The notes beneath the pieces were generated by a model. The model did not search any database, was not told the origin of the DNA, and saw only the letters and a program-made list of their open reading frames with translations. This document shows, in pieces, positions 1-64,000 of a stretch of DNA of 64,000 nt (the stretch's first letter is position 1; every line of letters starts with the position of its first letter). The position numbers and the translations under genes are program-made. Source of the stretch: Desulfosudaceae bacterium (lineage in GTDB: Bacteria > Desulfobacterota > Desulfobacteria > Desulfobacterales > Desulfosudaceae); the NCBI GenBank assembly GCA_963674745.2, contig CAXXDV010000003.1, positions 2,528,001 through 2,592,000 on the forward strand, read 5' to 3'.

Positions 1-1853
1 TCTTCGTTCTATGGGGTGCTGCTGAATTCATTGGATTTAAAGTAGTACTGGCCAACAGCCGGTTAAGGCATTTTTTTTATGTAATTACTATCTGCGCTCT
101 TTTAGCATCTTTCATCATTGGAAACTGGAGTGTACCTGAGCTGGGAATACTAAAAACAGCTGCCGTTGTACCCTTTTTCTCATTACTGGCAGCCGCACTA
201 TTTTTCCGTCGTAGACATTTTTTAAGATTTATCCTACTACTCTGTTGTTTTTCAGCTTTATGGGTACTCGCGGGAACGTTTGAAACAGCATATTCCAAAA
301 AATTATTTCTATCCAACGCACTCAATACAATCAAACAGCACCACAACATTAATGATGATTCCAGTTGGTCTCCTATCCTTTTGAAGTCTCTCTGGGGAAA
401 ATACTGCCATATATCAATCTTTCACTGGCGGGATGAGAGCAACCCTTATGCAATGGACACTATCAGGTGCTGTTATGACGGTTCACCCATGTGGGTGACA
501 TCTCTGGTTAAAGGCAACGATATCTTTGATTATGCGATCTTTGATGGCCTTAAGAAGAATGCTGATATCTGCATTATTGGATCAGGGGGGGGCAAGCAGA
601 TTGGCCACGCGATTGAGACAGAACCCCGAAGTATAGTGGCTGTAGATATTGTTCCGGAAATATTTAATGAATTAAAAGGCGAGTTGTCATGGGTAAATGG
701 CAGCATGTATAATCTGCCTGTTGTTGAAACAGTTTCAATGGATGGGGTCAGTTATATAGAAACGTGTAATAGAAAATTTGACTTAATTGCTCTTCCTGGG
801 ACTGAATCATTTTCAATGATTCTTAAATCTTTTTTTGAGTACGGCCAGAGGCTTCACACACTGGAATCATTCACACTGTTCAGCGACCACTTGAAGCCCG
901 GCGGAAAAATTGTCATTTTTAAGAACCTCGATATAGACAGGAATCTCTTTTATTCTTTTGCCAAAACCCTTAAGGCTGCGGGCCTCAATGTTTCAGGGTT
1001 CACAATTGAAGGGTTTCCCTTTGACCATCTTCTTTTATTCGGGTCAAAGGAGACACCGCCGCATATATACAGTGAAAAAACGCTTTCTGGTTTATGGCAA
1101 TTCAGGGGCAGCTTTGTAGACTTCCAGCGGGTCTCCGCCCCTGGTGTTGTGTTAACAGAAAACTCCCCATGGTCCCATGGCATTTTAGGAAATATCGCCC
1201 CTATAAAAACACTGAATACGCTCTTTCTTGTACTGATCTTTTTATTAATTGGCTCTGTTGCAGTCCTTGCATTTCTTCCCTTTACATTTGGTAACAGGGA
1301 GAGCAGTACTTCTGCTCGCAGTAAAACGCTATATGCCTTCGCGGGATGTTTCGTGGGGATAAATGCTATTTATCTGGAGAACGGCATTATCTTCTGGTTT
1401 ATCAGCAACCTTACTAACCCGCTTGCCGCTTTTTTTATAGGTTCTTCAGTTTTTCTCGTGCTGTGGGGCACCTCAAACCTGAAAGAAACGTCGTGGAAAT
1501 ATCTGACGGCCATCGCGATAGTTGGTGCTCTGGGACTACTATTCTCTCATCAGTGGAGCAATCATCTGGCATTTACCTGTATTTTGCTGATCGCGGCCGG
1601 AAGCGGGTTCTGCTTTTCCCATTTAACGCTTCGGTTTGAAACACAACTGTTGAACCTGTTTATCTTTGACGCCCTGGGTTCGTTTATCGGGGGAGTACTC
1701 GGTATCGGTATACCGTTTTTTTATGGATTCAACTACTACTTTACCCTTCTCCCCCTGCTGGCCCTGGCAACACTGGCAACCGCCCTCTGGGCCGGGGCTG
1801 CCGCAAAACAGCTACCCGATATTACGCATCCAGAATCGTATTCCATCAATTAA
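1..1853 (+). CDS. Spermidine-synthase-like SAM-dependent methyltransferase fused to membrane segments (5' truncated by window edge)
   Basis: The frame of ORF 381..1853 is open back to position 3 (FVLWGAAEFIGF...). It has a SAM motif (ICIIGSGGGK, VAVDIVPE, MDGVSYI, FDLIALPGTE, DHLKPGG) flanked by hydrophobic helices on both sides. Confidence 0.7.
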   Translation, partial: FVLWGAAEFIGFKVVLANSRLRHFFYVITICALLASFIIGNWSVPELGILKTAAVVPFFSLLAAALFFRRRHFLRFILLLCCFSALWVLAGTFETAYSKKLFLSNALNTIKQHHNINDDSSWSPILLKSLWGKYCHISIFHWRDESNPYAMDTIRCCYDGSPMWVTSLVKGNDIFDYAIFDGLKKNADICIIGSGGGKQIGHAIETEPRSIVAVDIVPEIFNELKGELSWVNGSMYNLPVVETVSMDGVSYIETCNRKFDLIALPGTESFSMILKSFFEYGQRLHTLESFTLFSDHLKPGGKIVIFKNLDIDRNLFYSFAKTLKAAGLNVSGFTIEGFPFDHLLLFGSKETPPHIYSEKTLSGLWQFRGSFVDFQRVSAPGVVLTENSPWSHGILGNIAPIKTLNTLFLVLIFLLIGSVAVLAFLPFTFGNRESSTSARSKTLYAFAGCFVGINAIYLENGIIFWFISNLTNPLAAFFIGSSVFLVLWGTSNLKETSWKYLTAIAIVGALGLLFSHQWSNHLAFTCILLIAAGSGFCFSHLTLRFETQLLNLFIFDALGSFIGGVLGIGIPFFYGFNYYFTLLPLLALATLATALWAGAAAKQLPDITHPESYSIN

Positions 1854-2002
1854 TGTATTTTTTTATAACTGACAGGCTTTTGTGAACTCCTTTTCCGGGC
1901 GTGTTCATCATGATGACATACTGGAACGAGTCGCCGTCACTGTTTTCGTCAATGGGTATTTTCTATCCCAAAGCGGCTGCGGCCGTGGTTTTCTCGGCCG
2001 GC

Positions 2003-2312
2003 GGCGTGGTGGCGGTCCAGACCTTCGGGTAAAATGTAGCGGAGTCCTTCAGATCCTTTCCCGCACTTGATGCGGGCGTTACTACAGCAACAAGAGCTGG
2101 GGACAACGGAAAAAGGCGAACCAGGATGAAGACATCGCCCATATTATCGATACCGGCCTGTCGAACAAGGCCTTCAGAAAATCCTGGGCGCGGCTGATAC
2201 AAAAGGTTTATATATTGTCCGGGAACTGACGTATCAGCCGGTGCCTGATCAGGTATCGGCTGATGACGGGTTCTTTTCTCAGGTTCCCGATTATGGCTAC
2301 TGGGCTGAATAA
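2003..2312 (+). pseudogene. IS91/ISCR-family (HUH Y2) transposase remnant with large internal deletions
   Basis: Three peptide blocks: GVVAVQTFG* (2003-2032), RYYSNKSWGQRKK...RKSWARLIQKVY (2077-2211) and terminal DDGFFSQVPDYGYWAE* (stop 2310-2312). The first two resemble conserved IS91-type transposase motifs. Confidence 0.7.
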
Positions 2313-2543
2313 TCCCAAAATCCTCCAGCCGGGTGACCACAGCAGAGCGGACTCAAAAATCCCGTTTTTTTCTTTATTTTTCACTGCCCTGATATTTTTT
2401 TTGTTTTTTTTATCTCTTTGATAATGTTCTGTCGAACCCCGCCTGAAGGCTTCGTCAACATGTGGTGACCTCACAAACATTGACACACAAGACCGATCTT
2501 GCTATAGATAATGGCCATAAAAGCAAGTTCTTATCCCTATCCC
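2260..2543 (+). mobile_element. IS91-family right end (oriIS side), copy 1
   Basis: Follows the transposase remnant and ends in AAAAGCAAGTTCTTATCCC (2519-2537), which resembles oriIS termini. A diverged inverted copy lies at 7223-7503. Confidence 0.6.
2480..2512 (+). promoter_or_regulatory. Outward-facing sigma70-like promoter inside the IS91 end
   Basis: TTGACA-17bp-TATAGA(TAAT) with a TG extension. It is conserved in the inverted copy as TTGACG-17bp-TATACA(TAAT) at 7284-7252. Confidence 0.5.
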
Positions 2544-2654
2544 TTCTACGAATCCTTTCAGAATAAGGAAGATCTGCTGGTGGCCGTTTACCGGAAGTTG
2601 ATCCAGGACATCGAGGCGGATGCCATGGACATCCTTAACTTTTCAAAACGTTAG
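2544..2654 (+). pseudogene. TetR-family regulator fragment truncated at the IS91 end
   Basis: FYESFQNKEDLLVAVYRKLIQDIEAD resembles the end of a TetR HTH. It has no start codon and begins exactly where the IS-end homology stops. Confidence 0.55.
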
Positions 2655-2814
2655 CCTGGTCCGACCCTGAAAGGCACCTGAAAGGAGCCAGGCGTCCCTC
2701 AGTGAGCTATACTATTAGGCAGAAATTCCGTATTTGGTAACCGGGTCTTCCTTAATTGGCAACCTTTTGGGTGACAAAAACTGTAACATCTTGAAAATTA
2801 AAGATAAAATATTT

Positions 2815-2830
2815 TGGCATGGTTAGTGCA
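2815..2830 (+). promoter_or_regulatory. sigma54 (-24/-12) promoter of hydrolase module 1
   Basis: TGGCAT-GGTTA-GTGCA matches TGGCAC-N5-TTGCW. An equivalent site lies upstream of the paralog at 21464. Confidence 0.65.
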
Positions 2831-2929
2831 CTGTTATTATAAATGTTTTGACGATGTTTATGCTTATAAAATGGAAAACCGTTATTTTAAATGGTTCAAA
2901 ATGCCGGCCTAACAGGAATGGGAGGAAAC

Positions 2930-4018
2930 ATGAGAACGGGTAATCTGGTTATGAAAACGCTGGTCGCTATGTTACTTGCAATGGCAGTCTCAGGAATGTT
3001 CGTAACGACGGCCCCCGCCAAGATAGCGGGATACGATGTCCTCTTTCTTCACGGATTCGTCCCGGAAGATCTGATAACCAACCCCAGTGATCAAGAAATC
3101 TACGCCAGGCGGACACATTCGTCCTACTTTCGTGACCGGTCTGAAGGCTTTTTAAACTGGTCCAGCGCCGAACGCGTGGAAGGCAAAATTTCCCAGCAAC
3201 TGTTTGAACAGGCCAAGGTCTATTCCGCCCAGGGGATCGGCGTAGAGGGGTGCGTTCTGGTGACGGTCAGCACCGGTGACCAGGTTGCCCGGCATTTCAT
3301 AGAAAACCAGGCAACGTGGCTGGAAAACGCAGGGTACCAACCGCTGAACATTATCGCGACGCTCGATTTTGTCGGTGCCGGCGGCGGTACGGATATGGCG
3401 GATCTTGCCGTTGGGGCGGCTTTTCTGCCGGCGGCAACGAAAACAATTGTCGCCCTGGCATTTGGTCTGAGCCAGGATTTAGACAACTATAACAACCTCG
3501 GTGTGATTAACGATCTTACCTATAACGGCGCCAGGAGTCTTTCAATGCAGCCCAATGACGTCCCCCGCCTTCGTTTTTCAGCAGGCGGCAACGAAGGCAT
3601 TGATACGCTCAACCCGATGAGCCAGTTGATCCGGGGCGAAGACGATACCTTAATTCCGGCTTCATCAACCTGCGGTGCATCATCTCCGGCAGGCATTGAA
3701 AGCTGCTCAGCCTATGTTAATTATGAAGGCAAACAGGGGCGTTATAACGGCCCGGACGGTCTGCTCCATAATCACTTTCCGGTCCTGATGGCCAATGGCT
3801 ATAGCCATTACACCCTTGCCGATGATGCGAATAAGGGCAAGGCGACGTATGTGTATAACAATTTTAATGCCGGCCTGAATGTTGATTTTGATACCTATAC
3901 CAAAACCGTGACCCGGAGATGGTGGCAGTTCTGGATAGAAACCGGCACCTGGCAGTATGTAACGGATTCCGACACGAAATCCGTTGTGCGGCTGGTTTAT
4001 GAAACGCTTAATGAATAA
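2930..4018 (+). CDS. Secreted alpha/beta-hydrolase (lipase/esterase-like), copy 1
   Basis: GGAGG RBS before ATG 2930; signal peptide; oxyanion motif LFLHGF; nucleophile elbow TVSTG; GAGGGT; candidate catalytic Asp (EDDTLIP) and His (YSHYT). Confidence 0.7.
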   Translation: MRTGNLVMKTLVAMLLAMAVSGMFVTTAPAKIAGYDVLFLHGFVPEDLITNPSDQEIYARRTHSSYFRDRSEGFLNWSSAERVEGKISQQLFEQAKVYSAQGIGVEGCVLVTVSTGDQVARHFIENQATWLENAGYQPLNIIATLDFVGAGGGTDMADLAVGAAFLPAATKTIVALAFGLSQDLDNYNNLGVINDLTYNGARSLSMQPNDVPRLRFSAGGNEGIDTLNPMSQLIRGEDDTLIPASSTCGASSPAGIESCSAYVNYEGKQGRYNGPDGLLHNHFPVLMANGYSHYTLADDANKGKATYVYNNFNAGLNVDFDTYTKTVTRRWWQFWIETGTWQYVTDSDTKSVVRLVYETLNE

Positions 4019-4049
4019 GCAATAACACATGAAAAGATGACCCTTTTAT

Positions 4050-4086
4050 GCTGCCCTGCAACGCCTGTTGCAGGGCAGCTTTTTTT
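4050..4086 (+). terminator. Intrinsic terminator between hydrolase 1 and its partner
   Basis: 13-bp stem GCTGCCCTGCAAC/GTTGCAGGGCAGC followed by T7. Confidence 0.85.
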
Positions 4087-4257
4087 CAGGTACGTTGAAT
4101 ACCGGACCAGACAGTCTGAATGTACCGTTGGGGCAGTCTGACTTACAGGATGATGCAAAGACCGAACCCGAATATTTCACGAGTCGATTTGGCCTTGTCG
4201 AAAATTTTCATGAAATATCCGGGCTAATCCGGAGGAGATTTAAGGAAAGGATCAAGT

Positions 4258-5382
4258 ATGCCCCCCCGAAAGTTTGTACTCTATGCCCTGCCTGCGCTTG
4301 CCCTGCTTGTCGTTGTCGTGAGCCTCCTGATGAGGTCCCCCCAGCCAGAAGTCCGGATCAATGAAACCGCCAGCCCGGCGAAGGACGCGGCTGAACCGTC
4401 AAAAATCATTACCCGACAGGGAACCCCGGTCGCTAAAGCGGTTCCCGAGCCGGAGAAGGATGAAATTGAGATACCCGAAGGCATGCGATACCAGATGGCG
4501 GATATCGCGGAGGCATACAGAAAAAACATGCAATATCCAAAATATTCCAAACCGCTTAACGAAAATGACTGGAACCTGCTCAACCCGCGGGCATTCATCC
4601 CCAGAGAAACCCCTCTTAAAAACGGTATGTCAGCCTCAATGGTTCTTGACCGTTATATTGTCAACCGTGGCGCTGACCTGCCCGTCAAAGTCATTATCCG
4701 CGGTGGCCAGGAAGACGGTAACTTTGCTGTCGGGGTTGACCTTTCCCTGTCTGATAAGGGGGAAACACGGCCGCTGATCAGCCTGACCGAATCTGACGGG
4801 GATGAAAACACCAGCATTTACACCGGGACCATCCCCGCAGGCATGCTCAAAGAAGCCGGTCCGGGCGAAGTGGCCCTAATCGCCGGGATATCCTTTGCAA
4901 ACGGCGATCAGGCCAGCACTTCCGCCGCTGTAAAGGTATATGAGAACACGGCCACTCTGACGCGCCTGGGCGAACCCTATGTTGACGGGGCGGACCTGGT
5001 CATACCGGCCTACCTGGACGTCGAAAAACCGGGGAGATACCGTTTCCGGGCCAATCTGTTTGACGAATCCGGCGGTCAGCCGATCAGCCACCTGAATTCG
5101 GTGTTCACCCTGACCCGGGAAGACAATGAAGGCCTGGTCCGGGTTCATGCCGCCACCCTGAGGGCCAAGGGCAGTCCCGGCCCCTACCTGTTAAAAGACA
5201 TCAATATCACCATGCCTCCCCCAGGCCCCGGGGATACGACAGGGTATGCGTCCTCGACAGCGGAATCGTTCATCATCCGGGGCTGTGACCTGGACCGTTA
5301 CAGCGACGAACCCTATGAAAATCCGCAAAACAACCAGCGGCTTGAGTTCCTGCAGAAGATGGCGGCAGGAGGTAATTCATAA
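4258..5382 (+). CDS. Membrane-anchored periplasmic/extracellular partner protein of unknown function, copy 1
   Basis: N-terminal hydrophobic anchor, then a Pro/Ala/Glu-rich linker and a beta-rich body. Clear paralog of 22913..24046. Confidence 0.75.
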   Translation: MPPRKFVLYALPALALLVVVVSLLMRSPQPEVRINETASPAKDAAEPSKIITRQGTPVAKAVPEPEKDEIEIPEGMRYQMADIAEAYRKNMQYPKYSKPLNENDWNLLNPRAFIPRETPLKNGMSASMVLDRYIVNRGADLPVKVIIRGGQEDGNFAVGVDLSLSDKGETRPLISLTESDGDENTSIYTGTIPAGMLKEAGPGEVALIAGISFANGDQASTSAAVKVYENTATLTRLGEPYVDGADLVIPAYLDVEKPGRYRFRANLFDESGGQPISHLNSVFTLTREDNEGLVRVHAATLRAKGSPGPYLLKDINITMPPPGPGDTTGYASSTAESFIIRGCDLDRYSDEPYENPQNNQRLEFLQKMAAGGNS

Positions 5383-5536
5383 ACAGGTCTGTGAAACCTT
5401 GCGGTCTGAACCCGGGTCGGTTCTGAGCTTTTCCTTTGTCTGGCTCACATCTTAAAGCTATGTTTTTACGCCCAAAAGGCCCTTTTAAGCCTGTTTTCCC
5501 CATGTTCTTTGGCAAAATAAGGCTTAAGAGGAAGGC

Positions 5537-6796
5537 CTATTGCTCAATAGAATAGGGGTTTAGAAACTGCCGTCTCCAAAGAAGATTCTTGTCCACTTCA
5601 TTCAACCTGGCTTCTTCACAGACGGCTTCCCAATGCTGTTCGATAGCGGCAGTCAGGCTACCGAATGTTTCGCGGGCTTCTTCCTCAGAAAGAAGGAAGT
5701 TGTGCGCGGCCTCAAGGCACGTTTTGAGTCGGCTCAGATTGTTGTCGCCGGAAATGAGCATAGCCTGTGAAGCCTCATTGCCTGTGCGGCCTTGCGGGCA
5801 AATATCATAAGCAGGCGTCAGGGTCAGTGCGTTGCCGTCCCAAAACGCCGCGTGGTTTCGCGCATGGTCGTCGGTATTGCCGCACAGAATATTAAAGACG
5901 AGCCGGGAGAACAGCTCTTTTAAGGTATGCTTCGGGTCGGTAAAACGGTGGCGGATAATTTCGGATAACGTTTCATAGCTGGCGTACCGCGCCCTCATGT
6001 CATCTAAGCCAAGCAGCGTCAGAGCGGAGACCATGGCCTTTCGTGCCCACTGGTCACCTTTTGGCACACGGTCAAAGCGTTCGATCAAGAGAACGTCTTT
6101 GTTTGCCGCTTTGGCAAGCTTTACCGGCGCGGCATTCAGCCCGGCCAATTGGGCCAACCGCATGGCGATGAATTCAGCTTTAACGACGCTGTACAGATCG
6201 GTGCTGGATGAAAATTTGGCTACGTACTTTTTGCCCTGGTCTTGAATTAAGGCTTTAGGACGAGCGCCGCCGATAGAGCTGCCATGGAACAACGCCTGAT
6301 CCAACTCCGGTGTGAGAGGCATGCCTTTTTCGACCCGTTCCGCGGATTCCATTAATTCTTCCAGGCTGACGATATTAGCGGTACGCGGCACGTACGCTAT
6401 AGGGGAGCGCTGAAAATCAAGCGCACCGATCCGGTCCGAGCCAGACTCCAGCAGGTAGGTCAGTTCATCCAGTTCTGCTGTATCTGTTCCCGCACCCTTA
6501 AGCCCCAACGTTTTGTTGATAATCACACGCCGTCCCCACGCGTCGGGCGCGGCATCCCTGATACAGCCGGGCATGGTCAAGTCATCGATCAAGGGCAACA
6601 GCCCGGCCTTTAGCGGCAATTCGGGTTCGTAAATCGCAATCGCCGGTTTGCTGTCACCGATACGATCCAGGTAGCTTTTACCATAGTTGAACAGGATTTT
6701 ACCGTTATCCGCTTCAAGCCGTCCGGCCACGACAGGCTCGGTTTCGTCCGGCAGCCATATCCAGACAAAGGCTTCTTTCTCCGTATTAGAAGTCAT
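5537..6796 (-). CDS. hipA: HipA-family kinase toxin
   Basis: HipA N-terminal region (DAAPDAWGRR), SSIGGARPKA, GNTDDHARNH, LTPAYDI. Confidence 0.92.
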   Translation of the reverse strand: MTSNTEKEAFVWIWLPDETEPVVAGRLEADNGKILFNYGKSYLDRIGDSKPAIAIYEPELPLKAGLLPLIDDLTMPGCIRDAAPDAWGRRVIINKTLGLKGAGTDTAELDELTYLLESGSDRIGALDFQRSPIAYVPRTANIVSLEELMESAERVEKGMPLTPELDQALFHGSSIGGARPKALIQDQGKKYVAKFSSSTDLYSVVKAEFIAMRLAQLAGLNAAPVKLAKAANKDVLLIERFDRVPKGDQWARKAMVSALTLLGLDDMRARYASYETLSEIIRHRFTDPKHTLKELFSRLVFNILCGNTDDHARNHAAFWDGNALTLTPAYDICPQGRTGNEASQAMLISGDNNLSRLKTCLEAAHNFLLSEEEARETFGSLTAAIEQHWEAVCEEARLNEVDKNLLWRRQFLNPYSIEQ

Positions 6797-7124
6797 CGCG
6801 CATCACTTTGGATTTCTTGCGAACGGATTTTGGCAGGAGCACCAGCTTTTCCCTGGTTTGACGTAAGTATTGCGTCAGTCTGTTTTCGTCTGCATCAAAC
6901 AGCTTGACGCCAACAATGGTTGCCACTTCGAACACGGCTCCGATTTCGCATTTGAGGTTGCCTTTTTCGATGCGTTGCAGCAGCCCTCTGGAAATACCAG
7001 CGCGATCGGCTAATTCCTGAGCGGTGAGCTTGCGCTCGTTACGGGCTTCTCGGATCAACGCGCCGATCAAAGCAGCCGCATCGCGGCTATAGCGTGAGTA
7101 GGTGCGTGTGATGGACTTTGGCAT
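6786..7124 (-). CDS. hipB: XRE-family HTH antitoxin (HipB-like)
   Basis: IREARNERKLTAQELADRAGISRGLLQRIEKG; overlaps the hipA start by 11 bp. Confidence 0.85.
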   Translation of the reverse strand: MPKSITRTYSRYSRDAAALIGALIREARNERKLTAQELADRAGISRGLLQRIEKGNLKCEIGAVFEVATIVGVKLFDADENRLTQYLRQTREKLVLLPKSVRKKSKVMRDDF

Positions 7125-7142
7125 CGCCTCTCCATTGATTCA

Positions 7143-7213
7143 CATATAGACCATAAAACAACTTAATGATCTTTATATGAACCAAAGATAGGGGGCGCTT
7201 ATCAGTTTGTCAA
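7143..7213 (-). promoter_or_regulatory. hipBA promoter and putative operator
   Basis: TTGACA(7213-7208)-17bp-TATCTT(7190-7185). An imperfect inverted repeat CATATAGACCAT...ATGATCTTTATATG (7143-7179) lies between the promoter and the RBS. Confidence 0.6.
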
Positions 7214-7222
7214 GAGAAAAAA

Positions 7223-7503
7223 GATAAAGATAAGAACTTGCTTTTATGGTCATTATGTATAGCAAGGACGGCCTTGTGCGTCAATATTTTTTAGGGCACC
7301 ACATGTTGATGGGCCTTTCAGGCGGGATTCGACAGAACATTATCAAAGCGATCACAAGACCCAAAAAAATGTCATGGAAGTGAAAAACAAGGAAAAGCGA
7401 GGGATTTTCAAGACAGCTCTACTGTGTCAGGCGGCCGAAAATATTGGGATTATTCCGCCCAGTAACCATAGTTGGGAACCTGCGACCAAAATCCGTCATC
7501 AGG
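7223..7503 (-). mobile_element. IS91-family right end, copy 2 (inverted relative to copy 1)
   Basis: The reverse complement aligns with 2260-2543. It encodes the same transposase C-terminus PDDGFWSQVPNYGYWAE* (7503-7450) and the same AAAAGCAAGTTCTTATC terminus. Confidence 0.65.
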
Positions 7504-7653
7504 CGCTTTTCACTTTTTCTGTTTTTTATCTCTTTGATAATGTTCTGCCATATCTCTACCAGGCATCACTTGCCTGCCGCGAATTTCGCAGTCGCAGCCA
7601 TATACCATGAAAAAACGTCTTAACATGACTGATTTTCATGGTATAAACAGCGT

Positions 7654-8556
7654 ATGCTGCCTCGAAAATCCTTACATGATAACCTGAAAAAAGCACTGGC
7701 CCGGTTTCTCATCCTGGGCAGCGCTTCAGGAAATCTCTTACGTCAGACCTCGGAAAGCCTTGCCGGAAGAATGGAGAGAGTCACCATGAGCGGCTTTTCG
7801 CTGGCGGAAATCAGCGAACAAAAAGAGGAACGATTGTGGCTGCGGGGTGGGTTCCCGCTTTCTTATCTGGCCCGGGATGATGCCGACAGCCTGGCTTGGC
7901 GTAAAAATTTTATTCAAACCCTGCTGGAGCGGGATTTTCCGCAATGGGGGGTGCGTGTACCGGCTACGACCCTGCTGCGGTTCTGGTTGATGACAGCACA
8001 TTATCATGGTCAGGTGTGGAAAGCGACCGAACCGGCCCGGGCGCTTGGTGTCAGCGAATCAAGCGTTCGCCGTTACCTGGACATCCTGACCGATGCCCTC
8101 ATGATCCGTCAGTTGCAGCCATATTACGCCAATTTAAGAAAGCGACAGGTCAAGTCCCCCAAAATTTATATCCGGGACAGCGGACTTTTGCATCAATTGC
8201 TCGGTATTGATTCCATGAAGGCCGTGCTCACTCATCCGAAAATTGGTGCATCCTGGGAAGGATTTGTTATTGAACAGATACTGCAATCCGAACCCCATGA
8301 CGAAGCCTTTTTCTGGGCTACCCACCAGGGCGCTGAAATTGACCTGGTCTTACGACGTGGGGGTGACCTTTATGGAATTGAATGCAACCGAACGGATACG
8401 CCCCGAATGACGCCGTCCATAAGGAATGCCATTGCGGACCTGGGATTGAAACATGTACTTATTCTCTACCCGGGAGTGCAGCGGTTTCCGTTATCCGACC
8501 AGGTAGAGGCGGTTCCGGTTCATGACCTCGCCAAAGACAGGCCACTGTTCGTTTAG
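7654..8556 (+). pseudogene. AAA+ ATPase / DUF4143 protein with an in-frame deletion of the Walker A/B region
   Basis: MLPRKSLHDNLKKALA joins directly to RFLILGSAS...SESLAGR, with no GPRQxGKT and no DE motif. The C-terminal DUF4143 part (VKSPKIYIRDSG, EIDLV) is present. Confidence 0.75.
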
Positions 8557-8639
8557 CATCATATGTATATAAGACCGGGCACAGCAAATACACACGATCA
8601 TCATTGCAATAGCCTGCTTAACGGATCTTTTTCTTATGG

Positions 8640-9695
8640 TTACAAAAGAGACAAATAATTCTGACGGTACTCACCGGGGGTAAAACCCGTCCATTTTTTA
8701 AAGGCCCGGTTAAAAGCGCTTTGCTCGGAGTAGCCGAGCAGGAAGGTGATATCGACGATAGGTATCTGGGATTGTTCAAGCAGTTGTATGGCGTGCTCTC
8801 TTTTTATCTTATCCAGTATGTCCTTATACTTTACCCCTTCTTTGCTTAGCTTGATCTGCAGGTTTCTTTTACTCATGGCCAGCTGACTGGAAATGGTTTC
8901 GATATCCGTCTTTCCGGAAAGTAAATTGTCAATTATCGCGGCTTCAACCTGTTCGGAAAACAGGTTTTCATGAAATATCTGTTTTTGAAGTTTCTCGGCA
9001 TGGGCCTTAAGTGTATCCAGGATTCCAGCGTTGGCAACCAGCACCGGCAGCGCCACGTATTTTCTATTAAAAGTCATCTTGTTTTCCTGCTGGTTAAACA
9101 GGACAGGACTTTTAAAAATACGATCATGCTCTTTTGTGCTTGCCGGTTGCGGATGAATAAACTGAACGCTGTCAAGCCTGATATGTTTACCGGTCAGACG
9201 GGTTAACAGATTATCATAATAAGCAAAATGGCCTTCGATAAAATGTCGGAGTTCATTCATATCTGTAAGTTCATATTGCAATTCAAGACAGATGGATGCG
9301 GTGCTGCCTTCCTCTGTAAAAACAGGTACGCAGACATCATGTATCAGGGGATAATACTTGCAGAAATTTGTTAATGCTTCACCCAGGGTGGGTGAGTTAA
9401 AGGTGATCACATGCATGGCATCCATAAAGAAATCAAATGCTTCACCCAGGTGCAGCCCGATATCGGGGTCATGAATGAGTTTCAGAACGGCTCTTGCCAG
9501 GTCATGCCCCTGCTCGGCGGGTAACCGCCCATTAGGGGCCTTGAGTAAATTTGAATCAAAACCCACTGTTTTTAAAAACCATTCGGGATCAATACCAAAT
9601 CGATCCCCCTCTTTGACAAGCATATTAATGAAGTCGACCGAAAAACTGGGATTTTTTATGATTTTGGCCTGGCGTCTGGTCAGCTCATTCGTCAT
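8640..9695 (-). CDS. AraC-family transcriptional regulator (long N-terminal ligand domain, OruR/ArgR type)
   Basis: C-terminal LAMSKRNLQIKL...ITFLLGYSEQSAFNRAFKKWTGFTPGEYR; N-terminal DPDIGLHLG and SPTLGEAL. Confidence 0.92.
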   Translation of the reverse strand: MTNELTRRQAKIIKNPSFSVDFINMLVKEGDRFGIDPEWFLKTVGFDSNLLKAPNGRLPAEQGHDLARAVLKLIHDPDIGLHLGEAFDFFMDAMHVITFNSPTLGEALTNFCKYYPLIHDVCVPVFTEEGSTASICLELQYELTDMNELRHFIEGHFAYYDNLLTRLTGKHIRLDSVQFIHPQPASTKEHDRIFKSPVLFNQQENKMTFNRKYVALPVLVANAGILDTLKAHAEKLQKQIFHENLFSEQVEAAIIDNLLSGKTDIETISSQLAMSKRNLQIKLSKEGVKYKDILDKIKREHAIQLLEQSQIPIVDITFLLGYSEQSAFNRAFKKWTGFTPGEYRQNYLSLL

Positions 9696-9748
9696 ATTCG
9701 GTCTCTATTTTATGGTGTGTTGATCGGCTTTCATAAGATACTCTAATG

Positions 9749-9827
9749 TTTTTTAAATTCATTTTTTCACAAAATGTCAAATCATATTCACATTTGGTCA
9801 AGACATAGTGCTCGAATATAATTTAAA
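9749..9827 (+). promoter_or_regulatory. Putative AraC-activated promoter of the GRE operon (tandem TTCACA-N4-GTCAA boxes)
   Basis: Direct repeats at 9766-9780 and 9787-9801 (21-bp period) and TATAAT at 9817-9822. Near-identical block at 24426-24504. Confidence 0.7.
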
Positions 9828-10142
9828 ATATATATTTAACCGGGCCTTTTCTTTACAAACTGGGATAAGGAATGGAACTCTACTCTCGTGTGATCAGGCA
9901 CCTCGGCACAAACTGCATCGGCGTTTCCAGTGTTCAGAATAGAGCTGTTTAATAACACGACCTTGATTGTTTTTATTTGAATTTAGGAAACGGGGAACAT
10001 TGTTGTTGCCTTAGATTGTTTTATGTGCATAATCAAATATATAGACCGTTTCACGGCAGAAGTGTTTTTTAGAAAGCAGGATGCCGTAAAAGCTTCGTTC
10101 AGGCAAAGCGAATAGTTTGCGACTGCAAATAAGGAGGGTATC

Positions 10143-12863
10143 ATGAGTGTCGGCGCGCAGTCACTTAATGTGGCGAGGACGCCTACCCAAAGGTTGAATG
10201 AGGACAGGATCTACAAAATTGTTCAGCTCAGGGAGGCCGAAGAACCGTCCGTCCATGAACCGGCCAAACAGACACTCAACCCTGATGTCAAGATCTGCCT
10301 TGAGCGGGCCGAACTGGTAACCGCGTCATACCGGCAGACCGAGGGCGAACCCTGGATTATTCGCCGCGCCAGGGCGCTCGCCCACCTCCTGGACAACATG
10401 ACCATTTACATCCTGGACAATGAACTGATCGTCGGAAATTACGCCAGCACGCCTGACAGCCTTCCCACATACCCGGAATTTTCTCACATGTGGCTGGAAA
10501 AGGGCCTGGACAATGAATTCAAGCACACCCTGGACGAGGAAGGAAAGAAGCGGCTGAAGGAGATCAACAGATATTGGGTCAACCACGATGTTGAGCACGT
10601 TCTGTACGAGGTGGTGCCCGATGAGCTGAAAAATCATCTCCACTGGAACGGGGTTGTCACAGGGCCCTGGTTCTGGCCTCTGGGGCACATGGTGCCCAAC
10701 TATCAGGACCGGGTGTTCCCGCTCGGCATCAAGGGCATGCTGGACGAGGTTGACCATTATCGTTCAAAGATATCCGAAACCGACCCCGAATACAGGGAAA
10801 AACTGGATTTTTATGAAGCCTGCGAAATCAGCGCCAGAGCGGTAACAGCCTGGATACTCCGTTATGCGAAACTGGCGCAGGAAAAGGCCGCCCGGGCCAA
10901 TGATGCCAGGCTCAAAGCCGACTTTTTGAAAGTGGCCGGGGTCTGTTCAAACATAGCCGAAAACCCGCCGCAAAATTTTCATGAAGCATTGCAGGCCTTC
11001 TGGTTCTTTCACCTGCTCACAACCCAGATCACCTGGAGTTCAGTGGGTTTGGGGCAACGATTTGACCAGCTCTTTTATTCATATTACCGGAAAGACAAAG
11101 AAGCAGGCCGGCTCACCTATGAGGGTGCGGTTGAACTGTTCGAGCACCTCTGGATCAAGCTTGACGACCTGGGCCAGATCAATCCGACGGAATCCTGTTA
11201 CATCCAGGTGGGCGGGACCAAATTCCAGAACGTAACCATCGGGGGAACGGACGAGTTTGGCAACGACGCCTCCAATGAATTGTCTTTTGCATGTGTCGAT
11301 GCCACCATGAACGTGCGCACCCTTCAGCCGGCACTCTGCCTGCGCTACCACGACAAAATCGACCCCAAACTGGTTGACAAGTCAATAGACTGCATTGTTT
11401 CCGGAATGGGTATGCCCTCGATTTTTAATGATAAAGCCGCCATTAAATACCTTTTAAGCTTGAGCTCCAGCGTATTCAAAGAATTTGAACCCGACCGGGT
11501 GACGTTGGACATGCTGGGGGTAAAGGTGTCGGGTTCCACGCAGGTACTCAGCAGGTCCGGCAGAATGGCAAGAAGGCTTGTCGAAAAAGCCCTGCCGGTT
11601 GCTGTTAAGGAAAAACTCGATAATACGCTTCGTGAGCTGCCATACTTCCTGCTGACCGATGGCGGGAAAACCGGGGCCTTTATTCGAAGCGGACTGAAAA
11701 AGATCGGGATGGATCTTGACCGGTTGCTGGTCATTCCCCGCAGCTGGGCCAGTGTGGCCTGTGTAGGCGCCGGCTTCCCCAACGGCCTGGTTATCCAGGG
11801 GACCCTGACCACAATCATTACCGCCGGCGTATTGAACTTTTTAAAATGCCTGGAGTACGTCCTGTACCAGGGGGTTGATCCGGCAACCGGCAACCAGCTG
11901 GGAATCAGGACGCCCGACCCCAGGACATTTCAGTCCTATGATGAATTTTTGGCCGCCTTTCTCGAACAGCTTAAACACCAGATAAACATGACCGGAAAAA
12001 TTTTCGAGATCGCGGACAGGCTTTACGCGGAAAGGACCCCGCGCCCACTGGAATCCCTGCTCATGAACACACCGGTCATCCGGGGCAAAGATGCGACCCG
12101 TAAAGGTGATTTTGCGGACAGTGAGATATTCACAATGGGGCCGGTAAATGCGGCTGATTCCCTGACAGCCGTAAAAAAACTCGTGTTTGACGACAAATCG
12201 GTTTCCATGGACGAGTTGATTAACGCCTGCCTTGCCGACTGGGAAGAATACGAAGACCTTCACCGTAAATGCCTCGACGTCCCCAAGTTCGGTAATGATA
12301 ACGACTATGCGGATCAGGTATTAAACCAGATGTACATTAAGGCAAACAGAGCGGTTTCCGGTATTAACAATCACCTTGGTGTGCCTTTCCGGCTGGAAGC
12401 GACCCTGGCCGGCGGGTACTTCATCGGCGGCATTTCATGCGGCGCGACGCCTGACGGGAGAAAGAAAGGGGAGACCGTAGCTGACGGTCAGCTCTCGCCC
12501 ATGCATGGGATGGACATGAACGGACCGACCGCGGTCCTCAAATCATGTTCCAAGGTCGATCCCGCCCAAAGCTGGAACCAATTGTGCAATCAAAAGATAC
12601 AGCCCGGGTTTATGAAAGGGAAAAACAGGGAGATGTTCACCCAGTATTTGAAAACCTGGGCTTCTTTCAATAACTGGCATATTCAATTCAACTGCCAGGA
12701 CGCCGAAGCGCTCAAGGACGCGCAGCTGCATCCGGAAAAGCACAAGAACCTTGTGGTCCGCGTTGCCGGTTACAGCGCTCATTTTGTTGACCTTACGCCC
12801 GGCCTGCAGAAAGACATCATCAGGCGCACGGAGCAGGACCTGGGCAGCTTCCGAAGCTGTTAA
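10143..12863 (+). CDS. Glycyl radical enzyme (PFL2-like superfamily), substrate unknown
   Basis: ICLERAELVTASY, ELIVGN, GQRFDQ, GATPDGRKKGE, GPTAVLKS; Gly loop LVVRVAGYSAHF (Gly876); Cys loop WASVACVG (Cys540); AGGAGG RBS. Confidence 0.93.
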   Translation: MSVGAQSLNVARTPTQRLNEDRIYKIVQLREAEEPSVHEPAKQTLNPDVKICLERAELVTASYRQTEGEPWIIRRARALAHLLDNMTIYILDNELIVGNYASTPDSLPTYPEFSHMWLEKGLDNEFKHTLDEEGKKRLKEINRYWVNHDVEHVLYEVVPDELKNHLHWNGVVTGPWFWPLGHMVPNYQDRVFPLGIKGMLDEVDHYRSKISETDPEYREKLDFYEACEISARAVTAWILRYAKLAQEKAARANDARLKADFLKVAGVCSNIAENPPQNFHEALQAFWFFHLLTTQITWSSVGLGQRFDQLFYSYYRKDKEAGRLTYEGAVELFEHLWIKLDDLGQINPTESCYIQVGGTKFQNVTIGGTDEFGNDASNELSFACVDATMNVRTLQPALCLRYHDKIDPKLVDKSIDCIVSGMGMPSIFNDKAAIKYLLSLSSSVFKEFEPDRVTLDMLGVKVSGSTQVLSRSGRMARRLVEKALPVAVKEKLDNTLRELPYFLLTDGGKTGAFIRSGLKKIGMDLDRLLVIPRSWASVACVGAGFPNGLVIQGTLTTIITAGVLNFLKCLEYVLYQGVDPATGNQLGIRTPDPRTFQSYDEFLAAFLEQLKHQINMTGKIFEIADRLYAERTPRPLESLLMNTPVIRGKDATRKGDFADSEIFTMGPVNAADSLTAVKKLVFDDKSVSMDELINACLADWEEYEDLHRKCLDVPKFGNDNDYADQVLNQMYIKANRAVSGINNHLGVPFRLEATLAGGYFIGGISCGATPDGRKKGETVADGQLSPMHGMDMNGPTAVLKSCSKVDPAQSWNQLCNQKIQPGFMKGKNREMFTQYLKTWASFNNWHIQFNCQDAEALKDAQLHPEKHKNLVVRVAGYSAHFVDLTPGLQKDIIRRTEQDLGSFRSC

Positions 12864-12898
12864 CCCGAATATTTACCGTCCCTAAAAAACCGTTTACG

Positions 12899-13888
12899 AT
12901 GTTCGACAAATTAAAACGCTTTTCCGGTAATTTTATAAGAACGTCTTCGGGCAAATCCCGTGAACCCGATGTCGCAGGCCGTATTTTTAATATCCAGAAG
13001 TTCAGTATTAACGATGGCCCGGGAATCAGGACCACTGTTTTTTTTAAAGGGTGCCCGCTGCACTGTGCCTGGTGCTCCAACCCGGAATCGATCAATCCCA
13101 ACCCCGAACTGATAACCAACTTTCAGGTCTGCGTCCACTGCAACCAATGCGTCGAGGCATGCACGCAAAACGCCATCATTGTAGAAAATTCCGAAAACAG
13201 CAGACCGGTGAGATCGATCAACCGCGAGAAGTGCAACGCATGCATGGATTGCGTCAAAAACTGTACCTCGGGTGCCCTGCGCTCTACAGGAAGTACTGTC
13301 TCTGCAAAAGCGGTTCTGGAAAAGGTCGAGCAGGACGTACCTTTTTACAACAACAGCGGTGGCGGGATCACCCTCTCCGGAGGCGAGCCCTTGCTTCAGC
13401 CTGAGTTTGCCCTTGCCATCCTGAAGCTCAGCAAGAGAAAAAAAATTCACACGGTTCTGGATACCAGCGGCTACGCTCAGAAAGAAGTCTTCAAAACCGT
13501 GCTGCCGTTTCTTGACCTGGTCATGTTTGACGTTAAGCATATGGATCCGGGAATTCACAAAAAATATACCGGGGTGGACAACAGGATAATTCAGGAAAAT
13601 CTCGGGTACCTGAACGGGAAAGTCAATATCTGGCTGCGCGTGCCTTTGATTCCGGGGTTCAACGATGACCAAGAAACGATTATCAAAATACTGGACCTGG
13701 CCGGGGATCTTTGTATAGAAAAGCTCTTTTTCCTGCCTTACCATCAATGGGGGATCGGTAAGTATTCGGGTTTGGGAAGAACATATACATTATCTGGTTT
13801 GGAGTCCATCCCTGATGAGAAAATTGAAGTTATAAGACATTTATGTAAATCCAGGAAAATCCGCAATTATGATATCGAACAGGGATAA
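12899..13888 (+). CDS. Glycyl-radical enzyme activating protein (radical SAM with 2x[4Fe-4S] insert)
   Basis: DGPGIRTTVFFKGCPLHCAWCSNPE; CVHCNQCVEAC and CNACMDCVKNC; GGITLSGGEP. Confidence 0.95.
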   Translation: MFDKLKRFSGNFIRTSSGKSREPDVAGRIFNIQKFSINDGPGIRTTVFFKGCPLHCAWCSNPESINPNPELITNFQVCVHCNQCVEACTQNAIIVENSENSRPVRSINREKCNACMDCVKNCTSGALRSTGSTVSAKAVLEKVEQDVPFYNNSGGGITLSGGEPLLQPEFALAILKLSKRKKIHTVLDTSGYAQKEVFKTVLPFLDLVMFDVKHMDPGIHKKYTGVDNRIIQENLGYLNGKVNIWLRVPLIPGFNDDQETIIKILDLAGDLCIEKLFFLPYHQWGIGKYSGLGRTYTLSGLESIPDEKIEVIRHLCKSRKIRNYDIEQG

Positions 13889-14127
13889 TCCGGGCCCCTA
13901 TCATATCTCATTTTTTTACATTCATTTTTTCGCAAGAAGTACAGGGTAATGCAGATAAAAAATTTGCACGACAAAAAGGAATAGCAAAAGTGGCCGTCAG
14001 CAGATCTTTTTTTTGAAGATGATGTCGGAACGGCATGGATAAAATGGTTCATAAATAGTTATTTCCTGCGTTACAGGTAATTTTTTAGGGTAAAAAGAGA
14101 ACCAGAAAACCATTATGCGAAAGGCCT

Positions 14128-15207
14128 ATGACCAGCAAAGCCGAAAAATTACCTTCACCTGAAAAAAATAACGGGTTAAAGACGGATTCACCGAAAACCA
14201 GCGGCGCTTTTCAATCGGGGATAAAAAGAGCCCTGCCCCTGGTCGTGAGCGGCCTGCTCCTTTATTATTATTTTCGCGACCAGGACTGGGGTTCCCTGCT
14301 GGCCGCCGCCGGCAGGGCGGAAATAACAACGGCTGTCCTGGCCATCCTGATCCCCCAGTTAATCATCTGGATTTTTGACGTGTTGATAATCGATCGTCAC
14401 TTTCGCTGGTTCCACGCCCCATTTGACTGGCGCGCTTTCTTCCGGGTGCGCGGCGCCTTCTACATCATCCTTCTCGTCAACTACACCATCGGCGGCGGAG
14501 GGCTGCTGCTTTACCTGAAGCGCAAAACAGGCATGACCTGGGCAAGGTTGATGGGGATCGGCCTGTTCCGTTTCGGGCTGACCATGTTCGGCCTCTGCCT
14601 GCTCCTGATCCCGGCCACACTGGCCATGCAGTATTACGGCCTGGCAGCCAGGGCCCGGCTCAACATGCACCTCTGGTGGGCGGGGCTGATATTCAGCACC
14701 CTGTGGATGATTGAATCATGGACGTACTGGCACCACAAGCGCGGCGCCGGTCTCAGCAGCCTGCTCGCCGGCAACCGGGAAAGCGAGTTCTGGACAGCGT
14801 TTCAGAATGCATCCAAAAGGCAGTGGTTCCTTACCTGGGCCATGGGGCTGCCGCCGATTTTCATCATGCTCTCCGGTGTCTATATTCTGGCACTGGCGTT
14901 CAACATCCGCATTCCCTTGCCGGAATATATTGTCGTTGCGCCACTGATGTTTGTGATTGCAGACCTGCCGGTTTCATTCGGCGGGTTCGGCACCATGACC
15001 ATGGCCTGGTTCCTGTTCTTTGGTGATTACGGGGCAAGCGAAAATATCGCGGCACTGACCCTTTTTCTGCCGACCGTTCGCGCGATCATCAGGGCCGCCA
15101 TAGGGATGGTTTCACTGCCGTTCGCCATGAAAGACATCCCGACGCTGCTCAACGGCGGTATGCAGGGAACAGCGGATCAACCACAGCCGGAACCCGGAGA
15201 AGCATGA
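14128..15207 (+). CDS. Integral membrane protein, lysylphosphatidylglycerol-synthase TM / flippase-like (UPF0104)
   Basis: LVVSGLLLYYYFRDQDW N-terminus, about 8 TM segments, DLPVSFGGFG motif. Confidence 0.65.
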   Translation: MTSKAEKLPSPEKNNGLKTDSPKTSGAFQSGIKRALPLVVSGLLLYYYFRDQDWGSLLAAAGRAEITTAVLAILIPQLIIWIFDVLIIDRHFRWFHAPFDWRAFFRVRGAFYIILLVNYTIGGGGLLLYLKRKTGMTWARLMGIGLFRFGLTMFGLCLLLIPATLAMQYYGLAARARLNMHLWWAGLIFSTLWMIESWTYWHHKRGAGLSSLLAGNRESEFWTAFQNASKRQWFLTWAMGLPPIFIMLSGVYILALAFNIRIPLPEYIVVAPLMFVIADLPVSFGGFGTMTMAWFLFFGDYGASENIAALTLFLPTVRAIIRAAIGMVSLPFAMKDIPTLLNGGMQGTADQPQPEPGEA

Positions 15208-15230
15208 GCCGGGCCGGCGTTCCATTTATC

Positions 15231-17294
15231 TTATCTCTTGCTGCCATAAGGGATACCCAGTTTGTTCATCCTGTTCCGGAGGGTGCCGGGTTTTATTTTC
15301 AGCATTTCAGCAGCGCCCCCGGGGCCGTTTATCTTGCCGCCTGCAAGGGCCAGCACTTTTGTGATATGCTTGATATATACCTTATCCATTTCCAGGTCCT
15401 CATTTTCAGCATTCTCGCTGTCCGGTGAAGCGTTAATCGGCAGCCGGAGGCCAATGTTCTGAAAAGAGAGTGCTCCCCCCTTGCAAAGAATCAATTCCCT
15501 TTCAATAATATTCTCCAGTTCTCTTACGTTACCCGGCCATTCATAATTGAACAGCCTGTCAATGGCATCGGGAGAGAGAGATGGTTTGTTTTTGAGATTC
15601 AGTTCCCGGGATTTCTTCTCAATGAAATGATTCACCAGGGCCGGAATATCCGAACGCCTCAATCTCAGAGGCGGAATCCGGATGGGGAAGACGTTCAGGC
15701 GGAACCACAGGTCCTCCCTGAACTGCCCGGATGCCACCAGTTCTTCCAGGTTGCGATGGGTGGCGGCGATGATGCGGACGTCAACAGGTATGGTTTCCGT
15801 TCCGCCAACACGTTCGATGACTTTATTCTGAATCACCCGGATCAGACGGACCTGGGCCTGGAGGGTCATTTCTGCGATTTCATCCAGAAAGATCGTTCCG
15901 CCATTGGCCCGTTCGAAGCGGCCAATTCCCCGGGATTCAGCGCCGGTGAACGAGCCCTCCTCATGACCGAACAGTTCGCTGTCCACCAGCGTTTCCGGTA
16001 TGGCGCCGCAATTGACCTTGATCAAGGGACCGTCCCTTCTGAATGATTTCCAGTGGATGAAATTAGCAATCATTTCCTTGCCCACGCCGGTTTCACCCAG
16101 CAGCAAGACCGGGCTGTCCTTATTGGCAACGAGACGGGCATTTTCCACAACCGTTTTAAGACCCGAGGTTTCACCGACAAGAATATCCTCCCTGGTCTCC
16201 TGCAGTTCTTCCTGAAGTGCCGCCCTCTCTTGTTCGAGGATATTCTTCAGCTCGATGATTTCGCGGTTCTTGATATGATTTGAAAGCGCCAGGGCAAAAA
16301 GATCATGGAGCATTGAAAACCAGTGCCTGTGTTCTTCCGTATAGGCGTTTTTTCCTTCGGTAATGACGGAAGCGATGCCCAGCGGCTCCCTGTCATGCAT
16401 AAGGAACATGGTAAGCGCCGACCAGTTGGCACCGTACATTTCCACATAACGGTTCAGGGCGGGGAATCTTTCGGGTTGATTGATAATAACAACTTTGGGA
16501 GAAGTTGTCTTTCCCTCGGGACTCAGATGTTCTGTATACCGGGTCAACAGCTCAGTATTGAAATAGTCAAAAACCCCGTTCGGACTGACCCCGATAAAAC
16601 CGTCCATCGGGTTTGTAAAATGCTTGTGAACGGTAAGCATGGCAACCGGCATAAACCGGCTGAGGTATTGCAGGCAGTGCAAAACACCGGCTTCAAGATC
16701 AAGATGACCGCATAACCGTTTGGTGACCTGGCGGAAGAATTCATATTTATCGCCCACAGGTTCTTTCTGACCGGGTCCGGCGGATTTTCCGGCATAATCC
16801 TCAATGACGGCATTCAGAAACCATTTATGCTCATTATACAAACCAAAAACCTGGCGGGCATGGTTTTCTGTAAACCGGTTCCTGCCTCTGGCAACAAAAA
16901 AGATTGCCCCGTAAGCGACAGATCGTTTTTTAAAGACTGTACCCAGCGCAGACCAGTCCGAAAAGCTGAATCCTGTCGCGATATAGTTCCCGATCGGGTC
17001 CATTTCCGGTTCATTAATAATGTATGTGTCTGGCAAGCTCCGGGTTTTCGATAGCTGATGGATTTCTTCGGGAACCGAAAATAAAAAATTTGTTTTCTCA
17101 CAACCTGTGTCAGCGGCCTGGGCAATGAACCGTACCACATGCCGGTCAGAATCATATTGAAACATGTTCATCCGATCAACAGGCAGTATCTGGCGAAGAT
17201 AACCATAGAACGCGTATAGCGCCTCGTAGATGTCCCCGCCCGAGGCTGCATGCCGCATTATCCGTTTCAAATCACTGTCTGGTTTGTTTTTCAT
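15231..17294 (-). CDS. sigma54-dependent activator (tandem GAF-like domains, AAA+, Fis HTH), copy 1
   Basis: GETGVGKE, ELFGHEEGSFTGA, FLDEI, WPGNVREL, C-terminal HTH. Confidence 0.93.
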   Translation of the reverse strand: MKNKPDSDLKRIMRHAASGGDIYEALYAFYGYLRQILPVDRMNMFQYDSDRHVVRFIAQAADTGCEKTNFLFSVPEEIHQLSKTRSLPDTYIINEPEMDPIGNYIATGFSFSDWSALGTVFKKRSVAYGAIFFVARGRNRFTENHARQVFGLYNEHKWFLNAVIEDYAGKSAGPGQKEPVGDKYEFFRQVTKRLCGHLDLEAGVLHCLQYLSRFMPVAMLTVHKHFTNPMDGFIGVSPNGVFDYFNTELLTRYTEHLSPEGKTTSPKVVIINQPERFPALNRYVEMYGANWSALTMFLMHDREPLGIASVITEGKNAYTEEHRHWFSMLHDLFALALSNHIKNREIIELKNILEQERAALQEELQETREDILVGETSGLKTVVENARLVANKDSPVLLLGETGVGKEMIANFIHWKSFRRDGPLIKVNCGAIPETLVDSELFGHEEGSFTGAESRGIGRFERANGGTIFLDEIAEMTLQAQVRLIRVIQNKVIERVGGTETIPVDVRIIAATHRNLEELVASGQFREDLWFRLNVFPIRIPPLRLRRSDIPALVNHFIEKKSRELNLKNKPSLSPDAIDRLFNYEWPGNVRELENIIERELILCKGGALSFQNIGLRLPINASPDSENAENEDLEMDKVYIKHITKVLALAGGKINGPGGAAEMLKIKPGTLRNRMNKLGIPYGSKR

Positions 17295-17356
17295 AAATTG
17301 TTCCCGTAATTATTTCAGCCGGGATATCTCATCTTCAGGCCGTCCTGGCACAATTT

Positions 17357-17400
17357 AATGTAGCGGAGGGCTGCGCCCTCCAAAATTATGGAAGGCTGAA
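17357..17400. repeat. GTAG-type REP doublet (left part; continues at 19160-19178 after the IS)
   Basis: GTAGCGGAGGGCTGCGCCCTCC, plus an inverted GGAAGGC-TGAA-GCCTTCCGCTAC once the IS is removed. Confidence 0.75.
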
Positions 17401-19159
17401 CAGGCTGTCCAACAACCTGTTGTTTGAGCCCCCGCGTTCATGTTTGAAAATTGTAAATTTTTCCTTTAAAGATAGCTAAAAAATTAAATTATATACTTGA
17501 TTTTATTGAAAAAATATTATATTTATAACTCCAAGTCAATCTTATTTCGAGGAGTTTATTTTGAGCGTCCGTGAACCCAAAAACGTCAGGCCTTATTGCC
17601 AAAACCAAAGTCTTTTGTTTCCTCCCAACCTGCTGGACTTTATCCAACATGATGACCTCTGCATGGTTGTCGATGATGTCGTCAACACGCTTGATCTCTC
17701 CTGTCTTTACCGCAAAACATCTTATGAAGGGAACATGTCGTATCATCCTAAAATGATGTTGAAAGTCCTGTTCTATTCCTATGCCAGCGGGATCTTCAGT
17801 TCTCGCCGCATTGCCAAAGCGTTGGGTGAAAATATCGCCCTTATCTATCTGGCCGCCTGGCAACGGCCGGACTTCCGCACGGTTAATAACTTCAGGCGCA
17901 ACAATTTAAGCGAGCTTGAGGATTTATTTATTCAAATTGTCCGTCTCTGCCAGCAGCTTAAAATGGTTACACTCGGCCATATATCTATCGATGGTTCCAA
18001 GTTCAAAGCCAATGCCGCGGATCGGCAGTCATATGACCGGGCCCGCATTGAAAAAGAGATGAAGCGTCTTCTGGAAAAGGCGACGGAAAAAGATCGTGAA
18101 GAAGACGCTCTTTACGGTTCGGATAAATCCGGAGATGAACTTCCCGAGGATATCCGGAACCGGAACCGCCGTATCGAAAGATTAAAAAAACTTCGGCAGC
18201 AACTGGATCAGGAAGACAAGAAAAAACTCAATGCTACTGATCCAGAGGCGGTGTTCATGAAAACAAAAAATCGTTTTCAAACATCATACAACGCGCAGGC
18301 CTCGGTCGACGAAACATCTCAGATTGTCATTGCCGCCAAGGTGATCAATACCAACGACCGGGATCAGTTGTTGCCGATGATTGAACAGACAGCACAAAAC
18401 ACACAGGCGTCGGTCCGTATCGTAAGCGCTGATGCCGGTTACAGTTCAGTCAATAACCTTGAAAAACTGGAAGGCATCGAAGGCCTAGACGCTTACATCC
18501 CGGATGATACCTACCAGAGCCACAGCCGCGGGCATAAAGACACGTCTTTTGATAAAAGCAAGTTCATTTATGACGAATCGGCTGATGTGTTTACCTGCCC
18601 TGCCGGCAAGGCCTTAGCGTTCTGGCAAAGCAAGCAGGACAAATGCGCCGACTATCGGGTTTATCGCTGCCGGGAGTGCAAAGTCTGTCCGCATTTTGGA
18701 GAGTGCACCAAAAACAGACGAGGACGGACCATCTGGCGGATGGTGGGAGAAGAACGGATCAAAGCCATGCGCTCAAAGCTGGACAGTGACACCGGCAAGG
18801 CCATTTACGCTAAGCGAAAGCATATAGTCGAGCCTGTCTTCGGGCACATAAAAACAGTCATCGGTTTTACCGGGTTCCACCTGCGGGGGTTACACAAGGT
18901 CAATGGGGAGTTCATGTTGGTGGCCATTGCCCACAATCTGAAAAAAATATCAAAAAAAGGTTACAAAAAAGGGATTGGCCTTACCCCAATGACAGTAAAA
19001 ATGTAATACGGAGGCAGAGGAGCCTGGTTTTATGCTTCCAGCGACAAAAAAGCTTGGCGTCGAGATATTTAAATAAAATTTTCAAAGAGCAGGCGATCAA
19101 CTAACGAAATCGGACCGCATAAAAATCAAAAACATATAGGAAGGCTGCGGGACAGCCTG
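17401..19159 (+). mobile_element. IS1182-family insertion sequence, apparently complete
   Basis: TIRs CAGGCTGTCCAACAACCT / AGGCTGCGGGACAGCCTG (15/18 match) and a 4-bp target duplication TGAA (17397-17400, 19160-19163). Confidence 0.9.
17561..19006 (+). CDS. IS1182-family DDE transposase
   Basis: YHPKMMLKVLFYSY...SSRRI, IDGSKFKANA, ADAGY, VEPVFGHIK, AHNLKK. Confidence 0.93.
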   Translation: MSVREPKNVRPYCQNQSLLFPPNLLDFIQHDDLCMVVDDVVNTLDLSCLYRKTSYEGNMSYHPKMMLKVLFYSYASGIFSSRRIAKALGENIALIYLAAWQRPDFRTVNNFRRNNLSELEDLFIQIVRLCQQLKMVTLGHISIDGSKFKANAADRQSYDRARIEKEMKRLLEKATEKDREEDALYGSDKSGDELPEDIRNRNRRIERLKKLRQQLDQEDKKKLNATDPEAVFMKTKNRFQTSYNAQASVDETSQIVIAAKVINTNDRDQLLPMIEQTAQNTQASVRIVSADAGYSSVNNLEKLEGIEGLDAYIPDDTYQSHSRGHKDTSFDKSKFIYDESADVFTCPAGKALAFWQSKQDKCADYRVYRCRECKVCPHFGECTKNRRGRTIWRMVGEERIKAMRSKLDSDTGKAIYAKRKHIVEPVFGHIKTVIGFTGFHLRGLHKVNGEFMLVAIAHNLKKISKKGYKKGIGLTPMTVKM

Positions 19160-19209
19160 TGAAGCCTTCCGCTACATTGTTTTCTGCATATGGAAAGCGC
19201 AGCATTTTG

Positions 19210-21279
19210 CTATACACGCTTTTTCCGACCATAGGGAATACCCAGTTTCTTCATCCTGTTGCGGAGCGTGCTGGATTTAATATTCAATAATTCCGCAGCA
19301 CCGCCCGGGCCTTCAATCTTCCCGTTTGCAAGCCTCAGGACTTTCTTTACATGCCGGACAAAGACTTCATCCAGCCCTAAGACATCATTGCCCGTGAGCG
19401 CCTCTTCCGGAGCGATTTCATCCGGCTGTTTCAGGCCGATGTCATGGAACGCAAGCGTTTTGCCCCTGTTCAGGAGCAGTTCCCGTTCAATCACATTTTT
19501 CAGTTCGCGTATGTTCCCCGGCCAATCATAAGCGGTCAGCCGCCTCATCGCATCGGGCGACAGAGTCGGTGTGTCATGGAGTTTCAATTCACGGGATTTC
19601 TGTTCAACAAAATAATCCACAAGGGCCGGGATATCCATCTTGCGCGATCTCAGCGGGGGAACCAGGATCGGAAACACATTCAGGCGAAACCACAGGTCTT
19701 CCCTGAACCGGCCGGTCACGACCATTTCATCCAGGTTGCGGTGCGTAGCGGCGATAATACGGACGTCAACGGGCACTATATCGGTACCGCCCACGCGTTC
19801 GATTACCTTGCCCTGCAGAACCCGGAGGAGGCGGACCTGAGCCTGGAGGGGCAGCTCGCCTATTTCATCCAGAAAAATCGTCCCCTTGTCGGCCCTTTCA
19901 AAGCGCCCTTTTTTCTGCTTCACTGCACCTGTGAAGGCGCCCTTCTCATGGCCGAACAGCTCGCTGTCCACCAGCGTATCCGGTATGGCGCCGCAATTCA
20001 CTTTGATAAAGGGCATATTGTTTCGTAACGATTTCCGGTGGATGAAATTCGCTATAAGTTCCTTTCCAACGCCGGTTTCACCTGACAGCAACACCGGGCT
20101 GTCCTGGCCGGATACCAGGAGTGCATTTTCCATCACACCTTTGAGACTGCCCAGATTACCGCCGATAATAGCATCTTCGCTGTTAATATCTAACGCTCTT
20201 TCAAGGTCTTTCTTTTCCTGTTCGATAAGGTTTTTCAGCTGGACGGCTTCGCGGTATTGAATCGTGTTGGAAAGCGCCAGTGCAAACGGGTCGTGAAGCG
20301 ATGAAAATAACGCTTTATGATTTTCATTATAGCGGTTTCGCCCTTCCAATCCGATTCCCGCTATACCGAACAACTCATTCTCGCGAATAAGCGGCATCGT
20401 CATTCCCGAAATGAGCCCGTACAACTCTATATAAGGGCGAAACTCAGGATGATGTTCAGGCTGATTGATAATAAAGGTGGAAAATCGCCCCCTGCTGTCA
20501 AGCGGCAGCAGCGCATCCGGTGTCCAGGGGATAAGCGGCTCCGACCGTTGATGCAAAATCCCCTCGCTCTGCGCCATAACACGGTTTGCCTGCAACCCGG
20601 GTTCAAGCTTCAAAATTAGAAGTACGTCAGCCGGCAGAAAACGGCTGAGATACTGAAGACATCGGGTAGCACCTGTTTGCAGATCCAGATGACCGCAGAG
20701 CCTTAAAGTGACCTGGTGAAAAAATTCATTTTTGCTTTTCACGGGTTCTTTCAGGATGGAAGGGCAGGTATTCTTTTCATCTTCTGAAATAATGGCGTCC
20801 AGAACCCGTTGAAAGGGTTTTCTCAAGGATGTCAGCAGGCGGGTATGTGTTTCGGTCAGTTGATCCCTGCCGGGAGCCCAGAACATTACCGATCCATAGA
20901 TCCTTTTTTCATCTTTAAAGTTCAAGAACAGGGTTGACCAGTCTAAAATCCTGGACCGCTCGCCGAACTCTTTCAATAAAGGTGAAGGGTCGGTTTCCGG
21001 TTGATTTACAATGAGGTTTTCAGGCCACTGCACTCCGGCATCCGGCATTAATTTTTCCGGAACGTCGTACATGAAGCCGGTTTTGCCGCTTCCCCGGGCA
21101 GTAGCCTGTGCGACAACCCGCAACAGCTTTCTGGAATAATCAAATTTGATGATGTTTATTTTGGTTATGGGGGTCACACCTGAAATAGAATGATAAATTT
21201 CAGACAACCCTCCCTCAAGATCGCCTTCCGCGACAGTGCGTCGTACCGATTGCAAAAGAGCGTCGGGATTGATTGTCAT
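19210..21279 (-). CDS. sigma54-dependent activator (tandem GAF-like domains, AAA+, Fis HTH), copy 2
   Basis: GETGVGKE, HEKGAFTGA, FLDEIGE, WPGNIREL. Paralog of 15231..17294 (shared FF.QVT.RLCGHLDL...CLQYLSRF). Divergent from hydrolase 2. Confidence 0.93.
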   Translation of the reverse strand: MTINPDALLQSVRRTVAEGDLEGGLSEIYHSISGVTPITKINIIKFDYSRKLLRVVAQATARGSGKTGFMYDVPEKLMPDAGVQWPENLIVNQPETDPSPLLKEFGERSRILDWSTLFLNFKDEKRIYGSVMFWAPGRDQLTETHTRLLTSLRKPFQRVLDAIISEDEKNTCPSILKEPVKSKNEFFHQVTLRLCGHLDLQTGATRCLQYLSRFLPADVLLILKLEPGLQANRVMAQSEGILHQRSEPLIPWTPDALLPLDSRGRFSTFIINQPEHHPEFRPYIELYGLISGMTMPLIRENELFGIAGIGLEGRNRYNENHKALFSSLHDPFALALSNTIQYREAVQLKNLIEQEKKDLERALDINSEDAIIGGNLGSLKGVMENALLVSGQDSPVLLSGETGVGKELIANFIHRKSLRNNMPFIKVNCGAIPDTLVDSELFGHEKGAFTGAVKQKKGRFERADKGTIFLDEIGELPLQAQVRLLRVLQGKVIERVGGTDIVPVDVRIIAATHRNLDEMVVTGRFREDLWFRLNVFPILVPPLRSRKMDIPALVDYFVEQKSRELKLHDTPTLSPDAMRRLTAYDWPGNIRELKNVIERELLLNRGKTLAFHDIGLKQPDEIAPEEALTGNDVLGLDEVFVRHVKKVLRLANGKIEGPGGAAELLNIKSSTLRNRMKKLGIPYGRKKRV

Positions 21280-21463
21280 ATCATCTCCATGGTGGGTTTA
21301 TCCTATAGGAAAACTGACAGTATATTACACCAATCTTCCATATCCGGCAACAGCTTTCCGTATTTGACAGCGCTTGTTTCATATTCGGCAGAAAATCGTT
21401 TGCATTTGCAACCCAAACGCAAGTAAAAATCATAAAATATTGAATTTATTTATTTTATTTTTT

Positions 21464-21479
21464 TGGTACGATTAATGCA
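21464..21479 (+). promoter_or_regulatory. sigma54 promoter of hydrolase module 2
   Basis: TGGTAC-GATTA-ATGCA preceded by an AT-rich tract and adjacent to a divergent activator gene. Confidence 0.65.
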
Positions 21480-21567
21480 TTTCAGAAAGCAATAAAATTG
21501 AATTTGAGTTTTCCAAACGCGGGCTCAAATTGTTTGTTACAAACACCATTGCAAGAGGGGAGAGAAA

Positions 21568-22749
21568 ATGAAGAAAAGTTGCGTATTAAGAAAAACACTG
21601 GTTGTTTCAATATTAACCCTGTTTTTTGTCCTGCCGTCAGCAGCTGTATTTGCAGCAGGGTCTGAGCCGCCGCCGCCACAGGAAAAAGTGTATGACGGAA
21701 AAATTGCGGGGCATAATGTTATTTATGTGCATGGTTTCGACATTAGTGATCTGGCCACTAAACCCTCTGACGAGGATATTTATAATTCTGACAGGCTGGG
21801 TGGTTTCTGGACCGAAGACGAAAGTAAAATACGCCGCATGAACTGGTCGGCCGCCCATCGCGTGGAAGGCCATATCAGCGAACAGATTATGCACCAGGCC
21901 ATCGAGATTGCCGATGAGGGTTTCTGTGACGGGGGATGTGTCATTGTCTCTGAGAGCACGGGAGACCAGGTTACGCGTCATTTTCTGGCCAACCAGGAAA
22001 GATGGATGAGGAATGCCGGTAGAGAACCGCTGAACATCGTTGCCACCATTGATTTTGTCGGTGCCGGCGGCGGCACGGAAGTTGCGAACCTGATCACTGA
22101 TCTTGCAAACTGCTGTTTTATACCCCAAATTTTGAAAGATGCTGCCGGGTTTGTCGTCGGGATGGTTTTAGACTTTGACATAAGTGACTTAAGCGGTTCC
22201 GGTATTGATCCAGAGAACCTCGGCGTTGTTAACGATCTGACCTTTTGCGGTGCCAGGAACCTAGCCACGGCAAACAATGACGTTCCCCGGCTCCGTGTTT
22301 CCGCCGGGAAATTTGCCAATCCAATACTTGAACCTCATCTTGCGGTAATAAATGCTTTTCTGCAGGGCGCTGATGACACCCTTATTCCCGCACACTCTTC
22401 CTGCGGTGCTTCCTCCCCGGACCCTATTGACAGCTGTTCGAGTTGTGTTACCTACCAGGGCAAGCGGACAAATGTGAAAGGCCCGGCCGGTTTGATGATG
22501 AATCATTTTCCGGTCCTGATGGCAAACAACTATGGACACGGTGATGTTACAAATAATAATCCACTTGGTGAGGTGACGTATGTCAATAACGATTTCTCTG
22601 CCGGCCTGGATGTGAGCTTTGACACGTATACGAAACAAGTGACGAGGAACTGGTGGGAGCTCTGGATAGAAGACGGTACCTGGCAGTATGTAACGGACTG
22701 GGACACCAAGTCCCTGTCAAGGCTGGTTTTCGAAAATCTGGATGAGTAA
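21568..22749 (+). CDS. Secreted alpha/beta-hydrolase (lipase/esterase-like), copy 2
   Basis: Signal peptide, IYVHGF, SESTG elbow, GAGGGT, ADDTLIP, YGHGD; paralog of 2930..4018. Confidence 0.7.
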   Translation: MKKSCVLRKTLVVSILTLFFVLPSAAVFAAGSEPPPPQEKVYDGKIAGHNVIYVHGFDISDLATKPSDEDIYNSDRLGGFWTEDESKIRRMNWSAAHRVEGHISEQIMHQAIEIADEGFCDGGCVIVSESTGDQVTRHFLANQERWMRNAGREPLNIVATIDFVGAGGGTEVANLITDLANCCFIPQILKDAAGFVVGMVLDFDISDLSGSGIDPENLGVVNDLTFCGARNLATANNDVPRLRVSAGKFANPILEPHLAVINAFLQGADDTLIPAHSSCGASSPDPIDSCSSCVTYQGKRTNVKGPAGLMMNHFPVLMANNYGHGDVTNNNPLGEVTYVNNDFSAGLDVSFDTYTKQVTRNWWELWIEDGTWQYVTDWDTKSLSRLVFENLDE

Positions 22750-22780
22750 TTCGAAAAGTGCCGGAAGTTTCGACATGTAA

Positions 22781-22817
22781 GGCTGCCCTGCAATGTCCGT
22801 TGCAGGGCAGCCTTTTT
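22781..22817 (+). terminator. Intrinsic terminator between hydrolase 2 and its partner
   Basis: GGCTGCCCTGCAA...TTGCAGGGCAGCC followed by T5; same stem as 4050-4086. Confidence 0.85.
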
Positions 22818-22912
22818 CCTGGTTCTGTAAATCCATTGCTGTCAGCCAAACCCGATTACCTGGTTGAGCCGGAAACGTCCATTCTTTTGCCAGACTCTGG
22901 AAAGGTCAATAA

Positions 22913-24046
22913 ATGAACAAACGAAAGATAGCCTTCTATTCATTGCCGGCACTTGCCCTGTTTGTTATTGCTGTCGGCGTGGCCCTCTGGTTGGGCAGAT
23001 CCCGGCCTGAAATCCATGCTACGGAGACACCCCGTCCGGCAGCTGCCGTAGAACAACAGCCTGCCCTACAGGCAAAAGAGCCCTCGCTCCCCAAAGCGCC
23101 GCCGGCTGCTGAAAAACCGGAAACCGATGTATTTGATATGCCCGACGCCATGCGCTTTCAGATGGCCGACGTCGCCGAAGCGTACAGGGAAAACATGCGT
23201 TACCCGAAGTACTCGATACCACTTAAAGAAACCGATTGGGACCTGCTTAATCCGCGGCCGTTCATTCCCAGGGAATCTCCCCTGAAAAACGGGCTGTCGG
23301 CCACAATGATCCTTGACCATTATATCGTCAGCCGGAGCAGGGACCTGCCCGTAAAACTCATTATCAGAGGCGGGCAGGAAGACGGAAATTATGCTGTCGA
23401 TGTGGCCCTTTCCCTTTCTGACAAGGGGAAGACACGGCCTTTGATCAGTCTTAATGAATCCGACTGGAATGAGAATACCGTTACTTACACCGGGACCATC
23501 CCCGCAGACAAGCTAAAAGACGCGGGACCGGGCGAGGTGATCATCAACGCCGGGATATCCTTTGCAAATGGCGAAGACGAAAAGGTCGTCACCGTTGTCA
23601 AGCTGTTTGATAATGCAGCGACCCTGACCGATCTTGGCGAACCCTATATTGACGGGGCAGACCTGGTGATACCGGCACACCTGGACGTTCAAACTCCCGG
23701 GCATTACCGTTTCCAGGCCAACCTGTATGACGAATCCGGCCAGCAACCGATCAGTCATTTGAATTCGGAATTTGAGTTGTCCGAAGGGAGCAGTTCCGGG
23801 TTGGTCAGGGTGCATGCCGCCACCTTGAGAAACGGCGGTGATCCGGGTCCGTATCTGCTGAAAGATATCAATGTTACCAAGAGTCCGGAAAACCCGGGTG
23901 AGAGAACGGGTTACGGCTCATCTGCGTCAGATTCTTTCCTTGTTCAGGGGTTTCACTTAAACAGCTACAGCGAGGAGCCCTATGAAAACCCCCAGACCAA
24001 ACAACGGCTGGAATTCCTCCAGAGGTTAGCCGCAGGCAGTGACTAG
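22913..24046 (+). CDS. Membrane-anchored partner protein of unknown function, copy 2
   Basis: Same architecture and long near-identical blocks (YPKYS.PL...DW.LLNPR.FIPRE.PLKNG) as 4258..5382. Confidence 0.75.
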   Translation: MNKRKIAFYSLPALALFVIAVGVALWLGRSRPEIHATETPRPAAAVEQQPALQAKEPSLPKAPPAAEKPETDVFDMPDAMRFQMADVAEAYRENMRYPKYSIPLKETDWDLLNPRPFIPRESPLKNGLSATMILDHYIVSRSRDLPVKLIIRGGQEDGNYAVDVALSLSDKGKTRPLISLNESDWNENTVTYTGTIPADKLKDAGPGEVIINAGISFANGEDEKVVTVVKLFDNAATLTDLGEPYIDGADLVIPAHLDVQTPGHYRFQANLYDESGQQPISHLNSEFELSEGSSSGLVRVHAATLRNGGDPGPYLLKDINVTKSPENPGERTGYGSSASDSFLVQGFHLNSYSEEPYENPQTKQRLEFLQRLAAGSD

Positions 24047-24425
24047 CCATTATCTACTATTGTGAATCAATCCGTTATTTTCAGTGGTCATGGCTTGCTG
24101 TGCCGGTTGATCCGGGCAATACCCGGTTTTGCGCGGCTTCAGAAAGATTTTCCAGAATTTCATGAAGCGCTTACCAATGCTGGACACCGCCTGATGAAGA
24201 AACGGAACATTCGAACCACTTGTTTTTCTTAACGCCCGGAAACCGTTGTCCATAATGCCTATGACCGGCAAATTCGAAAAAGATGACGGGTTAAAGACGG
24301 ATTTCCTTTATGCCCCCCCGCCCCGGGCGAGGTGTTTTCCTGCCGGGCAGAAGGCGCTTTTCAAACCATACGTACCATTTTTATCAGCGCCACGATTTTC
24401 GATTCATCCGGGAATGTCCCGGCCA

Positions 24426-24504
24426 TTTTTTAAATTCATTTTTTCACAAAATGTCAAAGCATATTCACATATGGTCAATACATAACCCTCGAGTATGGCT
24501 TAAA
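24426..24504 (+). promoter_or_regulatory. Second copy of the tandem TTCACA-N4-GTCAA promoter element
   Basis: Boxes at 24443-24457 and 24464-24478; aligns without gaps to 9749-9827. Confidence 0.7.
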
Positions 24505-24552
24505 TTACTTATTCAACAGGACATTTATTACACACGGGATAAGGAGAGCGGC

Positions 24553-25374
24553 ATGTTTAAAAACAAGACCATACTGATTACCGGCGGATCATCCGGGCTT
24601 GGACTGGGGCTGGCTCAGGCGCTTTTAAAACGGGGCGCGCGCCTGATTCTTCTGGCCCGCACACCTGAAAAACTGGAACAGGCAAAAGAACGCCTGTTAA
24701 AAAACGTTCCCAATGGAAGTATAGATATCGTCCCCGTGGATGTAAGCGACCGCGAGGCGTTACAGGAAGCGCTTGACGATGCCCTGCAGCGGCAACCCTC
24801 CCTGGACATGGTCATCAGCAATGCCGGGATAATAAGGGAAGGTTATTTTGAGAAACTGACAGCAACGGATTTTAAAAAGACATTCGACGCCAACTATTTT
24901 GGCTGTCTTTATGTGGCGCAGATCGTCTTGCCGTATTTAAAAAAGTCACGGGGCCGCCTTATCAACGTTTCATCTGTGGCGGGATTAACCGGGGGGTTTG
25001 GACTTTCCGCCTACGGCTCATCAAAGCATGCGCTGGTAGGACTGACGGAAACATTATGCTACGAACTGAAGCCACAGGGTATCACGGTTCAAATGGTGTG
25101 TCCCCCGGAATTCCTATCTCCCCTGGTTGAGGAACTGAACACCTATCGGACACCGGAAAACCTGGCGCATACACTTATGATACCCAGGCTGTCTCTGGAT
25201 ACGCTGGTAAAAGATACAATAAAAGGCATTGAAAAAAACAAATTCAGGATTATCCCCGGCCGGCGGACACGCCTGATGCTTCTCGGGGCACAGCACTTTC
25301 CCGGTATCAGCCGTCGTATTGCCGACCAGGTAATCAAAAAAGCCTATGTCGGTCCCGATCAACATAACAGTTGA
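24553..25374 (+). CDS. Short-chain dehydrogenase/reductase (classical SDR)
   Basis: AGGAG RBS before ATG 24553; TGGSSGLG, SNAG, NVSS, YGSSK. Confidence 0.92.
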   Translation: MFKNKTILITGGSSGLGLGLAQALLKRGARLILLARTPEKLEQAKERLLKNVPNGSIDIVPVDVSDREALQEALDDALQRQPSLDMVISNAGIIREGYFEKLTATDFKKTFDANYFGCLYVAQIVLPYLKKSRGRLINVSSVAGLTGGFGLSAYGSSKHALVGLTETLCYELKPQGITVQMVCPPEFLSPLVEELNTYRTPENLAHTLMIPRLSLDTLVKDTIKGIEKNKFRIIPGRRTRLMLLGAQHFPGISRRIADQVIKKAYVGPDQHNS

Positions 25375-25418
25375 CCCCCCCACAGTGTTTATTCAAACAA
25401 GAGAATCAGGAGGGCTAT

Positions 25419-26261
25419 ATGTCGATATTATTTGTCGAAGGATCTCAACATCCAGGTGTTCCTGAAATACAGCGTTTTGATGCTGCGTCTGTTTATATTA
25501 TGGTAAAACATCGTCCGTTTTCAGGGATTGGAAGGCTTAAGCGGGCCCTGTTGACAGACTTTTCCGAGAAAGTTAAGTCCGTTAGCGATACGTTGAATTA
25601 TACAGCATTTAAGCAACATCATCTTGTCAAGGGCGGTGCTTTCGCCGCCCTTTCTTATATTGCCACACGAAAGCATGTAAGTGTGTCAATGCTAAGCCGC
25701 CTCCGCGGCCTGACACCCCCGAAGCCTTATCATATTTCATTGTTTCCATACTATGACGCGGTGATCGAATTTCAATTTGCCGGACAGTTGTCAAACGAAC
25801 AGATAACAACGATCAAAGACCTTGCCCATTCTCTGGCCGGCATGTGTAAAAGGGTTTCCGTCATGGAGAGTAGTGTCCGTTATCAGGCATTCGATGATAA
25901 GAGCCCCGCAAAAAAGAATCCTTTTCATATGGTGTTCATTTCACAGGAACCCTCTCATATTGAACGTGAGCAGGCGCAAAAGCACTGGGCAAATGCGCAT
26001 GCCGCTTTCGTCGTCAATAATGTCAGGTTTACCAGAATGAAACGTTACCGGATTTCGCATGCAACGCTTGATAAAAAAAGCCTATTTGAAAACAGGTATG
26101 GCGGCATTGCATTTTGCGAATTTAAAGGCCTGCCGGCGTTTATGCTTAACATGCTTAATCCTAATGCGGTAAGACTCAACAACTCAATCGTGCTTGACGA
26201 AGTGAACCTGTCGGCAGATTCCAGAATTATGCTGATGAAAGAATACGACCTGGGGGACTGA
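25419..26261 (+). CDS. EthD-like (dimeric alpha/beta-barrel) domain protein
   Basis: AGGAGG RBS; C-terminal EQAQKHWANAHAAFV...MKRYRISH...YGGIAFCEF. The N-terminal half may be a second degenerate copy (YDAVIEFQF). Confidence 0.55.
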   Translation: MSILFVEGSQHPGVPEIQRFDAASVYIMVKHRPFSGIGRLKRALLTDFSEKVKSVSDTLNYTAFKQHHLVKGGAFAALSYIATRKHVSVSMLSRLRGLTPPKPYHISLFPYYDAVIEFQFAGQLSNEQITTIKDLAHSLAGMCKRVSVMESSVRYQAFDDKSPAKKNPFHMVFISQEPSHIEREQAQKHWANAHAAFVVNNVRFTRMKRYRISHATLDKKSLFENRYGGIAFCEFKGLPAFMLNMLNPNAVRLNNSIVLDEVNLSADSRIMLMKEYDLGD

Positions 26262-26312
26262 CAAACGCCCTCCGGTGGGAGCTTTTTGGTTCCGATGCGA
26301 CCCTAAAAAAAA

Positions 26313-27779
26313 TTATTTTGAGGATTCGATCGCCTCGGCCAGCAGCCTGTCCACGGTTGCAAGAGGTTCGGCTTCCACATAAATCTGATAGGAAAACATG
26401 GTCGGCCAGAGCCTGACCAGAAATGTACTCACCGACATCATGATACGACTGATCAGGTTGTCGCCCAGTGCTTTGGGGAATGGCGGCGGGATGCCTTTCA
26501 CTTTCAGAACCCGGTACCCCTCCTGTTCAAGCAGCCGCCTGATGGACCCGAATGTAAACAATCGCTTATGGGTCAGGTCAAGAATCCCCTCTGTCCCGTA
26601 ATTAAATTGTCCGAAAAGCAGCCCCATCCGGGTGACGACAAAGCCGATATTGGGCGTGGTCAGAATCAGCCTCGTTTTTTCCGCGTAACATTTGTGGCGT
26701 AATGCCGCCGCCAGGCGTTCCGGCGCATTCACATGTTCGATACAGTCAAGGGCCAGAACGATATCGTATGTTTCGATTCCATCGGGCAGTTCGCCGTCGT
26801 CCAGGTCATGAAGAATAAATTTCTTAAAAGAATCCGCGGCTGGAGGGGATCTGTCCACACCGGTCACGTGACATTGTTTTGCGACCAGTTCCGAGGCCAC
26901 ATAACCGGGGCCGCAGGCCAGATCCAGAACCGTGGAACCGGGAGGCGTCGCATCAATGGCCAGGGAATGAGAAGAGACATAACCGGTTTTCAAGGTATAG
27001 TCGGCATTTCCGGACCGCATATCAAATTTTCGCTGAAAAAGCAGGCCCATGCCGTGAATCCGGCTGGCGACGGTGGCCCGGAAAACATTCCAGGCATAGG
27101 CCATGCCATTCACATAGCAGATCTCGTCACCATAATAAGTCGGGATCGCCAGCTCCCTGATCCGTAAACCGGCCATCAGGAACTGGATGATGATTTCCGT
27201 GTCGAAATGAAAGTCATTGGTATTGTAACGGAACGGGACCTGTTCGAGGGCCGCCACCGAATAAATCCGGTAGCCGGAGTGAAATTCCGTCAGGCTGGCC
27301 TTAAGAACCAGGTTCTGGAATGTCGTCAGAATGCGGTTGCCGACATATTTATACAGGGGCATGCCCTGCCGTACAGCCGCGCCCTTTTCCATCATGCGTG
27401 AGCCGAAACAGGCGTCAGCCTCACCGTCAATGACCGGTTTAATTAAATCCGGTAATTTCTCGGGTGCATACTGGCCGTCTCCATGAACCAGGGCGACCAC
27501 ATCAAAGCCTTGTTGAATGGCGAACTCATACCCCAGTTTCTGGTTACCGCCGTAACCCTGGTTGACGGGGTTTTTTAAGATGGTAATCCTGGGCAGAGCG
27601 CATTCCCCCACGCTCTCTCTCGCCATGCTAAAGGTATTGTCGGCGGAAGAGTCATCGATGATCAGCACTTCGGTCCCGACCGGCAGCCTGTCCACGGGGA
27701 TGCGCCTTAAAACAGACGCGATCGTCTTTTCCGCATTGTAGGCGACAATGAATATGAGAACTTTCTTTTCCACCATCAT
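26313..27779 (-). CDS. Bifunctional GT2 glycosyltransferase / class I SAM methyltransferase
   Basis: IVAYNAE, IIDDSSADNT, NQGYGGNQK, HGDGQY, then VLDLACGPG and LDCIEH. Confidence 0.9.
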   Translation of the reverse strand: MMVEKKVLIFIVAYNAEKTIASVLRRIPVDRLPVGTEVLIIDDSSADNTFSMARESVGECALPRITILKNPVNQGYGGNQKLGYEFAIQQGFDVVALVHGDGQYAPEKLPDLIKPVIDGEADACFGSRMMEKGAAVRQGMPLYKYVGNRILTTFQNLVLKASLTEFHSGYRIYSVAALEQVPFRYNTNDFHFDTEIIIQFLMAGLRIRELAIPTYYGDEICYVNGMAYAWNVFRATVASRIHGMGLLFQRKFDMRSGNADYTLKTGYVSSHSLAIDATPPGSTVLDLACGPGYVASELVAKQCHVTGVDRSPPAADSFKKFILHDLDDGELPDGIETYDIVLALDCIEHVNAPERLAAALRHKCYAEKTRLILTTPNIGFVVTRMGLLFGQFNYGTEGILDLTHKRLFTFGSIRRLLEQEGYRVLKVKGIPPPFPKALGDNLISRIMMSVSTFLVRLWPTMFSYQIYVEAEPLATVDRLLAEAIESSK

Positions 27780-28033
27780 TCATAAACCCTTAAATCGTTT
27801 TTATCAAATATACCAGCAAGCCCCTTTGTTGGCAAGTACCATGGGCGCCCCGGCGATCATAACGTGTTCAACAGCCGCCATGACACCTGCAGCCGGAACC
27901 TTGACATTTGCGGTCTTGCGGTCCTATACTTTTCCAAAAGCCGATTCTGATGATCGTCTTGATCGTTCCCGGATGATCCATTATCGCTGCGACAATTGCC
28001 TCCGTCATCCATGCTATGACATAATAGAGTAAT

Positions 28034-29602
28034 ATGAACACATCCGGCCGAAAAAGCATTGAAGCACTGTCCATCGGCATCATCCTGGGCGTTGTCCTGG
28101 CCTGGTCCTCCAGAAGTTTTGGCCTGACCTGGGATGAAACCATTTATTTTCAGTATGCCGACACCATCCGCGACTGGTTTGTAAACAACCGCTCGTTTGA
28201 TGCCTCAGCACTGACGTCTTACTGGAATTACAGCAGCTACCATAACCCCCATCCGCCGTTCATGAAAATTGTCAACGCTTTTTCTTCGACCCTGTTTTCC
28301 GGCCACATCCCCTTTCCCGCCAGTTACCGCATGGGCAACACCATTTATATTGCCGCTTGTGTTGCCCTGTCCTGGCGGCTGCTCAGGTCCTCTTTTTCAG
28401 GGCTGATGACAGCCGCGGCCGTCTGTTTTATCTGCCTGCAACCCAGGGTATTCGGCCATTTGATGATCGCCGCCACCGATTCCCCGATAGCCATGAGCTG
28501 GCTGGTCTTGACGCTCATTGCCTGGCGGCTTGATCAAACGCCGGCACCCGCTCATCGACCGATCTTAAGGTTACTGCTGTTTGCCTTTCTGGGAATGGCC
28601 AGCGCCACCAAAATCACCGGTTTTATGGCCATCATACCGTTGGCCGCCTATTTTCTGTTTCAAAAAAATTTCCGCGAATTACGGTGGCTGTCGGCAGCAG
28701 CCCTGTTCGCTCTGTTTTTCGTACTGTTGAGCGCTCCCTATCAATGGGCCCATCCCCTGACCGCCATCGGTCATTACCTGTTTTACCCCTTTCTCCGCTC
28801 ACAACAAGCCATCAGTTCTTTTTATCTCGGCCGCGTGTATACGTTCTACCTGCCCTGGCACTATTTTTCCGTCATGACCTTCGCAACCTATCCGGTTATA
28901 TTGTGGGTATTGCTGAGCGGATTGATAAACGCCTGTCAGATAAAGGGGCACGGCCTCCTACCGGCCGTCCTCGTTCCCCTGGTATTCTGGCTGATCATTG
29001 TCCATTTACCGACAACCCCCAAACACGACGGAATTCGGCAGATGCTCTGTGTTTACCCCTTCCTCGGGCTACTCTCCTGGTTTGGCCTTATGGGCTGGCT
29101 GACCGCCCTGAGACAACGCCTGGACTTACGCCGGCAAGGGCTGTTGCAAATAATTGGCGTACCGGTTATTCTTATCTTACTGGTGGCCGGGGTTTATCGC
29201 AGCCACCCCTTTGAACTGAGTTATTACAACTGTCTGATCGGCGGTATCCGGGGGGCGGAGAAAAAAGGCTTTGAAATGACATACTACCTGGAAGCGGTTA
29301 CACCAAAGTTGCTCAAGCGCCTGAATCCCTGTCTGGATAAGGGTAAAACATTATGCATGATGCCCCCCTGGCCCCTGTTACTGGAACAGTATGCCCAACA
29401 CGGCGTGTTGACCGGAGACTTCTCCGTATCACGGCTCGGCAGCGGGAAAAAGATGGACTATCTGCTGATCCTGAGACGCAGGGGGTATGTAAATGACGCT
29501 TTATACAACGCCGTTGAGCCGCTGTTCGAAGTCACCCATAAAGGCGTGTCCCTGGTCAAGTTCTACGAATCACCCGGCCGGGATAAACTGCAGGAGAATT
29601 AA
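28034..29602 (+). CDS. GT-C fold membrane glycosyltransferase (ArnT/PMT-like)
   Basis: GLTWDE, HPPFMK, ATDSP, ATKITG, multiple TM helices, HPFELSYYN. Confidence 0.8.
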   Translation: MNTSGRKSIEALSIGIILGVVLAWSSRSFGLTWDETIYFQYADTIRDWFVNNRSFDASALTSYWNYSSYHNPHPPFMKIVNAFSSTLFSGHIPFPASYRMGNTIYIAACVALSWRLLRSSFSGLMTAAAVCFICLQPRVFGHLMIAATDSPIAMSWLVLTLIAWRLDQTPAPAHRPILRLLLFAFLGMASATKITGFMAIIPLAAYFLFQKNFRELRWLSAAALFALFFVLLSAPYQWAHPLTAIGHYLFYPFLRSQQAISSFYLGRVYTFYLPWHYFSVMTFATYPVILWVLLSGLINACQIKGHGLLPAVLVPLVFWLIIVHLPTTPKHDGIRQMLCVYPFLGLLSWFGLMGWLTALRQRLDLRRQGLLQIIGVPVILILLVAGVYRSHPFELSYYNCLIGGIRGAEKKGFEMTYYLEAVTPKLLKRLNPCLDKGKTLCMMPPWPLLLEQYAQHGVLTGDFSVSRLGSGKKMDYLLILRRRGYVNDALYNAVEPLFEVTHKGVSLVKFYESPGRDKLQEN

Positions 29603-29605
29603 CCC

Positions 29606-30595
29606 GTGGAAGACCCAAAAATTGCCATTGTCATTCCGCTTTATAATGACTGGGAAAATCTGCCCCCGCTTCTAGACCGCATCGATCAGTCCCTGTCCGG
29701 CCAACAGAGCACCGTCAGTATTTTCATCGTTGATGATTGTTCCACATCCGGCGCCGGGACGTTCCTTGACAATTGCCGTCAAAAAGACTTTTCGCATATC
29801 TCTCGCATTTTCAAGATCAGACTGAGCCGGAACATGGGCCACCAGGGGGCCATCGTGGTCGGTATCTGCCATGTCATCAAGAAAGCAATCGCGGACTGTA
29901 TCGTGATAATGGATGCCGACGGCGAAGACAGGCCGGAAGATATCGAAAAACTGCTGGAGAAGATGGAAAAGACCGGGCGCCGATCCCTTATTTTTGCCAG
30001 GCGGCGGAAACGGAAGGAAGGGGCCTGGTTCAAAACCATGTACTCGCTGTTTAAATTCCTGCACTATTTCTTAACCGGTCATCCCATGGATTTCGGTAAT
30101 TTCTCCGTCATTCCCGCAGCCATGGCGGAGTCGCTCATCTCCTTTCACGAAATGTGGAATCATTACCCGGCAACGGCGGTCAAGTCGAAGCTGCCGCTGG
30201 AAAAAGTTTCCTGTGACCGCGGCCGGCGAATTGACGGAAAGTCAAAAATGTCGGTTACCGCCCTTCTACTGCACGGCCTGGGGAGTATCGCCGTTTTCGC
30301 GCCGGAAGTAGGCACCCGCATGCTGCTGGTGTTCACCGGCTCCACCTTGCTGTTCATCGCCGGTATTTTCTGTATCTTCGGGATCCGGTTTTTCACGGAG
30401 CTGGCCATTCCGGGTTGGGCCACATACACCACCGGCATTTTAGGCCTGCTGATCTTTCAGTCATTGAGCCTTTCTCTGCTCTTTATCTTTTTCATCTTAA
30501 ACAGCAGAAACCCGTTTCAGTTCGTACCCAAGCAGAATTATCAACTCTTTATCGATGATGTCCACAAAGCCTGGGATCAACATGAAACCTTATAA
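29606..30595 (+). CDS. GT2 polyprenol-phosphate glycosyltransferase (GtrB/ArnC-like)
   Basis: IPLYND, VDDCS, SRNMGHQGAI, MDADGED, two C-terminal TM helices. Confidence 0.88.
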   Translation: MEDPKIAIVIPLYNDWENLPPLLDRIDQSLSGQQSTVSIFIVDDCSTSGAGTFLDNCRQKDFSHISRIFKIRLSRNMGHQGAIVVGICHVIKKAIADCIVIMDADGEDRPEDIEKLLEKMEKTGRRSLIFARRRKRKEGAWFKTMYSLFKFLHYFLTGHPMDFGNFSVIPAAMAESLISFHEMWNHYPATAVKSKLPLEKVSCDRGRRIDGKSKMSVTALLLHGLGSIAVFAPEVGTRMLLVFTGSTLLFIAGIFCIFGIRFFTELAIPGWATYTTGILGLLIFQSLSLSLLFIFFILNSRNPFQFVPKQNYQLFIDDVHKAWDQHETL

Positions 30596-31304
30596 GTACC
30601 AGGGGGCGGAGCTTGATGTTTTCAGCCTGGCGGTCAACTGGAAACAATACTGGGCAAATCTGATTTTGCCCTATATAAAAGGGCACGTTTTAGAAGTCGG
30701 GGCCGGGACCGGAAACAATACGGACGTGATTCAGACACTGTGCCGGGACCGGTTCAGCAACTGGACATGCCTCGAGCCGGACCATGACCAGATGGATCGC
30801 CTGAAGCAGACCATGATCGAGGGGCAGCCATCAACGCCGATCGACTTTTTTCAGGGGACCATCACTGACCTGCCCGTTTCTTCTGGCTATGATACGGTAT
30901 TATATATTGATGTACTTGAACATATCGCGGATGACCGCTCAGAAATTGAAAAGGCAACGGCATTGCTTTCGGCAAACGGCTGCCTGGTCGTTCTTTCACC
31001 GGCCCACGGGTTTCTCTACACGGCATTTGACCGCGAAATCGGCCATTTCCGTCGTTATACCGTCAGCGCCCTGAAACGACTGACGCCGCCGGGCCTGACG
31101 CCCGTTTTGGCCAGGTATATCGATTCCGCAGGCTTGCTCGTTTCTCTGGCCAATCGGTTACTGTTGCGGCAGTCTCTGCCCACGGCCCGACAGATCCGGA
31201 TATGGGACGGCATATTTGTCCCTGTGTCGCGCTGGCTGGATGCAATGACCATCGGCAAACTGGGCAAATCCGTCCTTGTCGTTTGGCAGAAAACGTGCCT
31301 ATAA
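30582..31304 (+). CDS. Class I SAM-dependent methyltransferase
   Basis: VLEVGAGTG, YIDVLEHI, DREIGHFRRY; overlaps the upstream gene. Confidence 0.88.
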   Translation: MKPYKYQGAELDVFSLAVNWKQYWANLILPYIKGHVLEVGAGTGNNTDVIQTLCRDRFSNWTCLEPDHDQMDRLKQTMIEGQPSTPIDFFQGTITDLPVSSGYDTVLYIDVLEHIADDRSEIEKATALLSANGCLVVLSPAHGFLYTAFDREIGHFRRYTVSALKRLTPPGLTPVLARYIDSAGLLVSLANRLLLRQSLPTARQIRIWDGIFVPVSRWLDAMTIGKLGKSVLVVWQKTCL

Positions 31305-31381
31305 ACAACCCGGAGGGAACATCGAAACCGATTAAAAGACTTTCCCGTATTGGCGTTTTAACCTGTTAAAAAAATATTCGC

Positions 31382-31579
31382 ATGGAACTGATCAAAACAG
31401 AAGAAAAACCGGCCGACTGCCGATCCTGCCGCCATTATTTCTTCCGGCCCGATGAGCGCTTATCCCATGGTTGCCTGGCCATGGACTACGTCGGAAAAAA
31501 TCCGGCCTTCGAAACGGTTCTCAATCCCGACGAAAGGCCCTGTCCCCTGTTTATCCCTGTCACAAGTGCACTGCCATGA
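31382..31579 (+). CDS. Small Cys-rich protein (CxxC...C...C), translationally coupled to queE
   Basis: DCRSCRHY...HGC...PCPLF; its stop overlaps the queE start (ATGA). Confidence 0.6.
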   Translation: MELIKTEEKPADCRSCRHYFFRPDERLSHGCLAMDYVGKNPAFETVLNPDERPCPLFIPVTSALP

Positions 31580-32214
31580 CCTTGAAAGTAAATGAAATAT
31601 TTTACAGCCTGCAAGGCGAATCGCTTTACGCCGGCCTGCCCTGCGTTTTCGTCCGGCTGACCGGTTGCAACCTCCGCTGCGCCTGGTGCGATACCCGTTA
31701 TGCCTATGAAGCAGGTCGGGACATGGCTCTGGCCGACATCATCGGCCGCGTCAACGAATATGGATGCCCGCTGGTGGAAATCACCGGTGGAGAGCCGCTT
31801 CTTCAGGATCAGACCCCGGCCCTGATCCATGAGCTGATAGACGGCGGATATCAGGTGATGCTGGAAACAAACGGCACCCGGGACATTTGCAACCTGCCCG
31901 AAGCATGTATCAGCATCGTCGATATCAAATGTCCCGCAAGTGGCGAGAACAACCGTCACCGACCGGACATCATACATCAATTGCGACCGGACGATCAGGT
32001 AAAATTCGTCATTTCCGATGAAACCGACTATTGTTTTGCTCGTGATTTCTCCCGGAACATTGAGAATTTACCCAGCGCTAACATTCTTTTCTCCCCGGTC
32101 AGCGGCGTGCTGCCGGCGGCCACACTGGCGGAATGGATCCTCAGGGATCAGCCTGGTGTCAGAATGCAGTTACAGTTGCATCAGATCATCTGGAAAGGAG
32201 AACGGGGCAAATGA
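31576..32214 (+). CDS. queE: 7-carboxy-7-deazaguanine synthase (radical SAM)
   Basis: [39 protein letters not shown]; adjacent to queC. Confidence 0.93.
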
Positions 32215-32900
32215 CGCAGCCGGGAAAAAAAGCGGTTGTTCTCTCCAGCGGTGGTGTCGATTCCACCACGGCCATGGCCATAGCGGCTTCTGAAGGCTAT
32301 CGCCTTTACAGCCTGAGCTTTGCCTATGGCCAACGTCACCGGGCGGAACTGGCAGCTGCCGACCGGGTCGCCGCCAGGATCGGCGTCAAAACGCACCTGG
32401 TCCTGGACATCGGGCTGGATAAAATCGGCGGGTCGGCATTGACGGACGACATTGAGGTCCCCAAATCCGGGCATACCGGCCCGGCGGAAATTCCCGTGAC
32501 CTACGTTCCGGCCCGTAATACCATTTTTCTCTCCTGCGCCCTGGCCTGGGCCGAAGTGGTCGGAGCCTTTGACATCTTTATCGGTGTCAATGCCGTTGAT
32601 TACAGCGGCTATCCGGACTGCCGCCCCGAGTTCATCGAAGCTTTCGAAAAAACGGCCAACCTGGCCACGCGGGCAGGTGTTGCCGGCAGCCGACCGTTTT
32701 CCGTAAAGACCCCGCTGATCCATATGACCAAAGCGGAGATCATCAAAACCGGTATCGCGTTGGGCGTTGACTATTCGATAACCTTAAGCTGTTACGACCC
32801 CTCGGCCGAGGGGCTGGCCTGCGGACAATGTGACAGCTGCCGCATCCGGAAAAAAGGATTTGCCGAAGCAAACGTTCCTGATCCCACCTGCTACGCCTGA
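32211..32900 (+). CDS. queC: 7-cyano-7-deazaguanine synthase
   Basis: [35 protein letters not shown]. Confidence 0.96.
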
Positions 32901-34123
32901 GCGATCGCCTTGATCCTGTCCATAACCGGCGGATGTGAATAATGGAGCATCACATAAAAAGGATGCGGCGTCAGGTTGGACAGGTTGTCCCGACTGAGCC
33001 GCTTTAAAGCCGATACCATGAGTTCGGGTTTTTTCGTGGTCTCGACCGCGAAACGATCGGCCTCGTATTCATGGCGGCGGGAAACACAAAGAACGGCCAG
33101 GCCGACCACAAAATCAATCACCCCGTAAAGCAGGCTGAAAAAGACCAGGCCCGCGTATACCGACGGCTGATTCACAAAAAAGGCTTCAAAAAGGGGCGGC
33201 CAGGCGATGAACCAGGATAACAGGTAGAACATGACGCCGGCCTGTAAAATCGTCAATGCGGACATCTTCAGCAGGTGACGTTTTTTATAATGCCCGATTT
33301 CATGGGCCACAATCGCGACGATTTCATTCGGGGGGTGCTGGTCGATGAGGGTGTCAAACAGGACCAGGCGTTTTTTCTCACCCAGGCCGGCAAAAAAAGC
33401 GTTGGATTTGGCGCTTCGCCGGGAACCGTCCATAACGAACACATTGACCAGGGGAAACCGGTTTTCCCTGGCGTAAGACATAACCATCTCTTTTAACTCC
33501 CCTTCATCCAGAGGGACAAATCGGTTAAACAGGGGCATGATCCAGGCCGGTACAATGACCTGCATGACCAGCATAAAAGCGGAAAGCGCCATCCAGCAGC
33601 ACAACCAGGCATGGCTGCCGGCATACTCAAAAAAAGCCAAGACACCGGCCAGCAGTGGCATACCCAGCACGATGGCCAGGCCGACCACTTTCAATCGGTC
33701 AAGAACAAACAGACGCGGCGTGGTTCGGTTGAACCCGTAGCGGCCTTCCACCACAAACGTTCCGTACCAGGAAAAGGGAAGGCTGATCATCCCCCCGGCA
33801 GCCAGCAGTATGCCAATATAAACAATACCCGACCAGATCGGGGAAAGCTCCCGGGCGCGAACCCATTCGTCCAGAAGCCCGAACCCGCCACACAACCAGA
33901 AAACAAGAAAAACAGCCAGGTCCACCAATGCCGAAAACCGCCCCAGACGGGTCTTGGAACGCAAATAGTTCTGAGATTCAGAATACTTATCAGATTCATA
34001 GACGCCCACAAAACTTTCCGGCAGTTCTTCGGAAAGGGCTGACAGATTCAGATGGTCCGCCAGCCAGTCAACCAGAAAATGAACCAGTACAGCAACCAGA
34101 ATAAAAACAAAAATGATATTCAT
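32891..34123 (-). CDS. M48 family (Ste24-like) membrane zinc metallopeptidase
   Basis: [30 protein letters not shown]. Confidence 0.93.
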
Positions 34124-34339
34124 TTAAACACTTTTTAATCCCGGGCATTTTATACCGGCTCCCTCCGGCATGCCTGATTTACGGTTTTAATCCCCGGCAT
34201 GATATGTGTTCATACCGATATTTGGCAATCGGGTTCCCATTTTTGTCATCCTATACAGTCGGCCCCGCCTTGTCAATTCAGACTTAAAATATATGTTTTT
34301 TAAGCAGGTTAAAACATCATGAAAAATTATATTGCCAAA

Positions 34340-34492
34340 TGTCTCATCAAAACGAGACAAAAAAAATGAAATTGTATCAAAAAAGATTAATAGTAGCCCT
34401 GCGTTTAAATTCTATCTCAACAAAAAAAATATAAACATATCAAATATTTAAAATAAATAAACGGCTGCGGGGAAAACGGCACGGTTTTTGTA
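34340..34492 (+). promoter_or_regulatory. sigma54 promoter with UAS palindrome and IHF site
   Basis: TGTCTCA-N6-CGAGACA (34340-34359), IHF consensus TATCAA-ATAT-TTA (34438-34450), CGGCAC-GGTTT-TTGTA (34477-34492). Confidence 0.65.
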
Positions 34493-34613
34493 TCTAGTTT
34501 CTATGTAGACCCGACGATGAACAGACATGTTGAAGTTTTGGTTGGGGGAGTTATCATGGCTGATTTAACCTGTCGGATTTGTTGATAACTTCAAGGACGA
34601 AAAGGAGGCGATC

Positions 34614-35207
34614 ATGTTTTTTAAACAGATTCTGATGGATGATTCCGGCGCCCTTTCGTACATCATCGGGTGCCCGCGGGAAAAGACCGCCTGCGTTGTT
34701 AACCCCAAAAAAGATATCAGTGAATATCTGGATTCAGTTGCTGCCCACGGGATGAAAATTACAACGATTTTTGAAACCGCCGGTTATGCAAAAAACAAAA
34801 GCGGACAAAAAGAATTGTCTGCCCTGACCGGCGCGCCTGTGTATTTTCTTGAAAAAAAAGAAAAGCATGGCGGAAAGCTGGCTCAGGCCGGATCAACATT
34901 CGATTTTGGCGATGCTGAAATCCGTATTGTCAATTCACCACAATACAATGCCTTTTCGTCCTCTGTTCTTGTCATCGACCGTAAGAACCAGGACAAACCC
35001 TGGCTGGTCCTGACACGGCGCTGCCTGTATACCGACAACCTGTCTTCCGAACTTTCGGGCAAAGAACTGGCCAACCGGGTGATGGATTATGTTGATTTTT
35101 ACGAGGCGGAATCAGGGGACGGGCTGACGGACAATCTCGCCTCGTTGAGCCGGAACATTTTCAATACCAGCCGAACGGAAATCGCAAAAATGTCGTTGCC
35201 GGCATAA
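34614..35207 (+). CDS. Degenerate metallo-beta-lactamase-fold protein (persulfide dioxygenase/glyoxalase II-like N-terminus, no metal ligands)
   Basis: MFFKQI...LSYIIGC...ACVVNP...KITTIFETAGYAKNKSG where the family has ETHxHADHxSG; strong AGGAGG RBS. Confidence 0.65.
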   Translation: MFFKQILMDDSGALSYIIGCPREKTACVVNPKKDISEYLDSVAAHGMKITTIFETAGYAKNKSGQKELSALTGAPVYFLEKKEKHGGKLAQAGSTFDFGDAEIRIVNSPQYNAFSSSVLVIDRKNQDKPWLVLTRRCLYTDNLSSELSGKELANRVMDYVDFYEAESGDGLTDNLASLSRNIFNTSRTEIAKMSLPA

Positions 35208-35613
35208 GCGATCAAGCCGTTCATTATACAGGTCACGACAACACCTCTTGCGGCGTCGGGGCGAGTTTAAAAATATGCCCCGACGCTGTTCGTAAAATTT
35301 CGCTTGCCTTTTAAAGAAAAACATGACAGCTTGCCAATAGTTGTTGCTCAGCTTTCCAGATCTTTATCATAAATTTATACGAAACCTCACTTTCGCTGAA
35401 AGCATAAGGGACATCTGAAAACGGATCTTCAGAAAACCGTTTTCAAAATTTACAAGTGTCATCTTACCTGTCATTTTTTTGCGCGCCAGACACTTTATCA
35501 TACAGACCGGCTTAACACCCGGGGTTGTTCAGAACATATATGAACCAGTCGAGACCGCTGAAGAAAGAGCATACGGTCTGTCGTCTTACAGAATTGAGAC
35601 CTTATTTTAAAAT

Positions 35614-37032
35614 ATGAATATCGGTATTATTCATTACCATCTCAAACCGGGCGGTGTAACCACCGTTATTAACCAGCATATCCGGGCGACCCGGGATCAA
35701 AATGATTTCCTGATTATTACCGGTGAAAATCCGCCCGATGGCCAGGCACCGGCTTCCGTCTGTGTTATTCCCGAGATCGGTTATGATCACCGTGACGGCC
35801 GGCCGGCCTGCCAGGATCCGGAGGCAACCGCCGATGCCGTCATCAGCCGCCTGAAAGAAAGATGGGACCGGGGTTGTGATGTACTGCACATTCACAACCC
35901 CCTGCTGGCCAAAAACGCCCGGTTTTTAAAAACCATCAAAGCCCTGGCAGCCAAAGGCCAGCGCCTGCTGCTGCAGATACATGATTTTGCCGAAAACGGC
36001 CGGCCGGGAAGCTATTATGCGGATGAGACATATCCTGAGAATTGTCATCTGGCGGTTATCAACACCCGGGACAGGTATATTTTAATTGATGTCGGTGCCA
36101 GGCCCGAAGGGGTGCATTATATCGCCAATGCAGTCAGCACCTTGCCGGGACCCGAACAGATGCCGGATCCGGAAGCGGTCGTCCTTTATCCGGTTCGTGC
36201 CATCCGTCGTAAAAACATCGGCGAAGCCATATTGTTGTCCATGTTCTTTGAAAACAGGGAGGCCCTGGCGATTACGCTGCCGCCCAACAGCCCGGTCGAC
36301 TTTCCACCTTACAACGGCTGGCGGTCTTTTTGCAAAGCCAACGGGATCAATGTCCTTTTTGAGGCCTCATCCCGGCACTCCTTCCCGGAATGGGTTGCCG
36401 CCTGCCGGGGAATGATTTCAACCAGCATTACGGAAGGATTCGGGTTCGCCTTTTTAGAGCCCTGGACGGCTGAAAAGCCATTGTCCGGCCGGAAACTCCC
36501 CGACCTGTGCGCGGATTTCGAAGCCGCCGGCATGGGGCTTGATCACCTCTACTCCCGACTGGCAGTGCCTTGTGAATGGCTGGACAGGCCGGTTTTAAAA
36601 GAAAAAATCCGTCGGGCCGTGGCCGCCGGCCACCACGCCTATGGCCTGCCGCCGGCCGGCAATACCATGGCGGACTTTCTGGCCCTGGCCGACCGGGAAA
36701 CGATTGATTTCGGCATGCTGGATGAAACACTCCAGAAACAGGTCATTGCCCGGGTACTTAAGTCACCGGCGGACAGGCAGCGGTTGATCCTGGAAAACCC
36801 CTTTCTGGAACACTTCGGGCATTCGGTCAAACCGGAAGCAATCGCCCGTAACAACCGGGTGATCCGTGAAAAATTCAATGAAAAAAGGTGCGGTGAACAG
36901 TTGATGGCCGCCTACCGGCGGACTGTTGCCGAACCGGTTTCACACCGCCTTGACCAAAAACGATTGTTGTCCCGGTTTTTCAATCCCGATTATTTCAGCC
37001 TGCTTCAATGGGGAGAATATGAAAACGATTGA
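35614..37032 (+). CDS. GT4-like (GT-B) glycosyltransferase
   Basis: HYHLKPGGVTTVI, HDFAE, YPVRAIRRKNIGE, EGFGFAFLEPW. Confidence 0.8.
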   Translation: MNIGIIHYHLKPGGVTTVINQHIRATRDQNDFLIITGENPPDGQAPASVCVIPEIGYDHRDGRPACQDPEATADAVISRLKERWDRGCDVLHIHNPLLAKNARFLKTIKALAAKGQRLLLQIHDFAENGRPGSYYADETYPENCHLAVINTRDRYILIDVGARPEGVHYIANAVSTLPGPEQMPDPEAVVLYPVRAIRRKNIGEAILLSMFFENREALAITLPPNSPVDFPPYNGWRSFCKANGINVLFEASSRHSFPEWVAACRGMISTSITEGFGFAFLEPWTAEKPLSGRKLPDLCADFEAAGMGLDHLYSRLAVPCEWLDRPVLKEKIRRAVAAGHHAYGLPPAGNTMADFLALADRETIDFGMLDETLQKQVIARVLKSPADRQRLILENPFLEHFGHSVKPEAIARNNRVIREKFNEKRCGEQLMAAYRRTVAEPVSHRLDQKRLLSRFFNPDYFSLLQWGEYEND

Positions 37033-37864
37033 CAGCCGCATCGCCGACCGTGTCGTGCCACTCACACCCCTTGATACCGGCCTTGAACCGAGCGGAATTC
37101 TGCCCGAAAAGCCTGACGCGTTTCTATTTGATGTGTACGGTACACTGCTGATCAGCGCCTCGGGAGACATTTCCGTCGGCAACGATGCCAAAACGCCTTT
37201 CCGTTCGCTGGCCGTGTTGCTGAACCAGTATTCCGTGCCCGGACAACCCGAAGACTTGTGCCGGTCGTTGCGAAAAGAGATTGTGGCCACCCACGAACGA
37301 ATGAAAAAACAGGGAGTTGATTATCCTGAAGTTGAAATAGACCGCGTCTGGCAGGCTGTTCTGGGTACCGATGATCGGGATCTGGCAAGACAATTTGCGC
37401 TGGAATTTGAAATGGCCGTAAACCCGGTTTACCCGATGCCCGACGCGGCATCGATTTTAATCGCCCTTCGCAAAAAAAATATCCCGGCCGGTATTATTTC
37501 CAATGCCCAGTTTTATACCGGCCATTTATTTAAACTGTTTTTCGGCGACCTGCCCCAGGATTCATGGGCCGATCCGGAATTGATTTTTTATTCATTTGAA
37601 CATGGACATGCCAAGCCCTCGGCTTACCTCTTTAAGCAGGCGGCCGACGTCCTCGGCAAAAAAAAGATCGCTATTTCAAAGACGCTGTATGTGGGTAATG
37701 ATATGATTAAAGACATCGCCCCGGCAGCCGCCCTGGGCTTTAAAACCGCTCTTTTTGCCGGTGATGCCCGGTCTCTGCGACTGGGGAAAAAAAACCCGGG
37801 CGGTTCAGGCCCAAAACCCGACCTGGTGATAACGGCCCTTGATCAGCTGGCGCCTTATATATAA
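37019..37864 (+). CDS. HAD-superfamily hydrolase
   Basis: FDVYGTL, ISNAQ, KPS, VGNDMIKD; overlaps the GT stop. Confidence 0.88.
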   Translation: MKTIDSRIADRVVPLTPLDTGLEPSGILPEKPDAFLFDVYGTLLISASGDISVGNDAKTPFRSLAVLLNQYSVPGQPEDLCRSLRKEIVATHERMKKQGVDYPEVEIDRVWQAVLGTDDRDLARQFALEFEMAVNPVYPMPDAASILIALRKKNIPAGIISNAQFYTGHLFKLFFGDLPQDSWADPELIFYSFEHGHAKPSAYLFKQAADVLGKKKIAISKTLYVGNDMIKDIAPAAALGFKTALFAGDARSLRLGKKNPGGSGPKPDLVITALDQLAPYI

Positions 37865-37996
37865 AACCATTGTAAAAATAAGGAAACATGATGTACTCGT
37901 AAAAGGTTAAACTTGGGATGAAAATAAACGGAATGCCAGACGATTTCTGGCAAAAATAAATTAATCATGATATGTTAATGATTAAATCACAAAATT

Positions 37997-38512
37997 ATGG
38001 AGGCACAACCAATGAGTGAATTTTTAAAAAACCTGCGCAGTAATCAGGGCTATAACCAGAAACAGTACGATGCCAAATACAAGGGGCAGCAGCAAAATCG
38101 CAACAAGGGCGGCGGCGGCAAACAGCAACAGCAGCAGACAGCCGACATTCCGCCTTACTTGAAAGCGCTTTTTGATGACCTGGCCCCGGCCATCAAAAAT
38201 TATCTGAATCAGGCGGCGGAAAGCCAGGCGCGGGTGGCGGCCGCCCATGAAAAAAACGCCCAGGCCATTGAAAAAATGATGGAAGCCCTGCCGGAACTGA
38301 TCCAGCAGGCGCCCTTGAGAAGGGAACCGCGCAAAAGAAAAATCAGCGCCCGCAAGCAGGAACTGCTGGACCTGATCAAAAAGCTGCGTGATGAAAACAT
38401 GACCTATGAAGAAGTCGCCGCCTACCTGGAAAAAAACAAAATACCCACATTTTCCGGGCGCGGTCGCTGGCACGCCCAGACCATTCACCGCCTGTACATG
38501 TATTATCCCTAA
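37997..38512 (+). CDS. Hypothetical protein with Gln-rich N-terminus and C-terminal recombinase-type DNA-binding motif
   Basis: YEEVAAYLEKNKIPTFSGRGRWHAQTIHRL; the start may be ATG 38012 after GGAGG. Confidence 0.65.
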   Translation: MEAQPMSEFLKNLRSNQGYNQKQYDAKYKGQQQNRNKGGGGKQQQQQTADIPPYLKALFDDLAPAIKNYLNQAAESQARVAAAHEKNAQAIEKMMEALPELIQQAPLRREPRKRKISARKQELLDLIKKLRDENMTYEEVAAYLEKNKIPTFSGRGRWHAQTIHRLYMYYP

Positions 38513-38600
38513 TCATCTTCCTGTTTGCCATCCTGTTGACGCCACAAACCGGATCATGTGCTGTATGCGTTGCTGATACGGATACCCCATCGTTCATGCC

Positions 38601-38641
38601 AAAAAAAAGACTTTCCCGGACAAACGGTCCGGGAAAGTCTT
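38601..38641 (-). terminator. Intrinsic terminator of the pilin operon (possibly bidirectional)
   Basis: 15-bp stem AAGACTTTCCCGGAC/GTCCGGGAAAGTCTT with A8 on the left. Confidence 0.85.
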
Positions 38642-38672
38642 CAAAGAAGGCATGTTTCTGTTGTTTATCAAT

Positions 38673-39215
38673 TTAAAAGCGCATCCTGTATCCGCACTTG
38701 ACGATTGACTCGGTGTTATCGTTTCGCATCGCCCCAACGCCCCTGCCATAAAGGGAAAACTGATACAGGGAAGTCGGATCGGTCATATCAAGACTGCTGC
38801 CGGCAGCGATACCTTCGTACCGGACCAGAAAGCCGGCATTATTAACCCCACAGGTGTGGAAATCGCCGTAATCAGGAGCGCCATGATCACCGCGGAAATC
38901 ACCCACATCGACATCATGAAAATCATAGTTTATATAATGTCTTACCCAGGTATCATCAGAGTCATCTATCAATAAATCGTTGGTCACATTGAAATCAGCC
39001 GTATAGTCATCCATGATCTGAACCGCCTGCCGCACAGCGGCTTCGGCCAGGTACAAGGACTGCCGGTAAATAGCGTGGTTGCGCGCAATGCTGCTTTCCA
39101 CGACCGTGTCATTGATAGCGGTCAGGCCGGCAATGGTCAGTGTCACCATAACCATCAGCGCCAGGGCCATGACCGATCCTTGTTGATTCTTGATGGGTGA
39201 AATCATATTTTTCAC
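38673..39215 (-). CDS. pilX: Type IV minor pilin PilX-like
   Basis: NQQGSVMALALMVMVTLTIAG (no Glu5), ARN...YLAEAA. Confidence 0.8.
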   Translation of the reverse strand: MKNMISPIKNQQGSVMALALMVMVTLTIAGLTAINDTVVESSIARNHAIYRQSLYLAEAAVRQAVQIMDDYTADFNVTNDLLIDDSDDTWVRHYINYDFHDVDVGDFRGDHGAPDYGDFHTCGVNNAGFLVRYEGIAAGSSLDMTDPTSLYQFSLYGRGVGAMRNDNTESIVKCGYRMRF

Positions 39216-39233
39216 GTTTCAACCTCCATCCCG

Positions 39234-39818
39234 TTAAATCGATGCTGATTTCAGACTAGTCAGCTCGATCATTTTGTCGCTGCTGTTTTCCCAATTCGCC
39301 TTAAGGCCTTTACCCCAGCGCACCCGAACGGTAATCCGTTTGATCAGACCGGGACCTCCGGTAGGGTTGGCTTTATAAACCGGCGTGCCATCAGGCATGT
39401 TTCCCAGATTGTCGTCAGCATCAAGATCCTCCACCCGCCAGGAAAGCGCAAAAATGTCATCAAACGCCGGATGAGTTGTAATATCATCGACACCGTCCTC
39501 GTCATAGTCCAACCCTGCGAATTCATCAGGGGTATGCCAGGCGCCGTCGTCATCCAGGGCCGCGTAGTCCAGGGGGTCCTCGAGATCGGCCTTGTCCGTG
39601 CCAAGGGCCAGCAGGCGCTCCATGTAATCGGAAGCATATTCCACAGCCATGGTATTCATCCTGGAAGAAGAGTTTCGCGTCACCGATGATGTCTGCATAC
39701 CGGCCACGGCCAGCAGGCCTATGGAAAAAACGGCTAGGGCCAGCAGCACCTCAATCAGGCTGAATCCGGCATGGCCTTCCGGTTCACCATATTTTTTTTG
39801 CGATAAGGATCTTATCAT
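39234..39818 (-). CDS. pilV: Type IV minor pilin PilV-like
   Basis: AGFSLIEVLLALAVFSIGLLAVAGMQ. Confidence 0.82.
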   Translation of the reverse strand: MIRSLSQKKYGEPEGHAGFSLIEVLLALAVFSIGLLAVAGMQTSSVTRNSSSRMNTMAVEYASDYMERLLALGTDKADLEDPLDYAALDDDGAWHTPDEFAGLDYDEDGVDDITTHPAFDDIFALSWRVEDLDADDNLGNMPDGTPVYKANPTGGPGLIKRITVRVRWGKGLKANWENSSDKMIELTSLKSASI

Positions 39819-39836
39819 CTATGTTCTCCTTGTTCC

Positions 39837-40607
39837 CTAACGCACCATGTTGCGGCACAAAACCGTCGTGGTCACCAGCTCGCGTCGGTACGCGTCATTA
39901 TAGGGTCCCCAGTCATTTCCGCTCAGCGTCGTATAAACCTGTGTATCCGGGGCACCGGCAAAGGATGGATGTTCGGTCCGGACCAGGATCGATATACCGA
40001 CCTGGCTGATATTGCCACGTTGGCTCGCGGCCGGGCTGGTCGTTCTTGTACCGTTAGCCAGTGTATAATAAAATTCCAGGGCCTCTACATCGTCGGCAAT
40101 CAATTCATCCTCCCGGACCGCGTTGGCGTTATCGACTTCAATAAAGGCCCGGTGAATCTCGTTGCCCTGAAGACTGAAGCGGATGCACTCGACCTCTTCT
40201 ATCTCATCCGTATCGCCGTCGCCGTTGTTGTCAATGCCGTCTTTTTCAAGGTCTTCATCCGTTTCACCGTCATCATCATTATCAACATTGTCTTCATTGC
40301 AGATCGGATCTCTAAAAGTGAATTCAAACACGGTCGAGGTGGCATTGGTTATCGTTCCGGCCGTGGGATCTGTGGGGTCATCCGAAAAACCGGCCATGAC
40401 CATGTCCCGTTGCATAAAGTAAACACCGGCGCGGATATTCTGCTGCATCTGCACCGCCATCTTCTGGTTTTTGCTTGTCTGGCTTTGAGCATAAAAAGCG
40501 CTGACGATGAGACCGACAACAATCATACCGATGAAGATAGCGATTAACATTTCCACCATCGTAAAGCCGCGCTCTTTTCCTGTTGTTTGCTGGCGTAAAC
40601 AATTCAT
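39837..40607 (-). CDS. pilW: Type IV minor pilin PilW-like
   Basis: RGFTMVEMLIA, MQQNIR...DMVMAGF, C-terminal YRRELVTTTVLCRN. Confidence 0.82.
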   Translation of the reverse strand: MNCLRQQTTGKERGFTMVEMLIAIFIGMIVVGLIVSAFYAQSQTSKNQKMAVQMQQNIRAGVYFMQRDMVMAGFSDDPTDPTAGTITNATSTVFEFTFRDPICNEDNVDNDDDGETDEDLEKDGIDNNGDGDTDEIEEVECIRFSLQGNEIHRAFIEVDNANAVREDELIADDVEALEFYYTLANGTRTTSPAASQRGNISQVGISILVRTEHPSFAGAPDTQVYTTLSGNDWGPYNDAYRRELVTTTVLCRNMVR

Positions 40608-41048
40608 TTATTGCACCCTTATATTCCCGGTGGCATCGACGACGATGTTGCTGACCCTCCCGCCGCCGGAGCCCAGGCGAAGGGTGACCGTGCCGTTATT
40701 AATCAAATCCTGTAAATTTCTCGCAAACCCCAGGTTATTGAAAATGGCGACATTACCTGATTCCGTGAAGTTCACGGCGGAAAAAACAACACCTTCCAAG
40801 GTTCGCTGTTGTCCGTTCAGTGTGTATGAATTGGTACCGGTGCTAAAGTTCACCCTCATCATCGTATTGCCCTTGATCGCCAGCGTTCGGGCTTTCTGGA
40901 GGTCGGAATAAACCTGGCGAGCGCCTTGGGACAGTATGGCATTGTTCCGCCAGCCGATAAAATTGGGCACGATTGCCGCCGAACTGATAGCAATGATGGC
41001 AATTACCACCATCATTTCTATCAAGGTAAAACCGGATTTTTTACACAT
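40608..41048 (-). CDS. fimT: FimT/FimU (GspH-like) minor pilin
   Basis: AGGAG RBS before ATG 41048; SGFTLIEMMVVIAII, SDLQKARTLAIK. Confidence 0.8.
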   Translation of the reverse strand: MCKKSGFTLIEMMVVIAIIAISSAAIVPNFIGWRNNAILSQGARQVYSDLQKARTLAIKGNTMMRVNFSTGTNSYTLNGQQRTLEGVVFSAVNFTESGNVAIFNNLGFARNLQDLINNGTVTLRLGSGGGRVSNIVVDATGNIRVQ

Positions 41049-41086
41049 GGATCTCTCCTGGAAAAATACCTTTTGAATTAATTCCA

Positions 41087-41102
41087 TCCAAAAATCATGC
41101 CA
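41087..41102 (-). promoter_or_regulatory. Possible sigma54 promoter of the minor pilin operon
   Basis: TGGCAT-GATTT-TTGGA: good -24 element, but the -12 element has GG instead of GC. Confidence 0.4.
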
Positions 41103-41498
41103 CCTTTTTCGAACAACTCACCAACTGCGATATTTAAAATCAACACATTGGAATATATATAAAAAAAGTCCTCACACCTTAAGCAATGATGTTTTATTGT
41201 TTTTTCATAATTTGTTTTTTTAAACCAAAGCCTAAAAAATTTTAATACCCGCTATAAAATTTTTTAGTACCTGGAAATCGACTTTTTTCTCAAAACGATG
41301 TTAAACAATGCATTATAGACTTTATTTAGCCGGCAGGAACCAGTATGATTACCCCATCCCGCAGCTTAAAAAAGAAACAGAAAACATTTATTTATACTAG
41401 ATACCGCCTTTCGTTTTAGTGTAATAATTATCGACATATCCTGGCAGAGAAAAATCCGGACAAAGGCCCGGAAAACGATCGACTGCTTCGAGAAACTC

Positions 41499-42935
41499 AT
41501 GCAAACCGAACCTCTTCAAAACATATTACACAAATGGCTGTCGCCGGTCAACGTCGAACTGCCCGAATTATATGTCGTTGGTGGCGCCGTGCGCGACCAT
41601 CTCATGGCCAGGCCCATCCAGGATGTGGATCTGGCCTGCCGGGACGCCGCCGCTTTTGCCCGGAAAATCGCCGATTGCCAGGTTTTTCCGGCTGCGGTGG
41701 TACCGTTTACACGGGATCAACGGGCCCCCTGTTATCGAGTGGTCAACCGCGGCAACCCGGACGATCATATCGATGTGGTCAACCTGAGAGGCGCTGACAT
41801 CGAGACCGATCTGGCGTTGCGGGATTTTACCGTCAACGCCCTGGCCATTCGTATTGCCCCCCGGGGCCGGATGACGCAGGTATTGGATTGTCTCGGCGGC
41901 CGAAAAGACATTAAAAACCGCATGATCCGTGTTTGCGCGGACACGGCTTTTACCGACGATCCCTTGCGTATCTTACGGGCGGCACGCCTGGCTGCCCTGC
42001 TCGACTTTGACATTACGGCCGATACAATTCAAATGATGAAAGAAAACACGGGCCGACTGGTTGATGTGGCCGCCGAACGGATCACCGCCGAGTTGATGAC
42101 GTTGCTGAACTGTAGGAACAGCCTGCCCTGGGTCCGGCTGCTGGACGAAACCGGCGCCTTGTCCTTGATCCTGCCGGAAATATCGGCCGCCAAAGGATGC
42201 CAACAAAACGGCTATCATCATCTGGATGTGTGGGAACATTCCCTGGAAACGCTCTCTGCCTGTGACACCATGGCAGACAACCCTTCGTCTTTTTTCGAAA
42301 ACGCCGGTGAAGTTATTCGGGATATGCTTAGCCGTAAAGACAACCTGGCACTGATGAAACTGGCCGCCCTGCTTCACGATGTCGGCAAACCACGGGTAAA
42401 ACGATTCGACCCGGACAGGGGCCGGATGACCTTTCACGGCCATGCCCGGCGAGGCGCAGTCATGGCGGCCGATACGGCCGTTCGGCTTCGCCTGTCAACC
42501 GCTCACAAGGACCTGTTGACCCTGCTGATCGGCCATCACATGCGGCCGGTCATCCTTTCCCAACCGGACGTCAAAAAAGCCACCGTCGTCAAGTGGTTTC
42601 GCGAGATCGGGGATGCCGCCCTGCTGGTCATGATGCTGGCGGTGGCCGATGTGACCGCCAAGTCCGGTGAGAAACTGACCCAGGCCGCCAAGGACCGGTT
42701 TTTCAACTGGGTTCGGCAGACGACCGTTTATTATCTGGAAGACCTGAAAAACACCCTGGCGCAACCCAACCTGGTCAACGGGCACGATCTTATCCATCTG
42801 GGGCTGTCCCCCGGCCCGGCCCTGGGCAAAACGCTGGCGGAAATTCGTAAAAAACAGGACCTGGGGGAAATCGCCGACCGGGACAAAGGGTTAGAACTGG
42901 CCAAAAAACTGATCGAATCGAGGTTCGGGGGGTGA
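41499..42935 (+). CDS. Class II tRNA nucleotidyltransferase / poly(A) polymerase family with HD domain
   Basis: VVGGAVRD...DVDL, RDFTVNA, DDPLRILR, AAERI, HHLDVWEH, LLHDVGKP. Confidence 0.9.
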   Translation: MQTEPLQNILHKWLSPVNVELPELYVVGGAVRDHLMARPIQDVDLACRDAAAFARKIADCQVFPAAVVPFTRDQRAPCYRVVNRGNPDDHIDVVNLRGADIETDLALRDFTVNALAIRIAPRGRMTQVLDCLGGRKDIKNRMIRVCADTAFTDDPLRILRAARLAALLDFDITADTIQMMKENTGRLVDVAAERITAELMTLLNCRNSLPWVRLLDETGALSLILPEISAAKGCQQNGYHHLDVWEHSLETLSACDTMADNPSSFFENAGEVIRDMLSRKDNLALMKLAALLHDVGKPRVKRFDPDRGRMTFHGHARRGAVMAADTAVRLRLSTAHKDLLTLLIGHHMRPVILSQPDVKKATVVKWFREIGDAALLVMMLAVADVTAKSGEKLTQAAKDRFFNWVRQTTVYYLEDLKNTLAQPNLVNGHDLIHLGLSPGPALGKTLAEIRKKQDLGEIADRDKGLELAKKLIESRFGG

Positions 42936-42997
42936 GGTTCGGGGTTCAAGGTTCAAGGTTCAAGGTTCGGGGTTGTAGGGGCGACCCGCGGTCGCCC
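42921..42997 (+). repeat. Heptamer tandem repeats followed by a GTAG-type REP
   Basis: (GGTTCAA/GGTTCGG)n at 42921-42974, then GTAGGGGCGACCCGCGGTCGCCC at 42975-42997. Confidence 0.75.
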
Positions 42998-43072
42998 GAT
43001 AAAAAATGCTCAGCCCGCAACAACTTGTTTTAAAAACTTTTCTCCACCCACAGACCACAAGAAGAAAAAAGC

Positions 43073-43132
43073 TTGACGAACCCTTCTTAATCGTATAGTT
43101 TAATTAATCAGTTAATTAAACTATACGATTAA
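43073..43132 (+). promoter_or_regulatory. Promoter and TetR operator (perfect 21-bp inverted repeat)
   Basis: TTGACG-17bp-TAGTTT overlapped by TTAATCGTATAGTTTAATTAA-TCAG-TTAATTAAACTATACGATTAA (43087-43132). Confidence 0.85.
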
Positions 43133-43148
43133 CTGCATGGGAGGCAAA

Positions 43149-43778
43149 ATGACCGAAGCGGAAACACCTCAAAAAATCATCGCGGCGGCAACAACCGTTT
43201 TTTCACGGGAAGGATTCAAGGGCGCCCGCATGCAGCAGATCGCCAAACAGGCGAATGTCAACCAGGCCCTGTTGCATTATTATTTCAACTCCAAGGAAAA
43301 CCTGTACGAAGAAGTCCTGTTCCGTTTTTTTGCCAAAATAATTGAACAGCTGGCCCATCATTTCCAGTCCCCCCCCTCGCCGGAAGCGGCGCTTTCCAAT
43401 TTTATCCATGCTTACATGGATATTTTAAAAGACAACCCCGAGCTGCCCCGCCTGATGGTTTCCGAGATGCTCGACGGCGGCAGCCATATCATCGCCACCG
43501 CCGACCGGATTTTTTCCCAGACAGGAGTAACGCCGCCCGATTTAATCGCGCCGTTTATTGAAAAAACCGCGGCCGAAGGCCTGATCAGACCGGTCGATGC
43601 CCGGCAGACCGCCATCAGCGTGCTGGGCATGTGTATCTTCTATTTTATAGCCAAACCGCTTCTGGACCATGTCTGGGGTGAACCGACCGATGAAGATAAT
43701 TTTTTTGAAGAACGAAAAGCAGCCATTATGGATCTGGTGCTTCATGGATTGAAAATAGAAAAAGAGGCGATATCGTGA
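43149..43778 (+). CDS. TetR/AcrR-family regulator
   Basis: GFKGARMQQIAKQANVNQALLHYYFNSKENLY; GGAGG RBS. Confidence 0.93.
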   Translation: MTEAETPQKIIAAATTVFSREGFKGARMQQIAKQANVNQALLHYYFNSKENLYEEVLFRFFAKIIEQLAHHFQSPPSPEAALSNFIHAYMDILKDNPELPRLMVSEMLDGGSHIIATADRIFSQTGVTPPDLIAPFIEKTAAEGLIRPVDARQTAISVLGMCIFYFIAKPLLDHVWGEPTDEDNFFEERKAAIMDLVLHGLKIEKEAIS

Positions 43779-45196
43779 AAAGATTAAAAGGGGTGTTAAG
43801 AATCGTTATAATCGATCGCATTTGGCGGACATCAACGATTTGCCTGCTCTTGGTGGCAATCTTCCGCCTGCCGGCATTGGCAGAGCCGTTAACCTTGACC
43901 CGATGCCTGGACATCGCCGCCGACAAAAACCCGGACATCGCCCGGGCAGAAGCGGCAAAAAACGAAGCCGAACTGAGGCTTAAAAAAGCCGAAGCCGGAT
44001 ATTACCCGGAACTGGCCGTCGATGTCCTGTCCGGCTACAAATCCAGGGTCAATACCACCGAGCAGGACGATATAACAATTCCCGTCTCACCGGACACGCC
44101 GCCACTGACCATACCCGGACCGTCTTTTGACCTGGGGGACAAAAAACAACATGACATGGCCCTGATACTGCGCCAGCCGATTTACACCGGCGGCCGGGTA
44201 ACAAACGGCATACGCCTGTCCGAAGCGGCCCTGGCCACGGCCGAAAGCCGGGAGGAACTACAGAAGCGGGATATCCGCCATAACGTCATCAACGCCTTTT
44301 ACCAGCTGGCCATGGCCCAAGCGTTTGAAAAAATCGCCCGGGCTTCAAAAAAACAGATCGACAGTCATCTTGCCGATGCGCAGAACCTGCTATCACAGGG
44401 AATGATCATCAAAAGCGACCTTTTCCCCATCAAGATCCGGCAACTGGAAACAGATTTAAACGTCGTCGAGGCTGAAAATGCCATCGCCAGGGCCAAAGCC
44501 TCCCTGGCCGCGGTCATGGGGCTGTCACCGGAAGCGCCCATAGATATCCTGGTCGATTGGGAACAGCATCCTCCCTGGCCTGTCCCGGAAACAATAAAGT
44601 CCGGCCAAATAAAACGAGCAGAACAGAAAATCGCCGGTCAACAGATTAAAATGGCCGCGGCCGAGGAGGACATCGCCCGGGGCACCCGGCTGCCCTCTAT
44701 CGGTTTGACAGCCTCAACCCATTATGGATGGCCGGGTTTTATCAGTAACGATCCCGGTTGGGATACCTGGTGGCAGGCAGGCGTAAATATCACCTGGCCT
44801 GTTTTTGACATGGGCCGGCGCCGCCATGAACAAATGGCCGCCAAAGAAAAAATCAGGCGTCTGGACAAGGCGGCCCAAGCGCTGGACCGCCAGATCGAAC
44901 TGGACCGGATCAACTGCCGGCTGGCTTATGAGGAAACCTGCCGGAAGCGGATCATCAACGAAGAAAAGGTTGAATCCGCCCGGGAAAATTACCAGACCAA
45001 ATCCGACAACTTCAGGGTGGGCATGGCCTCGGGAACAGATTACCTGGACGCGCATACCGAACTGATGACCGCCGAAACCGACCTGTCCATTGCCACCGTC
45101 CGGGCCCGGGTGGCCTGGGCGGACTATCTTCGGGCCATGGGGCTGGATTTAAAGCAGTCAACCGGAACCTGCATCAAAGAGGGAGAAGCTAAATGA
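43775..45196 (+). CDS. TolC-family outer membrane efflux protein
   Basis: Signal peptide, NPDI, QPIYTGG, WPVFDMG, duplicated OEP pattern. Confidence 0.9.
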   Translation: MKRLKGVLRIVIIDRIWRTSTICLLLVAIFRLPALAEPLTLTRCLDIAADKNPDIARAEAAKNEAELRLKKAEAGYYPELAVDVLSGYKSRVNTTEQDDITIPVSPDTPPLTIPGPSFDLGDKKQHDMALILRQPIYTGGRVTNGIRLSEAALATAESREELQKRDIRHNVINAFYQLAMAQAFEKIARASKKQIDSHLADAQNLLSQGMIIKSDLFPIKIRQLETDLNVVEAENAIARAKASLAAVMGLSPEAPIDILVDWEQHPPWPVPETIKSGQIKRAEQKIAGQQIKMAAAEEDIARGTRLPSIGLTASTHYGWPGFISNDPGWDTWWQAGVNITWPVFDMGRRRHEQMAAKEKIRRLDKAAQALDRQIELDRINCRLAYEETCRKRIINEEKVESARENYQTKSDNFRVGMASGTDYLDAHTELMTAETDLSIATVRARVAWADYLRAMGLDLKQSTGTCIKEGEAK

Positions 45197-46098
45197 GAAT
45201 AAAAAATTACATCAACATCGGGCTGATGGTTTTTTTAATGACCGGGCTCTGCGCCTGCCGGAATAATCAAGCCCCGGGATTCGCCGGTTCCGGTACGCTG
45301 GAAGCCACGGAGGTGAGCGTCAGCGCTCTGGGCACAGGCACCGTGCTGACCATGACCCGGGAAGAAGGCCAATCCGTAGCCGAAGGTGATGTTCTGGCCG
45401 CCATTGATGTGGAAAAGCTTGTCCTGCAGCGAGCCCAGCTGGCGGCCAGCCTGCAGGAAATCGAAGCCAACCGGATCGGAGCCGAAGCGACCATTGCCCA
45501 GGCGGAAGAAAACTTCGAAAACACCCGGGGCCGGTACGACCGGACCAAAGAGCTCCATGCCCGGGGTTCGGCCACCCAGCAGCAATTTGACGACATTTCC
45601 ACCCGGCTGGGCGTCGACCGCAACCAGCTGGCCGCGGCCAGGGCGCAAAGCCCCATCCTGGACGCCAGACAGGCCCAGACCGAAGCAGCCATGGCGGTTA
45701 TCGACCGGCAGATTGCTGATGGCACCATCATTGCCCCCCTGCCGGGCATGGTGGTGGAAAAATATGTCGAACCCGGCGAAGTCGTGACCGCCGGTCAGAA
45801 GGTTTACAAAATCGTTGACCTGGAAAATTTCTGGCTGAATATCTATATGGCGGAAACCGACCTGGGAGAAATCACCACCGGGCAAGCGGTTTTTGTCCGG
45901 GTTGACGCCATCAACACACCCCTTGCCGGCCGGATCGCCTGGACATCGCCGGAAGCGGAATTCACCCCCAAAAACGTGCAGACCAGACAAGCCCGTTCGG
46001 AACTGGTTTATGCCGTCAAGGTCATGCTTGATGAAAACCGGCCGGAACTGAAAATCGGCATGCCGGCCGAAGTCTACCTGACAGATCAGGACAGCTGA
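45193..46098 (+). CDS. HlyD-family membrane fusion protein (YbhG-like), lipoprotein
   Basis: LCAC lipobox, SGTLEATEV, SPEAEFTPKNVQT, LKIGMPA. Confidence 0.92.
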   Translation: MRIKNYINIGLMVFLMTGLCACRNNQAPGFAGSGTLEATEVSVSALGTGTVLTMTREEGQSVAEGDVLAAIDVEKLVLQRAQLAASLQEIEANRIGAEATIAQAEENFENTRGRYDRTKELHARGSATQQQFDDISTRLGVDRNQLAAARAQSPILDARQAQTEAAMAVIDRQIADGTIIAPLPGMVVEKYVEPGEVVTAGQKVYKIVDLENFWLNIYMAETDLGEITTGQAVFVRVDAINTPLAGRIAWTSPEAEFTPKNVQTRQARSELVYAVKVMLDENRPELKIGMPAEVYLTDQDS

Positions 46099-47048
46099 TG
46101 AACACCACGGCGGTTTCCATAAAGGATTTATACAAGCAGTACGGCGATACAACGGCGCTGAACACGATCAGCCTTGAAGTGGCACCGGCGGAGATGTTCG
46201 GGCTGATCGGACCGGATGGTGCCGGTAAAACCACCCTGATCCGGATTCTGTGTTCGCTGATGGACCCGGACGCCGGGGAATGTCGCTTGCTCGACATCTC
46301 CGTAGCCCGGCACCCGGATAAAATCCGCCGCATGATCGGTTATATGCCGCAACGGTTCTCTCTTTATCCCGACCTGACGGTCGAAGAGAACCTGCGTTTT
46401 TTCGCCGGTCTGTTCCGGGTGCCGAGAAACGAACGCCGTCAGCGGGCCGGTGAACTGCTGGAATTCAGCCGCCTGACGCCTTTTGTCAAACGTCGGGCCG
46501 GGCAGCTTTCCGGCGGCATGAAGCAGAAACTGGCCCTGTCCTGCGCCCTGATCCACACCCCCCAAATTTTGATCCTGGATGAACCGACCACCGGTGTCGA
46601 CCCGGTTTCCCGCCGGGAATTCTGGGAAATCCTGTCAAAACTCAAAACCGACGGCGTGACCATCCTGGTTTCCACGCCTTACATGGACGAGGCCGAACTG
46701 TGTGACCGCATCGCCCTGATGCACAAAGGCGAGGTATTGACCACCGGCCGGGCCGAAGACATTGCCGCCGGTTTTCCCGGCACTGTTTTTGCCGTGGCCG
46801 GCCGGGACATGACCGGCCTGGCAGCCTGGTTTAAACGACGGCTCAGCCCTGAACAGGTCCGCATCCTGGGTGACCGCGTCCAGGTCAACCTGTTTGAAAA
46901 TGCCGGCCAGAATATGGACGACCTGCGCCGGAACGCGACGGATGACGGTCTTTTCATTGAATCAGTCGAAACCCGGCCGCCGGCCTTAGAAGACGCCTTT
47001 ATCGCCATGATTGCCGAACAGGAAAGGGATCATTATGCACCGGCCTGA
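46098..47048 (+). CDS. ABC transporter ATP-binding protein (YbhF N-half-like)
   Basis: GPDGAGKTT, LSGGMKQK, LDEPTTGVDP. Confidence 0.93.
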   Translation: MNTTAVSIKDLYKQYGDTTALNTISLEVAPAEMFGLIGPDGAGKTTLIRILCSLMDPDAGECRLLDISVARHPDKIRRMIGYMPQRFSLYPDLTVEENLRFFAGLFRVPRNERRQRAGELLEFSRLTPFVKRRAGQLSGGMKQKLALSCALIHTPQILILDEPTTGVDPVSRREFWEILSKLKTDGVTILVSTPYMDEAELCDRIALMHKGEVLTTGRAEDIAAGFPGTVFAVAGRDMTGLAAWFKRRLSPEQVRILGDRVQVNLFENAGQNMDDLRRNATDDGLFIESVETRPPALEDAFIAMIAEQERDHYAPA

Positions 47049-47790
47049 CCATCAACAGCCCTTACCGACCGAATATGCCGTAACGGTCCGCAACCTGACC
47101 CGACGGTTCGGTGATTTCGTGGCTGTCGACGATATCTCCTTTGATGTCCGAAAAGGGGAAATATTCGGCTTTCTCGGTGCCAACGGGGCCGGCAAAACCA
47201 CCACCATCAAAATGCTGACCGGCCTGCTGCGACCTTCGTCCGGCCGGGGTACCGTGGGGGGCCTGGACATCATCCGCGGCCATAACGCCATTAAAACCCG
47301 TATCGGCTACATGTCCCAGAAATTTTCCCTGTATGAAGACCTGAAGGTGGAAGAAAACCTCTTTTTCTTCGGCGGCATATACGGACTGGACCGTGAAGCC
47401 ATCAACACCCGGATGAAGGAACTGGACACCATTCTGCACCTGTCCGAGATCCGCAAACGCCGCACCGACTCCCTGCCACTGGGATACAAACAGCGCCTGG
47501 CCCTGGCCTGCGCCATTCTGCACCGGCCGCCCATCCTGTTTCTGGACGAGCCCACCGGCGGAGTGGATCCCATTGCCCGGCGGTACTTCTGGGACCTCAT
47601 CTCCGCCATGACCGCCGAAGGCAGGACCGTTTTCGTGACCACGCACTATATGGATGAAGCCGAATACTGCCACCGGCTGTCCATCATGTATAAAGGCCGG
47701 ATCGTCGAGATCGACTCCCCGGCCGCCATCAAACAGAAATACAACCTGCCATCCATTCAGGATGCCTTTATTCATCTGGTGGACCGGTGA
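47035..47790 (+). CDS. ABC transporter ATP-binding protein (YbhF C-half-like)
   Basis: GANGAGKTT, LPLGYKQR, LDEPTGGVDP, TTHYMDEAE. Confidence 0.93.
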   Translation: MHRPDHQQPLPTEYAVTVRNLTRRFGDFVAVDDISFDVRKGEIFGFLGANGAGKTTTIKMLTGLLRPSSGRGTVGGLDIIRGHNAIKTRIGYMSQKFSLYEDLKVEENLFFFGGIYGLDREAINTRMKELDTILHLSEIRKRRTDSLPLGYKQRLALACAILHRPPILFLDEPTGGVDPIARRYFWDLISAMTAEGRTVFVTTHYMDEAEYCHRLSIMYKGRIVEIDSPAAIKQKYNLPSIQDAFIHLVDR

Positions 47791-48893
47791 TGATCAAATC
47801 CCTTTTTATACATCTGGCCGTAAAAGAGTTCATCCACATTCGCAGAGACCCGCGTTCCCTGCTGATCCTGCTGTTGATGCCCCTGTTCATGATGTTTGTC
47901 TTCGGCTATGCCATCAACATGGATTTAAAGCACATCCGCCTGGGTGTATGCGATCTGAACCGCACCCCGGTCAGCCGCGACCTGATCCAGACCCTGGTCG
48001 CCTCCCCTTACTTTGACGTGATCCAACGTTTTGACGATCCCCGCCTGACCGAAGGCCTGTTTCGCCAGCGGCTGGTCCGGGCGGCGGTGATCATCCCGGC
48101 CGACTTTGCCCGCCGCCTGGCCGGGTCACAGGGCGCCACGATCGGTGTCATCACTGACGGCACGGACGCCAACAGCGCCACCCTGACCCAGAACTACCTG
48201 GAAAGCCTTTTTTTAAGCCGGTCACTGTCCGGAGACGGCATGGGCCTGCCCATCCATATCAAAACCCGGATATTCTATAACCCGGACATGGAATCAGCCC
48301 ATTTTGTCGTACCCGGTATCGTGGCCCTGCTGCTGATCATGATCGGCGCCCTGCTGACCTCGGTCACCATTGCCCGGGAAAAAGAAACCGGCACCATGGA
48401 GCAGATCCTGGTCAGCCCCATCCGGCCCTACGAGGTCATCCTGGGCAAAGCCCTGCCCTACCTGGTCCTGGCCTTTGCCATCGCCGTCTTTATCATTGTC
48501 TTCGGCCATCTCTGGTTTGCGGTACCCATGCTGGGGTCATGGACCTGGCTGATGCTGTTCTGCCTGCTGTACCTGTTCACGGCCCTGACCATCGGATTGC
48601 TGATTTCGACCCTGGTTTCGACCCAGCAGGTGGCCATGATGCTGTCTTTGGTGGCCACCCTGCTGCCGTCGGTCATGCTCTCCGGGTTCATTTTTCCCAT
48701 AGCGTCCATGCCGCGGCCGCTGCAGGTGGTGTCCCAGATTATACCGGCCACCCATTTTCTGAAAATCATCCGGGGTATCATGCTCAAAGGCAACGGCCCC
48801 CTGGAGTTGTGGCCGTCGATCGCTGCCCTGACGGCGGTGGGCCTGTTTTTTATCACCCTGGCCATCTGGCGATTTCAACTCAAACTCAAATAA
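47787..48893 (+). CDS. ABC-2 permease (YbhS-like)
   Basis: KEFIHIRRDPR, YNPDM, AREKETGTMEQ, LSGFIFPI. Confidence 0.92.
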   Translation: MMIKSLFIHLAVKEFIHIRRDPRSLLILLLMPLFMMFVFGYAINMDLKHIRLGVCDLNRTPVSRDLIQTLVASPYFDVIQRFDDPRLTEGLFRQRLVRAAVIIPADFARRLAGSQGATIGVITDGTDANSATLTQNYLESLFLSRSLSGDGMGLPIHIKTRIFYNPDMESAHFVVPGIVALLLIMIGALLTSVTIAREKETGTMEQILVSPIRPYEVILGKALPYLVLAFAIAVFIIVFGHLWFAVPMLGSWTWLMLFCLLYLFTALTIGLLISTLVSTQQVAMMLSLVATLLPSVMLSGFIFPIASMPRPLQVVSQIIPATHFLKIIRGIMLKGNGPLELWPSIAALTAVGLFFITLAIWRFQLKLK

Positions 48894-48905
48894 AGGCAAC
48901 CGCCA

Positions 48906-50036
48906 ATGAAACGTGTCTGGCATCTGGTCAAAAAAGAACTCTGGCAGGTCACCCGGGATCCCAACATGCTGCGGGTCATTTTTGTGGTGCCCATGATTCA
49001 GTTGCTGGTACTGGGGTATGCCATTACCACCGACATCAAAAACCTGGACATCCTGATCTGTGACCAGGACGATTCAGCTGTCAGCCGGAACCTGGTGGAA
49101 CGGTTTTCCCATAACGAATATCTGACCGTCAAACCCCTGCCATGCCGGGCGGGACAGATTGAACAGCACATCTTTCGCGGAGACGTCCTGCTGGCCCTGG
49201 TCATTCCCGAACATTTCGGCCGGGACCTGGAAAACCGGGAGAGCCCTGAAATCCAAATCCTGCTCGACGGCCAGAATTCCAACACCACCGCCGTGGCCCT
49301 GGGTTACTGCAATCGTATCCTGCTGGAGTTCGTGCGGGACAACCTGGCAGCAGCTGCCGGGCGTAACCCGCGACTGGCCCGGTCCATCCGGTTCATCGAA
49401 CCGGTCAGCCGAACCTGGTACAACCCGGAACTGAAAAGCGTCTACTACATGATTCCCGGCATTATTTCCATCCTGCTGACCATTATTACCATGCTGCTGA
49501 CCGGCCTGGCCATTGTCAAAGAACGGGAAATCGGCACCCTGGATCAACTGCTGGTAACACCGCTTTCCTCCTGGCAGATCATCGCCGGCAAAACCATTCC
49601 CTTTGCTTTTCTGGGCTTTCTGGAAATGGGCTTTGCCATGACCTTCGGCGTGCTCTGGTTCAAGGTTCCCATTGTCGGCAGCCTGCCCCTGCTGGCCGTG
49701 CTGGCGGCGGTATTTATTCTGACCACCCTGGGACTGGGTATTTTTGTATCCACCATGGTAGACACCCAGCAGCAGGCCCTGTTCATGGCCTGGTTTTTCC
49801 TGGTCTCTTTTGTCCTGCTGTCCGGTTTCTTTTATCCCATCGAAAACATGCCCGGCTGGGTCCAGGTCATTACCTACATCAATCCACTGCGGTATTTCAT
49901 TGAAATTTTAAGAGAACTCTTCTTAAAGGGGGCGGGTTTGTCGGTCCTCTGGCCGGAGCTGCTGTCACTACTGACCATCGGCGTCTCTATTTTCACCCTG
50001 GCCACGGTTCGTTTTGCACGACGCGCCGCCGCCTGA
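48906..50036 (+). CDS. ABC-2 permease (YbhR-like)
   Basis: KELWQVTRD, WYNPEL, KEREIGTLDQL, PIENMP, NPLRYF. Confidence 0.92.
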   Translation: MKRVWHLVKKELWQVTRDPNMLRVIFVVPMIQLLVLGYAITTDIKNLDILICDQDDSAVSRNLVERFSHNEYLTVKPLPCRAGQIEQHIFRGDVLLALVIPEHFGRDLENRESPEIQILLDGQNSNTTAVALGYCNRILLEFVRDNLAAAAGRNPRLARSIRFIEPVSRTWYNPELKSVYYMIPGIISILLTIITMLLTGLAIVKEREIGTLDQLLVTPLSSWQIIAGKTIPFAFLGFLEMGFAMTFGVLWFKVPIVGSLPLLAVLAAVFILTTLGLGIFVSTMVDTQQQALFMAWFFLVSFVLLSGFFYPIENMPGWVQVITYINPLRYFIEILRELFLKGAGLSVLWPELLSLLTIGVSIFTLATVRFARRAAA

Positions 50037-50173
50037 TAAGGGCAAGGGTTCAAGGGATCGAGTCCCAAAAGGGTATTTTTCTGATAATGTAAAAACATAA
50101 AGGGCGTTCCCAACTTACAACTTACGCATGGTTTTTTTATCAAAGATCTTTTAGAGTCCTCTTGTTCTTCGAA

Positions 50174-50272
50174 CACTGACAACAAGTTGTCAGTGCCATC
50201 CCGTCAGTGCATGCCCCATCCACAGTGCAAATTGCCCCGGCCTCGGGTGGCCCCGGGAACTTGTTCCCGGGG
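50174..50272. repeat. Pair of REP-like palindromes in opposite orientation
   Basis: CACTGACAAC-AA-GTTGTCAGTG+CCATCCC (50174-50202) and GGGTGG+CCCCGGGAAC-TT-GTTCCCGGGG (50245-50272). Both share a GG(A)TGGC foot and an AACTTGTT centre. Confidence 0.6.
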
Positions 50273-50432
50273 TGCGAAGCACAGGAGCATTGTCTGTTTA
50301 ATTATCACATGGCTGTTGGGCAAAAAACCGTCACCCACTAACACACAAAGAAACCGAAGAAACGCATAAAAGCATAGACATCCCCAGTAATTTCGCGTTA
50401 ATTTCTTGCACCTTTCGCTTCTTAGAAATAAA

Positions 50433-53400
50433 TCAGTTATTCAACAGGGTATTGAAGAAACATCCGCCGCCGCCACCGCCGCCCGAAGATTTGGGGGCAG
50501 CGTCTCCTCCCGGCCCTGACGGATCGACAATAATCCCGTTGACGGTATTGTCCACATCGCCGGTGCCACCGTCGGTAATGGTCATGGTCATGGACATCCG
50601 GTCGGCGCTGAAAGTGACTTCCGTTGAGAAATCATACCAGCCGTTGATGATATCGTACTTATACCAACGCATATTTGCGGGAACGGCATCAGTAAAGTAA
50701 ACCGTAATGGTTGCCGTATCACCGGGTTGGGACAGGCGGACGCGGAAATTCAGCAGGTCCGCCGGCAGGTAAGCGGGTTGGCCATCAGAATTATCCAGGT
50801 CCGTTGGATCGATCAACTCCAGCATTTCAAACAAGCCGCCCCCTTCGACCGAAATACCCGAATAATAACCGGACAGTGCGATATAGGTATCCTGAATATC
50901 CGCCGTCCCGGGCAAGGTGGTAAAAGAAAACGTCTCGGACCACGCTGAAGGCAGGCCGTTTTCATCATAGAACCGGACCCGGCGATAGTAGACCGAATCC
51001 GGCTTCAGAACGCCGGCCGGCATCTGAAGATATGTCAAACAGAAATCTCCGATGGCTTCATAGGTCAGCGGTTCAAAATCAGGTGAGGTGCTGAACTGCC
51101 ACTGGGAGGAGGCATGACCGAGTCCTTCCGGATGGGTATAATCCTCAGTGGTGCAGATAGCCGTCAGGCTGACGTTCCCGGCCTGATTTCCAGGTGACTC
51201 ATGAATCGGCTGGTCCGGCCCCTCCTGTCCGTTGGGGGTCGGGTCGCTGTTATCGCCGATACCGTCGCCATCAGAATCCTGCCACTCGTTCGGATCATCG
51301 GGGAACACATCCAGGCAATCGCCGGTGCCGTCGCCGTCCCTGTCCGCTATATTAAAGACGGCCGTGACCGACATATCCTGATCCAGTTCGACGGTGCAGT
51401 CACCGGTACCGGTGCAGGCGCCGCCCCACCCGGCAAACGTGCTGCAGAGGTCGGGTTCGGCACTGAGCTGAACCGTTGAGCCGTCATCAAACGCTCCGCT
51501 GCAGGTACTGCCGCAGTCGATCCCGGCGGGCGTGCTGGTGACCCAGCCGCTGCCGTCACCGGTTGTGGACACGACCAGTTGCCTTGTAATCGTCGGCAAG
51601 GCAGAAGTCGACGTCGTAAAATACTTATCGGCGCCATAGGCCGTACCGCCCAGGTTTGTGGCATATGCCCGGTAATGATAAATAGTTCCGGGTGAAAGGT
51701 TGTATAGAGCGCCGGTAAAAGAACCGGTGGTTGTGGCGGCACCGGACTCGGTTCGATCGCCCGCGATGGTGGGATCGGCTGTAAGCCCCCAGCAAATCCC
51801 GTGCTGAGTGGGATCAGGATCGCCAAGATCCGTAATATTGCCATAGACGATGGCGGATGTCTGGCCAACCACGGCGGTCGCGCCCGTGGTTACCGTTGGC
51901 AATACGCCGACGGTTACCGTATCCGTGGCCGTATTATTGGTTTCATCAATTTCCGGCACACGATTGTCGGGATCCACAGTGCAATTACCGCCGGATCTGG
52001 GGTTGACAAAGGTCCCCGTTGCCGTGGGCGTGGCCGTAAATTCCAGGTCCAGCCGGCCTGTTTCAGCGCCGAAACTAATCGGACCACCAATGGCCCTAAC
52101 CTGCAAGTCGTTTGAAACAATGTCGGCGAGAATAGTTCCCGCCCAGATAATGTTCGTTTCGTAAGCAATGCTGACGGCCGAATAATTAATATTCGCATCC
52201 GGCAGGCTATCGATCAGAAGCACCTCATCGGTGTGAAAATGGGCATCGGCGGTGCCGGTATTGGTGATACTCAATGTCCAGGTCCAGCTATCTCCGAGTT
52301 CGACGGCGTCGGAAACGTCGTTGGTCTTGGTCACCGTCAGTTCCGGCTGGACGCCGGTTCCTTTAACGTCAAACGTATACGGATTTTCATCGGCATCTTC
52401 ACTGGCGATACTGATGGTGGCCGTGCGTTCACCCAGGTCCGCCGGGGTAAATTCAACCTCAAACGTGGTGGTTGCACCCGGGAGTATGGGTGACACCGGC
52501 GGCGTGGTCACCACGAATTCGGCACTGTGTGTACCGGAAACCGCCACCATCGGCGTTCCGGTCAAATACAAGGGGCCGGCGCCGGCGGCGTTTTCTATGG
52601 TAAAGGTGCGTGTGGCAACACCGCCCAGAAGCAGGACGTTGCTAAAGTCGGTGTGGTCGTTTAAATCCGGGGTGTCGTCGCCGTCGACAATTTCCAGTCC
52701 ATTGCCCTGAACACTTATCTCCGGCAGGGCGTTGGTGGTAAAGGTCATGTCAGCGCCGTTGACGACCCCGCCCAGGTTATCGCCTTTCACCCGGTAGTGG
52801 TAGGTGGTGCCGGGCGTCAGTCCGGTCAGCGTGAAGCTGGCGGCCGTATCCGTGAGGCCCGTAACCGGGCTCGGGGCCGCCGTGACCGTGGTGCCGTAAG
52901 CGACGGTTTCCCCGTATTCAAAGGCGACGGTGGTGTCGGCGTTGTTGGCATTGACCGTACCGTTCAACGTGGCCGTGGTTGCAAGAACAGTTGTGGCCGC
53001 ATTAGTCGTAACGGTCGGCGGCGCGGCTGCCGTGGTAAACGTCATGTCCGCACCGTTGGTGGTGCCGCCCGGGTTAACGCCCACCACCCGGTAGTGATAG
53101 GTGGTGTTGGGTGTCAGGCCGGTCAGCGCGGAACTGACGGCCGTATCCGTAATGCCCGTAACCGGGCTCTGGTCCGCCGTCACCGTGGTGCCGTAAACGG
53201 ACGTCAGGCCGTATTCAAAGGTGACGGTGGTGCTGGCATTGTTGGCGTTGACCGTGCCGTTTAACGTCGCCGTGGTGGTGCCGATGCCGGTGGCCGCGCT
53301 GGTGGTGACCACGGGGGGCACCGGAAGGGTGGTAAACGTCATATCCCCGCCGTTGGTGGTGCCGGCCCCATTGACCCCGACTACCCGGTAATGATAGAGG

Positions 53401-56400
53401 GTGTTGGGTGTCAGGCCGGTCAGCGCATAACTGACGGCCGTGGCCGTATTGCCCGTGACCGGGCTTTCGGCCGCGGTTACCGTGGTGCCGTAGGCAACGG
53501 TTTCGCCGTATTCAAATGTTACGGTGGTGCTGTTATTATAGGCATTGACCGTGCCGTTTACGGTTGTTGTGGTGGTGCCGACACCCGTGGCCGCATTGGT
53601 CGTGGCGGCAGGCGGCGCGGCTACCGTGGTAAAGGTCATGTCGGCGCCATTGGACGTGCCGCCCGAATTCACCCCGACCACCCGGTAATGATAGGTGGTG
53701 TTGGGGATAAGACCTGTCAGCATGTAGCTGACGGGCGTATCCGTGTTGCCCGTAACCGGGCTCTGGTCCGCCGTCACCGTGGTACCGTAAGAGGCGTCCG
53801 TGCCGTATTCAAAGGTGACGGTCGTGCTGGGATTGTTCGCGTTGACCGTACCGTTTACGGTCGCCGTGGTGGTGGTGATGCCCGTGGCCGCGTTGGTGGT
53901 GACCGTGGGCGGCGTGTCATTGTCCAGGATCGTGGCCGTGTAAACCGTGGTAGCACCCTGAGTCGCGTTGGTCGGAGCGCCCATGGTGACAGCCACTGTT
54001 TCATCGCTTTCCATTGTGCCATCATCGACAACTGTGATGGTCATCGTTTGCGTCGTGGACCCGGCCGCAATGGTGATCGGGCTGGCCGTAATCGTATAGT
54101 CTGTTCCACCGCCCGTAGCATCGCCGCCGGTGGTAAATGGAACGGTCACCGCAAGGCCCGATACGGCCGAAAGCTGGGCCGTTATGGTCAGGGGGCCGCC
54201 ATTTTCGGCAACAGACTGGCCGGCGGAGGTAAACGTTACCGTCGGCGGGGCGTCATTGTCGGCAATGGTGGCGGTATGGACCGTGGTCGCGCCCTGGCTG
54301 GCGTTGGTGGGCGTACCCATGGTCACCATGACGGTCTCATTATTTTCATCCAGGGCATCGTCGGTAACCGTAATGGTTATCGTCTGGATGGTGGACCCGG
54401 CCGCGATGGTTATGGGACTGGCGGTAATCGAATAGTCCGCGCCCGTGGCCGTACCGCCGACAGTATAGGGCACGGTCACCGGCAGACCCGATGCGGCTGA
54501 AAGCTGGGCCGTTATGGTCATGGTACCGGTGTTCTCAGCACCGGACTGAGCGGCGGAGGTAAACGACACCGTCGGCGGATCGTCATTGTCGCTGATGGTG
54601 GCGGTATGAACCGTTGTCGCGCCCTGGCTGGCGTTGGTGGGCGTACCCATGGTCACCACAACCGTCTCATTATCTTCATCCAGAGTGTCGTCATTCACCG
54701 TGATGGTGATGGTCTGGGTCGTGAACCCGGCCGCGATGGTTATCGGACTGGCCGTAATCCCATAGTCCGTTCCTCCGCCCGTGGCCGTACCGCCCACGGT
54801 AAAAGGAACGGTCACCGCAAGGCCCGATGGGGCCGAAAGCTGGGCCGTTACGGTCATGGTGCCGGCGCCCTCAGCGCCGCTCTGACTCGCGGACGTAAAC
54901 GACACCGAAGGTGTGGGATCATCGTCCGTGATGGTGGCGGTATGGACCGTGGTGGCGCCCTGGGTGGCGTTGGTGGGCGTGCCCATGGTTACAATGACGG
55001 TCTCGCTGTTCTCGTCCAGGACGTCGTCATTCACCGTGATGGTAATCGTCCGGGTCGTGGCCCCGGCCGCAATGGTGATTGGACTGGCCGTAATCGAATA
55101 GTCGGTTCCCCCGCCCGTAGCTGTTCCGCCCACGGTAAAGGGCACGGTCACAATATCACTGGAGGTTGTCGACAGTTCGGCGGTAATGGTCATGGTGCCG
55201 ACATCTTCCGCCCCGGTCTGGCTGGCGGCGGTAAAAGAAACGGCCGGCAGCAGGGAGGAAAGCGTGACAATGGGTGACGTCGGTGTCCCCGACCAGCCGG
55301 TTTCCGGCGGTGTGGCGCTGTCGGTCAGGTTGCGGTAAAGCTGACACCAGGTAATATCTGTTTCCGTGATCACCCATTTATTGGTACAGCCGCGATAACC
55401 CAGAAAATAATAATCCTTTTTATAATATTTCCTGCCGTTATAAAGACCGCCGACAACATCGATATACAGTCCATTTACATCGGCATTGGGGGCATCGGAA
55501 ACCAGGTAGCAGACCGGGTCAAAATTGATGCCAAAATCATTTCGCGTGGCCTGATATACCGCGGAAGCATTGCCCCCTGAAAAGGCGCTGTTCTGAAAAG
55601 CAAATGTCAGGTTGGTGACGTCATCCCCGTCGGCATGGTTCGTTGCTGCACCGGTCAGGGTGACGGACAGTTCCGTATCGCTGATCCGTTCGGCCACGGC
55701 CGTCAGGCCGGCCGGCAGGTTGGTGACGACCAGTTTTCCGGCAGCGACAAAATCATCGCCGTTGCTGCCGGTAAAGATTTCTCCCTGGTAATTATTATGG
55801 GTGATGATCATCACCGGTTTGTTGTGAATGGACCCGTCATTGGCCACGCCTTCTAAAAAGACGGTTTTGCTGTAAGCCAGCGCGGGTGCGGCCGGAAGGA
55901 CCGTGGGATACGGATATTCTCCGTTGCCGCCCCAGTTCCGCCAGTTGGTTTGCGGCGGCAGGTCGGCGGCCGAGTTATTGTAATAATAAGCGGTATTCCA
56001 GGTTGTATCCGGCCCGATCCGCCAGTTTGATTGGAGATTATACGTACCCCAGTATAGGACCTCGCCGGTCCCGAAATCGGTAAAAATCAGCTTGCCGTTG
56101 TAGACACCGCTTAAGCCGTAAATGCCGTTGGCCGCATCGGTCCCGGCATTAATGGCCATATATTCCCGGTAAAAATAGATGCTCAGGTCGTTTTTGGTGG
56201 AATTAAACACCCCGGCCGCTGTCGACAGAGTAAAAGCGCTGTCCTGGAAGGTAAAGGTGACATTGCTGACATCGTCCGCCGTGGTATGGCTCGCTGCATT
56301 ACCGGTAAAGGTTACGCTGAGTTCGACATTGCTGACGCGTTCGGCCACTGCCGTCAACCCGGCTGGCAGATTGGTCACCACCAGCTTGCCGTCGGCCACA

Positions 56401-58175
56401 AAATCGTCGCCGTTGCTGCCGGAAAACTCGTCTCCTCCGCTGTTGTTGTGGGTAATGATCAGCGGCGTAGTATTGTTAATGCTGCCGTCATCGGCGGCAG
56501 CCTCGGCGAACAGGTCCACGCTGTAGCTGACGGACGCTTCGGCTCTCATAACCGTAGGGCCCGGGGCCACCCCCGGACTTTCGGCCTGGACCCAGCCGGT
56601 TTCAGGCGGAAGCGTATCTGTGTTGGCGGCCCTGAAAAGCGGGCAATAATTGTTGGCAATAACGCCATCAACAATCACCCAGTCCTGGGGACATAATTTC
56701 CAGTACATCGTAAACAATCTGTCGGCAGTTACAAAATAAAGCCGGCTGTTTTCGGTGCCGTCATCATAATAGATCCCATCGACCGCTGCCGTTCCGGCTC
56801 CGGAAACCACATATGCCACCGGATCAAAATTGATTTTAAAACCGGTTTTTGAATAGCTGTAAACCGCCGACGCGCTGCCGCCGGAAAAGGCACTGTCTTG
56901 GAATACGAAGCTTATATTTGTCACATCCGTTGTATGATTCGTTGCCGTGCCGGTAATGGTCACGCTGAGTTGCGTGTCGCTGATACGCTGGGCAACCGCA
57001 GCCAGGTTGGCCGGCAGGTTGTTGACGATCAGTTTTCCATCGGCCACGAAATTATCGGCGTTAATGCCGGTAAAAATTTCCCCGTTATAGTTGTTCAGGG
57101 TAATGATCAGCGGATCACCATTATCGATAACGCCGGCGGCAGCCTCGATGAAAATGACCCTGCTATAATCCAGGGCCGGTCGTGCCGAAAGAACGGTGGG
57201 GACCGGAAAAAAACCAGCGGGACACCTGTACCAGGGTGTTGAAGGGGGATTATCGGCACTGGAGTAGGCACTGTTATAATACCGGTTACTATAGACAGTA
57301 TCCGGACCTATAATCCACCTTGAATAGCTGCCGTTGCTATCCCACCAGATTGTCTCTCCTGTCCCGCTTTTGGTAAACTTCTTCTTACCGTTAAAAGAGC
57401 CGTCAAGCCCGTAAATGCCTTTTGCGCTTCCCAGCCCCGCATTCACGACAATGTATTCATAGTAAAAGTTTATCTTCAGGTCGCTTTTGGTGGAACGATA
57501 CACCACCGAAGCATCTCCGCCGGAAAAGGCACTGTCCTGGAAGACAAAGGTCAGGTTGCTGACATTATCACCTGTGGTATGGTTCGTTGCCGCGCCGGTC
57601 AAGGTGACGCTGATTTCGGTGGCGCTGGTGCGTTCGGCCACAACGGTCAGGCCGGCCGGAAGATTGCTCACCACCAGTTTGCCGGCGGCCACGAAATCAT
57701 CACCGTTGGTGCCCGTAAACGTGGCTCCCGCCCAGTTATTATGGGTGATGATCAGGGGCGTTGTGTTATTTATCGTTCCATCGTCTGCTGATGCTTCTGT
57801 AAAAAGATCGCAACTGTAACTCAAGGCAGGTTCCGCCCGGGTAATGGTGGGAGCCGGGTTTGCGCCTCCAGCCCGTTCCCAGCCTGTTTCCGGCGGATCG
57901 TTTTCCTGAGAGCTATTTCTGTAAAGCGGACAATCACTGTCATTAAGATTAGAGCCATTAATAATTATCCATCGGTTTTGCATACATCCCCGGTAAAAAA
58001 GCCGGTATGTCCCATTTATAAATACGGGCCGGCCCTCATGGGTCCCGGACTCGGTATACACCCCGTTCACACCGGCTGTTCCTGCGCCCACGACCTGATA
58101 ATCGGTTGCCTGGACCGTCTGGCAGAAAAATCCGCCAAGGAACAGTATCATTAATATAAAAAATAGCCTTTTCAT
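50433..58175 (-). CDS. Giant repetitive surface protein / adhesin (2580 aa)
   Basis: Signal peptide; 4 alternating A/B repeat units; 4 Calx-beta-like repeats; 4-5 FN3-like repeats; Ig-like and DUF11-like domains; TSP3-like DxDGDG motifs; C-terminal PSGP...GGGGGGGCFFNTLLNN. Confidence 0.88.
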   Translation of the reverse strand: MKRLFFILMILFLGGFFCQTVQATDYQVVGAGTAGVNGVYTESGTHEGRPVFINGTYRLFYRGCMQNRWIIINGSNLNDSDCPLYRNSSQENDPPETGWERAGGANPAPTITRAEPALSYSCDLFTEASADDGTINNTTPLIITHNNWAGATFTGTNGDDFVAAGKLVVSNLPAGLTVVAERTSATEISVTLTGAATNHTTGDNVSNLTFVFQDSAFSGGDASVVYRSTKSDLKINFYYEYIVVNAGLGSAKGIYGLDGSFNGKKKFTKSGTGETIWWDSNGSYSRWIIGPDTVYSNRYYNSAYSSADNPPSTPWYRCPAGFFPVPTVLSARPALDYSRVIFIEAAAGVIDNGDPLIITLNNYNGEIFTGINADNFVADGKLIVNNLPANLAAVAQRISDTQLSVTITGTATNHTTDVTNISFVFQDSAFSGGSASAVYSYSKTGFKINFDPVAYVVSGAGTAAVDGIYYDDGTENSRLYFVTADRLFTMYWKLCPQDWVIVDGVIANNYCPLFRAANTDTLPPETGWVQAESPGVAPGPTVMRAEASVSYSVDLFAEAAADDGSINNTTPLIITHNNSGGDEFSGSNGDDFVADGKLVVTNLPAGLTAVAERVSNVELSVTFTGNAASHTTADDVSNVTFTFQDSAFTLSTAAGVFNSTKNDLSIYFYREYMAINAGTDAANGIYGLSGVYNGKLIFTDFGTGEVLYWGTYNLQSNWRIGPDTTWNTAYYYNNSAADLPPQTNWRNWGGNGEYPYPTVLPAAPALAYSKTVFLEGVANDGSIHNKPVMIITHNNYQGEIFTGSNGDDFVAAGKLVVTNLPAGLTAVAERISDTELSVTLTGAATNHADGDDVTNLTFAFQNSAFSGGNASAVYQATRNDFGINFDPVCYLVSDAPNADVNGLYIDVVGGLYNGRKYYKKDYYFLGYRGCTNKWVITETDITWCQLYRNLTDSATPPETGWSGTPTSPIVTLSSLLPAVSFTAASQTGAEDVGTMTITAELSTTSSDIVTVPFTVGGTATGGGTDYSITASPITIAAGATTRTITITVNDDVLDENSETVIVTMGTPTNATQGATTVHTATITDDDPTPSVSFTSASQSGAEGAGTMTVTAQLSAPSGLAVTVPFTVGGTATGGGTDYGITASPITIAAGFTTQTITITVNDDTLDEDNETVVVTMGTPTNASQGATTVHTATISDNDDPPTVSFTSAAQSGAENTGTMTITAQLSAASGLPVTVPYTVGGTATGADYSITASPITIAAGSTIQTITITVTDDALDENNETVMVTMGTPTNASQGATTVHTATIADNDAPPTVTFTSAGQSVAENGGPLTITAQLSAVSGLAVTVPFTTGGDATGGGTDYTITASPITIAAGSTTQTMTITVVDDGTMESDETVAVTMGAPTNATQGATTVYTATILDNDTPPTVTTNAATGITTTTATVNGTVNANNPSTTVTFEYGTDASYGTTVTADQSPVTGNTDTPVSYMLTGLIPNTTYHYRVVGVNSGGTSNGADMTFTTVAAPPAATTNAATGVGTTTTTVNGTVNAYNNSTTVTFEYGETVAYGTTVTAAESPVTGNTATAVSYALTGLTPNTLYHYRVVGVNGAGTTNGGDMTFTTLPVPPVVTTSAATGIGTTTATLNGTVNANNASTTVTFEYGLTSVYGTTVTADQSPVTGITDTAVSSALTGLTPNTTYHYRVVGVNPGGTTNGADMTFTTAAAPPTVTTNAATTVLATTATLNGTVNANNADTTVAFEYGETVAYGTTVTAAPSPVTGLTDTAASFTLTGLTPGTTYHYRVKGDNLGGVVNGADMTFTTNALPEISVQGNGLEIVDGDDTPDLNDHTDFSNVLLLGGVATRTFTIENAAGAGPLYLTGTPMVAVSGTHSAEFVVTTPPVSPILPGATTTFEVEFTPADLGERTATISIASEDADENPYTFDVKGTGVQPELTVTKTNDVSDAVELGDSWTWTLSITNTGTADAHFHTDEVLLIDSLPDANINYSAVSIAYETNIIWAGTILADIVSNDLQVRAIGGPISFGAETGRLDLEFTATPTATGTFVNPRSGGNCTVDPDNRVPEIDETNNTATDTVTVGVLPTVTTGATAVVGQTSAIVYGNITDLGDPDPTQHGICWGLTADPTIAGDRTESGAATTTGSFTGALYNLSPGTIYHYRAYATNLGGTAYGADKYFTTSTSALPTITRQLVVSTTGDGSGWVTSTPAGIDCGSTCSGAFDDGSTVQLSAEPDLCSTFAGWGGACTGTGDCTVELDQDMSVTAVFNIADRDGDGTGDCLDVFPDDPNEWQDSDGDGIGDNSDPTPNGQEGPDQPIHESPGNQAGNVSLTAICTTEDYTHPEGLGHASSQWQFSTSPDFEPLTYEAIGDFCLTYLQMPAGVLKPDSVYYRRVRFYDENGLPSAWSETFSFTTLPGTADIQDTYIALSGYYSGISVEGGGLFEMLELIDPTDLDNSDGQPAYLPADLLNFRVRLSQPGDTATITVYFTDAVPANMRWYKYDIINGWYDFSTEVTFSADRMSMTMTITDGGTGDVDNTVNGIIVDPSGPGGDAAPKSSGGGGGGGCFFNTLLNN

Positions 58176-58198
58176 CCTTCTCCCCCTTGCTTAAAGGA

Positions 58199-59236
58199 TT
58201 ATTTTTTAAAAAAATTCGTTTTTATAATTTGAATATCTTTCTTTCTCGCGTTCATTACCGCCGAGGCCTCGCCGTCACTGAAGGCCGTATTCTGAAACGT
58301 GAACGTCAACGGGACGACATCATCATTATCTATAAGTTCACCGGTAAATATGAGGCTCAGATGGTTTTCGTCCAGACGGGTCATCACCGGCATTAATCCT
58401 GCGGGCAAACCTGCTACGGTGACTTTGTTATCAACCACAAAATCATCACCATTCGTGCCGGTAAACGTTTTACCGGACACATGGGGCAGTGTAATGACTG
58501 CCGGTGCTGAATTGTCGACAGGATACAGGCTCGTCTTTGCCCTTGGAAATTCGGTTTTGCTGTAGACCAGGCAGGGTTTGCTGACGCGCTTTACCGTGGG
58601 CGTGGGATCCAGGTTGTTTTCACCGCAACCGGTTTCCCATCCATCCTGGGGCGGGGTCTTTGAATCGGTCTTGTTTTTGTACAGGTTACGGTCTCCGTCG
58701 ATAATCATCCATTTGCTGTGGCAGCCTTTGTAATACAGGATGTATTGATCATGGCCGTATTGATCGCCGCCGGTTTCGTGCTTTCCGCAAGGCGTATAAA
58801 TCCCGTTCACCGCGGCCTTGCCGGCCCCTTTCACCTGGAAATAATCGCCCAAAGCATCCGGCAAAAACAGGGAGGCTTCAAGTACGGTCAGCTTCGTATC
58901 CGGCGCCTGCGGGGCGGAAACCGCTGTCCAGCCCCTTCGGGGAGGCGCCGCTGTCTGTTTGTCGTTTTGATAAAAAACGGTGTCTTCCCGGCTGATGACC
59001 CAGCCTTGGGTTTTATCTTTATAATAAATACCGAAAACGCCTTTGACGTACTGGGGATGATTATGGCGGTTTCCTGCCTTTATATAAGTGCCGTTGACGC
59101 TATGTCTTTGGGCCCCGGTAACGACAAGGCCTTTTCTCAACTCGGTTTCGGCACCGCTCCCGGATGCCGGGAAAACAAGCAGCAGAAAAGATAAGATAGC
59201 CAAAGGATATATGTTTTTAACAATGATCATACCCAC
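58199..59236 (-). CDS. Secreted protein built from the same A and B domains as the giant protein's N-terminus
   Basis: Signal peptide; GA...VNG.Y...W.I...PP..GW twice, then FTGTNGDDFV...LPAGL...FTFQNTAFSDG. Confidence 0.8.
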   Translation of the reverse strand: MGMIIVKNIYPLAILSFLLLVFPASGSGAETELRKGLVVTGAQRHSVNGTYIKAGNRHNHPQYVKGVFGIYYKDKTQGWVISREDTVFYQNDKQTAAPPRRGWTAVSAPQAPDTKLTVLEASLFLPDALGDYFQVKGAGKAAVNGIYTPCGKHETGGDQYGHDQYILYYKGCHSKWMIIDGDRNLYKNKTDSKTPPQDGWETGCGENNLDPTPTVKRVSKPCLVYSKTEFPRAKTSLYPVDNSAPAVITLPHVSGKTFTGTNGDDFVVDNKVTVAGLPAGLMPVMTRLDENHLSLIFTGELIDNDDVVPLTFTFQNTAFSDGEASAVMNARKKDIQIIKTNFFKK

Positions 59237-60273
59237 AAATTCCCCAGAGCCCCGATCGCAAGGCTTAATAAAAACGTTTCAATGACGACGGTTATCAACA
59301 CCACGAAAGTCAGTTTTTTTCCGATAAACTTAATCAGCATCACCAGAGACGTAATGCAGACCGAGGTCGATGTCAGGGAAAAGGCCAGGGCCGTACCCAG
59401 CGGAAGGTTGGCGCATCTCATCAAGGGTTCTAAAAACAGCACATCAGCGCCATTGCAGAAATAAACCGGCACCCCGACCACGATGACCAGAACGGTCCCC
59501 AGAAAGTTGTTGCTCAGGTCGTAGTTTTTCAGCAGGCTGCCGGGAACATACAATTCGATCAACACCCCCATGGCGCCGGCAAGCAATAAAAAAGGAAATA
59601 TATTTTTAAAAATAACATAGGTGGTTTCATAAACATTGCTTTGGGCCATCGGGCAGCTTTTTTTTCCCGGGTTACACATGATCAGCGTACCCATCTCCTG
59701 CGGTTCCATTCTCCGATAAAACAGGTTGGCGATATAACCGGTTGAGACAGCGATGATAAATGAACAGATCACACGTAAAACAGCGTATCGCAACCCCAGG
59801 ACCGATATGGAAAGCATAATGATATAAGGGTTTAACAGGGGTGCGGCAACGACAAAGGTCATTACCGTCCCAAAGGATATTTTATTGCTCATGGTCTTAA
59901 TTAGCGGAATGGCGCTGCACGAACAGACCGGTATGATTGCCGCGTATAAAAAGGCCGAAGCCGGGTTATTGGGTATAAACCGCTTTAATTTAGAAAAATA
60001 TTTTTCCAGCAGACTGGCCACAAAAATACCGGCAATGACGACCAGGATCAATTCGATAAAATATTCGTAAAACATGAAAGCCGCTCGCGGCAGGGTAACG
60101 TAAAGGATGCACTCCTGACGGTTCAGATAGGTAATCCCGTTGGCATACTTATAGATCGTATCAATGATAAGTAAAAAAAAAGAGATCAGGATTAAACCCT
60201 TGATCCATAGTTCTCTGCGCACTTCGAATGTATTCCGCCTTTTGACAGCGGTAACAATTCTCATTTGAGACAA
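59227..60273 (-). CDS. Permease, DUF318/ArsP-like
   Basis: PVCSCSAIP, AAPLLNP, PVYFCNG; multiple TM helices. Confidence 0.8.
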   Translation of the reverse strand: MSQMRIVTAVKRRNTFEVRRELWIKGLILISFFLLIIDTIYKYANGITYLNRQECILYVTLPRAAFMFYEYFIELILVVIAGIFVASLLEKYFSKLKRFIPNNPASAFLYAAIIPVCSCSAIPLIKTMSNKISFGTVMTFVVAAPLLNPYIIMLSISVLGLRYAVLRVICSFIIAVSTGYIANLFYRRMEPQEMGTLIMCNPGKKSCPMAQSNVYETTYVIFKNIFPFLLLAGAMGVLIELYVPGSLLKNYDLSNNFLGTVLVIVVGVPVYFCNGADVLFLEPLMRCANLPLGTALAFSLTSTSVCITSLVMLIKFIGKKLTFVVLITVVIETFLLSLAIGALGNLWV

Positions 60274-60404
60274 TCTCGATTTACTGAAATGATTTTTATT
60301 CCCCTTATAAAAAAATTATTATGGCATAAAGGGAACAGTAAATCAAGAGAATAGCACCTCGACCTAATCAATTTTAGTGTTATATTATAGATGTTTATAA
60401 TACC

Positions 60405-60583
60405 CCCGGCAGGGATCAGTTCACACTACCCACCAGCGGGTTTATTCGAAATTCTAAGGCTGCTCTCATTAAAAGGGGGCGGGCTTGTCGGTCCTCTGGC
60501 CGGAGCTGCTGTCACTGCTGACCATCGGTGTCTCTATTTTCACCCTGGCCACAGTCCGATTCGCCCGGCGCGCCGCCGCCTGA
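60405..60583 (+). pseudogene. Duplicated 3' end of the ABC permease gene
   Basis: 60472-60583 matches 49925-50036 (112 bp, 9 differences, all synonymous); the match is degenerate further upstream. Confidence 0.85.
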
Positions 60584-60585
60584 TG

Positions 60586-60729
60586 CGGGCACCTCTAAAA
60601 ATTGCCTTTTGGCCCGATGTCGGCGTTGTGCTCAAATTTTAATCCTCGAAATACGACTAAGTATTCCTCCGGTTAAAATTTTCGCGCGCCTTGACCTCGA
60701 ACCAAAATTCTAATTTTTAGAGATACCCG
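60586..60729. mobile_element. MITE-like element (144 bp)
   Basis: TIRs CGGGCACCTCTAAAAATT / AATTTTTAGAGATACCCG; the interior is an imperfect palindrome centred on AATAC-GACTAA-GTATT. Confidence 0.7.
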
Positions 60730-60967
60730 TAAGTTTAGTCATCCATTGCATTTTTCAATTCTTAAAAAAAATCGCCGCCCAACAGCGTATTGAAGAAGCA
60801 TCCGCCGCCTGATAGATTTAAGGGGTCAAGGGGGCTGAGTCATTAAGCCATGAACTCCGACCGTATTAAAAAACTCAAAAAATTGATATCGATTGTGTTA
60901 ACGCAAATAATACGGTAATATATTATATTCCTGAACTTTTGATTCACCCAACTTCTGCAATCAACCG

Positions 60968-62215
60968 ATGAGGCGGCTCATGCTGACGGAAAAAGAGAAA
61001 CTTGAACGGCTGACCATTCTGGGAATCGAGCTGAATCATATCCAGGATATGGATATCATGATGGAAAAAATCCTGACCGAGTCGCGATGTTTTGTCAATG
61101 CCGACGCCGGTTCCATCTATATCCGGGAAAATGACCGCCTGCGTTTTACCTACACCCAGAACGATACCCTTCAAAAACGGCTGGCACCGGGTGAAAAACT
61201 GATTTATTCCACCTTTAGCCTGCCCATTGACAAAAAAACCCTGTCCGGATATGTCACCCTGACCGGCGAGCCCCTAAATCTCGACGACGTTTATCAAATC
61301 GATCCGGTCAGTCCCTACCAGTTCGGCAAACGATTTGACGAGGCCACCGACTACAGAACCAAGTCGATTTTGACCATTCCCCTGGCCACACCCGGGGGTA
61401 AAACCCTGGGCGTTCTGCAGGTCATCAACGCCCGGGATGACGCCGGCCGGACGGTTGCCTTCAGCGACTCGGACGTGATGACCATGATGAACTTCGCCGG
61501 TATCGCCTCGGTCACCCTGGAACGCGCCCAGATGACCCGCGCCCTGCTGTTGCGGATGATCAAGATGGCCGAGATGAGGGATCCCAGGGAAACCGGTGCC
61601 CATGTCAACCGCGTCGGCGGTTATGCCGTGGAGTTGTATGAAAAATGGGCCCGGCGACGGGACATTCCGGAACAAGAGATCGAAAAAAACCGGGATCTGC
61701 TGAGGATGGCGGCCATGCTCCATGACGTGGGCAAGGTCGGTATTTCCGACACGATTTTAAAAAAACCCGGCAAACTGGACGAACAGGAATATGAAACCAT
61801 GAAGGACCATTCCGTGCTGGGCGCGCGGCTGTTTATCAACAGCCAGTCGGCTTTTGACGATACCGCCGCTGCCGTGGCACTGAACCATCATGAAAAATGG
61901 AATGGCTCCGGATACCCCGGGTATATCAACACCGCTACCGGGCGCCCTCTGCCGGAACATAAACAGCCCAACGGTCGGGCGGCCGGCAAAAAGGGAGAAG
62001 AAATCCCGATTTTCGGCCGAATTGTGGCTCTGGCCGATGTCTTTGACGCGTTGTCCTCCATCCGGGTCTACAAGCCCGCCTGGGATGAGGCCCGGGTGCT
62101 GGAAACCCTGCAAAAAGACGCGGGTTCCCATTTTGATCCCGAATTGGTGGAACTGTTTCTCGACAGCCTGGATATTATGCGCAGCATTCAGCAACGGTAT
62201 AAGGATGACGAATGA
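60968..62215 (+). CDS. GAF + HD-GYP cyclic-di-GMP phosphodiesterase
   Basis: GAF (ADAGSIY, YRTKSILTIPL, GVLQVIN); ETGAHVNRV, LHDVGK, HHEKWNGSGYP, ADVFDAL, HFDP. Confidence 0.92.
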   Translation: MRRLMLTEKEKLERLTILGIELNHIQDMDIMMEKILTESRCFVNADAGSIYIRENDRLRFTYTQNDTLQKRLAPGEKLIYSTFSLPIDKKTLSGYVTLTGEPLNLDDVYQIDPVSPYQFGKRFDEATDYRTKSILTIPLATPGGKTLGVLQVINARDDAGRTVAFSDSDVMTMMNFAGIASVTLERAQMTRALLLRMIKMAEMRDPRETGAHVNRVGGYAVELYEKWARRRDIPEQEIEKNRDLLRMAAMLHDVGKVGISDTILKKPGKLDEQEYETMKDHSVLGARLFINSQSAFDDTAAAVALNHHEKWNGSGYPGYINTATGRPLPEHKQPNGRAAGKKGEEIPIFGRIVALADVFDALSSIRVYKPAWDEARVLETLQKDAGSHFDPELVELFLDSLDIMRSIQQRYKDDE

Positions 62216-62309
62216 TGTGGTTATGTGTTTAAGTGGTTAGGTGATTAGGGGGGTGTGGGTCATGAGAGGCAGGGGCTTTGAAGGGTTTAAAGTTTTAAGT
62301 GATTAAGCC
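62213..62309 (+). repeat. Degenerate octamer tandem repeats (TTAAGTGA/TTATGTGT)
   Basis: ttatgtgt ttaagtgg ttaggtga ttaggggg ... ttaaagtt ttaagtga ttaagcct. Confidence 0.7.
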
Positions 62310-62312
62310 TTT

Positions 62313-62747
62313 TTATACCATTTCTTGACAGATTTCACAGTTCCAGTTTACAATTTCCAATCCTTTCTTAAATTCTTGTAACAATTCAACATGATTAAAA
62401 TATTCTTCTTTTGATGAAAAATCATATGCCCAAAGAGTTGATTCCAATGTCATAAGTTCTGGTGTTGGCATGCATGTAAATTCAAGATGCAACTGTTCCA
62501 TATATTCGTACTCACCATCTTCATCAGCCACTGAGAACTGGCGGACGAATTCAAAATAAAAAAGGCGCTCACCAGTAAAATCATAACATCCCGTCTGAAA
62601 CAGAATACCATCATCCTCACATTCAACTGGTTCGGCAACGAACTTTTTAAATGCCTTCCACGCAATACCCGGATCTGGCTTTTTAAAATCAAAGCCGCTG
62701 GAACTCAATATTTCAAGCAATCTTGCTTCCGCTTCATTGACTTTCAT
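62313..62747 (-). CDS. Hypothetical acidic, aromatic-rich protein (AT-rich gene)
   Basis: 144-aa ORF with GGAG RBS; visibly more AT-rich than the flanking genes. Confidence 0.7.
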   Translation of the reverse strand: MKVNEAEARLLEILSSSGFDFKKPDPGIAWKAFKKFVAEPVECEDDGILFQTGCYDFTGERLFYFEFVRQFSVADEDGEYEYMEQLHLEFTCMPTPELMTLESTLWAYDFSSKEEYFNHVELLQEFKKGLEIVNWNCEICQEMV

Positions 62748-62757
62748 TTTGTCTCCA

Positions 62758-62919
62758 AATCACTTAAAACCCGAACCAAAAACATAATCACAACTGGGCA
62801 CGGCACCGCCGTGCCCCTACATAAACACTTAACCACCTGAAAACCCGAACCACTTAATCACATAATCACTTAAACACATAATCACTTAATCACCTAAAAC
62901 CCTAACACTCTAAAACCTT
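62758..62919 (-). repeat. Inverted octamer tandem repeats containing a GTAG-type REP
   Basis: aatcactt/aaacacat/aaccactt units; REP GGGCACGGCACCGCCGTGCCCCTAC at 62796-62820. Confidence 0.8.
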
Positions 62920-62935
62920 TCCCTTCCCCGCACGG

Positions 62936-63574
62936 CTAGAGTAACCCCAAGCTAAATATTGCGGCGTTCCCGAGGACATGAATGGTGTAGGGGGTCATCA
63001 AGCTTTTTTCTTTTTCATAGGCCAGGCAGAAAACAATCCCGCCGATGGCCTGGGTAACCGGAATGGCCGCAACAGACAGGTGCAGGCCGGCAAATACGGC
63101 GGTGGCCACAATGACGCCGGTGGCCACCCCCCAACGTCGAAAATAACCGTACAAAAGCCCCCGGAAAAACAACTCCTCGGCAAGGGGGGACACCACCACG
63201 CCGGTTAAAAGATAAAGCGCCCCATCGGTTCCGGGAGGCAGGTCCAGCCGGAAAAAAAGGACCGGGTTGTTACCCGCGGCCAGCAGCAATGCGCCGGCAA
63301 CGGCTACCGCGCCGCCGAAAACAATCGACCAGCTCAACCCCGTCTTTAGCCCCCTGACGAAATCGCTTTTGCCCAGCCCCACGCCGGCCAGATCGCGCTG
63401 CCACAACCATATTAATAACAGCAACAGCAGCGTCTCGGCCATGCGAGCGGCCAGAAGCGCAACCGGTGGCGAGCACGTGCCTGCCGCCACGGTTGTCCGG
63501 GCCAGGGTTTCGACCAGCACAATCGCCGCCATGGCCGTAGCAACCGTTATCAGTCTGATTTTTCCGGTATCCAT
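62936..63574 (-). CDS. CPBP (CAAX/Abi) intramembrane glutamic endopeptidase
   Basis: PLAEELFFRG, FAGLH, HVLGN. Confidence 0.9.
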   Translation of the reverse strand: MDTGKIRLITVATAMAAIVLVETLARTTVAAGTCSPPVALLAARMAETLLLLLLIWLWQRDLAGVGLGKSDFVRGLKTGLSWSIVFGGAVAVAGALLLAAGNNPVLFFRLDLPPGTDGALYLLTGVVVSPLAEELFFRGLLYGYFRRWGVATGVIVATAVFAGLHLSVAAIPVTQAIGGIVFCLAYEKEKSLMTPYTIHVLGNAAIFSLGLL

Positions 63575-64000
63575 CCCAGTCTCCTGGAGTCCTTAAAGGC
63601 GTAAAACTGAACATACCAGTTATCGGTGGACTGCATTTTCTCAAGCACCACTTCCCTGTAAGACTCCTGGGTTTTGCCATCCAGATTTTCAAACCGATCA
63701 GCGATAGCAGCAATGGCTTTGCAGATGATATAGGCTGAATCTGATTCCAAAAATCGAAAAATGGCCCTGGTTGCTTCAGGGGCACGACTGTTCCCCAGAT
63801 TACTGACCAGCCAGTAGCGCTGGGCAAAATCCGTAGTTGTCAGCAGTTTCTGATACCCCGGGAAACCGGCGATATCCAACCGGTTGTCATGAATAAACCG
63901 CAAGGCGACGATGCGCTCTTTGCGGGTACCATCCCGGATAGCGGCTGCGGCCTGATCCCGTGTCAGCGTGTCCGCTGCCGGTGCATCCAGGGCCAGCATG
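63550..64000 (-). CDS. HEAT-repeat-like helical protein (5' part outside window)
   Basis: ERIVALRFI, QRYWLVSNLGNS, NWYVQFYAF; open to the window edge and overlapping the CPBP start. Confidence 0.55.
   Translation of the reverse strand, partial: MLALDAPAADTLTRDQAAAAIRDGTRKERIVALRFIHDNRLDIAGFPGYQKLLTTTDFAQRYWLVSNLGNSRAPEATRAIFRFLESDSAYIICKAIAAIADRFENLDGKTQESYREVVLEKMQSTDNWYVQFYAFKDSRRLGWIPEKSD

Follow-up and report, generated by a model that had tools for sequence, protein, structure and literature searches.

X-succinate synthases (XSS) bind fumarate through an arginine, which is Arg508 in BSS and Arg492 in MASS (PMC12358834), and as described in a 2026 review their gamma subunits cover a hydrophobic patch and their beta subunits gate the channel (PMC13450708). 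For the eliminases the same review gives a CXE motif that all of them keep, its Glu binding the substrate hydroxyl, and for the formate lyases PFL and TdcE a Cys loop with two cysteines side by side (PMC13450708). The decarboxylase PhdB is described as a single-subunit glycyl radical enzyme (GRE) with a CXQ motif, an essential Gln and no Cys-loop Glu (PMC7079210), and a mechanism of hydrogen-atom abstraction has been proposed for it (PMC7079210; PMC13450708). Entire GRE clades are still without experimental validation, and work on the hydrocarbon-activating GREs is hindered by activation problems and by multi-subunit architecture (PMC13450708, section 7).

The window, by which we mean the whole 64,000-nt stretch of DNA analysed, contains the gene of a GRE, an oxygen-sensitive radical enzyme, which by its sequence falls outside the eliminases and isomerases, the formate lyases, the XSS and the known decarboxylases. 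We think it on the whole probable that the locus encodes a functional single-subunit GRE with a dedicated activase, that this enzyme represents an uncharacterised class without the Cys-loop Glu, and that an insert ahead of its Cys loop is an accessory surface module.

The GRE gene, its activase and the known classes

The GRE gene (10143..12863, + strand) encodes a protein of 906 aa, and a ribosome-binding site read from the sequence, AAGGAGG (10131..10137, + strand), is situated 5 nt before its ATG. The product matches the Pfam domains PFL-like (PF02901, 1.7e-159) and Gly_radical (PF01228, 1e-25, residues 783-882). An earlier note on this DNA had described an intact Gly loop, no Glu on the Cys loop and a complete activase, and each of these is found. 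The Gly loop RVAGYS is at 12759..12776 (+ strand; residues 873-878), with Gly876 (codon 12768-12770) present and invariant across the family of homologues described below. The Cys loop, RSWASVACVGAG (11739..11774, + strand; residues 533-544), has a single cysteine, Cys540 (codon 11760-11762), which is invariant in 75/75 alignment rows and aligns to the catalytic Cys of MasD; the residue at C+2 is Gly542. In a 12-sequence alignment of the family, R533, C540, V541 and G544 do not vary and W535 hardly does.

The activase gene (12899..13888, + strand; 329 aa) starts 35 nt after the GRE stop codon and encodes a GRE-activating radical SAM enzyme that reaches the glycyl-radical activase subfamily TIGR02494 with 342.6 bits (cut-off 174.35). 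Its Cys motifs are all there, with CX3CX2C as CPLHCAWC at residue 52 and two auxiliary ferredoxin-type CX2CX2CX3C motifs, CVHCNQCVEAC at 78 and CNACMDCVKNC at 112. It scores 321.7 against HpsH and 315.1 against HypD-AE, but only 230.4 against BssD (TIGR04003, cut-off 496.45), which ranks below five other activase types; the protein is nearer to the eliminase and decarboxylase activases than to BssD. The locus as a whole combines the features of the PFL-like GRE superfamily, namely a PFL-like barrel domain, a Gly loop, a Cys-loop cysteine and a radical SAM activase.

None of the NCBIfam equivalog cut-offs is reached by the GRE, and its identity to any solved GRE is at most 30%, so that the earlier placing of the protein outside the characterised classes stands. 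The match to TIGR01774 (PFL2/glycerol dehydratase), 545.3 bits in two stretches, is below the cut-off of 678.2. The best sequence and Foldseek E-values are obtained with eliminases (1R8W, 5I2A/5I2G, HypD 6VXC, HpzG 8IOF and CutC), the top PDB matches being 1r8w (5.2e-122) and 5i2a (5.9e-122), and these enzymes resemble the window GRE in being single-subunit and in having an activase of the ferredoxin-insert type. However, the window GRE has C540-V-G542 where eliminases have CXE. All alignments to PDB GREs are split in two (residues ~43-440 and ~551-898), and those to the eliminases leave out both the insert and the Cys loop.

A 1,2-eliminase or isomerase was rejected on the absence of Glu at C+2 and on equivalog scores of 379.8-459.5 bits against cut-offs of 1000-1100, and a formate lyase on the pair A539-C540 and a TIGR01255 score of 62.8 bits (cut-off 994.2). 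An aminoacyl radical enzyme, with Ala, Ser or Thr for the radical Gly, was set aside on the presence of Gly876. Among the known decarboxylases, the models for indoleacetate (NF033718) and for the HPAD large subunit (NF033715) give 370.3 and 301.7 against cut-offs of 1100 and 1150 respectively, and these too were rejected, the decarboxylases compared by sequence being these two; at C+2 the window GRE has Gly as against Glu (HPAD, IAD) or Gln (PAD).

The family and its gene neighbourhood

The window GRE belongs to a small, rare and monophyletic family known from one Desulfosudaceae, one Smithella and one Nitrospirota MAG, together with unlabelled metagenome contigs. It comprises the window protein, P0001-P0010 and P0013, and takes in seven of nine metagenome loci, 2/78 genome loci and 1/40 relatives, with pairwise core identities of 54-85%. 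Monophyly has a support of 100 in both a FastTree tree (61 rows; stem 0.51) and an IQ-TREE tree (29 rows), which are rooted arbitrarily and in which the XSS rows, except the MasD-like paralogue, are labelled by loop motif only. In the FastTree tree the family lies within a well-supported Glu-less superclade of 42 rows that it shares with XSS-like rows. At C+2, all 22 aligned family rows have G, A or T, duplicates and one partial row included. The Cys-loop Glu is also missing in 75/149 of the nearest cluster representatives; its absence from the window GRE had been reported correctly, but is less unusual than the earlier note suggests. Glu-less orphan GRE clades are common, which tempers the weight to be placed on this one.

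The sister group in both trees consists of uncharacterised Glu-less GRE clusters (P0015-P0025; loci L011-L015) that are 37-43% identical. Their C+2 residues are S, G, Q, R, W, S, S, T, I and Y and, as in the family, never Glu, but they have the usual spacer of 11-12 residues without the insert, and other loop motifs. An activase adjoins the GRE or is near it in 4/5 of these loci, as at the window. One of them, L012, has four tandem GRE genes.

An adjacent activase is present in 6/6 family loci having more than 1 kb of downstream sequence. A divergent GntR/FCD regulator is found at 5/9 family loci with upstream sequence, or 4/8 independent loci since two of those are near-identical. The window regulator is of the AraC family and not GntR (Arabinose_bd + HTH_18; 8640..9695, - strand; PF12625 3.8e-35, PF12833 1.9e-16); it diverges from the GRE gene across a 447-nt spacer, and from this position it is likely to be the local regulator of the GRE operon. 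Neighbour genes are not conserved across family loci, and acyl-CoA genes (ECH, ACAD and carboxyl-transferase) are mostly situated beside GREs of the sister clade and not beside family members. The GntR/FCD regulators and the acyl-CoA genes near relatives give a weak hint of an aliphatic carboxylate substrate.

These observations bear on the alternative that survives best, although it is still unlikely, that the enzyme is an organic-acid decarboxylase which abstracts a hydrogen atom without the help of a Cys-loop Glu, as proposed for PhdB, to release a hydrocarbon or a similar product. Such an enzyme would fit a conserved unit that is made up of only GRE, activase and divergent regulator and is not followed by pathway genes, and FCD-type GntR regulators generally sense carboxylates. 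The scores against NCBIfam decarboxylase equivalogs are nonetheless far under their cut-offs. PhdB provides a precedent for a Glu-less (CXQ) single-subunit enzyme (PMC7079210); by its description it differs from the window GRE in having CXQ in place of C-V-G, and the family has Gly, Ala or Thr where PhdB has its essential Gln.

Comparison with the X-succinate synthases

XSS (BssA/TutD 4PKC, 5BWE; MasD 9O8U) and the window GRE are both without Glu at C+2 and have in common a Cys loop of the type R-x-W-x-x-x-A/L-C, and both XSS and the family occur in hydrocarbon-degrading Desulfobacterota. Among PDB GREs, MasD and TutD are the only ones to which HMMER aligns the window Cys loop, and the highest query-normalised Foldseek TM-scores (0.76-0.77) are to XSS, although identity is only 24-27%. 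The C-terminal half of the protein is closest to the MasD-like paralogue of the same genome (33.7% over 403 aa). The resemblance of the loop to those of fumarate-adding enzymes, pointed out in the earlier note, is thus borne out by HMMER and by the Glu-less superclade shared with XSS.

There are, however, marked differences. The fumarate-binding Arg, which was to be looked for, is absent; Ile558 (11814..11816, + strand) occupies the position of BSS Arg508 and MASS Arg492, as aligned by HMMER to 9o8u_A and by MAFFT to the MasD-like paralogue, where Cys+15 is Arg, and Arg is found in this column in no family member. Within Glu752-Ala753-Thr754 (12396..12404, + strand), Thr754 aligns to BSS Gln707, MASS Glu690 and glycerol dehydratase Tyr640. 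Unlike XSS, whose alpha subunit is encoded together with HiPIP-like or rubredoxin-like small subunits, the window GRE is not accompanied by genes for beta, gamma or delta Fe-S subunits, as had been noted: no Cys-rich small ORFs flank the GRE or the activase, and a tblastn search of the window with the genome's three Mas small subunits (MasC-, MasE- and beta-like) gave a best E of 0.09. Those subunits are single-copy in the genome, all in the mas operon. The window GRE has in addition a further 85 aa before the Cys loop and three more residues after it, and XSS carry a BssD-type activase whereas the window activase is below the TIGR04003 cut-off. On the missing fumarate Arg, small subunits and BssD-type activase, assignment to the X-succinate synthases themselves was rejected.

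A fumarate-adding hydroalkylase related to XSS, in which the insert takes on a solubilising or gating role and Fe-S subunits are dispensed with, appears quite improbable. The Cys-loop alignments, the C-terminal similarity to the MasD-like paralogue and the shared Glu-less clade all argue for it. A canonical MasD operon is present elsewhere in the window's own genome, whose host is described as an alkane degrader, and a Smithella MAG is among the other hosts; near the sister loci there are genes of the ECH, ACAD and carboxyl-transferase types. The roles that it would hand to the insert are those described for the gamma and beta subunits, covering a hydrophobic patch and gating the channel (PMC13450708). 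Against this are the non-Arg residue at the fumarate position in the whole family, Thr754, an activase well under the BssD cut-off, and succinate-processing genes that are not conserved beside family members. The insert, moreover, has no cluster ligands, and a lineage nested within the family has lost it with hardly any change to the core.

The insert and a proposed function

The insert (11463..11729, + strand; residues ~441-529) is family-specific, follows the FND strand and precedes the Cys hairpin, and is predicted to be helical. Counted between the alignment columns of residues 436 and 532, the spacer from FND strand to Cys loop is 96 residues in the window GRE, whereas among the nearest 50%-cluster representatives, 149 of them with an aligned Cys, it is 11 in 118 and 12-16 in 29, and only two family members, at 92 and 99, are comparable. 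With 11 as the usual length the insert is therefore ~85 aa, in agreement with the ~85-90 aa earlier placed at ~11463-11730. The AF2 model has helices at 430-447, 452-457, 464-483, 486-505, 508-520 and 525-538 with pLDDT of 57-75; it falls to 46-56 at the Cys loop, and other active-site loops are also low.

Among family members the insert evolves at roughly double the rate of the core (mean pairwise identity 0.30 as against 0.63-0.64), with G459, LP484-485, PY499-500, G508, R515 and D525 conserved within it. It is 88-99 aa long in 15/15 long forms and 25 aa in 3/3 short forms. Because the three short forms nest inside the family, we conclude that the insert is ancestral and that a single later deletion removed it; an AU test, for which the group was chosen after the first tree had been seen, rejects monophyly of the long forms (p 0.00016, lnL difference 51). 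Long and short forms differ at only 4 core positions. The natural pair with and without the insert offers a ready-made experiment on the role of the module. A strain-specific lesion was rejected given conservation in 15/15 long-form homologues, and the protein does not fall in a known family that already has this loop and insert.

The proposal that the Fe-S small subunits are replaced by the insert is not supported, as no Cys or His is conserved in it among the 15 long forms and a nested lineage has deleted it; on our reading it does not stand in for these subunits. Docking to a lipid or hydrocarbon, the other role proposed for it, fares no better, as the insert has no transmembrane or hydrophobic stretch (highest 19-residue Kyte-Doolittle mean 1.02) and the invariant residues specific to the family are polar on the stretches that align with the barrel strands of solved GREs. 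We infer that it is accessory, serving in gating, oligomerisation or partner docking, and not catalytic.

An amphipathic membrane anchor, on an enzyme acting on a membrane lipid or long-chain hydrocarbon, is for the same reasons very improbable. It would account for a basic insert on an acidic protein (+5 and -18 in the window protein; 0 to +13 for the insert in 15/15 long forms) and for the hydrophobic moment of 0.64 in helix 464-483, but the other insert helices (0.33-0.55) are inside the range of core helices (0.21-0.54) and the module is missing from the short forms. The activase is followed after 239 nt by a gene for a polytopic membrane protein of 359 aa (14128..15207, + strand) with a weak LPG_synthase_TM match (23.9 bits, below the cut-off of 33.4); as no such neighbour is seen beside the GRE in the other family loci examined, it lends the anchor little, and its link to the GRE is doubtful.

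Returning to the single-subunit GRE with an accessory module, the activase would put a radical on Gly876, as part of a radical relay. Because C+2 is Gly, Ala or Thr, acid/base help would have to be supplied by residues that align with barrel strands. Polar residues invariant across the family are Q295, S300, Q305, K360, E752, Q783, N812 and Q813, and of these Glu752 and Lys360 are candidates for this role if they are oriented inward. The insert would be an ancestral, fast-evolving, basic helical module of 85-90 residues joining the first half-barrel to the Cys hairpin, and our best guess for the substrate is a carboxylate-bearing aliphatic compound.

A bolder and distinctly unlikely version is a new GRE class, a stand-alone relative of XSS in which a built-in helical domain would gate the channel instead of Fe-S subunits and a barrel-strand Glu would serve for the Cys-loop Glu. 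It might form or break C-C bonds by radical chemistry on an aliphatic acid in alkane- or fatty-acid-degrading anaerobes, for example by hydroalkylation with a non-fumarate acceptor or by decarboxylation to an alkane or alkene. Should its chemistry prove new, the family would join the seven recognised classes as a further one, and radical C-H functionalisation might gain a simpler scaffold; with an ordinary reaction, the family still documents that the base of the Cys hairpin tolerates large insertions. In either case it is a small, well-delimited target, a single polypeptide plus activase that is evolutionarily close to XSS and whose Cys loop is distinctive.

The region around the GRE is variable and contains a transposase and a toxin-antitoxin pair, the gene is absent from both same-genus genomes searched, and the host genome has 10 Gly_radical matches. 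A decaying paralogue among these ten GRE genes, its catalytic loop disrupted, would be in keeping with all three observations but is scarcely credible in view of the open frames, the ribosome-binding site, the complete activase, the level of core identity in the family, the invariant Cys- and Gly-loop residues and the conserved insert motifs.

The enzyme, its activase and the module ahead of the Cys loop

The glycyl radical enzyme (GRE) is encoded by an open reading frame of 906 aa (10143-12863, +) that is preceded by a ribosome-binding site, AAGGAGG, as read from the sequence, and that matches the Pfam families PFL-like (1.7e-159) and Gly_radical (1e-25). The activase reading frame (329 aa; 12899-13888, +) starts 35 nt after it, scores 342.6 bits against the NCBIfam glycyl-radical activase subfamily model (cut-off 174.35), and carries a CX3CX2C motif from residue 52 together with two ferredoxin-type CX2CX2CX3C motifs. 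Both motifs cited in the earlier note are present, namely the Cys loop RSWASVACVGAG at residues 533-544, with the catalytic-position Cys540, and the Gly loop RVAGYS at residues 873-878, with the glycine at 876, and the activase downstream is complete. Judged by these sequence features the GRE is real and apparently functional. In GC content the GRE region (0.49-0.52) does not stand out from its surroundings (0.44-0.55), so composition gives no hint of recent transfer.

Two sigma-54 activators, 687 and 689 aa long and alike in architecture, lie nearby at 15231-21279; the second contains a GAF domain, and a DDE transposase (17561-19006) separates them. The idea of a sigma-54 promoter for the GRE, which they raised, is rejected: the promoter consensus has no match between 9695 and 10143, and 28 in the window as a whole against 34.5 expected. 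On the other side of the GRE, the genes of a HipA-like kinase toxin (419 aa) and an HTH antitoxin-like protein (112 aa) overlap at 5537-7124, and a DUF4143 AAA ATPase (7654-8556) comes next, an arrangement typical of a variable genome region.

The insertion of about 85-90 aa that had been noticed ahead of the Cys loop is borne out, at approximately residues 441-529 (nt 11463-11729), with 96 residues between alignment columns 436 and 532 where 11 are usual. Among the 150 nearest 50%-identity cluster representatives, 149 of which have an aligned Cys, this spacer is 11 residues long in 118/149 and 12-16 in 29/149, and exceeds 16 in two only (92 and 99), both of them members of the family described below. 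All 36 PDB GRE sequences that phmmer finds align as two blocks, approximately 43-440 and 551-898 of our protein, and the Cys loop is spanned only by TutD (from residue 533) and MasD (from 532); a PDB search with a 51-residue Cys-loop segment by itself gives chance matches only (E 1.5). No Pfam family is found in residues 436-535 at E up to 5, the best match of the insert in the ESM Atlas (0.88, PFL-like fragments only) is under the level that counts, and BLAST against the remainder of the GRE reaches a best E of 0.79. An HMM of the insert matches its own gene only in the six-frame translation of the genome, and a word-indexed search among short stand-alone proteins (55-175 aa) returned one candidate, with none scored.

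The insert diverges faster than its surroundings, with a mean pairwise identity among insert-bearing forms of 0.30 compared with 0.63-0.64 for the flanking core, and its conserved residues are G459, LP484-485, PY499-500, G508, R515 and D525, with no conserved Cys or His. Its net charge is between 0 and +13 in 15/15 of these forms (+5 in the window GRE, which is otherwise at -18), and no 19-residue stretch of the insert exceeds a hydrophobicity score of 1.02. The sole AlphaFold2 model, built from a shallow alignment of 13 rows (mean pLDDT 74.6, low confidence at the Cys loop), predicts helices in series across residues 430-538 at pLDDT 57-75. Topology bearing on the site of the insert is treated in section 4.1 of a 2026 review (PMC13450708) and in passages of PMC12358834.

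Spread and history of the family

Only a handful of relatives with both loop and insert came out of very large protein collections, searched exhaustively and by word index; P0001-P0010 are 55-73% identical to the window GRE. In the 50%-identity library the family comprises only P0013 and the fragment P0014, all else being at most 43% identical. When one genome per prokaryote species was scanned, 552 GRE relatives were confirmed, and the best 80 of the 552 include only two from the family, L009 and, in a Smithella MAG, L010. Scanning metagenomes with patterns specific to the family gave nine loci, of which 7/9 belong to it. One of 40 relatives of the window's genome has a member, within the same taxonomic family, and both same-genus genomes (71% and 99% complete) give no match with the GRE query. 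The 90%-identity clusters of the family hold 1-3 sequences each, and their sources name a Desulfosudaceae MAG and a Nitrospirota MAG.

After removal of duplicates (L087 = P0001, L088 = P0002, L093 nearly identical to L092) the family alignment holds 18 distinct sequences. In 15 of them, the long forms, the insert is 88-99 residues long, and in the three short forms, among which are P0005, P0007 and P0009, it is 25; the G005 sequence, near-identical to P0010, was entered for the IQ-TREE tree. The family is monophyletic with support 100 both by FastTree (61 rows, stem 0.51) and by IQ-TREE (29 rows). In the latter the three short forms make a single clade inside the long forms, near the window GRE's own subclade, and a tree uniting all long forms is rejected by the AU test (lnL difference 51, p 0.00016), the tested grouping having been chosen after seeing a first tree. 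Because of this nesting and this rejection, we propose that the insert is ancestral to the family and was deleted once later. The alternative raised earlier, that it is a strain-specific lesion, does not accord with an insert that is present in 15 long forms and ancestral by the tree. Only four core positions conserved in the long forms (K319, I427, A671 and P807) are altered in all short forms, which suggests that the catalytic core works alike without the module. A description of the family was not found in the open literature, subscription journals lying outside that coverage; the family is undescribed there, and its insertion is unique and ancestral.

Relation to the characterised classes

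Seven GRE classes are recognised in section 5.1 of the 2026 review (PMC13450708). Eliminases and isomerases, as described there, all retain the CXE loop, with Glu at the second position after the catalytic Cys (C+2), whereas the window GRE reads C-V-G; the absence of this Glu, already remarked on, extends to the whole family, in which C+2 is G, A or T and in no case Glu, while R533, C540, V541, G544 and the Gly loop are kept in all aligned sequences. Formate lyases have two neighbouring cysteines on the loop in the same account (PMC13450708), in contrast to A539-C540 with its one Cys, and aminoacyl radical enzymes have no radical glycine (PMC13450708), unlike this protein with its Gly876. As for decarboxylases, HPAD and IAD carry Glu at C+2 as that review has it (PMC13450708), and PhdB an essential Gln, as presented in PMC7079210; the equivalog scores of the window GRE are about one third or less of the cut-offs, PhdB being compared by its described motif only.

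The class nearest to the family, in loop pattern and in the tree, is that of the X-succinate synthases (XSS; BSS and MASS), and the earlier impression that the loop is closer to fumarate-adding enzymes thus holds. In the FastTree tree a 42-row clade (support 100) unites the family, its Glu-less sisters and a branch with the genome's MasD-like paralogue and other C-M-S-P-type rows, and the HypD and PflD-like CXE rows fall outside it. However, the fumarate-binding Arg, given in PMC12358834 as Arg508 of BSS and Arg492 of MASS at Cys+15, for which a search had been suggested, is absent: Ile558 aligns to it in two independent alignments, and Arg is found there in no family member. Thr754 occupies the position of BSS Gln707 and MASS Glu690, the activase is more like those of eliminases and decarboxylases than like BssD, and no small Cys-rich reading frame flanks the 906-aa gene, in agreement with the reported lack of small-subunit genes.

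By these comparisons the GRE belongs to no characterised class, PhdB being set apart by its described motif. Nor does it cluster inside a characterised family in a tree with few NCBIfam-labelled references: a scan of 60 representatives labelled one HypD above cut-off and five of the PFL2-3 subfamily, so that the tree lacks most characterised enzymes. The Glu-less Cys loop is not rare in sequence space, C+2 Glu being missing in 75/149 of the nearest representatives, and entire GRE clades are still unvalidated according to the review (PMC13450708). What is distinctive here is a module of 85-90 residues in a GRE family, a natural pair of family forms with and without it, and a single-subunit GRE close to multi-subunit hydrocarbon activators in a host that also has the canonical enzyme.

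Gene context, proposed activity and host

The conserved unit is GRE plus activase, the two being adjacent in 6/6 loci with enough downstream sequence, once with the activase behind a second tandem GRE and once behind an extra radical SAM gene. A divergent regulator is usual: GntR with an FCD domain at L010, L090 (cut), L092, L093 and L099, that is 5/9 loci with upstream sequence (4/8 counting the near-identical L092 and L093 once), AraC in the window, and MarR at L088. One family locus, L089, has an enoyl-CoA hydratase gene nearby, and the surroundings of sister-clade GREs include genes for acyl-CoA dehydrogenase, enoyl-CoA hydratase, carboxyl-transferase and YsiA-like TetR proteins.

Several of these loci have features of their own. 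On metagenome contigs L092 (865-7323) and L093, tandem paralogues of 888 and 889 aa, both insert-bearing and from different subclades, have a single activase behind and the divergent GntR/FCD regulator ahead; they may form a hetero-oligomer, or cover two specificities for substrate with one shared activase. At the P0002 locus GRE and activase are separated by a radical SAM protein of 585 aa (L088:4846-6603), whose N-terminus has a weak cutinase-like match; metallophosphoesterase and macro-domain genes follow, and a second partial PFL-like gene lies 8 kb on. In a Chloroflexia MAG (L012:5977-16772) four sister-clade GREs stand in tandem (805, 832, 813 and 815 aa); a single activase comes behind the first, and upstream of the array is a duplicated-TetR (YsiA-like) regulator. 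Near another sister-clade GRE, a cyclic-nucleotide-binding protein with a CAP12/Pycsar-type TIR effector domain (L015:6025-6828, -) is likely to serve in phage defence.

The intact invariant motifs are consistent with a radical relay in which the activase would generate the radical at Gly876, which would pass it to Cys540 and thence to the substrate. With no Glu in the Cys loop, acid/base chemistry, if needed, must come from elsewhere. A candidate catalytic acid/base is Glu752, which is two residues ahead of Thr754, in a stretch aligning to the glycerol dehydratase 'FQPGLYP' segment, and whose column is Asp in 7/13 sister representatives. It is one of a set of residues, invariant in the family and different in the CXE clade, that includes Q295, S300, Q305, K360, E752, Q783, N812 and Q813; these polar residues argue against a purely hydrophobic pocket. 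Carboxylates are what regulators of the FCD type generally sense, and from such weak gene-context hints (the GntR/FCD regulators, and acyl-CoA-type genes near GREs) we would guess, with low confidence, at a carboxylate-bearing aliphatic substrate.

The host genome has ten Gly_radical matches. One belongs to a textbook mas operon 2.4 Mb from the window GRE (L096, G000:C3:108000-124000) with its own activase (L096:2517-3497), a MasC-like gamma subunit (6295-6459), a MasD-like alpha subunit (6515-9013; 1259 bits to 9o8u_A), a Cys-rich beta-like reading frame (approximately 9100-9458) and a MasE-like subunit (9480-9716). As this is a canonical (1-methylalkyl)succinate synthase operon, the host is probably an alkane degrader. 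The mas small subunits have no second copy in the genome and no match in the window. The other eight GRE paralogues (L100-L107) all score below the NCBIfam equivalog cut-offs. In three of them the open frame is about 1000-1040 aa long, the Gly loop reads RISGYNAYF and the N-terminus is extended by about 200 residues; in another the frame measures 1110 aa and the extension about 280. Elsewhere in the window, a 2580-aa protein (50433-58175, -) with Calx-beta repeats and PhoD_N, purple-acid-phosphatase-N and fibronectin type III domains is presumably a surface or adhesion protein.
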